Below are positions 1 through 32,000 of a DNA stretch of 32,000 nt, piece after piece. The notes beneath the pieces were generated by a model. The model was not told the origin of the DNA and did no database searches. It saw only the letters and a list, made by a program, of their open reading frames with translations. The stretch lies in NCBI GenBank assembly GCA_017624735.1, contig JAGAMK010000032.1, positions 8,719 to 40,718 of the forward strand, written 5' to 3'. The position numbers and the translations under genes were made by a program. The stretch is from Clostridia bacterium (GTDB taxonomy: Bacteria > Bacillota > Clostridia > Oscillospirales > Acutalibacteraceae). The stretch's first letter is position 1. Every line of letters starts with the position of its first letter.

Positions 1-1509
1 TAGTCTTTCATATTCATCAGAAGTCTTTAAAACCTGAAAAAGGCTAATACCAAGTGCATCAGCTATTTCTTTAGCCACACTTATAGTAGTTGTGCCTATT
101 CCCCTTTTAGGAACATTGATTATTCTTTCAAGCCTGTAATTATCATCGTGATTAGCAATAACAGATAAATACGCAAGTGCATCTTTTATTTCCATACGTT
201 CATAGAATTTATGACCACCTATAATACGATATGGAATACCACTTCTAACGAAACAACGTTCAATTGAGTTTGACATAGAATTCATACGATACAAGATTGC
301 ATAATCACTGAATTTACCGGTCTCTCCCATTGTTTTCATTATCTCATCTGCAATAAATTTTCCTTCTCCGTATTCATCTTCAAGAGTATTAAGAATGATT
401 TTATCACCTTTACCATTAGATGTCCAAAGATTCTTGCCTTTTCTTTGTTCATTATTTGAAATAACAGCATTAGCACCATCAAGAATATTTTGTGTTGAAC
501 GGTAATTCTCCTCTAATCTTATTACCTGAGCATTTTTAAAGTTCTTTTCAAAACTTAAAATATTTTCAATAGTTGCACCACGGAATTTGTAAATACTCTG
601 GTCATCGTCACCTACAACGCAGATGTTATTGTATCCTTCAGAAAGAAGTTTTGTTAACATAAATTGAGCATGGTTAGTATCCTGATACTCATCAACAAGA
701 ACATACTTAAATTTATTTTGATAATATTCTCTAACATCATCAAAGTTTTCAAGCAATTTGACAGTGTTGAAAATTATGTCGTCAAAATCCATAGCATCAG
801 CTTTTTTAAGCAACTGTTGATACTTGACATAACACTCTCCGATATTTTTCTCTCTATAGTTACCGCTACCTAAGGATAAATACTCATTTGGAGGTACAAG
901 CATATCTTTTGCACGACTGATTTCAGACAAAATGTATTTGTAAGAGAGAAACTTCTCGTCAACATTTAATAGTTTTATACACTCTTTCATTACTCTCTTA
1001 CTATCATCAGTATCATAGATTGTAAATCTTGATGAATAACCCAATAAATCAGCATGTTTACGCAGAATACGTAAGCAAATTGAGTGGAATGTACCAGCCC
1101 AAATATCATTAGCCTCTTCACCTATTCTTACTGTCAATCTATCTTTTAACTCATTTGCCGCTTTATTAGTAAAAGTGAAAGCAAGAATTTCCCATGGTTT
1201 TGGTGCATCGACAGAAATAGTTCTTTTTATATATGGGTATAAATCATTATTGCCATTATAATATTGATTTAGCAAGTCTAATGTGTCATCTTCAACTCTT
1301 GATTCAATAACATCAGAGTTATATGCTTGACCATATTTTATCAAATTAGCAATTCTATTAACAAGTACAGTAGTTTTACCGCTACCAGCACCAGCAAGAA
1401 TTAAAAGCGGTCCGTCAATTGATAAGACCGCTTTTAACTGCATTTTATTCATTCTTTCAAATTCTTTTAAAATAATTTTATCTCTTAACTCACATATTTG
1501 TGAATACAT
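1..1509 (-). CDS. pcrA: ATP-dependent DNA helicase, PcrA/UvrD family. N-terminal ~503 codons only; the 3' end lies beyond the window start.
   Basis: Absent from the ORF track because it is open at the window edge. My minus-strand translation from ATG 1509 gives MYSQICELRDKIILKEFERMNKMQLKAVLSIDGPLLILAGAGSGKTTVLVNRIANL (Walker A). It later contains KYVLVDEYQDTNHAQF (helicase motif II). The frame stays open to position 1. Confidence 0.85.
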   Translation of the reverse strand, partial: MYSQICELRDKIILKEFERMNKMQLKAVLSIDGPLLILAGAGSGKTTVLVNRIANLIKYGQAYNSDVIESRVEDDTLDLLNQYYNGNNDLYPYIKRTISVDAPKPWEILAFTFTNKAANELKDRLTVRIGEEANDIWAGTFHSICLRILRKHADLLGYSSRFTIYDTDDSKRVMKECIKLLNVDEKFLSYKYILSEISRAKDMLVPPNEYLSLGSGNYREKNIGECYVKYQQLLKKADAMDFDDIIFNTVKLLENFDDVREYYQNKFKYVLVDEYQDTNHAQFMLTKLLSEGYNNICVVGDDDQSIYKFRGATIENILSFEKNFKNAQVIRLEENYRSTQNILDGANAVISNNEQRKGKNLWTSNGKGDKIILNTLEDEYGEGKFIADEIMKTMGETGKFSDYAILYRMNSMSNSIERCFVRSGIPYRIIGGHKFYERMEIKDALAYLSVIANHDDNYRLERIINVPKRGIGTTTISVAKEIADALGISLFQVLKTSDEYERL

Positions 1510-1529
1510 CAAAATCACCTATTATATAA

Positions 1530-2255
1530 TTATTCATCATAAGAAATTGTAATGAATTCATCATTTGTTTCACTGTCATCAATAACAACTTCAGTTTCAT
1601 TACATGATTCAACAAACGAATTATATTCAAAATTTACAGGGTTTAACTCAGCTAAATCTGTGTGAAGATTTAATAAATTTGATGCCGATGAATTTAATTT
1701 TGAACTAAGAGCATATACATCTCTATGAAGCTGTTCAATTGATGTATTAAATTTATTAGAAATCACATCAACATCTCTTAAAAGACCTTCAATTTCAAGA
1801 CACTCACGTTTAATATCCTGTGATGCAATAGCGCCAATATCTTTAGCCTTGGAACGTGCATTTTCAACTAAATCATCAGCATAACGTCTTGCGTCAATAT
1901 ATACAGCACCGATTTGTTTTTCAGCACGCTGAAGCTTTTCAGATTTATTATCAAAGTCACTCAGTTTATCATTTAAATCTTTGTTTTCACTAAGCACCTT
2001 TTCTAATTCTTCTGCAAGTTCCTGATTTTCTTTCTCTTTTGCAAAAAGAAGTTCATTTACTTCATTAAGTTTTTCTAATTTTTCATAAACATCATCAAGT
2101 TTTTCTCTTAACTCTATTACTTCTTTTCGTTTTTCATCAAGGAGTAACTTTGTTTCAGCAGTTTCACTTTGCAAATTTTCTATCAATGAAAGAACATCTG
2201 ATTTTTTAAACCCACCGAAAATAGCAGTTTTCATAATAGTAATATCATTTGACAT
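1530..2255 (-). CDS. Coiled-coil protein with a DivIVA-like N-terminus (cell-division/septum-associated type)
   Basis: 241-aa track ORF. The N-terminal FGGFKKSDVLSLIENL resembles the DivIVA F-x-GY-x-x-EVD-x-FL motif. It is followed by a long E/K/L-rich heptad-like region. Confidence 0.5.
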   Translation of the reverse strand: MSNDITIMKTAIFGGFKKSDVLSLIENLQSETAETKLLLDEKRKEVIELREKLDDVYEKLEKLNEVNELLFAKEKENQELAEELEKVLSENKDLNDKLSDFDNKSEKLQRAEKQIGAVYIDARRYADDLVENARSKAKDIGAIASQDIKRECLEIEGLLRDVDVISNKFNTSIEQLHRDVYALSSKLNSSASNLLNLHTDLAELNPVNFEYNSFVESCNETEVVIDDSETNDEFITISYDE

Positions 2256-2387
2256 AACATATTTTCCTTTAAATTATTTATGATTAAACATTTTAACAGA
2301 TTTATCAAAATAAAACAACAAAAAAACAAAAAAATAATAGACAAAAATTGTAAAAAGATGTAGTATAGATTATAAGGAGGAGTTATT

Positions 2388-3359
2388 ATGAATGAAAAAC
2401 AAAAAAAGTTGCTTAAAACAGCAGGTGCTATTGTTACAGCAGCAAGTGCAACATATTTTTTAATAGGAAACGCTTTTTATTATGTTACACTTACAAGAAG
2501 TGGTATGAAAAATCCTTATGTGGCAAAAGTTGCAAGTGGAACTAAGAAAAAAGATGATGAAAGACTTCGCCTTGATGCAATTAAAGAAGAAGGAAAATAT
2601 TGGTTTGATAGTGTGGACAAAGAAGAACTTATAATTAAATCGTCTACAACTAATAAATTCCTTCATGCAAATTACATTTTCCCTAAAAATCAAAGTGACG
2701 TTTTCGTGCTTATTATTCATGGATATACTTCCAGTCCTCGTGGCATGGGAATGTACGCACAGAAATATCATGAATTAGGATATAATGTAGTTCTACCAAG
2801 TCTTAATGGCCATGCTGATAGTGAGCAAGAAACTATAACAATGGGCTGGCAAGACAGATTAGATGTACTTGATTGGATTAATTTTATTGTCGAAAACTAT
2901 CCTGATTCTAAAATAATTATTCACGGCGAATCGATGGGTGCAGCAACAACAATGATGGTAACTGGAGAGAGTTTACCTGATAATGTGAAGGTTGCTGTTG
3001 CAGATTGTGGTTATACATCAGTTTGGGATATATTCAGCAATAAAATAAAGAATAACTTCAAAATGCACGAATTTCCAACATTATACTGTGCAAACACAGT
3101 TAATAAAATATACTCTGGTTTCGATTTTAAAGAAGCATCTTCTATTGAACAATTAAAAAAATCAAAAACTCCAACAATTTTTATTCATGGTGAAAAAGAT
3201 ACTTTCGTTCCTTATGCGATGTTAGACAAGGTTTACAATGCAGCTGCTTGTGAAAAAGATAAAGTTACCATTCCAAATTCCCCTCACGCAAGAAATGCTT
3301 GTGCTAACCCAGAGTTGTATTGGTCTTCAATACTTAATTTCATAAAGAGATACTTATAA
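2388..3359 (+). CDS. Membrane-anchored alpha/beta hydrolase (serine hydrolase)
   Basis: AGGAGG lies 6-7 nt upstream of the ATG. There is an N-terminal hydrophobic helix. The nucleophile elbow is HGESMGAA (G-x-S-x-G), with late D and H residues consistent with a catalytic triad. Confidence 0.8.
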   Translation: MNEKQKKLLKTAGAIVTAASATYFLIGNAFYYVTLTRSGMKNPYVAKVASGTKKKDDERLRLDAIKEEGKYWFDSVDKEELIIKSSTTNKFLHANYIFPKNQSDVFVLIIHGYTSSPRGMGMYAQKYHELGYNVVLPSLNGHADSEQETITMGWQDRLDVLDWINFIVENYPDSKIIIHGESMGAATTMMVTGESLPDNVKVAVADCGYTSVWDIFSNKIKNNFKMHEFPTLYCANTVNKIYSGFDFKEASSIEQLKKSKTPTIFIHGEKDTFVPYAMLDKVYNAAACEKDKVTIPNSPHARNACANPELYWSSILNFIKRYL

Positions 3360-3400
3360 AAAAATTGTCCGTAATACAAAATGTATTACGGACAATTTTT
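3358..3400. terminator. Bidirectional rho-independent terminator between convergent genes
   Basis: Perfect hairpin attgtccgtaataca-aaa-tgtattacggacaat, flanked by an A-run on the left and a T-run on the right. Confidence 0.85.
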
Positions 3401-5448
3401 TAGATTCCTGCTGCTATTTGAAGTATTTTTCTTGCATCAATTGCAGTTACTTTACCATCATTATTAATATCAGCACACTTTAATTGTTGAGAATTAAGTG
3501 ATTTTATTCCGGCTGCATATTGTAATACATGTCTTGCATCAATTGCAGTTACTTTTCCGTCGTTGTTAACATCGCCTATTATATAATCACCAGTAACAAC
3601 AACTTTGCATGCAGCTGAAAGATTACCTACTTTTGCGGTAACAATAGCTTCACCTTTACCAACTGCTGTTACTTTGCCGTTTTCCACCTTAACGACATTA
3701 TCGTTAGATGACAACCAAGTCACTGTCTTGTCATCCGTAGTGTCAACAGGATTAAAGGATACAGTTAAATTTTTAGTTTCACCTAATGATAAAGTCAAAG
3801 TTGCTTTATCTAAAGAAATAGATTTAAGCGGAATTTTTTCAGCTTCTCCGCGAATAATTTCTATGCTATAAGTTCTAACATCACCATTTTCGGCAGTTAC
3901 AATTATCTTAAAATGATTAATGCCTTCATTAAGCGAACACTTGCCCACGCCTTTAATTGTAGCTTTTGAGTTAACTGCTTTAGCCGAAATATTAACTGAT
4001 GAAACATCATGTGACACACTCAATGAATAACCAGTTGTTTTGGCAGCATCAAAACTCAAACTATAACCTTCTATTGAAAGCGAACTTAACCAGTTATTAG
4101 GATTAGCATTAGATGCTACAGGTAGTTGACACGGTTCTGCAGGCATATTTTTATAATATGGGATAATAAATGTAAAGCTATGGTCTAATATATCTAAATT
4201 GGAATATGTTTTTCTAATATGTACGGATTCTGTTGCGGGAGCTGTAATATTAGCCATATACTGATGATTCCAGTTCTTATTTACCACATTAAATTTTTGA
4301 TAATATAATGTGTCTTGATTATTGTTTATATACCCATTACCTATCCATTTTGCACCACCGACAATTGCTTTATATGGTGAATCCCAAGGTAAATTATACT
4401 TGGATTTTTCAGATGATGATGCATTTACACCTGATGCGTATTTAAGCCCTTCACCTATTGGATTGCTACCGGATGCAGCCATAATATTGTAATAATTATA
4501 ATAACCGTTATAGCCGGGATATGTACCACTTGTTGAGCCACTGCCGTTAGTACCTACTTCTTGAACTGTTCTTGAAGCAAGATGGAATGGACTGACACCG
4601 GAAATCTTTGCAGCCTCAATATATGCCTGTGCATAAGATATTTGATTACCATTAGTATCGGTAATCAGTTTATCTTCCATGAAGGTTCCTTTTAATATCT
4701 TTTCAACACCATCAATTGTTTGAGTCTTTTCATCATAAGATAAAGCTTCAAACATAAAGATATTATTATCATTCAGGAAATTTCTTGGGTCCATGTAGTG
4801 GAAAATGGTTTTATCGTTTGCATGGTACCATCCACCGCTGTCCGTTGCAATCCAACTATCTGTTCTCCAGTTATAACAGTCTTTTTCAGTTGAACGATAG
4901 GACAAAGGAAAAGTTTTATAAATCATACTCTTTAAACGGTCGCCTTGTGCATCATCTGATATCAAAGTTGACCATTCTATTCCTGTATCATAAAACTTAA
5001 ATTTCCAATTTGGATGTGTCTTTGCAAGATTTTCAATATATTCCTTATAAATCTCCGGTACATCTTCAGGTAATTCAATATCACCTGACGGTGTTTCAAC
5101 AACTCGTACAAAATTAGCATAAACATATCCTTCAAATTCAATACCGTCATATTTAAATTTAATATGATGCCAAGTTTTATAAGTCGTATCACCATCACTA
5201 TCAACAGTTTCAATAATTGAAACCTCGTGTCCTGTATCCAGCATTATATTACTGCCATTATGTTTAAGCTTATTATCCTTAGTAGTTGTTGGACCTTTTC
5301 TAACAAAAACATTATCATCAATAATATATCCCTTTTTTATATCAGAACTTGCATATGCCGAAAAGAATCCAGAAAAAGACATTAAGGTTGAAACAACTAA
5401 TACTAGAGATATAAGTCTGTTTAAAAACTTATTCTTCAAAACTTTCAC
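3400..5448 (-). CDS. Secreted multidomain cell-wall hydrolase: SH3-like, GH73 N-acetylglucosaminidase-like, cadherin-like beta-sandwich, Big_2 and type I dockerin domains
   Basis: Signal peptide: KVLKNKFLNRLISLVLVVSTLMSFSGFFSAYA. GH73-like core: GVSPFHLASRTVQEVGTNGSGSTSG...YNYYNI. Big_2 domain: ATLTLSLGETKNLTVSFNPVDTTDDKTVTWLSSNDNVVKVENGKVTAVGKGEAIVTA. The C-terminus has a duplicated dockerin Ca-binding repeat (GDVNNDGKVTAIDARHVLQYAAG and ADINNDGKVTAIDARKILQIAAG). The start is uncertain: GTG 5448 or TTG 5439 is preferred over the TTG at 5499 used by the track. Confidence 0.8.
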   Translation of the reverse strand: MKVLKNKFLNRLISLVLVVSTLMSFSGFFSAYASSDIKKGYIIDDNVFVRKGPTTTKDNKLKHNGSNIMLDTGHEVSIIETVDSDGDTTYKTWHHIKFKYDGIEFEGYVYANFVRVVETPSGDIELPEDVPEIYKEYIENLAKTHPNWKFKFYDTGIEWSTLISDDAQGDRLKSMIYKTFPLSYRSTEKDCYNWRTDSWIATDSGGWYHANDKTIFHYMDPRNFLNDNNIFMFEALSYDEKTQTIDGVEKILKGTFMEDKLITDTNGNQISYAQAYIEAAKISGVSPFHLASRTVQEVGTNGSGSTSGTYPGYNGYYNYYNIMAASGSNPIGEGLKYASGVNASSSEKSKYNLPWDSPYKAIVGGAKWIGNGYINNNQDTLYYQKFNVVNKNWNHQYMANITAPATESVHIRKTYSNLDILDHSFTFIIPYYKNMPAEPCQLPVASNANPNNWLSSLSIEGYSLSFDAAKTTGYSLSVSHDVSSVNISAKAVNSKATIKGVGKCSLNEGINHFKIIVTAENGDVRTYSIEIIRGEAEKIPLKSISLDKATLTLSLGETKNLTVSFNPVDTTDDKTVTWLSSNDNVVKVENGKVTAVGKGEAIVTAKVGNLSAACKVVVTGDYIIGDVNNDGKVTAIDARHVLQYAAGIKSLNSQQLKCADINNDGKVTAIDARKILQIAAGI

Positions 5449-5495
5449 ATCCTTTTTACTAATACATAATATTTTAACAAAAAACACAAAAATCG

Positions 5496-6698
5496 TCAAG
5501 ATTCATATATTTCCATTATTTTCATAATATTTTCTTTTTCAGTTTCCAGTACTGAATTATCTGTATTTTTTGTTAAAAAGGATGAAGAATATATTGAAAA
5601 TCCTTTTAAATTATTATTGATGACATCTGATATTTGTCTTGATATTATATCAGAGTTATTTAACCATTCTTGTTTTCCCGATTTAGCATACGAATCTGTT
5701 TTACCTGACTTATAAATACCTAAACCAATTATAAGTTTAGAATTATTTATAGACATCCATTTAAACAATGTATTTGCAAACGGTATATCCTCATTTTCAT
5801 AACCGTAGTATATTTGAGGTATAATATAATCAGCATAACCATCTTCGGTTAACCATTTAATTACATCTGCATAATGATTATTATAGTTTTTATCTATATC
5901 ACCACTTGGGCTAATACTAAAACATAAATCTTCATTAAAACTTTTTACTAATGCATAAATTGAGGTTACTAATGAGTTTATATTTCGCCTTCTATAATCA
6001 TCTAATTTTAGATTACCGCCTATCTCTTTATAGGAATTATATATTTCCTTATCAATATTCTCCGATGTAGTTGGATAAAAGTAATCGTCAATGTGAATAC
6101 CATCAACGGAATAATTATCAAGAATTTCTCGAATTCCATTTAATATATATTTCTGCACTTCAACATATGCAGGATTGTAATATATGTTATTATCTGTGAC
6201 AATTAATCTATCATTATATCCATCATTTAAATATCCATATGCTAAGGTATTTTCAGGAATTTTTCCTGTGTCATTGTCATTTCTTATTCTATAAGGGTTT
6301 ATCCAAGCATGTACTTCTATTCCTAAAGGTTTGCAAATATCAATAAAATTTTGTAAAACATCAAATTTGAGATTTCCTTCTTGATTAGCACAATATGTAC
6401 TAACAGGATAAATTTTTGATTTATAAAAACAATCATCGAAAGCTCGTACATGTAAAAAAACTACGTTAATATTATATTTTTTTAATGTGCTTACCATTTC
6501 GTGTATATTAATTTCAAATTCCTTCTCATTGTTAGAATTATTAACAAATTCTTTTATTTCCTGATATGTAATCCATGTTGCAATAATTTTTTTATCTTCT
6601 GCTTCAATAATTATATCGTCTTTTGAATCAAGTTGTATATTTGAACATGATGAAATCATAAATAAACATATAACAATCAAATAAAAAATTTTTTTCAA
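5496..6698 (-). CDS. Lipoprotein, glycosyl-hydrolase-like family 10 (GHL10/YngK-like, DUF187-type)
   Basis: Motifs VFLHVRAFDDCFYKSKIYP, HAWINPYRI and GIHIDDYFYP are typical of GHL10 TIM-barrel proteins. The likely start is TTG 6698 (after GGTGAG), giving MKKIFYLIVICLFMISSC with a lipobox cysteine. The track ORF extends to 6731. Confidence 0.7.
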   Translation of the reverse strand: MKKIFYLIVICLFMISSCSNIQLDSKDDIIIEAEDKKIIATWITYQEIKEFVNNSNNEKEFEINIHEMVSTLKKYNINVVFLHVRAFDDCFYKSKIYPVSTYCANQEGNLKFDVLQNFIDICKPLGIEVHAWINPYRIRNDNDTGKIPENTLAYGYLNDGYNDRLIVTDNNIYYNPAYVEVQKYILNGIREILDNYSVDGIHIDDYFYPTTSENIDKEIYNSYKEIGGNLKLDDYRRRNINSLVTSIYALVKSFNEDLCFSISPSGDIDKNYNNHYADVIKWLTEDGYADYIIPQIYYGYENEDIPFANTLFKWMSINNSKLIIGLGIYKSGKTDSYAKSGKQEWLNNSDIISRQISDVINNNLKGFSIYSSSFLTKNTDNSVLETEKENIMKIMEIYES

Positions 6699-6724
6699 AA
6701 ACTCACCTTTTTTCAAAAAACATA

Positions 6725-6771
6725 TTGACAATATAACTTTTTATGTTATAATAACAGTAATCATTACTGTT
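6725..6771 (+). promoter_or_regulatory. Sigma-A-type promoter of the perR-rbr operon, with a 19-bp perfect palindrome (candidate PerR/Fur-family operator)
   Basis: TTGACA (6725-6730), a 16-nt spacer ending in TGt, then TATAAT (6747-6752). This is immediately followed by aacagtaat-c-attactgtt (6753-6771). Confidence 0.6.
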
Positions 6772-6786
6772 AGTGAGGTGAACAAA

Positions 6787-7167
6787 ATGGCAATTGAAAG
6801 AAAAAGCAAACAACGTGATGCAATAATTAATGAATTATGTTCACGTTACGACCATCCAACAGCTATGGAACTTTATCTTTCAGTAAGAGAGGTAATTCCA
6901 AACCTTAGTTTAGGAACGCTTTATAGAAATCTTTCCCAACTTGAAGAAAACGGTATGGTTTTGAGAATACCAGATGGTTCAACTGACCGTTTTGATGGAA
7001 ATGCTCACCCTCATGTCCATTTTAAATGTTCAATCTGTGGTAAAGTATATGATTTAATGTCATTTAAAAATGACTCTATCACCTTTTCTGATGAGATTAT
7101 AGGTAAAGTAAATAATTACAGTTTAATGGCTTTCGGCGAATGCAAACACTGTAATCAAATAAATTAA
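6787..7167 (+). CDS. perR: Fur-family transcriptional regulator, PerR-like peroxide-stress repressor
   Basis: The ATG at 6787 is preceded by GAGGTG (the track start GTG 6778 is less likely). HTH region: [36 protein letters not shown]. Two CxxC pairs (CSICG, CKHC) are present. The gene lies directly upstream of rubrerythrin. Confidence 0.75.
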
Positions 7168-7193
7168 ATTTTAAATTTTTGGAGGAAAAAGAA

Positions 7194-7739
7194 ATGAAAA
7201 AATTTGTATGTTCAGTATGTGGTTATGTTCATGAAGGAGATTCAGCACCAGAAAGATGCCCTCAGTGCAAAGTTCCTGCTGACAAATTCAATGAAATTAA
7301 AGAAGATGAAAGAACATGGGCAGCAGAACACGTTGTAGGTGTTGCTAAGGGTGTTCGTGAAGATATTATTATGGACCTTAGAGCAAACTTTGAAGGAGAA
7401 TGTTCAGAAGTTGGTATGTACCTTGCTATGGCAAGAGTTGCTCATCGCGAAGGCTATCCTGAAATTGGTCTCTACTGGGAAAAAGCTGCTTGGGAAGAAG
7501 CAGAACATGCTGCTAAATTCGCAGAACTTCTTGGTGAAGTTGTAACAGACAGCACAAAGAAAAACCTTGAAATGAGAGTTGACGCTGAAAATGGTGCAAC
7601 TGCAGGTAAATTTGACCTCGCTAAACGTGCTAAAGAACTTGGTCTTGATGCAATCCACGATACAGTTCATGAGATGGCTCGTGACGAGGCAAGACACGGG
7701 AAAGCATTTGAGGGACTTCTCAAGAGATATTTCGGTTAA
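7194..7739 (+). CDS. rbr: Reverse rubrerythrin (N-terminal rubredoxin-like CxxC...CxxC domain plus C-terminal diiron ferritin-like domain). The last ~13 codons past the attL core are supplied by the inserted element.
   Basis: GGAGG at 7181-7185 precedes ATG 7194. The N-terminus is [32 protein letters not shown]. ExxH diiron motifs are present ([20 protein letters not shown]). Confidence 0.9.
7674..7699 (+). repeat. attL core (26-bp perfect direct repeat)
   Basis: atggctcgtgacgaggcaagacacgg is identical to 15927..15952. It is embedded in a ~103-bp imperfect repeat (7659-7762 versus 15912-16015, about 17 mismatches by hand alignment). Confidence 0.85.
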
Positions 7740-7764
7740 TCCCCTTTCTCTATAAATATACTAT

Positions 7765-7797
7765 TACGAGTGGCTGAAAAGTCACTCGTATTTTTTT
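7765..7797 (+). terminator. Rho-independent terminator after the reconstituted rbr; lies on the element side of attL
   Basis: Hairpin tacgagtg-gctgaaaagt-cactcgta followed by ttttttt. Confidence 0.8.
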
Positions 7798-7820
7798 GTT
7801 TGTAAATACATAAGTCGTCA

Positions 7821-7978
7821 AAAAGTAGTCAATAAGACTTTAAAACACTTCTATTATCACCCAAAAGTGGTCATAAGAAAAAGTGGTCATCCTTGTAACA
7901 ACATATTAACAAAATTTATTTAACTATTCAACAAAATATTAACAAGTTTTCTACAACTTTTTTGAGAAAAATATTAAC
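7821..7978 (+). repeat. Left-arm repeat cluster (candidate integrase arm-type or accessory-factor sites)
   Basis: aaaagtagtca (7821-7831) and aaaagtggtca (7863-7873, 7879-7889) are present. taacaac at ~7896 is the inverse of the right-arm gttgtta. atattaac(a) occurs three times (7903, 7936, 7971) at ~33-35 bp spacing. Confidence 0.5.
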
Positions 7979-8014
7979 TTGTCGTTTTTAAAGCACAGGT
8001 TACTTGTTTTAGAG

Positions 8015-8023
8015 TGATATAAT
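8015..8023 (+). promoter_or_regulatory. Extended -10 promoter element upstream of the tandem paralog genes
   Basis: TGaTATAAT. I saw no convincing -35. The implied leader is ~150 nt before ATG 8176. Confidence 0.35.
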
Positions 8024-8175
8024 ATAGACACAACAAAGGGAGAGACACCAAAACAAAAAACCAAAAGGAGTGAGTAAACAAGAGGTAAATGGTTAATCCC
8101 TAAGTTAAATAAAACAATATTAAAATAATAAAAAATAAGGTGACGACTTACCGTTTTAAGAAAGGAAACTTCAAT

Positions 8176-8583
8176 ATGAAAAATACTATCAGAGAAACAA
8201 AAATTGACCTTGCAAACAACCTTACAATCGACCACGCAAACAAAACAATTACAGTGACAAAACAGTTCCAAAAGGCTTCAGGAAAATATGGTTCAGAAGA
8301 ATATTTAGTTTGTGAAGAACTTATGTCAAAGTTTAAAGACTATCGTTTTGTAGTAAGAACACAGAAAAAGAGAAAGTCAACAACACTCTCATATGATGAA
8401 ATGACAAAATACATTTCAAAGCACGACGATAACGGTGAAATCATGAATGAGTTCCTTGTTATGAGAGGCTTAAAAGCAAATGAAAACAATGAAAAGACAT
8501 CAGAGTCACCAAAAGAGATTAGAAATTGGTTTTTCACAAAATATCCTGAACTCAAGAAAATCAATGAAAAAAAAGTTGCTTAA
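8176..8583 (+). CDS. Hypothetical protein, paralog A of a tandem pair
   Basis: AAAGGAAA SD lies before ATG 8176 (the track ORF starts earlier at 8140). It shares with the next gene the blocks DHAN-K-I, F-V/I-VR, YD-x-M-x-KYI and W-F-x-x-KYPE, and the C-terminal KVA. Confidence 0.65.
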   Translation: MKNTIRETKIDLANNLTIDHANKTITVTKQFQKASGKYGSEEYLVCEELMSKFKDYRFVVRTQKKRKSTTLSYDEMTKYISKHDDNGEIMNEFLVMRGLKANENNEKTSESPKEIRNWFFTKYPELKKINEKKVA

Positions 8584-8606
8584 TTAAGAAAGGAAGGTAA
8601 TAAATT

Positions 8607-9029
8607 ATGGCAAAATCAAGAACACCTGTTAAATTCGACCATGCGAACAATAAAATAATTCTTTACAAATGGTTTGAGGAAAAAGCACGATACCCTAAGA
8701 ATGATGAATATACAATGCTTGCTAATTTTATAAAAAGTTTTCCAAATTATACTATAACTGTTCGTGATGATATAAAAACAAACAGTAAACAGGAACACTA
8801 CAAAGGGTTAAAATACGATTATATGGAAAAGTATATAAGAAGGTTTGAACCTGAAGAAACAAGAGAAGAAGTTCTCAAAGAACTTGAGGATAGAAAATTC
8901 ATAAGTCAGTGTCATTCAAAGGGGCATCGTTATCCCACAATAAAGAAATGGTTTTTAGAAAAATATCCTGAGGTAACAACAAATGGTATGCCAATTATTA
9001 CTGATACACCACTCGAAAAAGTTGCATAA
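8607..9029 (+). CDS. Hypothetical protein, paralog B of a tandem pair
   Basis: AAGGAAGG SD lies before the ATG. Similarity to 8176..8583 is visible by eye (FDHANNKIILYKWF, ITVRDDIK, YDYMEKYIRR, IKKWFLEKYPEV, EKVA). Confidence 0.65.
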   Translation: MAKSRTPVKFDHANNKIILYKWFEEKARYPKNDEYTMLANFIKSFPNYTITVRDDIKTNSKQEHYKGLKYDYMEKYIRRFEPEETREEVLKELEDRKFISQCHSKGHRYPTIKKWFLEKYPEVTTNGMPIITDTPLEKVA

Positions 9030-9061
9030 AAGGAAGAATAAATAATGAAACTTAATAAGAT

Positions 9062-9105
9062 AAAAACACCACTGAATTTTAAAGAGTTCAGTGGTGTTTT
9101 TGTTT
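9062..9105 (+). terminator. Rho-independent terminator after the paralog pair
   Basis: Hairpin aaaaacaccactgaa-ttttaaagag-ttcagtggtgttttt followed by a T-run. Confidence 0.85.
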
Positions 9106-9122
9106 GCGTTCGACCGTCCTTT

Positions 9123-9151
9123 TTGGACTTTATTAAAAAAAATTGTTATAA
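9123..9151 (+). promoter_or_regulatory. Strong sigma-A-type promoter of the TAG-containing operon
   Basis: TTGGAC (9123-9128), a 17-nt spacer ending in TGt, then TATAAT (9146-9151). Confidence 0.65.
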
Positions 9152-9221
9152 TATATTATAAGGTCGGACAATGTCTGATACTTTATTTACAAGAAATTTT
9201 ATATATTAAAGGAGTAGAAAA

Positions 9222-9407
9222 ATGTATAGTAAAAAAACTAAAAAAATTGATGTTCGCCTAACTGCAAAAGAGAAAGAGGAAATCCAATAGTAGGCAAAAA
9301 AGTATCACATGAACACAAGTCAATACATTAGGTTTATATGTGAAATGTGGAGGATTTGCGAAAATGGGCATAATCAATCAAGCACCAATATTGAAGTCGA
9401 AGGGTGA
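9222..9407 (+). CDS. Ribbon-helix-helix (CopG/MobC-like) protein. Complete only if the tandem in-frame TAG-TAG (9288-9293) is read through; otherwise a pseudogene.
   Basis: AAAGGAG lies 7 nt before ATG 9222. The conceptual product is MYSKKTKKIDVRLTAKEKEEIQ-XX-AKKYHMNTSQYIRFICEMWRICENGHNQSSTNIEVEG. The R-L-T-x-x-E-K...A-x-x-x-x-M-x-x-S-x-YIR pattern typical of RHH proteins spans the TAG pair. Confidence 0.6.
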
Positions 9408-9915
9408 AAAAAACAGAGATAAAAAATGGGGTATGGCAATAAGAACACATGAACTTGAAACAATACTTTTTAATGGTCTGACAGGAAAACAAGGTGCATA
9501 GTTAAAACTGATGTTATTTTTGACAGGAAATGCAGACAACGGAAGTTTTGCAATCGCAGAGGCAACAGTTATGAGCCGTTGTGGAATGTCAGAAACAACA
9601 TACAAGAGTGCAAGAAAATCATTGGTAGAAAAAGGTTGGATAATCCACAAACCAAGTGTAAACGGTCAACAGGGTGAAATCATTGTGGATTATGATACAA
9701 TTTATAAAAGTGCAGAGAGGGATGTTGATAATACCCCTTCCCCTGACATTGAAAATACCCCTTCAAATTCTGATTGTTCCTCGGCAGGGGTTATTGAATA
9801 TACACATAATAATAAAGTTGAAAAAACAAATAATAATATTATAAAATCAAATATTATAAACAAACCAAAAGTAAATGATGAGTTCAGTGATGAGAAAGAA
9901 AACTTCATATTTTAA
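9364..9915 (+). CDS. Putative replication-initiator/replisome-organizer-like winged-helix protein. Requires read-through of the in-frame TAG at 9499-9501; otherwise a pseudogene.
   Basis: GGAGGA lies 9 nt before ATG 9364. The product is ...WGMAIRTHELETILFNGLTGKQGA-X-LKLMLFLTGNADNGSFAIAEATVMSRCGMSETTYKSARKSLVEKGWIIHK..., so the wHTH-like segment straddles the TAG. The ATG at 9511 used by the track has no SD. Confidence 0.55.
9726..9764 (+). repeat. Two 15-bp direct repeats (iteron-like) inside the Rep-like gene linker
   Basis: tgataataccccttc (9726-9740) and tgaaaataccccttc (9750-9764). Related ATACCCC(T) motifs occur at 10749, 10897 and 11009. Confidence 0.5.
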
Positions 9916-9932
9916 GAAAAAGGAGAATTCAA

Positions 9933-10367
9933 ATGAGTAAATATGCAGACTATATTTACAACAAATATTTAGAATAGGAATGGTCAAAAGAATTTGACTG
10001 TGCAGGGGTCTATTCAATAACCGTCAACAATAAAATTGTATATGTTGGTAAAAGTAAAAATATACTCTACAGAATGGCAGAACATTGGATTTCAATGGCA
10101 AATCCAAAAGAAAACAAATACAAAGTATTATCAGAGGCAAGAAGTAGAAAATATAAAATTCGATTTAATATTTTACATACTGCATCAAGTCGCACAATGG
10201 ATGAAATTGACGAGGAAATAGGAGAAAGAGAGGGTTATTTTATTCGTCTCTACACTCCCCCTCTTAATTATCAAATTCCAAAAGAGGAAAATTGGAGAAA
10301 ATTTAAAATTAACAGGGGTGCATTGAATATATCCCTTGATTAGATTTTGGAAGGAGAAATTATATGA
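9933..10367 (+). CDS. GIY-YIG nuclease-domain protein. Has an in-frame TAG at 9975-9977 and a second TAG at 10341-10343, followed 7 codons later by a TGA that overlaps the next ATG.
   Basis: AGGAG lies 7 nt before ATG 9933. The product is MSKYADYIYNKYLE-X-EWSKEFDCAGVYSITVNNKIVYVGKSKNILYRMAEH...EREGYFIRLYTPPLNYQ (GIY...YVG...R...E...N pattern). The GVY motif lies upstream of the track start at 10074, and that start has no SD. Confidence 0.6.
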
Positions 10368-10552
10368 ATAAAGAAATGTTAGAAACATTACGAGACTTAG
10401 GAAAAGTCCCTGACTTATTCTATTATCAACTCAATGGAAAGTCGGCAAATGAAAATTTTAGAGAATAGAGAAATAATTTTCTTGAATTATTAGAAAATTC
10501 TGATGAACCTGAAACCATAAAAATCATCACGGAAAGTAAGGTGAAAGAATAA
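10364..10552 (+). CDS. Small hypothetical protein (62 codons) with an in-frame TAG at 10466-10468
   Basis: GGAAGGAG SD lies before ATG 10364. The frame continues after the TAG to TAA 10550-10552, which abuts the next ATG (10553), itself preceded by AAGGTGAAAG. Confidence 0.45.
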
Positions 10553-10699
10553 TGGCAAACATAAAAGAAAGAAACAAGAAAAAACAAAAAAAGAAGAAAA
10601 ACATACTCGAGTCAGAAATTCTTGCAATTTTGCAAAAAAGTTTAAAAACTGCACTCGATATGGCACTTGATGAATTATTAAAAGACTTCAAGTAATACA
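10553..10699 (+). CDS. Small basic/helical hypothetical protein (48 aa)
   Basis: MANIKERNKKKQKKKKNILESEILAILQKSLKTALDMALDELLKDFK. An SD is present and a terminator follows. Confidence 0.4.
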
Positions 10700-10700
10700 A

Positions 10701-10743
10701 ACGGCAAACCAAGAGAAACAATCTCAAGGTTTGCCGTATTTTG
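10701..10743 (+). terminator. Rho-independent terminator ending the TAG-containing operon
   Basis: Hairpin acggcaaacc...ggtttgccgt followed by atttt. Confidence 0.6.
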
Positions 10744-11008
10744 CGTTTATACCCCTTTTGGCTCGTTTGACGAGTAAAACATCATTCTATCCTTTACAGT
10801 CATAAAAACCGTAATTCAGAATGAAATACACACTTAGACGGAGAATGAGCCACGCACAATTACAAATTGAGTGGCACAAAATTTTTATCCTGAAATATAC
10901 CCCCTACTTACCTGTTCATAAAAACAAATGATTTCATGAACATTATTAGGTGACAAATAATGTAGTAAATTTAACCGTCAAAACACAGGATTTTGTTCAC
11001 GAAATAAC

Positions 11009-11236
11009 TTACCCCTTTTCATGAACATCAGAGTCTTTTACATACTCCATAAGGTCGGCAGGTTGACAATCAAACTTTTCACAAAGTCGAGAAAGGGTTT
11101 TGCGGTCTAATCCACCTGTTCCGTTCTTTAATGCAGTCAATGTTCCCTGCCCTATCAATTTGTCTTGACGGATTTTGTATGTTGTATAACCATTATCCTT
11201 CAAAAGTTTGAATAGTTTATCATATATTATTGGCAT
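11009..11236 (-). CDS. XRE/Cro-CI family helix-turn-helix regulator (75 aa)
   Basis: AAGGAGGC SD lies before the ATG at 11236. The product is MPIIYDKLFKLLKDNGYTTYKIRQDKLIGQGTLTALKNGTGGLDRKTLSRLCEKFDCQPADLMEYVKD. The track ORF has an unsupported N-terminal extension to 11320. Confidence 0.7.
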   Translation of the reverse strand: MPIIYDKLFKLLKDNGYTTYKIRQDKLIGQGTLTALKNGTGGLDRKTLSRLCEKFDCQPADLMEYVKDSDVHEKG

Positions 11237-11264
11237 ATAAAAAGCCTCCTTTTCCATTGTCCAT

Positions 11265-11371
11265 ATTATATCAAAGAATATGCACAAAGTCAAGTGTATA
11301 AAATAAACAAGTATATGCACCTAACTTTGTGCATATTGCCGATTGACTATACACTTAACTTAGTGTATAAT
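11265..11371. promoter_or_regulatory. Divergent promoter/operator switch region
   Basis: The leftward promoter on the minus strand is TTGACT (11293-11288), 17 nt, TATAAT (11270-11265). The rightward promoter is TTGACT (11343-11348), 17 nt, TATAAT (11366-11371). A 14-bp perfect inverted repeat is present: aatatgcacaaagt (11277-11290) and actttgtgcatatt (11325-11338). The palindrome tatacact-taactt-agtgtata (11348-11369) overlaps the rightward -10. Confidence 0.65.
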
Positions 11372-11408
11372 TAAGACATCAAATAAAACAACAAAGGAGA
11401 CAACAATT

Positions 11409-11684
11409 ATGTCAAACAACGAAATCATCAAAAATATTGAGGCACTCACAGAATGGGAAACAATCATTGAGGATGCAAAGGCAGAAGCCGAAGCAATCAG
11501 AGATATGCTAAAGGCAGAAATGCTCGAACAGAACATTGAAGAACTTGAGGCAGGAACATACATCATCCGTTGGACATCAGTTCTTACAAATAGATTTGAT
11601 ACAACGGCATTTAAGAAATCTCATGGTGATATGTATAAAGAGTTCACAAAGCAAGTTAGTAGTCGTCGTTTCTCAATTTCATAA
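11409..11684 (+). CDS. Hypothetical 91-aa protein (helical, acidic N-terminus), first gene of the rightward operon
   Basis: AAAGGAG SD lies before the ATG. It is an uninterrupted ORF ending in TAA. Confidence 0.55.
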   Translation: MSNNEIIKNIEALTEWETIIEDAKAEAEAIRDMLKAEMLEQNIEELEAGTYIIRWTSVLTNRFDTTAFKKSHGDMYKEFTKQVSSRRFSIS

Positions 11685-11736
11685 AACAATAAAACTGCCC
11701 CATAGTCTGACTGTGGGGCAGAGAAAGGATATAACA

Positions 11737-12342
11737 ATGAATTATGGATACGCAAGGTGTTCCACTAACGAGACTAAACAAGACATTCAGAGGCAAGTCA
11801 AGGAACTCAAAAACGCAGGGGCAAAAGAAATATTCCTTGAATACGAACATGGTGACAGTGCAATAAAACAAGAACTTTCATTCCTTTTGGAACAGGCTCG
11901 TGAGGGTGATACAATTTACACTCTTGAAGTCTCGAGACTTGCACGAAGTACAAAACAACTTTGTGAGATTATAGAAACAGTCAAAGACAAAAAACTTAGA
12001 CTTGTTATTGTTGGAAGTATCACGGTTGATTGTTCTAACGGTCAGATTGACCCAATGACAAACGCGTTCATTCAAATGTCTGGAGTGTTTGCGGAACTCG
12101 AACTCCGTATTATCAGGGCAAGAGTGCGTTCAGGCGTTGCAAATGCGAAGGCAAAAGGGATTAAAGTCGGGCGACCGCAAACAACAACAGACCAAATCCC
12201 ACCAATATTCTTCAGACATTATCCTGCGTTCAAATCTGGCAGTCTGAATCTTTCAGAATTTGCTCGCGTCTGCGGTCTGAGTAGAAACACAGTTTATAAA
12301 TATCTTTCTCTTTTGGAGACACAAAAACAGGGAACGAAATAA
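11737..12342 (+). CDS. Small serine recombinase (resolvase/invertase family, ~201 aa)
   Basis: The product from ATG 11737 is MNYGYARCSTNETKQDIQRQVKELKNAGAKEIF... (Y-A-R-x-S catalytic serine motif). It also has LEVSRLARS and a C-terminal HTH (LSEFARVCGLSRNTVYKYL). The track ORF start at 11536 overlaps the previous gene and is rejected. Confidence 0.85.
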   Translation: MNYGYARCSTNETKQDIQRQVKELKNAGAKEIFLEYEHGDSAIKQELSFLLEQAREGDTIYTLEVSRLARSTKQLCEIIETVKDKKLRLVIVGSITVDCSNGQIDPMTNAFIQMSGVFAELELRIIRARVRSGVANAKAKGIKVGRPQTTTDQIPPIFFRHYPAFKSGSLNLSEFARVCGLSRNTVYKYLSLLETQKQGTK

Positions 12343-12362
12343 TCCGTTCCCTGTTATAATTT
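12321..12362. terminator. Bidirectional terminator between convergent genes
   Basis: aacagggaacg (12326-12336) pairs with cgttccctgtt (12345-12355). T-runs are present on both strands. Confidence 0.75.
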
Positions 12363-13193
12363 TTATAACCCTAATAATTCTTTTTTCTTTGCATCAAATT
12401 CTTCTTGTGTGATTGCACCCATATCAAGAAGTTCTTTGAATTTTTTAAGTTCATCCGCAATAGAAACGGCAGGCTGTGAAGTCGCCACAGTCTGTGTTTT
12501 AATAGCCTCAAATTCTTCATCGGAAATTATAGCAAGGTTTGTTGAGTTACACTGAGGGCAACGATTGAAATCAACAATTTTATTCAGACTGTTCTGTGCG
12601 TTTGTCTGATTAACAGCACTTGCAGTATACGCACCGCCTAAACCACCTGCAATTTGTCCAATGCTTGACCACATAGCACTTTTGGCATTACTTATGTTTT
12701 TCTTAATATCAGCCTGATTATAGCAAAAGATATGTCCGCAAACATTACAACGTTTTCTTATTTCCTTATTAGGGTCTGGTTTTTCCACTTTAACTTTTTC
12801 AATATCATATTCACCTGCATAAGTTTTTTCAGGAACATTAAAGCCATTTTTCTTTTTAATTTCTACATTTCCTAAATGTTTTTGAAGTCTGTTGGCAAGT
12901 GATTCAATAATATGATACTTATCTTTTGACGGTGAATTTAAAATAAATGTGTAAACACCTTGTCTATTGATATATCGAGTACCTTTAATAATAAATCCAA
13001 TTTGTCCTACTGTAAGAAGTCCAGGCTTTAACAATTCTATACCTGTAATATCAGAGAATGGCACTTCAATAATAGTATCAACACCAACACTGTTAGTAAA
13101 CAAACCTTTTACCGTTGACCTGAAACAATTCTCATCGAAATCAAATTCATACTTTTGCATACCATTGTTAATCGTCACTAAATTTTCACTCAT
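12363..13193 (-). CDS. PH-like (bacterial PH/DUF4429-type) / split zinc-ribbon / SHOCT-domain protein
   Basis: GGAGGA lies 9 nt before the ATG at 13193 (MSENLVTINNG...). Motifs include LLTVGQIGFIIKG and CNVCG...CPQC. The C-terminal ELKKFKELLDMGAITQEEFDAKKKELLGL matches the SHOCT pattern. Confidence 0.65.
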   Translation of the reverse strand: MSENLVTINNGMQKYEFDFDENCFRSTVKGLFTNSVGVDTIIEVPFSDITGIELLKPGLLTVGQIGFIIKGTRYINRQGVYTFILNSPSKDKYHIIESLANRLQKHLGNVEIKKKNGFNVPEKTYAGEYDIEKVKVEKPDPNKEIRKRCNVCGHIFCYNQADIKKNISNAKSAMWSSIGQIAGGLGGAYTASAVNQTNAQNSLNKIVDFNRCPQCNSTNLAIISDEEFEAIKTQTVATSQPAVSIADELKKFKELLDMGAITQEEFDAKKKELLGL

Positions 13194-13208
13194 TTTTTTC
13201 ATTCCTCC

Positions 13209-13249
13209 AAAATAAAAAAGTGTGTGCAAACCGAAGTTATGCACACACG
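13209..13249 (-). terminator. Intrinsic-terminator-like hairpin inside the 5' leader, ending directly at the SD of the SHOCT gene (possible attenuator)
   Basis: On the minus strand: gtgtgtgca-taacttcggtt-tgcacacac, followed by ttttttatttt and then GGAGGA. Confidence 0.5.
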
Positions 13250-13272
13250 AAAAACACAAACTCCGTTTTGCT

Positions 13273-13388
13273 ACCACACAAAAATTTCATTCTAACAAAA
13301 GGAATATGAAATCAAGAAGTCTGTGTTTTTACCGAGATATAAACACTTACTCCTTCTGTTAGAACAATATAGAATTTTTGTGTGGTGT
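13273..13388. repeat. Long imperfect inverted repeat (~116 bp overall, with 14-bp perfect outer arms)
   Basis: accacacaaaaatt (13273-13286) pairs with aatttttgtgtggt (13375-13388). Inner arm segments ttctaaca and aagga also pair. Confidence 0.7.
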
Positions 13389-13392
13389 TTTT

Positions 13393-13471
13393 ATTATAAC
13401 AAATAAAAAAACACTATTCAAGTATTTTTATAAAAATCCGCCTTCACTCTTTTGGTTTTATGTGCTATAAT
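13393..13471. promoter_or_regulatory. Back-to-back divergent promoters for the SHOCT gene (minus strand) and the WYL regulator (plus strand)
   Basis: Minus strand: TTGAAT (13421-13416), 17 nt, TATAAT (13398-13393). Plus strand: TTCACT (13443-13448), 17 nt ending in TGc, TATAAT (13466-13471). Confidence 0.55.
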
Positions 13472-13500
13472 CAAGCCAATAGACACAAGAAGGTGAAATC

Positions 13501-14520
13501 ATGTCCAAAAGACAAAATCAAAAACTAAAAACATTATATGTTGCACAATACTTTCTTGAAAACTCTGATGAAAATCATTCTGTTAATGCAAGTGATATTA
13601 GAGACTACCTAATGGATGAGCATAAAATTATATGTGAACGCCGTTCCATTTACAGTGATATTTCTGCTCTGCGTGATGAGTTCGGCATGGATATTGAGTC
13701 TGTTAAGGGTGGTAAATACAGGCTTTTATCAAGACAATTTAACTTTGAAGATTTACGGCTTTTGGCTCAGTGCGTTTATGCCACCAAATTTATTTCTGAA
13801 AACCGAGCACACAAACTTGTTGAAACCATAGGTGAATTTTGTAGTATATATCAAAGAGAAGAACTTGAGGCAGAAGTTTTTCTTTGCGACCGTGTTAAAA
13901 CAACAGAAAACAACCTTTTATTTCCTCTAAGTGAAATCAATTATGCTATGTCAACAAGGTATGAAGGCAAACCAAGAAAACCATCAAAAATAACATTTAA
14001 ATACACAAAATACACCATTGACGATATACATTCTCAAGTAGAATGTCGCAAAGGTTCAAAATACAAAGTAAGCCCCTACAAACTAATAATCAATGAGGGA
14101 AACTATTATTTATTAGCCTATGATGACCGATATAAAGATATGAGAACTTTTCGTGTTGACCGTATGCAAGAAGTAAAAGCAACCGAAGAACCAAGAGAAG
14201 GAAATGAAATCTTTGACGGTGTTGACCTCAGAACATACACAAAAAGAGTTTTCTCTATGTTCAGTGGTGAAAACAAGCGTGTTAGTATGAGATTTAATAA
14301 TTCACTTATTAGTGCAGTAATCGAAAGATTTGGTAATAAATCTGATGTTACTTACAGACCTGACGGCAAAAGCAATTTCATAGTAATTGCTGATGTGGAA
14401 ATCAGTGACCAATTTTACGCATGGATGTGTGGTTTTCGCAAGAGAGCAAGTATTGTTCATCCCCCTGAAGTTGTTGAAGGAATGAAAAATTTCTTAAAAG
14501 ATATTGAAAGTAAATATTAA
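13501..14520 (+). CDS. WYL-domain transcriptional regulator (N-terminal wHTH plus WYL plus C-terminal WCX-like region)
   Basis: AAGGTGAAA SD is present. The HTH-like N-terminus is ASDIRDYLMDEHKIICERRSIYSDISALRDEFG. The WYL region is SPYKLIINEGNYYLLAYDDRYKDMRTFRVDRM. Confidence 0.8.
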   Translation: MSKRQNQKLKTLYVAQYFLENSDENHSVNASDIRDYLMDEHKIICERRSIYSDISALRDEFGMDIESVKGGKYRLLSRQFNFEDLRLLAQCVYATKFISENRAHKLVETIGEFCSIYQREELEAEVFLCDRVKTTENNLLFPLSEINYAMSTRYEGKPRKPSKITFKYTKYTIDDIHSQVECRKGSKYKVSPYKLIINEGNYYLLAYDDRYKDMRTFRVDRMQEVKATEEPREGNEIFDGVDLRTYTKRVFSMFSGENKRVSMRFNNSLISAVIERFGNKSDVTYRPDGKSNFIVIADVEISDQFYAWMCGFRKRASIVHPPEVVEGMKNFLKDIESKY

Positions 14521-14526
14521 AAAATG

Positions 14527-14560
14527 GCAGGAAGCAAATTAAAACTTCCTGCTATTTTTT
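14527..14560. terminator. Terminator between the convergent WYL and integrase genes
   Basis: Hairpin gcaggaag-caaattaaaa-cttcctgc followed by tatttttt. Confidence 0.7.
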
Positions 14561-15776
14561 ATAACTTATTTAGATTATCACGCAGTATTTCAATACCTGT
14601 TTTGGACATTGAGATATAGTATTTTTCTGTTACTTTTGAACTACTGTGACCCATTTGATTACACAATAAATGCGTTGGTGTGTTCATGTCTGCCATAGCC
14701 GTTCCGTAAGTATGTCTTAAATAATGAAATTTAAAAGTTAAATTATGTATTTCTTTTAACCTGCGTGTATGATATTTCATTGAATTTACAGTCTGAATTT
14801 TACCATTATCAACTGTATTAACTAATTCAAGAGAAGAAATCATTTGACCGTCAATATCTGTAATAAATATCTGATTTTGAAGTCTGACTTCTTTCAGATT
14901 TTGTTCTACCTCTATCCTCTTTTCTGATAGTTCTGATAAATATCTTTGTAACATATCATTCATGTATATTGTTCTTTTGGCGTTCCTTGTTTTTAAAGAA
15001 ACAAGTTTAATTAGTCCATTCTGATATTGCATTTGACGGTCAATGATAATCACACCTTTTTCTACATCAACATTATCCCACTTCAGACCGTAACATTCAT
15101 TTATTCTCAAACCGCTGAATTTACCAAGATAATACGCAGTTTCTCCATTACTACCTGAAAAATAATCATCAAGTATTCTGATTTCTTCTTTAGAAAATGT
15201 AACAACATCATCCTCATCATCAGTTTTTCTTTTAGGCATATGAATTTTTGTGCCTTTATTCAAACATAGTTTACTATAAATTTCACTATCAAGATAATCT
15301 CTTGAATATGCTTGACCGAAAATAAGATAGAACATTTTGAGAAATGCTTCCACATAACCATATGCCCTGCCCTCATTGTAATAAAGATATGAAAGATAAT
15401 CATTGATTTCTGCGACTGTAATATCATCAATATATCTATCACCGAACTTATCACAAATATGATTTTTCCATAAAGAGTCCTGCTTTTTAATTGTTGTATA
15501 TGCTTTGTCATATCTTCCTTTTTCACAGTATTCTTCATACACCTGTCTAACTGTTACTATACCAAGAGAACTGCGAACAGAAAGATATTCTGATTGTCTA
15601 TATTTTTTTATTGCTTCTGTTCTTGCCCTCTTGGCTTGAGTCTGAGTTCTAAAAACATTTCCATTTTCGTCTTTTCTTTTACGATAATGAGTTTTTTTAC
15701 CACTTTTAGTAACGGTAAACCTATATTCCCAATTACCATTATTAAGTTGATAAACGCCTGTTTCCTTCTTTTTCAT
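14559..15776 (-). CDS. int: Tyrosine site-specific integrase (phage integrase family) with an N-terminal arm-binding-type domain
   Basis: GGAGTG SD lies before the ATG at 15776. The N-terminus is GVYQLNNGNWEYRFTV. C-terminal catalytic signatures are GLRINECYGLKW, HYLRHTYGTAMA and GHSSSKVTEKYY (R...H-x-x-R...Y). Confidence 0.9.
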   Translation of the reverse strand: MKKKETGVYQLNNGNWEYRFTVTKSGKKTHYRKRKDENGNVFRTQTQAKRARTEAIKKYRQSEYLSVRSSLGIVTVRQVYEEYCEKGRYDKAYTTIKKQDSLWKNHICDKFGDRYIDDITVAEINDYLSYLYYNEGRAYGYVEAFLKMFYLIFGQAYSRDYLDSEIYSKLCLNKGTKIHMPKRKTDDEDDVVTFSKEEIRILDDYFSGSNGETAYYLGKFSGLRINECYGLKWDNVDVEKGVIIIDRQMQYQNGLIKLVSLKTRNAKRTIYMNDMLQRYLSELSEKRIEVEQNLKEVRLQNQIFITDIDGQMISSLELVNTVDNGKIQTVNSMKYHTRRLKEIHNLTFKFHYLRHTYGTAMADMNTPTHLLCNQMGHSSSKVTEKYYISMSKTGIEILRDNLNKL

Positions 15777-15794
15777 CAATTATCACTCCATTTT

Positions 15795-15867
15795 TGACTA
15801 CTAAAGACGGTCACTATTTCTTATAAAGTTGTTAAAAAGTGGTATAAAAGTTGTTAAAAAGTTGTTA
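15795..15867 (+). repeat. Right-arm repeat cluster (candidate arm-type sites)
   Basis: tgactact (15795-15802) is the inverse of the left-arm agtagtca. aaaagtggta occurs at ~15836-15845. aagttgtta occurs three times (15826, 15848, 15859). Confidence 0.5.
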
Positions 15868-15911
15868 TATACTTCTTAGAAAGACTTATGTTTTTTAGTA
15901 AGAACTAATCA

Positions 15912-15992
15912 GATACAGTTCACGAAATGGCTCGTGACGAGGCAAGACACGGTAAGGCATTTGAAGGTCTTTTGAACAGATATTTTAAATAA
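15912..15992 (+). pseudogene. rbr: Displaced original 3' end of rbr (last 26 codons plus stop), with no start codon or upstream coding sequence
   Basis: It translates as [26 protein letters not shown]. The intact gene ends ...[26 protein letters not shown]. Confidence 0.85.
15927..15952 (+). repeat. attR core (26-bp perfect direct repeat)
   Basis: Identical to 7674..7699. Confidence 0.85.
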
Positions 15993-16014
15993 TCCCCTAT
16001 CACAATAAATACAC

Positions 16015-16047
16015 AAAAAACCTCTGCATTAAATGCAGAGGTTTTTC
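16015..16047. terminator. Original rbr terminator (bidirectional; also serves the convergent gene 16057..16464)
   Basis: aaaaaacctctgca-ttaaa-tgcagaggttttt. Confidence 0.8.
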
Positions 16048-16056
16048 TAATTTTGT

Positions 16057-16464
16057 TTACGGATAATCGTATGTAATGTGTTGTTCGTTACCAGCAACAC
16101 AAGTTACTTTAATTCTATAGTCTTCGAAGATATTAATTAGTCTTGTTTCTTCAAGAGTGAGATAAGTACCATTAGACTCAAATGCTGACCATGTTTCAAT
16201 TGTTTCATAGCCTGTTGATTTTAATTTTTGTAACTCAATCTGAATAAAAAGATTAACAGTAAATTGTGATGTAAGTAAAACAGATGAGGTTGAGTTTATT
16301 CCACTGATAGTAAAAGATGTTGCAACAGTACTAATTATCGACCAACAAGGCATAACCCCATACTCATCTTCTACCGTTTCAGCGGAAGAATTTATTGCTA
16401 AAAGAGAAAAGAGCATTGTGATAACCAACAATATACTTAAACTTTTTTTGACAAATGTTGACAT
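16057..16464 (-). CDS. Small secreted hypothetical protein
   Basis: 135-aa ORF with signal peptide MSTFVKKSLSILLVITMLFSLLAINSSAE and an SD (AAGGGGGTG). Confidence 0.6.
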   Translation of the reverse strand: MSTFVKKSLSILLVITMLFSLLAINSSAETVEDEYGVMPCWSIISTVATSFTISGINSTSSVLLTSQFTVNLFIQIELQKLKSTGYETIETWSAFESNGTYLTLEETRLINIFEDYRIKVTCVAGNEQHITYDYP

Positions 16465-16518
16465 ATTTTTTCACCCCCTTAATAAGAAACAATCGTATTA
16501 AAGAGATGTTTTATTACT

Positions 16519-17148
16519 CTACTCTACACTTCCTGCAATTCTCAATAACTCGTTTTTATTAAGATGAGCCTCAATTTGATATACATAATCATGTTTTATC
16601 CATATTATTTTGTTAAGTCCTAAATCACCTTCACAATACACAAATTTTATGCCATCAATGATTGTTACATCTGAAGACAAATTTTCTGTATCATATTCAA
16701 CTTTTACAGATGAAGAATACATTATAATTGAAAAAAACTCACCCTTACTATTTACATATCTGTTTATCGTGTTTTTTCCTTCAAAATTACAGCTATCAAG
16801 CACATATCCTTCAGGTATGTAACCAACTTTAATATCTGAATTAACATAGTTGTTATTATCTCTTGTAATCTTAAAAAGACTAAACTCATCAAAGGTATCA
16901 ACAATTGCTTCACGGGATGATGGGAATACAAATGCTGACATTAACAAAGCACATAAAATTGCTGCAACAAGCATAATTTTTATTGTTTTTGTTGTTAAAA
17001 CATGGTAACGGTCGTTACGCATTTTATTAAACAACTTTTTCTTCCATTTTTCATGTTTGGGGCTACATTCTGCCTTGGGCATTGTTTCAGGAAAAGATGA
17101 TACCCATTCTTCAAAGGACAATGCACATGCTTCTGCTAATTTACTCAT
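16519..17148 (-). CDS. Membrane anti-sigma factor-like protein (DUF4367-type extracytoplasmic domain)
   Basis: It overlaps the upstream sigma-factor gene by 8 nt. It has a single TM helix (IKIMLVAAILCALLMSAFVF) and a GYIPEGYVL motif. It terminates with TAG. Confidence 0.6.
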   Translation of the reverse strand: MSKLAEACALSFEEWVSSFPETMPKAECSPKHEKWKKKLFNKMRNDRYHVLTTKTIKIMLVAAILCALLMSAFVFPSSREAIVDTFDEFSLFKITRDNNNYVNSDIKVGYIPEGYVLDSCNFEGKNTINRYVNSKGEFFSIIMYSSSVKVEYDTENLSSDVTIIDGIKFVYCEGDLGLNKIIWIKHDYVYQIEAHLNKNELLRIAGSVE

Positions 17149-17686
17149 CCTTCATTGCCTCCTTAACATAATTTTTAACAAATTGCATTGATTGCATACT
17201 TCTTTTTCTTACCATAGGCTCTGTCATATTGAGTTCTTTACTTATTTCTATTGCACTCATTTGATAAATATGTTTAAGATAAAATACTTGTTTGTTTAAT
17301 TCAGGCAAAGCATCAATTGCTTCTTTTAAGAGCATTGTGTCGCAAATGTCAAATTCTTCTTCACCAATGCTATAAAAATCTTCAAGGTCGTAATCAACTA
17401 CATTATTTTTGTGCTTTCTCTCTTTTCTGTACATATCAATTGCTATACATTTTGATATAACCATAACATAGTTTCTAAATTTCTTATCGTCAAAATCTTG
17501 TGTTATGTTATGAAAATTTTTCGCAAAGTGAATTAGTACTTCCTGTGAACAGTCTTCCGCTGCCTCTTTAGTTTTTAAATGTTGCTTTGAAATATAGAAA
17601 ATAGTGTCATAAAACTTATCATAGAATTCTTCAAAACGAGGCTTGTCCTCCGGATTTTGAAGTAACATTAAGCATAATGAAATCAT
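17141..17686 (-). CDS. ECF-type RNA polymerase sigma-70 family factor
   Basis: Region-2-like AEDCSQEVLIHFAKNF...YVMVISKCIAIDMYRK and a region-4 HTH (MSAIEISKELNMTEPMVRKR). Confidence 0.75.
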   Translation of the reverse strand: MISLCLMLLQNPEDKPRFEEFYDKFYDTIFYISKQHLKTKEAAEDCSQEVLIHFAKNFHNITQDFDDKKFRNYVMVISKCIAIDMYRKERKHKNNVVDYDLEDFYSIGEEEFDICDTMLLKEAIDALPELNKQVFYLKHIYQMSAIEISKELNMTEPMVRKRSMQSMQFVKNYVKEAMKDE

Positions 17687-17756
17687 TTTAATCTCTCCTT
17701 GACTTTTTACAAATTATACCTTAAAACGACATATTTGGCAAGATATTACAATCAAC

Positions 17757-17788
17757 AAAAAGTCCCGATGTTGTATCGGGACTTTTTA
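17757..17788. terminator. Terminator downstream of spoVM
   Basis: Hairpin aaaaagtcccgat-gttgt-atcgggacttttt. Confidence 0.8.
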
Positions 17789-17866
17789 CTATTCTTTTTT
17801 TATTCCAAACATCAGCCTTAATAAACCACTAATAATTTTAGGATTTTTAATAACAACTACTTTCAA
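17789..17866 (-). CDS. spoVM: Stage V sporulation protein M (25-aa micro-protein, TTG start)
   Basis: Not in the ORF track. GGGAGG lies 8 nt before the TTG. The product MKVVVIKNPKIISGLLRLMFGIKKE resembles B. subtilis SpoVM (MKFYTIKLPKFLGGIVRAMLGSFRKD). It sits downstream of thiN, as in Bacillus. It stops with TAG. Confidence 0.7.
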   Translation of the reverse strand: MKVVVIKNPKIISGLLRLMFGIKKE

Positions 17867-17880
17867 AAAAGCTGCCTCCC

Positions 17881-18027
17881 CTAGCCTTTACAGAGGGCAA
17901 ATCCACATATCACAAGCGCAATTGCAAGTAATACGATTATGACTTTTTGGGGAAGAATTAAAGATATTAGTAAACTAAGTCCTAATGTTACAAAGATTAT
18001 TCCCCTATTATTCTTTCTTCTTCCCAT
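17881..18027 (-). CDS. Small hydrophobic membrane protein (48 aa), hypothetical
   Basis: GGGGGA SD is present. The product is MGRRKNNRGIIFVTLGLSLLISLILPQKVIIVLLAIALVICGFALCKG. It stops with TAG just before the spoVM SD. Confidence 0.4.
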   Translation of the reverse strand: MGRRKNNRGIIFVTLGLSLLISLILPQKVIIVLLAIALVICGFALCKG

Positions 18028-18084
18028 AAAAAATCCCCCCTGTATATGTATTTTACTACATTATACGTGGGGGATATTTTTTTG

Positions 18085-18717
18085 TTACATCTGAGTTTCT
18101 ATAATAATCAAAGTTCCTTTTTCAACAGAAATTTCACCGAAATCACTAACAATATCATTACTTATTCCAATTGGGATAAATGGATTTAAAGTATAATTCT
18201 CAATGGAATAATGAAAACCTTTCTCCGTTACACCAAACGCTTTATCTCCAAACGCAAAAACTGATATCTGTTTATTGGGTGAAAATGAAATTTTTATAGA
18301 TGAATCCGTAATGGCATAAAAAATATGTTTGTCGTCAATTATTCTAAATTCATTACCATCCTTTGAAGCATTTGCCATAACAGAAATATTGGCAAAAGTG
18401 TGTTCAAAACGTCCACCGGTACCACCTAAAAGCAAAAATTTAGTAAAGCCCTGCTTAATGCCCTCGTTATAGGCAGCCAAACAGTCTGTAACGTCTTTTT
18501 CGACTGGCAAAGTAATCTTATCTGCATTTTGTACAAAGCCCTTTACAGAGTCAAAATCGCCAATTACAAGGTCAGGCTGAATTCTTGCTTCAACAGCAAT
18601 ATCATAGCCACTGTCTGCACAAATAATATAATCATCAGTAGAAATATTCAGTTTTAAAAGTTCAACAGAACAATCTCCGCCACCAATTATGACGCATCTT
18701 GTTTTTATATTTCCCAT
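18085..18717 (-). CDS. thiN: Thiamine pyrophosphokinase
   Basis: Motifs VIIGGGD, GDFDS, KDVTD and LGGTGGRFEH. Its position after rsgA matches the Bacillus yloS/thiN arrangement. Confidence 0.8.
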   Translation of the reverse strand: MGNIKTRCVIIGGGDCSVELLKLNISTDDYIICADSGYDIAVEARIQPDLVIGDFDSVKGFVQNADKITLPVEKDVTDCLAAYNEGIKQGFTKFLLLGGTGGRFEHTFANISVMANASKDGNEFRIIDDKHIFYAITDSSIKISFSPNKQISVFAFGDKAFGVTEKGFHYSIENYTLNPFIPIGISNDIVSDFGEISVEKGTLIIIETQM

Positions 18718-19577
18718 TCCTTAATTTCCTTTGCCTGATTATACATTTGAATATAACTATTATGTCTCGATTCGCTGATTTTGCCGTCTTTCACAGCTTG
18801 GCATATTGAACATCCCTTATCGTTCACATGAGCACAAGAAGTAAATTTGCATGTTCCTAAATACTCTTTGAATTCACGGAAACAATATTGTAATTCGTCT
18901 TTTTTTATAATTTCAACTTTTTCAAAATCAAGTGAGGAAAAACCAGGAGTATCAATAACATATCCACCACAAACACGGAATAATTGAGCTTGTCTCGTTG
19001 TATGACGACCACGTCCTAGTTTATCGCTAATCGCTCCTGTTGAGAGATTGAGGCTACTATCAAGTTTATTCAACAAAGTTGTTTTACCTACACCTGAATT
19101 ACCTGTAAACGCACTGGTTTTATCCTTCATTATTTCTTTTATCTTTTCATAAGACTCCTCGCTATCAAGGACAATAAGATTTAAACCAGCATCTTTATAA
19201 TTATTTACAATTTCTGAATAAGAAGATAAATCAGTTTTTGAAATAATAATATAAGGTTCAATATTTTTATGCTCTGCTACAGCAATCAATTTATCAATAA
19301 CATAAAAATTTGGTTTTGGGTCAACAGTTGAAACAACAATCAAGAGATTATCAATATTTGACACAGGAGGTCTGATTAGAGAATTTTTTCTCTCCAATAT
19401 TGAATCTATTGTATTTTCTGCATTTTCATTAACAGAAATTTCAACAACATCACCTACGAGTGGTGAAATTCTGTTTTTCCTGAAAATACCTCTAGCTTTA
19501 CATTCATATATCGCATTGGCGACTTCAACATAGTAGAAGCCGCCAATACCCTTTGTAATAATTCCTTTTAAGTTCAT
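18705..19577 (-). CDS. rsgA: Ribosome small-subunit-dependent GTPase A
   Basis: Circularly permuted GTPase: SKTD...GNSGVGKTTLLN...DTPGF. A C-terminal zinc-finger cluster (CKFTSCAHVNDKGCSIC) is present. Confidence 0.9.
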   Translation of the reverse strand: MNLKGIITKGIGGFYYVEVANAIYECKARGIFRKNRISPLVGDVVEISVNENAENTIDSILERKNSLIRPPVSNIDNLLIVVSTVDPKPNFYVIDKLIAVAEHKNIEPYIIISKTDLSSYSEIVNNYKDAGLNLIVLDSEESYEKIKEIMKDKTSAFTGNSGVGKTTLLNKLDSSLNLSTGAISDKLGRGRHTTRQAQLFRVCGGYVIDTPGFSSLDFEKVEIIKKDELQYCFREFKEYLGTCKFTSCAHVNDKGCSICQAVKDGKISESRHNSYIQMYNQAKEIKEWEI

Positions 19578-19582
19578 ATAAC

Positions 19583-21715
19583 TTACACACTCGGTCCTGT
19601 ACTTACAGTTAATGTTATTGATTCTTTTACGGAGAATCTTGATGCGCCATCGGAAACTGGAATTTGTGCAATAACAGTTCCTGCAGAATATGTATTACTT
19701 GGTGAGTTAATACATTCAATGTTTTTAAATCCTGCAGCATTTAATTTAGATATCGCTAGGTCTTTATCCAAACCAACAACATTAATAAGAACAACTATTT
19801 CTTCAACATCACTTACGACTGCCGGTAACTTGGTAAAGTCTATTTTACCTTTTTGAACAGGTGCATCATCAATAGTTACAGTATATTCGTTGTTAGAACC
19901 ACTACCTGTAACATTTATAATCTGTGTTGAACCACCGAGGTACAATTCTGCAGATGTATATGAAAGTTCATTGTTAATATACACCTTCAAAATGCCAGGT
20001 TTATTTACAGCTGGAAGCTTAACAATAATTTCTGCTGTAGAATTAGATGGAATTCCATTACTGATTTCTACATCAATAGCAGAACCTGCAGGAACTTTCT
20101 CTCCTTCTTGTGCAGATTGAGTTACAATCACGCCTGCTTCTAAATCACTATTCACCTCGGTGACCGTACCCAAAGTCAAACCTGAACCGATTAAAAGTTG
20201 TTCCGCTTCGTCTTTGCCACAACCAATAACCTTAGGAACTTCAACTTCTTCCTTAACATTTGTTGCTATATAAACTTTTACTGTTGAGCCAGACTTAACA
20301 GACGTACCTGCTTCCGGAACAGTTTTAATAACATTTCCAGGTTTTACAGTATCCGAATATTCATTAATATATTGTGGTTTAAGCTTATTTGAAATGAGGT
20401 ATTCATCAGCATCGGCTTTTGACATACCAATAATTGATTTATCGATAAGTTTTAAATCTTGGTTGTTAACAATTGTTAATGTAACCTTTGAACCAGGTTT
20501 TACTTTTTTATCTTCTCCTGGATTCTGTTCAATAACAGTTCCGTTTTCTCGGTTACCATCTTCAGCAAATTCAGTTACAAACTCAAAGTTTTCATATTGC
20601 TTATTACCTTGAATATCATTGTAATAATTCATACCGTTAAAGTTAGGAACTTCAACTTTATTCTTCATATTAATTCCAAAAAGAACAACACAGATTATTG
20701 CAGCCAAAACAATTACACCTGCAATAGCACCAACCATTATTGCTGATGATTTATTCATTTCTGACTTCTCTTCTTGCTGTTTTTCTCTATTATTATACTT
20801 TGTTTCTCTAATAACTGAATCAGATGTTGAACGAATGTATTTAGTTGGCTCACTATCAACAAAATATGAATAATTAAACTTAATCGATGGATTACGTTTA
20901 AACTCGTTAATATCCATAAGCATCTCTGCTGCTGAACGATATCTGCTCTGACGTGATTTTTGCATAGCTCGAATAGTTATCTGTTCAAGACCTAATGGAA
21001 TTGATGGGAAAATCTGACTTGGTCTTACTGGTTCTTGTTGAACCTGCATCAAAGCAACGGAAACTGCACTGTCTGATTGGAATGGCAACTGTCCTGTGAG
21101 CATTTCGTACAAAACAACACCTACAGAATATATATCAGCTTTTTCATCTGTCATTTCGCCACGTGCTTGTTCGGGACTAATGTAATGAACAGAGCCAATT
21201 GCTTTATCTGAAATTGTATTAACATCTGAACGACTGAAACGAGCAATACCAAAATCAGTTACTTTAATTGTGCCATCTTGTAAAAGCATTATATTTTGAG
21301 GTTTTATGTCCTGATGAACAATCCCTTTGTCATGAGCATGCTGCAATGCTGCTAAAATTTGACCAACAAAATGCACTGCTTCTTTCCAATTTATAACACC
21401 TTGCTGTTCAATATATTCCTTTAAAGTAATACCATCAACATATTCCATAACAATATATTGAAGTCTATCACCAAAACTAACATTATAAACACGAACAATA
21501 TTAGGGTGTGAAAGCACCGCAATTGCCTTGGATTCATTTTTAAATCTGCGCTTAAATTCTTCGTTAGAAAGATACACTTCTTTTAAGATTTTTATTGCTA
21601 CAATTCTATCATCAATATTGTCATAGGCTTTATAAACAACTGCCATACCACCTACGCCAATAATTTCTCTTATCTCATATCGTCCATCAAGACGTTTTCC
21701 ACAAAAGTTATCCAT
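19583..21715 (-). CDS. prkC: Ser/Thr protein kinase with extracellular PASTA repeats
   Basis: Kinase motifs GVGGMAVVYKA, HQDIKPQN, DFG and SPEQ. There is a TM helix, then several PASTA-like repeats. The ATG at 21715 with an AGGAG SD is preferred over the TTG at 21742 used by the track. Confidence 0.9.
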   Translation of the reverse strand: MDNFCGKRLDGRYEIREIIGVGGMAVVYKAYDNIDDRIVAIKILKEVYLSNEEFKRRFKNESKAIAVLSHPNIVRVYNVSFGDRLQYIVMEYVDGITLKEYIEQQGVINWKEAVHFVGQILAALQHAHDKGIVHQDIKPQNIMLLQDGTIKVTDFGIARFSRSDVNTISDKAIGSVHYISPEQARGEMTDEKADIYSVGVVLYEMLTGQLPFQSDSAVSVALMQVQQEPVRPSQIFPSIPLGLEQITIRAMQKSRQSRYRSAAEMLMDINEFKRNPSIKFNYSYFVDSEPTKYIRSTSDSVIRETKYNNREKQQEEKSEMNKSSAIMVGAIAGVIVLAAIICVVLFGINMKNKVEVPNFNGMNYYNDIQGNKQYENFEFVTEFAEDGNRENGTVIEQNPGEDKKVKPGSKVTLTIVNNQDLKLIDKSIIGMSKADADEYLISNKLKPQYINEYSDTVKPGNVIKTVPEAGTSVKSGSTVKVYIATNVKEEVEVPKVIGCGKDEAEQLLIGSGLTLGTVTEVNSDLEAGVIVTQSAQEGEKVPAGSAIDVEISNGIPSNSTAEIIVKLPAVNKPGILKVYINNELSYTSAELYLGGSTQIINVTGSGSNNEYTVTIDDAPVQKGKIDFTKLPAVVSDVEEIVVLINVVGLDKDLAISKLNAAGFKNIECINSPSNTYSAGTVIAQIPVSDGASRFSVKESITLTVSTGPSV

Positions 21716-21738
21716 TCTTAAAACTCCTTTCAGCAAAA

Positions 21739-22476
21739 TCAATACGAAACAGTAACAACTGTAACATTGTCACCGCCACCGTTGTTATTTGCACGATTGA
21801 CAAGTCTTTCAGCATACTCGTAAAATTTACCATCTTCAGTTAATTCGTAAATCTCATCAGGTTCTACATAATTAGTTAAACCATCAGTACATATCAAAAG
21901 AACATCATTTTCTGATATATCTTCTTCACAAAAATCAATTTGCAAATCTTCAGAAACACCAAGTGCACGTGTAATAAGATTTTTTCGAGGGTCTTCACGG
22001 GCCTCATCAACAGTGAGCTTTCCACTATCAACCATTTCCTGAACAAAAGAATGGTCCTTTGTAAGCTGATGAAGTTTTCCTGAAGCCAAAATATATGCCC
22101 TTGAATCACCTGCATGCGCAACATACACTCTCTCATCAGCAACAATTGCAACAACAACAGTTGTACCCATTCCTGAAAGCTCAGGATTCTCCTTGCTCAT
22201 ATCATAAACGCAAACATTAGCAGCAATTATTGCTGACATAAACATATTTTTTATAGATGAGAAAGACATTCCTTGACGATATGATGACGATATACGTTCA
22301 GAAATAATCTTAACTGCAGTTGAACTGGCAAGATTACCACCATTAGTACCGCCCATACCATCGCACACAACAGCCCAAGCCACAGAACCTGGCAATTCAC
22401 CAGCTGCATATGAGTCTTGATTACTGGTTCTTGTTAACCCAATATCAGTTTTTGCAACAATTTTCACTATAATCAC
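21739..22476 (-). CDS. stp: PP2C-family Ser/Thr protein phosphatase
   Basis: Motifs RTSNQDS, VCDGMGG, HAGDSR and TDGL, plus the terminal GGGDNVTVV. It is paired with prkC. Confidence 0.9.
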   Translation of the reverse strand: MIIVKIVAKTDIGLTRTSNQDSYAAGELPGSVAWAVVCDGMGGTNGGNLASSTAVKIISERISSSYRQGMSFSSIKNMFMSAIIAANVCVYDMSKENPELSGMGTTVVVAIVADERVYVAHAGDSRAYILASGKLHQLTKDHSFVQEMVDSGKLTVDEAREDPRKNLITRALGVSEDLQIDFCEEDISENDVLLICTDGLTNYVEPDEIYELTEDGKFYEYAERLVNRANNNGGGDNVTVVTVSY

Positions 22477-23511
22477 CTACTTATTGCGTTTTGATGCTCT
22501 AAGTTGACCACAAGAAGCATTTATATCACTGCCGAGCGTACGACGAACTGTTGCAGTTATTCCTCTTGAAGACAATATATCTATAAACTTTTTCTGTCTT
22601 TCAACAGAACTTTTAACGTAACTAGTTTCTCTGACATTATTAACAGGAATCAAGTTGACATGACACAGCATACCTTTTAATTTATCTGCCAATTCTAAAG
22701 CACAATCATCACTGTCATTAACGTCTTTAATCATCGCATATTCAAATGAAATCCGTCTGCCGGTATACTCAGAATAGTATCTACATGCTTTCAATAACTC
22801 ATCAATATCATAGGATTTGTTAATCGGCATAGACATTGAACGAATACGATTATTTGGTGCGTGTAATGATATTGATAAGGTCAGTCCATATTTCTTTTCT
22901 GCCAAATCATAAATTCTTGGAACAATCCCACAAGTTGAAAGTGAAATATGACGCATACTCATATTTTGACCTTTCTCATCCGAAATTAGTTCAATCATTT
23001 TTATAACATTATCATAGTTATCCAAAGGTTCACCAGTGCCCATGAGTACAAGATGATTTATTTTTATTTTCAAATCGTTCTGGGCAGTATAAATTTCCGA
23101 AAGCATTTCTCCAACAGAAAGTTGACGAACAAATCCACCAATAGCTGATGCACAAAATTTACAACCCATTTTACAACCAACTTGTGTTGAAATACAAATA
23201 GAATAGCCGTATTTATATTTCATGACAACACTTTCAACATATTCACCGTCTGGAAGAACAAACAAATATTTGACAGTATCATCCAGTTTTGAAATAAGTT
23301 TTGTATTCACATTAAGTCTAGTGATATAAAAATGGTCAGCTAATTGACTACGCATTTCCTTAGACAAATTTGTCATTTCATCAAAAGATTCAACACACTT
23401 CTCATGGACCCAAGAAAAAATCTGATTAACCCTGAATTTCGGAAATCCAAGGTTAATAATTTCTGTTGACATTTCATTATAATTTAACGAGCGTAAATCT
23501 TTTAACATCAA
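22477..23511 (-). CDS. rlmN: 23S rRNA/tRNA (adenine-C2)-methyltransferase, radical SAM
   Basis: CKMGCKFC radical-SAM cluster, MGTGEPLDN, and C-terminal INASCGQL. It terminates with TAG, which abuts the stp start. Confidence 0.9.
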   Translation of the reverse strand: MMLKDLRSLNYNEMSTEIINLGFPKFRVNQIFSWVHEKCVESFDEMTNLSKEMRSQLADHFYITRLNVNTKLISKLDDTVKYLFVLPDGEYVESVVMKYKYGYSICISTQVGCKMGCKFCASAIGGFVRQLSVGEMLSEIYTAQNDLKIKINHLVLMGTGEPLDNYDNVIKMIELISDEKGQNMSMRHISLSTCGIVPRIYDLAEKKYGLTLSISLHAPNNRIRSMSMPINKSYDIDELLKACRYYSEYTGRRISFEYAMIKDVNDSDDCALELADKLKGMLCHVNLIPVNNVRETSYVKSSVERQKKFIDILSSRGITATVRRTLGSDINASCGQLRASKRNK

Positions 23512-23513
23512 AT

Positions 23514-24776
23514 CTATTCCTTAATAAATTTTGCAAAGAAAAATCCATCAGAATCTTTGTGCGGAATTAAAGTCACCATTTCATCTAATTTAAAATCACT
23601 ATGTTCAGACAAAAATCTCTCACAAATATTTTCATTTTCTTTCTTACTTAAAGAACAAGTGGAATAAACTAACACACCTTTTTCTTTTACATATAGAGAC
23701 GAATTATTTAAAATATTATATTGCAAATCACATAATTTGTCAATAAAAGCGAAATCCTTGTACTTGATTTCAGGTTTTCTTCTAATTACACCCAGACCTG
23801 CACAAGGTACATCACAAAGGACCTTATCAGCCTTTGGTAACTTATGATTAAAAACAGACGCATCACCTATCTGTGCATCAATTATATCAATACCAAGCCT
23901 TTTTGCTCCATCATTAATAAGTTTAATTTTATGCTCATATAGGTCAAATGAATAAATTTTACCTTTATTATTCATTTTTTCGGCCATTGTATACGATTTT
24001 CCTCCAGGTGCGGCACAAAGGTCAAAAACAACATCATTTTCCTGTGGATTCAAGTAATCAATACATGTCTGTGATGCCAAATCTTGAGCATGAAAATAAC
24101 CTTTTTTGTAACTTTCAGATTTAAAGGGAGAACCATTAATAATCTCTATCGATGTTTCATTATTTTCAACTTGTTTTGCTAACACACCTTCTTGTTTTAA
24201 TTGAAAAATCAATTCTTTAGATGTAACTTTCAAAGTATTTACACGAACAAACAACGGAGCTGAGCCTAGCGAAGATGATAGTATTTTCTCTGCTTGTATG
24301 TAACCATAATCGTTAATATAATGCTCAACTAACGATTCTGGACATGAATATTTTATACTTAAATCATAAATTTTATTATCCGTTTTAGGTAATTGAATTT
24401 CATTTGAAGCAATTTTTCTTAAAACAGAGTTTATCAAACCCGATGCAAAAGAACATTTTACTTTTTTTGATAATTTTACACTTTCATTAACCGCTGCAGA
24501 ATCAGGCACCTTATCCATATATTTTATTTGATAAACGCCCATTCTTAAAATAGTCAAAACTTGTGGATTAAGCTTTTTTATTGGCTGTGCAAGAAATTCT
24601 GAAAGAAAGAAATCAATTGTTATTTTTCTTTCAATTACGCCATAGACAAGTGCACACACAAAAGGAGCCGATGTTGCCTCGTTTTCACTGAGGACAACAT
24701 CAACTGTAATGTTTGAATATGCTTTATCTCGTTCTATTTTACTTAAAATCTTATAAGCTAAAAATCTATCATCCAT
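23514..24776 (-). CDS. rsmB: 16S rRNA (cytosine967-C5)-methyltransferase
   Basis: NusB-like N-terminus. Motifs DLCAAPGGKS, DVPCAGLGVIRRKPE and YSTCS. It terminates with TAG. Confidence 0.85.
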   Translation of the reverse strand: MDDRFLAYKILSKIERDKAYSNITVDVVLSENEATSAPFVCALVYGVIERKITIDFFLSEFLAQPIKKLNPQVLTILRMGVYQIKYMDKVPDSAAVNESVKLSKKVKCSFASGLINSVLRKIASNEIQLPKTDNKIYDLSIKYSCPESLVEHYINDYGYIQAEKILSSSLGSAPLFVRVNTLKVTSKELIFQLKQEGVLAKQVENNETSIEIINGSPFKSESYKKGYFHAQDLASQTCIDYLNPQENDVVFDLCAAPGGKSYTMAEKMNNKGKIYSFDLYEHKIKLINDGAKRLGIDIIDAQIGDASVFNHKLPKADKVLCDVPCAGLGVIRRKPEIKYKDFAFIDKLCDLQYNILNNSSLYVKEKGVLVYSTCSLSKKENENICERFLSEHSDFKLDEMVTLIPHKDSDGFFFAKFIKE

Positions 24777-24779
24777 AAT

Positions 24780-25487
24780 TTATTTTCTTCTTCTGTTAAC
24801 TGTAAGAATTAAACGTAGCAAACTCGCAACACTAACTGCTAGTGAGGCAACATAAGTCATTGCAGCTGCAGATAATACTTTTTTTGCACCATCTTTTTCT
24901 TGTTCACTTAGAATATCTGTTTCCCCAATAACTTGAATTGCTCTCTTGCTTGCATTAAATTCAACCGGAAGTGTAATAAGTTGAAATAAAACAGCAAATG
25001 AGAAAAATATAACACCTGCATAAGCTAAAGGAGTAAATCCAAGAAAAAAACCAATAATTGCCAAGGGAATTCCCAACTTTGAGCCGAGGTTTGCCAAAGG
25101 CAAAACTGTGTTTCTCATTTTTATTGGTACATAACCCTGTGCATACTGTGCAGCATGGCCTGCCTCATGACACGCAACTCCAATTGCAGCAACCGATATT
25201 GAATTATATACATTATCTGATAATCTTATAACATTAGTTCTTGGGTCAAAATGGTCAGTAAGATTTCCATTAACCCGCTCAATTTTAACATTTGTTATTC
25301 CATAATAACGTAAAACTTCAAAAGCCGCCTGTGCTCCAGTTAATCTTCTTGATGACAACACCTTTGAATACTTTTTAAATGAAGAGTTAACCTTTGCAGA
25401 TGCAATCATAGATAACACTATCATCGGTAAAACTAAAATAATATAGTAATAGTTTGAAAGATAGTAGTAATCGAAATATCCACCCAT
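24780..25487 (-). CDS. Membrane zinc metallopeptidase (Zn_peptidase_2 / YpfJ-like family)
   Basis: HEAGHAAQ motif with flanking TM helices. Confidence 0.75.
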   Translation of the reverse strand: MGGYFDYYYLSNYYYIILVLPMIVLSMIASAKVNSSFKKYSKVLSSRRLTGAQAAFEVLRYYGITNVKIERVNGNLTDHFDPRTNVIRLSDNVYNSISVAAIGVACHEAGHAAQYAQGYVPIKMRNTVLPLANLGSKLGIPLAIIGFFLGFTPLAYAGVIFFSFAVLFQLITLPVEFNASKRAIQVIGETDILSEQEKDGAKKVLSAAAMTYVASLAVSVASLLRLILTVNRRRK

Positions 25488-25489
25488 AT

Positions 25490-26422
25490 TTATTCTCCTA
25501 TAATAATACCCTTATCAATTTTATGTCCTCTTAAGAAACTTGCAGTATCTGTTTTTCTTTTTCCTTCTGCTTGGATTTCAAGTATTTCTATTGCTTTTCC
25601 ATCCCCACACATACAAACAAGTCTGTTATTATTATCTACTATTTCACCAAATCTACCAACAAACTTCTCTGTTAATACTTGGGACGAGTGAATTTTGAAT
25701 TTTTTTCCCGAGATGACAGTTGTAGCAACAGGCCAAGGACATAAACCGCGTATGTGATTATGAACCTCCTCGGCAGGTTTGCTAAAATCAATAGGACATA
25801 ATTCTTTAGATAACATTGGAGCATAATTTGAAAGTGCATCATTTTGTTTTTGTGGATTCAAATTACCCTTTTTAAGTTCAATAACAGTTTCTAATAATGT
25901 TTCGGCACCAATTATTGAAAGTTTATCGTGAAGCATTCCTGCATTCATATCATCTGATATTTTTAATGATTTTTTTAAAAGCATATCACCTGTGTCAAGT
26001 CCAACGTCCATCTGCATTGATGTAACACCTGTTTCTTTTTCACCATTGATAATACTCCATTGAATTGGTGCAGCACCTCTTAGTTTTGGAAGTAATGAGG
26101 CGTGAATATTTATACATCCAAATTTAACACTTTCAAGAATTTCTTTTGGAAGAATCTTACCAAATGCAACAACAATGATTAAATCTGCATTAAGTGAATT
26201 TATAATTTCTAGTGCAGTACCATCTCTCATGGAATTTGGTTGAAAAACAGGAATATCATTCTCTAATGCACAAACCTTGACAGGAGGCGGAGTTAATTCA
26301 TATCCTCTACCCTTTGGTTTATCCGGTTGTGTAAATACACCAACTACCTCATCTTCACTATTTATAAGAGCTTCTAAACAAGGTACAGAGAATTCAGGTG
26401 TACCCATAAAGATTATACGCAT
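25490..26422 (-). CDS. fmt: Methionyl-tRNA formyltransferase
   Basis: MRIIFMGTPEFSVP, NIHASLLP..RGAAPIQ. It lies adjacent to def. Confidence 0.9.
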   Translation of the reverse strand: MRIIFMGTPEFSVPCLEALINSEDEVVGVFTQPDKPKGRGYELTPPPVKVCALENDIPVFQPNSMRDGTALEIINSLNADLIIVVAFGKILPKEILESVKFGCINIHASLLPKLRGAAPIQWSIINGEKETGVTSMQMDVGLDTGDMLLKKSLKISDDMNAGMLHDKLSIIGAETLLETVIELKKGNLNPQKQNDALSNYAPMLSKELCPIDFSKPAEEVHNHIRGLCPWPVATTVISGKKFKIHSSQVLTEKFVGRFGEIVDNNNRLVCMCGDGKAIEILEIQAEGKRKTDTASFLRGHKIDKGIIIGE

Positions 26423-26426
26423 AAAA

Positions 26427-26897
26427 TCAGTCCTTATTGTATTTTTCTATTTCTTCCTGAGAACATAATTTGTCAATATACAAAGTACCATCAAGATGGT
26501 CAATTTCATGGCAGAAAGCTTTTGCTTTCAATTCAGTGCCTTTATAAACACACCAATTACCATTTCTATTTTGCGCTTTTACCTTAACAGCCATCGGTCT
26601 TAATGTATAACCTGACTTACCAGGTAAAGAAAGACAACCTTCAACACCAAACTGTTCTCCCTCAACCTCAATTATTTCAGGGTTAATAAGTTCAATTAAG
26701 CCGTCTCCTACATCAACAATAACTACTCTTTTTAAAATACCAACCTGAACCGCAGCTAATCCAACACCTTCTGCTTGATACATAGTATCCTTCATATCGT
26801 CAAGTAACAACCAAAGCTTTTCGTCAAAATTTTCAACAATTCTACTTTTTTTTCTTAAAATCGGGTCATTATCAGTTCTTATATTTCTTATAGCCAT
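26427..26897 (-). CDS. def: Peptide deformylase
   Basis: [15 protein letters not shown] and HEIDHLDG motifs. Confidence 0.9.
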
Positions 26898-26908
26898 TTT
26901 AGAACTCC

Positions 26909-29353
26909 TTATAATAAACTTTCTGGATTAATATCAGCATAAATGCTGACATTATCATATTTATTTTCTTTGGTAAATTGTTTTAGTAATTCGCTTATCA
27001 TTCTCCTAAATTCAACTGAATTTTTACACTTAATAATTATTCGTTCATGATATTTGCCACCAACCTTTGAAACCCTAGGGGTAACAGGTCCAAGAACAAT
27101 AATATCGTTATTCTTATATTGTTGAGAATGAACAGTTTTTAACTGATTTAAAAAATCGTTTGCTGCTCGTTTTGATGCAATTTCAATATCTGATGTGAAA
27201 CCTATTACACACAAATCACAGAACGGTGGATATATCATCGCTTTACGTATTGGCAACTCAACATTATAAAATGAATCATAATCCTGTTCTTTAGCCATTG
27301 TAACGATTTCACTATCAGGAAATGAGGTTTGAATATAAGCTTTACCGGGTGACTCACCTCTGCCACTACGACCAATAACTTGTGTAATTAAGTCAAATGC
27401 TCGTTCACCACTTTTATAGTCATCGTTATATAACATTTGGTCAATATTCAGAACACCAACAAGAGTTACATCCGGAAAATCTAAACCTTTAGCAACCATT
27501 TGAGTTCCAATAAGAATATCATAATCATGTTTACCGAATGAATTGAAATTCTTTTCAAAAGAATAACGTGAAGAGGTTGTATCAGTATCCATACGCAATA
27601 TCCTAGCATCCGGCACAATTAAACTTAATTCTTCTTCTAATTTTTGAGTTCCTGAACCGGTAAATTTTACTGATTCAGTATTACAATTACTACATTTTTT
27701 TGAAAATGGCACAGAATAACCGCAATAATGACACATCAGTCTACCATTTTTAATATGATATGTCAGTGAAATACTACAATTCGGACAAGTTAAAACCGTA
27801 CCACATTCAGTACAATGTGCATAAGTATTATAACCACGTCTGTTAAGTAATAAGATTGACTGTTTACCTTTTGCATAGTTATCTTTAAGTTCATCAGCAA
27901 GGTGTTTGCTTATGTTTTCAAGAATCATATCACTTTGATATGTGGTATCAATTAATTGAACCTCGGGAAGAACGGCATTACCATATCTGTTTTGAAGCAT
28001 AAAGAGTGAATATACTCCGTTTTTGGCTTTGGTGTATGTATCAATAGATGGCGTAGCAGATGACAAAACAAGTAATCCCTTGTGACAACCAACACGATAA
28101 CGAGCAACATCTTTTGCGTTATATCTTGGCGACATTTCAGATTTATATGTGTGTTCTTGTTCTTCATCAATAATAATGAGTCCAACATCATCAAAAGGTG
28201 CAAAAACAGCAGAACGAGTTCCAATTGCAATTTCTGCATCACCATTTTTTATGCGTTTCCATTCATCAAGACGTTGACCAAGAGAAAGTGCACTATGAAA
28301 AACTGCTACCTTGTCACCATATCTGCTATAAAACAGTGAAAGCATCTGTGGTGTTAGGGAAATTTCTGGAATCATAACAATGATTCCCCTATCAGTTTTT
28401 AAAGCATCATCAATAAGTTTTAAATAAACCTTTGTTTTCCCGCTACCAGTAACACCATACAGCAAAGCACCATTGGCTTTATCTTCATTATAAAGATTGA
28501 GAAGACCGGCATAAGCTTTTAATTGTTCATTTGATAGATTAATAGTAGAATCATCCAATTCTTCCTCATAATCATAAGGTTTACGAAAGATTTCATCATC
28601 AAATGTTCTGATAATATTCTTATTCTCAAGAGCAGATATTACTGCCGAAGAGTAACCAGTAAAATAACAAAGTTCTTTAATTGAAACAACACCAACATCA
28701 GAAAGTATTCTTACAACTTCTCTCTGTTTTTTTGTCAATTTATCAATTTCCGGACTTTCGGGTTGAATCGCAAGTTCTACCATTTTTATGGTAGCATCGT
28801 TCATTTTACGTTGTGCATCAACATTCTTCAAGAGAATGCCTTTATCAACCATTTTATCGAGATAACCGATATTTTTGAGATTACATGATGATATCACCAA
28901 TTCGCTTTTTACAAAATTCTTTTTTGTCTTTAAATACTCACACACCTTTGATTCGCATTCATCTAAAATACCGTCAAAATCAGGATTAAGTGCATAAAAT
29001 GTGTTAACAGACAAAAGCAAACCATGTGGTAAGAATAGCTTACAAGCATCAAAATATGTACAAAAACACATATCATGTATGAAATTTGATGTTTTTAACA
29101 TTTCTCTCGTTAGCAAAGGTTCACAATCAATTACAGAATCTATTTTTTTTAGTTTCTTGATTGTTCCGGCACAAGAATCTTTACTAAAAACAATACCAAC
29201 ACGTTTTTTTGATGAATTTCCAAAAGGAACAAGAACTCTTTTACCTGGAATAACATCATCAAATAAAAAATCGGGCACAGAATACTCAAATAACATGTCA
29301 AAAGAATATGCTGTATTTTCAACAGCAACTTTTGCAACAGTTAAACTGCTCAT
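26909..29353 (-). CDS. priA: Primosomal protein N' (replication restart helicase)
   Basis: [15 protein letters not shown] and the zinc-binding CTECG...CPNC...CHYCG...CSNC cluster. Confidence 0.9.
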
Positions 29354-29390
29354 ACTCTGCCCCCTCTCATTTATAATATTTAGTTTTTAA

Positions 29391-29600
29391 TTAAAAATTT
29401 TGAAGTTCTTCTGATTCAACTACTTCAAATTTACCATTAATAATTTCATCTAACGCAATGCTTACTGGTTTTTCATTGAGAATCTCACCATTTTCCTGAG
29501 CTTCTGATGAAATTTCTCTTGCTCTTTTTGCAACAGCTGTTACAAGTGAATAACGGCTTGTGTTGTTTGCAAGTACTTTTCTTAAATCTGGATTAAACAT
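29391..29600 (-). CDS. rpoZ: DNA-directed RNA polymerase subunit omega
   Basis: 69 aa, with NTSRYSLVTAVAKRAREI. It lies downstream of gmk. Confidence 0.85.
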   Translation of the reverse strand: MFNPDLRKVLANNTSRYSLVTAVAKRAREISSEAQENGEILNEKPVSIALDEIINGKFEVVESEELQNF

Positions 29601-30207
29601 TATTTATTACCTCACTTACATAATTGTTCATTCTTTTATATGAAAAATCAAGAGACTTAACAATGGACAAAACATTGTTAGAGACACTTTCTAAATCATC
29701 ATTAATTACAATAAAATCATAGTCTTTGCTTCGTTTTATTTCTTCTCGAGCAATGTCTAATCTTTTCTTAATATCATCCTCTTTTTCAGTACCTCTAGAA
29801 CGAAGACGATTCTCCAATTCTTTCATAGATGGAGGTAAAACAAAAATAGCAACTGAATCAGGATACAATTCTTTAATCTTTGTTGCACCTTGAACTTCAA
29901 TCTTTAAAATTACTGTTTTTCCTTCACTAAGCCATTTGTCAATAGGAGCTTTTGGTGTACCATATAAATTAGAACCATATTTAGCAAACTCAAGAACTTT
30001 TCCTTGAGCAATCATATTTTCAAATTCATCCATGGAAATAAAATAGTAATCTTTTCCATCAACTTCATTTTCACGAATATCTCTTGTTGTTAAAGAAATA
30101 GATTTTTGTAAGCTCTTATCTTTATTCAAAACAATATCAAGAACAGCATCTTTTCCTACTCCTGATGGTCCTGAAAAAAGGATAAGCATACCTTCCTTAT
30201 TCGCCAT
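29593..30207 (-). CDS. gmk: Guanylate kinase
   Basis: GPSGVGKD P-loop, TTR and EVQG. The ATG at 30207 ([11 protein letters not shown]) is preferred over the longer track ORF. Confidence 0.9.
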
Positions 30208-30463
30208 AACCTGACCCCTCTGTTTCGTCAATGTTTTCTATTCTGTTCAAAATTGTTTCAGCCTTAAGATATGTAGAAACAACATGGTCACTATCCATAA
30301 TGAGTACTGCCTGTGTTTTTCTGCCTTGTGTTGCATCAATCAGCATTCTCTTCTCTTTTGCTTCCGAAACAATTCGTTTGATTGGTGCAGAATCTGTTGA
30401 AACAATAGCAACAACTCTATCCGCATTAACTGCATTACCAAACCCAACATTGATTAATTTCAT
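30197..30463 (-). CDS. remA: RemA/YlzA family (DUF370) regulatory protein
   Basis: [32 protein letters not shown]...[10 protein letters not shown]. Confidence 0.85.
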
Positions 30464-30472
30464 TAAAATACC

Positions 30473-31357
30473 TCATTCAATATTTTGAATCTGTTCTCTG
30501 ATTTTTTCAATTTCAGCTTTAATATCAATAACATTTCTTGCTATTGAAACATCTTGCGCCTTTGAACCAATTGTGTTTGCTTCACGATTCATTTCCTGAA
30601 CAAGAAAGTCAGTTTTTCTACCAACTGCATCATCACTTTCAAGAAATTGTCTTAACTGGTCAATATGACTTCTGAGTCGTACAGTTTCTTCAGCAACTGC
30701 AACTTTATCAGCAAAAATTGCACATTCAGTAAGCAATCTCTGTTCATCAACCTGAACATCTGACAAAAACTCATTAATTCTTGCAAGTAATTTTTCATTA
30801 TACTCTTTCACTGTTTCAGGTGAACGTTTTTCAATAGATGAAACTTTTTCTAGAATCAAATCAGCTCTCGAAAGAACATCGTCTTTAAGCTTTTTACCCT
30901 CTGTTTCACGCATGAAAATAAATCTATCAACAGCAGAGCTAACAACTTCTTTCACTGCATTCCATATTTTATCTTCATCTGCTTCTTTTTTATGTACAGC
31001 AAACACATCGTTGTATCTTGCAAGTGACGACATAGCCAAATCATCTCTAAGATTAAGCTGATTTCTTTCAGCAAGTTCTTTCAAAGCATTAAGATATGAT
31101 TCAGCCAATGAGTGATTAACTAAAATCTCAACATCATCATCCTCAAGATTTTCCACTGAAACATAACACTCAACTTTACCACGAGAAACTCTTGAACCAA
31201 TATAAGTTTTTAACTTTTCCTCAAGAAATCCATAACTTCTTGGCACACGTGAGTTGAATTCAAAATATCTGTGATTAACACTTTTAATTTCAACTGTAAT
31301 ACTCATTGTTCCGACAACAGCTTGTGCTCTACCGTAGCCCGTCATACTTTTAATCAT
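30473..31357 (-). CDS. yicC: YicC/YloC family stress-induced protein (endoribonuclease family)
   Basis: MIKSMTGYGRA...SVNHRY...C-terminal FLVQEMNREANTIGSK. Confidence 0.85.
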   Translation of the reverse strand: MIKSMTGYGRAQAVVGTMSITVEIKSVNHRYFEFNSRVPRSYGFLEEKLKTYIGSRVSRGKVECYVSVENLEDDDVEILVNHSLAESYLNALKELAERNQLNLRDDLAMSSLARYNDVFAVHKKEADEDKIWNAVKEVVSSAVDRFIFMRETEGKKLKDDVLSRADLILEKVSSIEKRSPETVKEYNEKLLARINEFLSDVQVDEQRLLTECAIFADKVAVAEETVRLRSHIDQLRQFLESDDAVGRKTDFLVQEMNREANTIGSKAQDVSIARNVIDIKAEIEKIREQIQNIE

Positions 31358-31375
31358 TATATCACTCCAAACGAA

Positions 31376-31750
31376 TTATTTACAGCAACTACCCTTTAAT
31401 AGACTTGGGATATCACCACTATAAACGTTATCGTTATTTTCAAATCCAAGATGAGATAAAACATCCGATATTTCATGAATTTTACAATATGCCATATAGG
31501 CATTTCTGTTTGCACAATAATTAAGTGCAGAACGTAAAAAACCTTCTACAAGAAGTTTATCAGAATAATCACATTCAATTATTTCAATATTACACTTGTA
31601 TGTGTCAATGGACATAAGGCAAGAACCAACCTGGTTCCCTTCCTCATCAATCCCCAAGTATGCACCATAAGTAATCTCATTGATAAATGTAAAATCAGTG
31701 AAATTTTGTTTTATATCATCAAGTTTAATTATTGGTTTAAAAAAAATCAT
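31376..31750 (-). CDS. Hypothetical 124-aa protein (possibly a small GNAT-like fold)
   Basis: Uninterrupted track ORF in the same orientation as its neighbours. I recognised no motif with confidence. Confidence 0.45.
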   Translation of the reverse strand: MIFFKPIIKLDDIKQNFTDFTFINEITYGAYLGIDEEGNQVGSCLMSIDTYKCNIEIIECDYSDKLLVEGFLRSALNYCANRNAYMAYCKIHEISDVLSHLGFENNDNVYSGDIPSLLKGSCCK

Positions 31751-31754
31751 TACT

Positions 31755-32000
31755 TTAGTTTCTTTCTTTCATAGATGCTGCAACAGTCAGTTTGTGTACT
31801 TCATCTTCAGTTAAATGACGCCAGTCGCCTTGTTTAAGCATACCAAGTTTAACTGAACCAATTTGTGTTCTTTTTAATCTTGCTACTTCAAGTCCTAATG
31901 TCTCACACATTTTACGAATCTGTCTGTTGCGTCCTTCATAAATAATAATTTCTAAAACAACTCTGCCTTCTTTTTTCTCAAGGACTCGAACTTCAGATGG
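31755..32000 (-). CDS. Pseudouridine synthase, RsuA/RluB family. C-terminal 81 codons only; the 5' end lies beyond the window end.
   Basis: My translation is ...VVLEIIIYEGRNRQIRKMCETLGLEVARLKRTQIGSVKLGMLKQGDWRHLTEDEV...MKERN*. It contains the EGRNRQIR motif. Confidence 0.8.
   Translation of the reverse strand, partial: PSEVRVLEKKEGRVVLEIIIYEGRNRQIRKMCETLGLEVARLKRTQIGSVKLGMLKQGDWRHLTEDEVHKLTVAASMKERN

Follow-up and report, generated by a model that had tools for sequence, protein, structure and literature searches.

An 8.3-kb integrative island of gut Clostridia with in-frame TAG codons confined to its replication operon

How a promoter-driven operon interrupted by TAG codons can be translated by a mobile element that has no recognizable suppressor tRNA is the question raised by an 8.3-kb island (positions 7674-15952) in a gut Clostridia genome. 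The island was analyzed within its window, the whole 32-kb stretch of DNA, together with its relatives in other genomes and metagenomes.

Boundaries and gene content of the island

The island lies between direct repeats of 103 nt with 83% identity, attL (7659..7761, + strand) and attR (15912..16014, + strand), which contain an exact 26-nt core, ATGGCTCGTGACGAGGCAAGACACGG, at 7674-7699 and 15927-15952. The attL repeat overlaps the 3' end of a rubrerythrin gene (7179-7739), which is replaced by island sequence from the attL core onward, and the displaced original 3' end is kept at attR.

Pfam matches were obtained for the tyrosine integrase (Phage_int_SAM_3 and Phage_integrase; 14559..15776, - strand; stop TAA), a WYL/WCX-domain regulator (13501..14520, + strand), an XRE/Cro-C1-type regulator (HTH_26; 11009..11236, - strand; stop TAA) and a small serine recombinase with a Resolvase domain and an HTH (11737..12342, + strand), all TAG-free. 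Pfam and PHROGs matches in the operon described below were to a NikA-like RHH protein, an HTH_36/DnaD-like Rep and a GIY-YIG nuclease; the gene assignments of an earlier note on this DNA (integrase, XRE, WYL and RHH regulators, Rep-like protein, GIY-YIG nuclease, serine recombinase) agree with these matches. The serine recombinase is 82-92% identical in the close family and about 25% in the distant members L018 and L019.

Two tandem paralogs, both TAG-free and ending in TAA, stand at the left side: parA (8140..8583, + strand; probable start ATG 8176) and parB (8607..9029, + strand), the second of which is kept across the family and has a predicted alpha/beta fold with no match in PDB or BFVD. 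The gene p91 (11409..11684, + strand; 91 aa; phrog_6244) is TAG-free, highly conserved in the family and weakly similar to the C-terminus of RecE-like exonucleases. The region between XRE and p91 (11265..11371) holds divergent near-consensus promoters, each with 11/12 matches, and an operator-like inverted repeat of 22-24 nt in three copies. A cargo slot (12363..13193, - strand) is occupied by a zinc-ribbon/SHOCT protein in the window island, and by a type III restriction-modification (R-M) system, an Mrr-type nuclease, a TIR-TPR-RCC1 protein or BspA-LRR proteins in relatives. Together with parA, parB and the two small operon genes orf62 and orf47, the SHOCT protein makes up a set of five ORFs without an assigned function.

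Pfam and PHROGs gave no hit to a capsid, terminase, tail, lysis, relaxase or T4SS family in the island, and no terS gene, cos/pac site, capsid-remodelling gene or circular form was found. The view of a bounded island devoid of recognizable structural and conjugation genes extends to about 12 relatives, in which Pfam and PHROG searches likewise gave no prophage genes (capsid, portal, terminase, tail, lysis); relaxase, T4CP and T4SS families were detected in none of the family members.

An operon unreadable in the standard code

A hairpin of the intrinsic-terminator type 3' of parB (9062..9101, + strand) is predicted to insulate the operon promoter. This promoter (9123..9152, + strand), already singled out as strong, is near consensus (TTGGAC-17-TATAAT with a TG extension) and is conserved family-wide, as are a leader hairpin (9163-9179) and the AAAGGAG Shine-Dalgarno sequence (9208-9224).

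Five coupled genes follow on the + strand. The NikA-like/CopG-type RHH gene (9222..9407, 61 codons) has two adjacent TAG codons at 9288-9293 and ends in TGA. Overlapping its end, the Rep-like initiator gene (HTH_36; PHROG DnaD-like/replication initiation; 9364..9915, 183 codons) has a TAG at 9499 and ends in TAA. The GIY-YIG nuclease gene (9933..10367, 144 codons) has TAG at 9975, ahead of the GIY motif, and at 10341; its TGA stop overlaps the start of the small conserved orf62 (ATGA; 10364..10552; TAG at 10466; stop TAA), which in turn shares the final base of its stop with the start of orf47 (TAATG; 10552..10695; stop TAA). The product of orf47 is small, lysine-rich and conserved, and the gene is TAG-free in the window with TAG in some relatives. 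Six in-frame TAG codons thus fall in four operon genes (9288, 9291, 9499, 9975, 10341 and 10466), and no in-frame TAA or TGA is present in the window operon. The ATGA and TAATG overlaps are consistent with read-through of the TAG at 10341.

Under the standard code, RHH ends after 22 aa, Rep lacks its first 49 aa, and the sole restart in the GIY-YIG gene, at 10074, is downstream of the GIY motif. The earlier claim that the standard code fails for this operon and suffices for all other island genes is supported.

Downstream lies a conserved non-coding block of 313 bp (10696..11008, no strand assigned) with many invariant positions. It opens with an invariant hairpin of 14-bp stem (10701-10737), assigned as the operon terminator, and continues with invariant DNA motifs. 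The block is a candidate origin or protein-binding region; a search of IMG/VR phages for the conserved motif gave no match.

TAG as a sense codon under selection

The part of the island outside the operon contains 60 Gln codons (CAA/CAG) without a single in-frame TAG, compared to TAG at 6 of the 17 Gln-like codons within it (P ~4.5e-12 at equal rates). At the alignment columns where TAG occurs, Gln made up 36% of the residues of non-TAG members against a background of 1.8% and was the plurality residue in 7 of 21 columns; most of the other residues were Glu or Lys, whose codons are one step away from TAG. Database 'Q' residues were left out of this comparison because the gene calls had been made with code 15. 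True Gln was present at Rep codons 46, 102 and 103 in members without TAG there. From these substitutions, TAG in the operon is most likely read as Gln (code 15).

The dN/dS values of RHH, Rep and GIY-YIG, also for the sequence after the first TAG, were mostly 0.07-0.35, with two short RHH comparisons as exceptions (0.49 and 0.72). The operon is therefore under purifying selection and is not a decaying remnant.

TAG was absent from parA, parB, XRE, p91, Res, WYL and Int in every relative. Terminators were TAA or TGA in 66/66 non-operon genes (13 islands) and in 52/52 operon genes. In the window, 3 of the 29 ORFs called end in TAG, all 3 among the approximately 20 host ORFs. Unlike the host genes, the island as a whole avoids TAG as terminator. 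A partition of the code within the island, and with it the need for a decoder in trans, is well supported: with TAG as sense in the operon and no suppressor tRNA in the island, full products are made only if something else alters the reading of TAG. The recoding is akin to stop-codon recoding of the phage type.

Recurrence of the pattern in relatives

At least 12 diverged relatives were found in Oscillospirales MAGs and metagenomes, with Rep 51-97% identical, and every relative examined repeats the TAG-operon pattern. The in-frame stops of the family fall at 24 distinct sites, every one a TAG and every one within the operon; if stop types were random, simple arithmetic gives (1/3)^24, ~4e-12. 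Some positions are conserved and others shift. In every core-family island copy of the GIY-YIG gene, codon 14, 15 or 22 is a TAG, and every copy of RHH has at least one, at differing positions. Such constancy despite shifting positions points to selection for gating rather than to drift.

In some lineages (L012, L027-29 and L018/19), Rep contains no TAG. Two islands, L008 and L015, lack GIY-YIG and keep TAG-coded RHH-Rep-orf62-orf47. Given this absence, and relatives of the nuclease placed in phages like homing endonucleases, GIY-YIG may be a mobile passenger and not part of the island programme. No frameshifts were present in operon genes of the core set. The N-terminal Rep alignment of the short contig L020 contained two TAA codons in another frame, which indicates either a degraded copy or a misalignment. 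Several island relatives adjoin tRNA-Thr (GGT). INPHARED and PLSDB contain no member of the family and IMG/VR only one distant relative, so nothing in these collections shows packaging of the family.

Search for a decoder and related recoded phages

No tRNA was detected by ARAGORN in the 32-kb window, and no tRNA-like Rfam match at E<=1 was found in the island, in line with the earlier note, in which no tRNA-like cloverleaf was seen in the element or the window. None of the family islands contained a tRNA, and the few tRNAs in their flanks have ordinary anticodons. Among approximately 55 loci, the related (incomplete) phage contigs included, no tRNA(CUA) or other code-switch gene was found. 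Surveys detected suppressors in only ~40% of TAG-recoded phages, and phage suppressors can escape detection according to the published view (Borges et al., bioRxiv 10.1101/2021.08.26.457843).

A recoded temperate phage with the same module order was found, and the related phage fragments yielded no tRNA(CUA). This phage, L044 (a contig from Logan ERR9559683), is a TAG-recoded temperate siphophage with six TAGs in TerL, five in MuF and a TAG-free integrase. Its module is arranged RHH-x-Rep(DnaD_N/HTH_36)-GIY-YIG, and the nuclease shares 42% identity with that of the island. In the L044-type phage, as in the island, RHH, the HTH_36/DnaD_N Rep, GIY-YIG and small ORFs all have in-frame TAG and the integrase has none; the promoters are built alike, and GIY-YIG is 40-45% identical. 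Unlike the island, the phage continues into HNH, terS, TerL, portal and head genes; its Rep and RHH are only distantly related to those of the island, and it lacks the island's parA/parB, XRE-p91-Res and WYL genes. Partly recoded relatives of L044 (L046, L038 and L014) were present as well, L038 with three TAGs in a row in its GIY-YIG gene, and TAG-laden accessory genes without a tRNA also occur in several phages from this ecosystem that are otherwise standard-code.

The JGI metagenome 3300022660 contains both an island and related phage contigs (L028 and L050), and another related phage contig came from an ENA assembly with an accession close to that of the window. The shared module with a recoded phage and the co-occurrence in one metagenome are circumstantial evidence for helper-dependent induction, replication and packaging.

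Proposed mechanism and alternative explanations

The favoured reading, which stands about an even chance of being right, is that the island is a helper-dependent, satellite-like integrative element whose replication operon is unlocked by TAG decoding in trans, likeliest from a TAG-recoded phage. Its genes would fall into two classes. The first (integrase, XRE, WYL, resolvase, p91, the two paralogs and cargo) has TAG neither in frame nor as terminator and is therefore read correctly in either code; its proteins would maintain the integrated state in a standard-code host. The second is the five-gene operon, with its strong promoter and consensus ribosome-binding site, nearly all of whose genes have at least one early TAG. 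RF1 of an ordinary cell would end each of these proteins after a few dozen residues, and the operon might be transcribed without a functional product. Once the cell gained amber-suppressing capacity, most probably from a TAG-recoded temperate phage of the lineage with the same module order, full-length operon proteins would be made and the island would replicate. The helper phage would supply the decoder and the island would presumably be packaged. The idea of helper sensing through a suppressor tRNA had been put forward as undescribed for satellites. No published description of such an island was found in the literature, but the idea is not wholly unprecedented: such sensing has been raised for co-infecting phages, not for satellites (Borges et al., bioRxiv 10.1101/2021.08.26.457843).

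Decoding independent of any phage is the foremost alternative, albeit a distinctly less probable one. A host-encoded, possibly conditional suppressor or leaky near-cognate read-through would translate the operon, and the TAGs would act as an attenuator keeping Rep and the nuclease very low. The failure to find a suppressor in any related phage fragment fits this, as do the tRNA-less, otherwise standard-code phages with TAG-laden accessory genes. However, the host genes in the window terminate normally with TAG, adjacent TAGs (two in RHH, three in the L038 GIY-YIG) would multiply leakiness down to a negligible yield, and TAG exchanges freely with CAA/CAG at Gln sites, implying that decoding is efficient when these genes matter. 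It would also be odd for an attenuator to have a strong promoter and a consensus Shine-Dalgarno sequence.

Somewhat less likely still, the operon could be an anti-phage tripwire, in which its proteins, GIY-YIG in particular, are translated when a recoded phage invades and destroy phage or host DNA, with immunity and not transfer as the benefit. The R-M, Mrr-type and TIR-domain cargo beside the WYL regulator in relatives and the constant early TAG of GIY-YIG point that way, and the satellite PLE is described as turning the nucleases NixI and CapR on its helper. Yet RHH, Rep and the small ORFs are gated as well, including in the two islands without the nuclease, and a replication initiator fits amplification of the island better.

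It is improbable that the island is an integrative mobilizable element with the NikA-like RHH as relaxosome accessory, the post-operon hairpin as oriT and the TAGs as baggage from a recoded-phage module. RHH scored above the Pfam threshold for NikA-like proteins and the hairpin at 10701-10737 is invariant, but no relaxase, T4CP or T4SS family was detected in any member. Moreover, the turnover of TAG sites in the island lineage takes place under purifying selection, which makes the code-15 context current and not historical.

A decoder of the island's own, in the form of a non-canonical RNA in the conserved non-coding block or the leader, is very unlikely. The many invariant positions of the 313-bp block and the published evasion of detection by phage suppressors (Borges et al., bioRxiv 10.1101/2021.08.26.457843) speak for it; against it, ARAGORN and Rfam gave nothing tRNA-like, and RNAalifold gave no covarying pairs in the block beyond the terminator hairpin. 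Decay into pseudogenes by nonsense mutations, suggested by the truncation under the standard code and raised at the outset as a way the satellite idea could fail, is contradicted by the exclusive use of TAG at 24 sites, the intact frames of the core set, dN/dS well below 1 after the stops, and the promoter, Shine-Dalgarno sequence and gene overlaps kept over at least 12 lineages.

Relation to known systems

The island shares with PICI, PLE and PICMI a small integrative form, an integrase, repressor-type regulators, its own replication initiator and a variable cargo slot able to hold defence genes. These satellites are silent until a helper acts, and PLE deploys nucleases too. The set typical of satellites (integrase with att sites, regulators and own replication initiator in a small island without virion genes) is present, and no packaging or hijack function (terS, capsid redirection, cos/pac shared with a helper) was recognized. 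In contrast to PICI, PLE and PICMI, the island has no terS, capsid-size or packaging gene; known satellites sense the helper via protein-protein derepression or helper-induced excision, not via the genetic code.

In small Gram-positive plasmids, the CopG-RepB cop-rep modules have a small RHH gene directly upstream of, and co-transcribed with, the replication initiator, an arrangement that resembles the island operon. The initiator of those modules is a rolling-circle Rep, compared to the HTH_36/DnaD-like Rep of the island.

'Garnet' and 'Topaz' are TAG-recoded temperate phages integrated in standard-code gut Firmicutes or Bacteroidetes; in Oscillospiraceae, Topaz prophages whose integrases are free of TAG are inserted at tRNA-Thr (Borges et al., bioRxiv 10.1101/2021.08.26.457843). 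Both resemble the island in an integrase without in-frame TAG and other genes with TAG as sense (Gln), and for both the code has been proposed to separate lysogeny from the active programme. At 22-34 kb, they are complete phages whose structural and lysis genes are recoded, whereas the 8.3-kb island has neither, with no tRNA detected and recoding restricted to a single 1.5-kb operon. Topaz and several island relatives have the tRNA-Thr locale in common.

In-frame TAG codons in the operon

The five genes of the operon are tightly coupled and follow a near-consensus promoter (TTGGAC-17-TGnTATAAT, 9123-9152) in the order NikA/CopG-type RHH regulator, HTH_36/DnaD-like Rep, GIY-YIG nuclease, orf62, and orf47. 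Six in-frame TAG codons are distributed over four of them, at 9288 and 9291 in RHH, at 9499 in Rep, at 9975 and 10341 in the nuclease gene, and at 10466 in orf62; no in-frame TAA or TGA was found in these four genes, and domain matches extend across the TAG positions. Read in the standard code, RHH shrinks to 22 aa, Rep lacks its N-terminal 49 aa, and the nuclease can restart only after the GIY motif, which bears out the claim of the earlier note that full translation of the operon needs TAG decoding. The TGA stop of the nuclease gene overlaps the following ATG (ATGA), and the next stop and its downstream ATG have one base in common; these overlaps are consistent with read-through of TAG 10341 and translational coupling. 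A short conserved leader hairpin, GTCGGACAATGTCTGAT, lies directly 3' of the promoter (9163-9179) and is also present in relatives; it could be an RHH or XRE operator, or an attenuator.

Island boundaries and host flanks

The window belongs to a metagenome-assembled contig, 70.5 kb long, from a low-GC Clostridia bacterium. The island ends are marked by a 103-nt direct repeat (7659-7761 and 15912-16014), whose exact 26-nt core (7674-7699 and 15927-15952) returns the edges 7674 and 15952 proposed earlier. At the left copy, the rubrerythrin gene is finished by an island-borne 3' end, and the displaced original 3' end lies at the right junction. Site-specific integration into a gene 3' end usually leaves such a layout. 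The tandem paralogs parA and parB lie between the left repeat and a terminator that precedes the operon promoter. The operon is followed by a conserved non-coding block and an XRE regulator divergent from a 91-aa protein (p91) and a small serine recombinase (Res), and the rest of the island holds a cargo gene (zinc-ribbon/SHOCT), a WYL regulator, and a tyrosine integrase (Int). No structural, lysis, relaxase, or T4SS family was matched between the repeats, in agreement with the initial reading.

Short direct repeats were observed close to both ends (7859-7895 and 15830-15878), with two copies of AAAAGTGGTCAT on the left and AAAAGTTGTTA-type copies on the right, and may be integrase arm-type sites. 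The flanks (1-7170 and 16057-32000) are ordinary host DNA, with genes for a dockerin/cadherin-like surface protein, a GHL10 protein, Fur, and the target rubrerythrin upstream, and a sigma factor with DUF4367, thiamine pyrophosphokinase, RsgA, PASTA kinase/PP2C, RlmN, and RsmB downstream. This gene content indicates a cellulosome-bearing Oscillospirales host on the standard code.

The island was recovered at 100% identity in two independent Logan assemblies (L002, window 7661-15947, and L003, ending at 15947). Both contigs break within the att repeat, a pattern that would fit a population mixed for empty sites or excised forms as well as a plain repeat-induced break. L002 was rejected as a circular or excised form, as it has no terminal overlap and just breaks inside the repeat, and no terminal or circular overlaps were found among the contigs checked.

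TAG codons in related islands

The comparison covered some 25 related loci, taken from genomes in GTDB, metagenomes of JGI, and assemblies of Logan/ENA and representing no fewer than 12 distinct lineages. These lineages fall in Ca. Fimenecus, Acutalibacteraceae, Oscillospiraceae, and unclassified Clostridia of animal guts, with gene order kept and integrases and integration sites varying. Island-bearing assemblies include ERZ28018701, SRR12529201/195, JGI 3300022660 and 3300024268, and the MAGs JAZSDZ01, JAFQRY01, JAGAOT01, JAZUQA01, JAZRFT01, SVOV01, and JAFQCH01. Several relatives with a different, XerC-like integrase (~310 aa) adjoin tRNA-Thr(GGT) (L006 17276-17351, L007 8401-8476, L009 8481-8556, and L010 16342-16417).

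Every operon-bearing relative has in-frame stops, and these are TAG only, at 24 distinct codon sites. Some sites are widely shared, Rep codon 46 among them, and others shift (GIY-YIG codons 14, 15, or 22; RHH codons 23, 24, 34, or 42). Two TAA codons in the N-terminal Rep alignment of the short contig L020 lie in a different frame and were treated as either misalignment or a degraded copy. No relative carries an in-frame TAG in parA, parB, XRE, p91, Res, WYL, or Int; apparent stops in some of these alignments were genuine TAA terminators.

A 146-kb contig (L021) in the standard code with a remote Rep homolog only was set aside as uninformative. Rep had no match in INPHARED or PLSDB, and the L006-type integrase matched a single standard-code prophage fragment in IMG/VR. 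Matches of p91 to small 'Bacteriophage sp.' records from human faeces were discarded as unrelated high-GC elements.

Amino acid encoded by TAG

Rep homologs of full length that show Gln where the window has TAG were discarded as independent evidence, since at least P0004 and P0018 are code-15 calls (TAG read as Gln) of TAG DNA. Database 'Q' residues were therefore left out, and the Gln test was redone on DNA-level alignments. At TAG columns, the other members have Gln in 36% of cases versus 1.8% elsewhere, and the non-Gln residues are chiefly Glu and Lys, with codons one step from TAG. Rep codons 102 and 103, QQ in the window, are TAG TAG in the relative L016. Among Gln-like codons of the operon, TAG accounts for 77/264 family-wide and 6/17 in the window. 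The operon is thus written in a TAG-sense code, in which TAG most probably means Gln.

Many full-length family proteins (P0001-P0020, loci L022-L026) owe their length to a code-15 pipeline, with 'Q' assumed. NCBI standard-code calls of these genes are cut short (P0021, 109 aa; P0076, 108 aa). Standard-code annotation splits such elements, as in the truncated NCBI calls of this MAG, and other pipelines shift silently to code 15. A comparison of coding density between codes was dropped, the noise being too high in AT-rich DNA.

Selection and code partition

For RHH, Rep, and GIY-YIG, most pairwise dN/dS values were in the range 0.07-0.35, segments 3' of the first TAG included; these sequences are therefore translated. 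The operon is functional, and the decaying remnant considered in the earlier note does not fit these values.

The window island, operon excluded, contains 60 CAA/CAG codons; if TAG were used there as often as in the operon, the lack of any in-frame TAG would have P~4.5e-12. Conserved non-operon genes in 13 islands end in TAA or TGA in 66/66 cases, never in TAG. In the host genes of the window, three terminate in TAG (3/29 ORFs called window-wide). As the non-operon genes are TAG-free and never TAG-terminated, the whole island fits a TAG-sense state; as TAG is confined to the operon, the operon alone is incompatible with the standard state. The island is thus code-partitioned. The published layout of the recoded prophages Garnet and Topaz (Borges et al., bioRxiv 10.1101/2021.08.26.457843) is alike, TAG-sense compatible throughout and in part standard-incompatible.

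Search for a decoder

ARAGORN found no tRNA in the window, matching the earlier failure to see a cloverleaf there. The few tRNAs at the relatives' loci all lie outside the islands and have ordinary anticodons. No tRNA-like Rfam match was obtained in the island at E<=1, and the conserved non-coding block (313 bp) was rejected as an RNA, showing no covariation beyond the terminator hairpin. As no tRNA-type decoder is detectable in the island, decoding must come from outside, in trans. The decoder may, as an alternative to a phage source, be host-borne or conditional. The island depends on a code readable neither by itself nor, apparently, by its host.

TAG-recoded phages with related modules

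Phage contigs were reached via homologs of the island GIY-YIG gene. L044 is a TAG-recoded temperate siphophage with no TAG in the integrase, six in TerL, and five in MuF. Its early module comprises RHH, a small ORF, DnaD_N/HTH_36 Rep, GIY-YIG, a small ORF, and HNH, with TAGs in each, and shares the order RHH-Rep-GIY-YIG with the island operon. The GIY-YIG protein is 42% identical to that of the island, whereas Rep and RHH show remote similarity only; the island-phage link therefore rests on GIY-YIG homology and module architecture. Between the L044 integrase and the recoded early operon, a 930-bp non-coding region (2084-3013) contains the 3' part of tRNA-Ser(GGA), an att remnant, and a near-consensus promoter with ~200 nt of GC-rich hairpins behind it that match nothing in Rfam and may be a non-canonical RNA.

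L046 and L038, relatives of L044, have TAG-free structural genes (tail, terminase, and portal) and TAG-rich accessory genes (L046 5105-8081; L038 8993-11793), with up to six TAGs in GIY-YIG (three consecutive), five in HNH, and four in a 95-aa ORF; no tRNA was found in either. TAG gating of accessory genes may be common in this ecosystem; alternatively, these genes may have spilled over from recoded phages as homing endonucleases. L040, a 12.5-kb contig (Logan SRR19668109), is a phi29-like podophage (Gp16 ATPase, type B DNA polymerase, Phi29 MCP, and connector) whose genes mostly carry in-frame TAG; no tRNA lies within the 10.6 kb seen. In its close relative L048, the GIY-YIG gene, the one gene read, translates in the standard code.

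TAG-recoded phages were found (L044 and L040), but the suppressor tRNA that the earlier note expects of them was found in none of the fetched phage relatives, ten IMG/VR contigs retrieved with a portal profile included; these fragments are incomplete contigs. The published suppressor detection rate in TAG-recoded phages is only ~40%, and the island makes the source of these suppressors a more pressing question.

The portal-related phage contig L050 and the island L028 come from the same JGI metagenome (3300022660), and the accession of the L046 source assembly is close to that of the window. Loci L014 and L057 are both from metagenome 3300045988. That loci of islands or of island-related Rep genes share metagenomes with phage contigs of the L046 type is a first hint of co-occurrence. 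In the literature, tRNA-Thr borders the TAG-recoded Topaz prophages of Oscillospiraceae, and several island relatives lie next to this tRNA species.

Possible role of the genetic code in induction

In the most economical mechanism, the operon would be transcribed from its strong promoter and translated only where an amber suppressor is present, and the RHH-Rep pair, once translated, would drive island replication. The suppressor is perhaps supplied by a recoded helper phage, an origin made plausible by the module and the host order that island and phage have in common, the tRNA-Thr site, and what is published on Topaz. Alternatively, the operon may serve in defence as a 'tripwire', and the GIY-YIG nuclease, absent from two islands, may for that reason itself be a mobile homing-type gene. 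Returning to the helper-phage reading, we tentatively suggest, with somewhat less than even confidence, that the genetic code is the induction signal: a decoder-less code-15 replication programme of structure-less islands would be switched on by the amber suppressor of a recoded phage, maybe as part of a wider practice including TAG-gated nucleases and accessory genes in some otherwise standard-code gut Clostridia phages. If so, suppressor tRNAs would be a trans-acting co-infection signal for mobile elements.

Full-text searches turned up no account of satellites, IMEs, or islands that are recoded. Borges et al. (bioRxiv 10.1101/2021.08.26.457843) speculated that recoding could let a phage sense co-infecting phages via suppressor tRNAs, which foreshadows the concept, though not for an island that lacks both decoder and structural genes. 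Earlier descriptions of stop-codon recoding concern phages, which are presumed to carry their own decoder; here it concerns a non-viral integrated island. If a recoded phage provides the decoder, helper sensing at the level of translation would be a new kind of satellite-helper coupling and would show the 'genetic firewall' logic of synthetic biology at work in nature. This would also give a bioinformatic handle to connect satellites with recoded helpers.

Conserved non-coding block and cargo site

The non-coding block (10696-11008) contains a hairpin (10701-10737) that is invariant between elements whose proteins share only 60-75% identity. Further invariant motifs are GCGGTC..AAACCGT, CAGACGGAGA..CCACGCA, and TTTGTTCA.GAAA, and the conserved motif gave chance matches only in IMG/VR. 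The block may act as an origin, as a Rep site, or in the manner of an oriT. For parB, a profile gave nothing significant against PDB sequences, and no fold in PDB or BFVD matched its AlphaFold model (pLDDT 76). The resolvase-WYL interval is a variable cargo site among the islands, with type III R-M, an Mrr-type (type IV/PDC-S02) nuclease, and TIR-TPR-RCC1 plus SPFH/zinc-ribbon protein genes (cargo loci L015 5437-10070, L012 13234-14508, and L018 12407-17627), and BspA-type LRR proteins elsewhere.

Follow-up and report, generated by a model that had tools for sequence, protein, structure and literature searches.

How are the genes of an integrated mobile element read when their frames are interrupted by TAG, and only by TAG, in a host that uses TAG as a stop codon? 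To our knowledge, stop-codon recoding has hitherto been described as a property of phages, in which it times the phages' own late genes. Temperate phages of Oscillospiraceae recoded at TAG have been documented, with integration at tRNA-Thr and TAG-free integrases (bioRxiv 10.1101/2021.08.26.457843), and translation under code 15 has been validated by metaproteomics in crAss-like phages (PMC9523058). The present case was found in a stretch of 32,000 nucleotides from a Clostridia bacterium, hereafter the window, and is a variation on this known phage recoding, new in its form.

Six in-frame TAG codons occur in four consecutive genes of the operon. Translation reproduced the preliminary description, according to which four frames opened by ATG (9222, 9364, 9933 and 10364) each run into TAG and contain no TAA, TGA or frameshift ahead of their own terminators; the sequence beyond the TAGs, which had been described as recognisable protein, is covered by domain matches that hold across these codons. 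The first gene, g1 (9222..9407, plus strand, 61 codons), encodes an RHH protein of NikA/CopG-like type, whose match to PF21983 (NikA-like RHH, residues 4-37) spans the tandem TAGs at 9288-9290 and 9291-9293. It is followed by g2 (9364..9915, plus strand, 183 codons), a winged-helix Rep/DnaD-like initiator with matches to phrog_186 and phrog_270 (DnaD/replication-initiator) over residues 18-181, spanning the TAG at 9499-9501. The third gene, g3 (9933..10367, plus strand, 144 codons), encodes a GIY-YIG nuclease (PF01541; T4 endonuclease II-like) with TAGs at 9975-9977 and 10341-10343, and g4 (10364..10552, plus strand) a 62-codon protein with one TAG at 10466-10468. The last operon gene, g5 (10552..10695, plus strand), encodes a basic protein of 47 codons and is TAG-free in the window, and its homologues in two relatives (L012 and L017) contain one TAG each. 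The stops were said to be packed tightly against the next start; this stands for g3, whose TGA overlaps the ATG of g4, but not for g1, whose TGA (9405-9407) lies inside g2, giving an overlap of 44 nt with the g2 start instead of an abutment. Only 7 codons separate the TAG at 10341 from the g3 TGA, so that taken alone this TAG could pass as a terminator. However, its codon is GAT or GAC in five relatives, and beyond this column the frame always continues to a stop overlapping or abutting the next start (ATGA in the window).

These genes belong to an element of 8.25 kb, site-specifically integrated between two att repeats. The left repeat (7659..7761) corresponds to the 3' end of a rubrerythrin gene of the host (7179-7739, identified from Pfam) and the right one (15912..16014) is a displaced copy of that end, which still encodes the rubrerythrin C-terminus; they form a direct repeat of 103 nt with 83% identity, the two copies being 8253 nt apart. 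Ahead of the recoded operon lie g0a (8140..8583) and g0b (8607..9029), both on the plus strand, which encode conserved paralogous proteins (~27% identity, with a common C-terminal W-F-x-x-Y-P-E motif) and are free of TAG in the window and in every relative. No match to g0a was found in Pfam, PHROG or PADLOC, and an AlphaFold2 model of g0b (pLDDT 76) had no PDB fold match at E<0.5. A hairpin with a T-run 3' of g0b (~9067-9106) separates this pair from the operon, which has its own promoter-like site (9124..9152, plus strand; TGGACT, 17-nt spacer, TATAAT, extended TG). Behind g5, a conserved non-coding region (10696..11008) contains a terminator hairpin (~10701-10737) and T-run. Among 10 diverged lineages, the mean column identity of its about 320 nt is 73%, and it may be considered as a candidate ori or regulatory DNA; compensatory changes were seen in the terminator hairpin only, and the region gave no Rfam or tRNA match and no tRNA-like fold.

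The remainder of the element comprises regulators, recombinases and cargo. A Cro/CI-type HTH_26 regulator (11009..11320, minus strand; PF13443, E=5e-13), without TAG in the relatives, probably has its real start near 11236 and is accompanied by divergent promoter-like sites (11293-11265 on the minus strand, 11343-11371 on the plus strand). It is followed by the conserved 91-aa protein p91 (11409..11684, plus strand; phrog_6244, RecE C-terminus-like), which is TAG-free, and by a serine recombinase/resolvase (11740..12342, plus strand; PF00239, E=1e-28) with no in-frame TAG in any relative. The variable slot is occupied here by a cargo gene with a C-terminal SHOCT domain (12363..13277, minus strand; PF09851) and in relatives by LRR proteins, an Mrr/NA-iREase nuclease, or an Eco57I-type methyltransferase with a helicase. 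A WYL/WCX-domain regulator (13501..14520, plus strand) and a tyrosine integrase (14559..15779, minus strand; PF00589, PF14659) complete the element; both are TAG-free, as are the two further integrase types of the relatives. Searches of Pfam and PHROG found no virion genes between the att repeats, and the called genes of related copies gave no virion-family match; terminase, capsid and scaffold-related families were absent from all element proteins searched (Pfam, PHROG, PADLOC). PADLOC matched nothing on the element apart from the WYL regulator. With regard to the relaxase of an IME, the element proteins gave a NikA-like RHH match but no hit to any relaxase family.

Comparative evidence came from about 20 non-identical relatives (36 loci) in Oscillospirales MAGs and gut metagenomes. 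They share the five-gene operon, i.e. the RHH protein, Rep, the GIY-YIG nuclease and two small ORFs, in elements of 8-12 kb, and the same compact architecture recurs in combination with three different integrases, at no fewer than three sites of integration and with changing contents of the cargo slot. In one relative (L010), a partial tRNA-Thr copy bounds 9.1 kb; an odd 96-nt "tRNA-Lys" of that relative was considered as a novel tRNA and rejected, as it is this partial att copy of tRNA-Thr. A terminal-overlap test revealed no circular element contigs, and no excised form was present among the contigs. Neither blastn (distant mode) of positions 8000-10800 against GenBank phages and PLSDB plasmids, nor tblastn of Rep and the GIY-YIG protein against phages and of Rep against plasmids, returned a match, and a Rep profile scan of IMG/VR found no relative. 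The corresponding scan with a p91 profile retrieved three viral contigs, which are not recoded.

Across this family, TAG occurs in 26 alignment columns of the operon and TAA or TGA in none, and no related copy is broken by TAA, TGA or indels. Of all single-step routes to a nonsense codon in these genes, only ~31% lead to TAG, and a TAG-only pattern has a probability of about 7e-14, which upholds the earlier remark that it is unexpected from random decay. Some TAG positions are common to several lineages and others are lineage-specific. The lengths of the frames are nonetheless conserved (59-61 codons for g1, 183-186 for g2, 143-148 for g3 and 58-67 for g4); they terminate at TAA or TGA overlapping or abutting the next start, and the overlapping starts are conserved as well. 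Downstream of the TAGs the sequence does not evolve neutrally, dN/dS being well below 1 at dS values of 0.55-1.6. For Rep it is mostly 0.16-0.35 past the TAG, rising to 0.49 when the most divergent relatives are compared, and 0.04-0.42 upstream; for the GIY-YIG gene it is 0.09-0.17 past the TAGs.

These data bear on three trivial explanations, namely random pseudogenisation, a mutational bias through C-to-T deamination of CAG, and an assembly or sequencing artefact. CAG becomes TAG by a single transition, and many TAG columns indeed show CAG in other lineages. The same bias, however, would turn CAA, the commoner glutamine codon of the operon (116 CAA, 87 CAG), into TAA, of which none is seen, and would leave unexplained the 479 CAG codons of the other element genes, where TAG is absent. 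The pattern also recurs in independent NCBI, ENA, JGI and Logan assemblies, and the sequence is under purifying selection; the comparative data effectively refute this group of explanations, which we find scarcely credible. It could also be proposed that the TAGs are true stops and that the downstream parts are produced by re-initiation, the resulting two or three polypeptides assembling into one protein. An ATG does lie three codons past the Rep TAG (9511), and public annotation calls fragments of this kind (P0021, P0098). Yet an in-frame start with a Shine-Dalgarno-like motif is present within 15 codons at only 7 of the 87 TAG sites, and several lineages have LKLILF, lacking the Met, after the Rep TAG. 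The TAGs moreover shift between lineages, run in tandem as pairs and triplets, and lie within the folds of the RHH and GIY-YIG proteins, making such split genes very improbable.

If TAG is a sense codon in this operon, which residue does it stand for? Many "full-length" database homologues with Gln are code 15 translations made by public pipelines and do not count as independent evidence; those with Gln at the Rep TAG position were set aside because one of them (P0004) is itself a code-15 translation of a TAG-containing gene. The residue evidence was limited to loci in which the codon itself could be read and CAG or CAA verified. Homologues show neither a gap nor an end at the TAGs, but an aligned residue, which is most commonly Gln (31-35% against a background of 2.9%). 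In the Rep column, where TAG replaces the nearly invariant Gln of GAQLKL, 14 of 22 unique relatives carry TAG and 3 a genuine CAG. TAG likewise replaces the Gln of NTSQYIR in g1, which the 13 other unique sequences all have, and the g4 column holds TAG in five lineages and CAG or CAA in the eight others. For the tandem TAGs of g1, relatives have TAG or GAG/CAG in column 23 and TAG or CAG/CAA/ACG in column 24, and in a phage homologue (L163) TAG stands at the invariant Gln of PLNYQIP. A consistent Gln had been named as a sign of code-15-like recoding. The alignments show an enrichment of Gln, with Asp, Glu, Lys or Met standing opposite TAG in several columns, and they make Gln the likeliest decoded residue without proving it. 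From these alignments, TAG in the operon is most likely a sense codon for Gln. Decoding as pyrrolysine or another residue by a host system seems very unlikely: some Firmicutes do encode Pyl, and ARAGORN calls any CUA anticodon "Pyl", but TAG columns show no enrichment of Lys (15%, background 11%) where Gln is enriched tenfold, host housekeeping genes terminate at TAG, and the flanks read contain no pyl genes.

The recoding has sharp limits. Over all relatives, the operon has 89 TAG to 203 CAG plus CAA codons, as compared to 0 and 841 for the remaining element genes (Fisher P=4e-58), so that the restriction of TAG to one transcription unit, claimed from the window, is true in every relative; the integrases, WYL regulator, resolvase, HTH repressor and g0a/g0b are all free of it. 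As terminator, TAG is found in ~1/170 element genes versus 5/69 host-flank ORFs. In the window itself, the earlier count of element terminators (11 TAA, 2 TGA and no TAG) is correct, and the host ORFs of at least 60 aa end at 17 TAA, 4 TGA and 3 TAG, to which a shorter spoVM-like ORF adds a TAG at 17789. The use of TAG as a stop by host genes was verified for rlmN, rsmB, a DUF4367 gene downstream of an ECF sigma factor and the spoVM-like ORF, and read-through of the rlmN TAG would fuse rlmN with the next gene. For TAG, the host thus follows the standard code, and confinement of the recoding to one operon of the element is supported. ARAGORN detected no tRNA(CUA) in the window or in any related element locus, Rfam gave chance-level matches only on the element, permissive mode included, and neither a suppressor tRNA nor a release-factor modulator was found in the element or the readable flanks. 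As the host stops at TAG and the element has no suppressor, ribosomes in an ordinary cell should get no further than the first 15-46 codons when they translate g1 to g4.

Two temperate phages that are genuinely recoded at TAG (L169 and L163) carry a homologous RHH-Rep-GIY-YIG module. In the first of them, the integrase, RHH, Rep and GIY-YIG genes are followed by terminase, portal and MuF genes; 34 in-frame TAGs occur in 4162 codons, the integrase is TAG-free, and the GIY-YIG protein is 43% identical to that of the element. TAG makes up 24% of the Gln-type codons in this phage and 30% in the element operon. The GIY-YIG homologue of the second phage has six TAGs, including one triple, and its structural genes that were read contain none, the one doubtful case being a TAG at the point where the tape-measure gene is called to begin. 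Homologues of g0a/g0b were found in neither phage in the stretches read. A 96-kb IMG/VR contig (L039-L042) also carries a GIY-YIG relative with two TAGs; few other TAGs and no tRNA occur in the stretches read, and its recoding is only suggested. Phage contigs encoding tRNA(CUA) are common in IMG/VR, and one derives from sample 3300024270, numerically next to samples holding the element.

A gene order and gene content homologous to those in the early region of code-15 temperate phages, together with an equal TAG density, would also be expected of a relic, that is a Topaz- or L169-like prophage which has lost its virion genes and retains inherited TAGs in an operon no longer expressed. Such a decayed operon is hard to reconcile with purifying selection in lineages diverged to dS 0.5-1.6 or with the lack of any TAA, TGA or frameshift across ~20 non-identical copies, and the three integrases, multiple integration sites and variable cargo slot are the signature of an active element family. 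We consider a relic improbable.

The element is probably phage-derived and satellite-like, with a replication/nuclease operon gated by amber suppression supplied in trans. Two coding regimes are in use within it, the standard code for the integrase, WYL, HTH, resolvase, cargo and g0a/g0b genes, and code-15 style for positions 9222-10695. A recoded operon that lacks its own suppressor can probably be translated only once something else changes the code of the cell. In an ordinary cell, the operon would be silent whatever its transcription. Upon the appearance of amber suppressor activity, it would be translated, g1 acting as an RHH autoregulator-like protein, and the element would replicate and deploy its nuclease. 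The suppressor would come in trans from a phage, most plausibly as a tRNA(CUA) brought in by infection, or made available by induction, of a TAG-recoded phage of the kind that carries the homologous module, and the TAGs would act as a translational gate.

The absence of a tRNA from 8 kb is in itself weak evidence for dependence on a helper, since a suppressor tRNA is detectable in only ~40% of TAG-recoded phages. TAG may instead be decoded by some other mechanism, in cis or in the host. A self-contained code switch of this kind, requiring no phage, could rely on a suppressor RNA so far from canonical that it escaped ARAGORN and Rfam, or on a protein antagonising RF1 or retargeting tRNA-Gln, for which g0a and g0b are the obvious candidates; the TAGs would then give temporal control within the induction programme of the element. 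Other mechanisms are already suspected for the 60% of TAG-recoded phages that have no detectable suppressor tRNA, g0a/g0b are found in nearly all copies, always in standard code and with no family or fold match, and the ~320-nt non-coding region is highly conserved. That region nevertheless shows no support for a tRNA-like or other structured RNA, the module-bearing code-15 phages are devoid of g0a/g0b homologues in the stretches read, and a protein-only amber code switch has no known precedent. A self-contained switch is therefore rather unlikely in our opinion.

Suppression in trans raises the further possibility that the TAGs function as a genetic-code sensor, the nuclease and replicon being turned on only when a TAG-recoded phage delivers its suppressor tRNA. 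We put this forward tentatively; the authors of the work on recoded Oscillospiraceae phages have likewise suggested that a recoded gene might respond to suppressor tRNA from another phage infecting the same cell (bioRxiv 10.1101/2021.08.26.457843). In a healthy standard-code cell, the nuclease and replicon would remain untranslatable. A sensor of this kind would make the element either a satellite hijacking code-15 helpers, or an abortive-infection or exclusion system in which the code-change machinery of the phage sets off the nuclease by which the phage is destroyed. The phage with six TAGs in its GIY-YIG gene and near TAG-free structural genes (L163) fits a dedicated gate of this type.

The element can be compared with several described systems. 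As in the Topaz and Garnet code-15 prophages (bioRxiv 10.1101/2021.08.26.457843), in-frame TAG corresponds to Gln in conserved genes. Like code-15 temperate phages, the element avoids TAG terminators and keeps its integrase and lysogeny genes TAG-free, and like Topaz, whose host belongs to the Oscillospiraceae, it resides in a standard-code gut Firmicute, with relatives integrating at tRNA-Thr. Unlike these phages it lacks genes for capsid, tail, terminase and lysis and measures only 8-12 kb, and unlike the ~40% of them that possess one, it has no suppressor tRNA that could be found. Its recoded genes are those for replication and a nuclease, whereas the published code-15 model concerns late or lysis genes, and the related phages, as far as read, have no counterpart of its standard-code backbone (g0a/g0b, HTH_26, p91, resolvase, WYL and cargo slot).

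Phage satellites (PICI, PICMI, P4-like, PLE) are similarly small and integrated; they combine an integrase with a regulatory switch and a replication module of their own, and they lack virion genes. Restriction/defence-type genes occupy the variable slot in relatives of the element. The activity of satellites is triggered by a helper-phage signal, a putative trait of the present element for which its likely TAG gating without a cis suppressor and the homologous module in code-15 phages give indirect support. The search for genes that redirect packaging (small terminase, capsid-size factor) was negative, and the element has no regulatory sequence in common with any one phage that would link the two. 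Helper proteins such as antirepressors are what known satellites sense, through transcription or repressor inactivation, and we know of none that uses the genetic-code switch of its helper. Our literature search revealed no recoded satellites, IMEs or plasmids.

The organisation of the operon also recalls the CopG-RepB cassettes of small Firmicute plasmids (pMV158 family), in which a small RHH gene overlaps the downstream initiator gene within one operon. The RHH gene of the element is likewise directly upstream of its initiator gene and overlaps it, but its Rep is a DnaD/winged-helix protein of phage type whereas that of the pMV158 family is a rolling-circle HUH protein, and the operon adds an EndoII-like nuclease and has no match in PLSDB. 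The best solved-structure sequence match of g3 is T4 endonuclease II (DenA; PDB 2wsh), a GIY-YIG nicking enzyme (E=3.7e-4); the two proteins are of 143 aa (T4) and 144 aa and have a common GIY-YIG core, their similarity being distant.

What is new here is the presence of recoded genes in a small, widespread, non-virion integrative element, where a replication/nuclease module is recoded and the rest is strictly standard-code, with no suppressor on board. Should the gate open in trans, this would be the first mobile element to read the genetic-code switch of another as a signal, and satellite-helper or defence interactions among recoded gut phages would gain a model open to direct testing. With 8 kb, a defined operon containing six TAGs and a candidate ori, the element constitutes a tractable test system. 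The locus also has consequences for annotation. Public annotation truncates the operon genes, NCBI reporting a 109-aa "hypothetical protein" and a 108-aa GIY-YIG fragment, and other pipelines silently apply code 15 to the same DNA on short contigs, so that two inconsistent versions of the same proteins coexist in the databases.

The operon g1-g5 (9222-10695) is written for a translation in which TAG stands for an amino acid, and the rest of the element and its host are not. Reading of the sequence bore out the preliminary description of six in-frame TAGs in four genes: the four frames, starting at ATGs (9222, 9364, 9933 and 10364) that are each preceded by AGGAG or GGAGG, run into TAG (9288-9290 and 9291-9293; 9499-9501; 9975-9977 and 10341-10343; 10466-10468) and then remain in frame. 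Two details were amended. The TAG at 10341 is in frame as claimed, only 7 codons from the TGA, and gene ends generally lie tight on the next start, except that g1 stops at TGA 9405-9407, overlapping g2. With TAG read through, g1 encodes a 61-aa NikA/CopG-like ribbon-helix-helix (RHH) protein, with PF21983 covering both tandem TAGs, g2 a 183-aa winged-helix initiator of the DnaD/Rep type (Rep), the TAG of which is covered by PHROG replication-initiator profiles, g3 a 144-aa GIY-YIG nuclease with T4 endonuclease II as best solved sequence relative, and g4 a 62-aa protein without assigned function. A small fifth gene, g5 (10552-10695), ends the transcription unit, which has a promoter-like site upstream (9124-9152) and a hairpin with T-run on either side.

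Between this promoter-like site and the g1 start lies a short hairpin, GTCGGACAATGTCTGAT (9163-9179), that may be an operator or a 5'-UTR element; a resembling sequence is seemingly present upstream of g1 in two related loci, L001 and L002. The non-coding stretch 3' of g5 (10696-11008, ~320 nt) displays 73% column identity across diverged elements, exceeding the conservation of much of the coding sequence, with invariant or almost invariant blocks such as CATTCAGACGGAGAGTGAGCCACGCA and TCCCGAAATACACCCCC. Covariation was seen there for the terminator hairpin only, and the stretch is a candidate replication origin or Rep/RHH binding region.

The element is delimited by a 103-nt direct repeat (7659-7761 and 15912-16014), a duplication of the 3' end of the host rubrerythrin gene, which encloses 8.25 kb. 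Besides the TAG operon and the conserved non-coding region, it contains a paralogous gene pair (g0a and g0b), an HTH gene of the Cro/CI type with divergent promoters, p91 (a product of 91 aa), a SHOCT-domain cargo gene, and genes for a serine recombinase, a WYL regulator and a tyrosine integrase. No virion gene, tRNA gene or Rfam match was found in it. The products of g0a and g0b (8140-9029) share ~27% identity and a C-terminal WF..YPE motif, and the pair occurs, TAG-free throughout, in nearly every copy of the element; it has no family match in Pfam, PHROGs or PADLOC, and a model of g0b (pLDDT 76) gave no match in a PDB fold search.

Protein and locus searches retrieved 36 related loci, ~20 of them non-identical. 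The sources are gut MAGs (goat, water deer and others) assigned to Clostridia, Oscillospirales, Acutalibacteraceae and Ca. Fimenecus, JGI metagenomes of goat-gut enrichments, and assemblies from ENA and Logan. Their core gene order is identical, their integrases are of three unrelated kinds and their insertion sites vary, adjoining tRNA-Thr or tRNA-Pro or lying in the 3' end of rubrerythrin. Between resolvase and WYL gene, a slot (12363-13277 in the window, 12953-18217 in L002, 5531-6646 in L029, 5762-7230 in L035 and 12954-13778 in L031) holds cargo that differs from lineage to lineage, including a SHOCT-domain protein, LRR proteins, a Mrr_cat/NA-iREase nuclease or a T5orf172/ResIII helicase together with an Eco57I-type methyltransferase, and looks like a WYL-controlled defence-gene hotspot. 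The element of locus L010 is 9.1 kb long, its far end being recognisable by an incomplete copy of the tRNA-Thr 3' half. ARAGORN called a 96-nt 'tRNA-Lys(ttt)' there (8197-8292), which we rejected as a tRNA gene because the 46 nt at its 3' end match tRNA-Thr(ggt) at 17276-17351 exactly; it is an att-site partial duplicate derived from integration. The family thus consists of active elements rather than being a one-off accident.

Genes g1-g4 hold TAGs in every copy, and g5 now and then, with none in g0a, g0b, HTH_26, p91, resolvase, WYL, DUF6809 or any integrase of any copy. In codon alignments of the relatives, TAG occupies 26 separate columns, some common to many lineages and others lineage-specific, with tandem TAGs also present in the family; the Rep column has TAG in 14 of 22 unique sequences. 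TAA or TGA was found in none of the alignment columns. Since TAG represents only ~31% of single-step nonsense opportunities in these AT-rich genes, the probability of an all-TAG outcome by chance is about 7e-14. Gene lengths are constant when TAG is read through, with TAA or TGA ends that overlap or abut the next start. Selection was estimated by the Nei-Gojobori method, the window being compared with diverged relatives at dS 0.55-1.6. For the 137 Rep codons 3' of the TAG, dN/dS was mostly 0.16-0.35, reaching 0.39-0.49 in the most divergent relatives; for the 45 codons 5' of it, mostly 0.04-0.15, with 0.35-0.42 in two comparisons; and for the GIY-YIG gene, 0.09-0.17. An in-frame start with a Shine-Dalgarno-like motif follows the TAG at just 7 of 87 sites. 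On these grounds we reject decay, an artefact and split genes as explanations. A reading as the relic of a prophage is at odds with these signs of selection and with the family's mobility, and we regard it as very improbable.

The partition between two codes is sharp. TAG versus CAG+CAA counts amount to 89:203 in the operon and 0:841 in the other element genes across the family (Fisher P=4e-58), and to 6:11 and 0:60 in the window alone (P=5e-5). TAG terminates none of the 13 element genes here and about 1 in 170 family-wide. In the host part of the window it ends rlmN, rsmB, a DUF4367 gene and a spoVM-like ORF, and over all loci 5 of 69 long ORFs of the host flanks. Within 21739-23511, the TAG of rlmN is in frame with the next gene with no intervening stop, so that efficient amber suppression in this cell would yield an RlmN fusion protein. 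These TAG-terminated genes and the prospect of this fusion argue against constitutive suppression in the host.

As to the residue inserted, the Gln that many 'full-length' homologues in databases show at the Rep site stems from code-15 (TAG as Gln) translation of TAG-bearing genes by public pipelines; database protein P0004, for instance, has no correspondence under code 11 with its own gene (L029, 2254-2802). The residue evidence was for this reason restricted to loci whose codon was read directly. Among these, Gln makes up 31-35% of the sense residues where other lineages have TAG, against a background of 2.9%, followed by Lys, Glu, Asp and Met. TAG stands for the Gln of the well-conserved NTSQYIR in g1, of the N-terminal NQAP and the GQQGE pair in Rep (both residues of the pair being TAG in L020), of E-Q-R in g4 and of the invariant PLNYQIP in the nuclease homologue of phage L163. 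A genuine CAG occupies the Rep column in L016, L018, L022/L023 and L031-L035. Decoding as Gln is thus the best-supported reading from sequence comparison, short of proof.

Databases hold two conflicting versions of these proteins: full-length code-15 products of short contigs, with Gln written at TAG, and truncated code-11 fragments from NCBI MAG annotation (P0021 and P0098), a 109-aa 'hypothetical protein' and a 108-aa GIY-YIG protein.

The g3 nuclease family is also present in genuine phages. On the 14.7-kb contig L169, genes for an integrase, an RHH protein and a DnaD/HTH_36 Rep, a small ORF, and a GIY-YIG gene that shares 43% identity with g3 come before those for large terminase, portal, MuF and scaffold. 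Its 4162 codons include 34 in-frame TAGs, in early and late genes but not in the integrase, and its terminators are TAA and TGA only; the TAG share of Gln-type codons is 24% and thus similar to that in the element operon (30%). The 31.5-kb contig L163 (ENA ERZ28633507 scaffold_134) encodes capsid, tape-measure, amidase, a NikA-like gene and a GIY-YIG gene (10001-10456) with six in-frame TAGs, three of them consecutive. Its capsid, tail and lysis genes that were read have none, save a doubtful one at the called tape-measure start, which is the reverse of the published late-gene recoding. In the standard-code phage L165, the GIY-YIG homologue has no TAG. No tRNA was found in the stretches of L169 and L163 that were read. 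TAG-recoded temperate phages of 22-34 kb have been described, among them a Topaz prophage at tRNA-Thr of an Oscillospiraceae genome, with a TAG-free integrase, and a suppressor tRNA was detectable in only about 40% of TAG-recoded genomes (bioRxiv 10.1101/2021.08.26.457843). A pattern scan found tRNA(CUA) in many IMG/VR phages. One is the 169-kb contig L047 (IMGVR_UViG_3300024270_001991), whose 15-tRNA array (995-8021) ends with a 91-nt tRNA of CUA anticodon; its sample number neighbours those of goat-gut samples holding the element, and we infer that they belong to one project.

Nothing recognisable in the element could change the translation regime. In the resting cell, translation of g1-g4 would abort after 15-46 codons, and Rep and the nuclease would hence be absent regardless of transcription. 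This gate could be opened by an amber suppressor, for which an infecting or induced TAG-recoded relative of phage L169 is the most plausible source; satellite replication, attack on DNA by the EndoII-like nuclease, or both would follow. The main rival, a code change brought about by an unrecognised mechanism in cis or in the host, has a natural candidate in g0a/g0b, a conserved pair without family, and appears unlikely to us. It has been suggested that, through recoding, a phage could detect that a co-infecting one supplies suppressor tRNA (bioRxiv 10.1101/2021.08.26.457843), and the element gives this idea of genetic-code sensing a small, concrete system in which it can be tested.

Recoding works alike in code-15 phages, and the operon is homologous to one of their modules, but the element is not itself a recoded phage, because virion genes and suppressor are absent, and it recodes a replication and nuclease operon instead of late or lysis genes. 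Structurally it qualifies as a satellite, with a proposed dependence on a helper, and it contains no packaging-hijack gene. Our literature searches yielded no report of recoded stop codons in satellites, plasmids or integrative mobilisable elements.

A further viral contig of 96 kb, L039 (IMGVR_UViG_3300045988_073130; regions 6480-7193 and 9267-10447), has a Rep-like winged-helix gene and, after it, a GIY-YIG homologue of 47% identity that holds two in-frame TAGs. Its uracil-DNA glycosylase gene bears one TAG, at what we take to be the position of a Gln in E. coli Ung.
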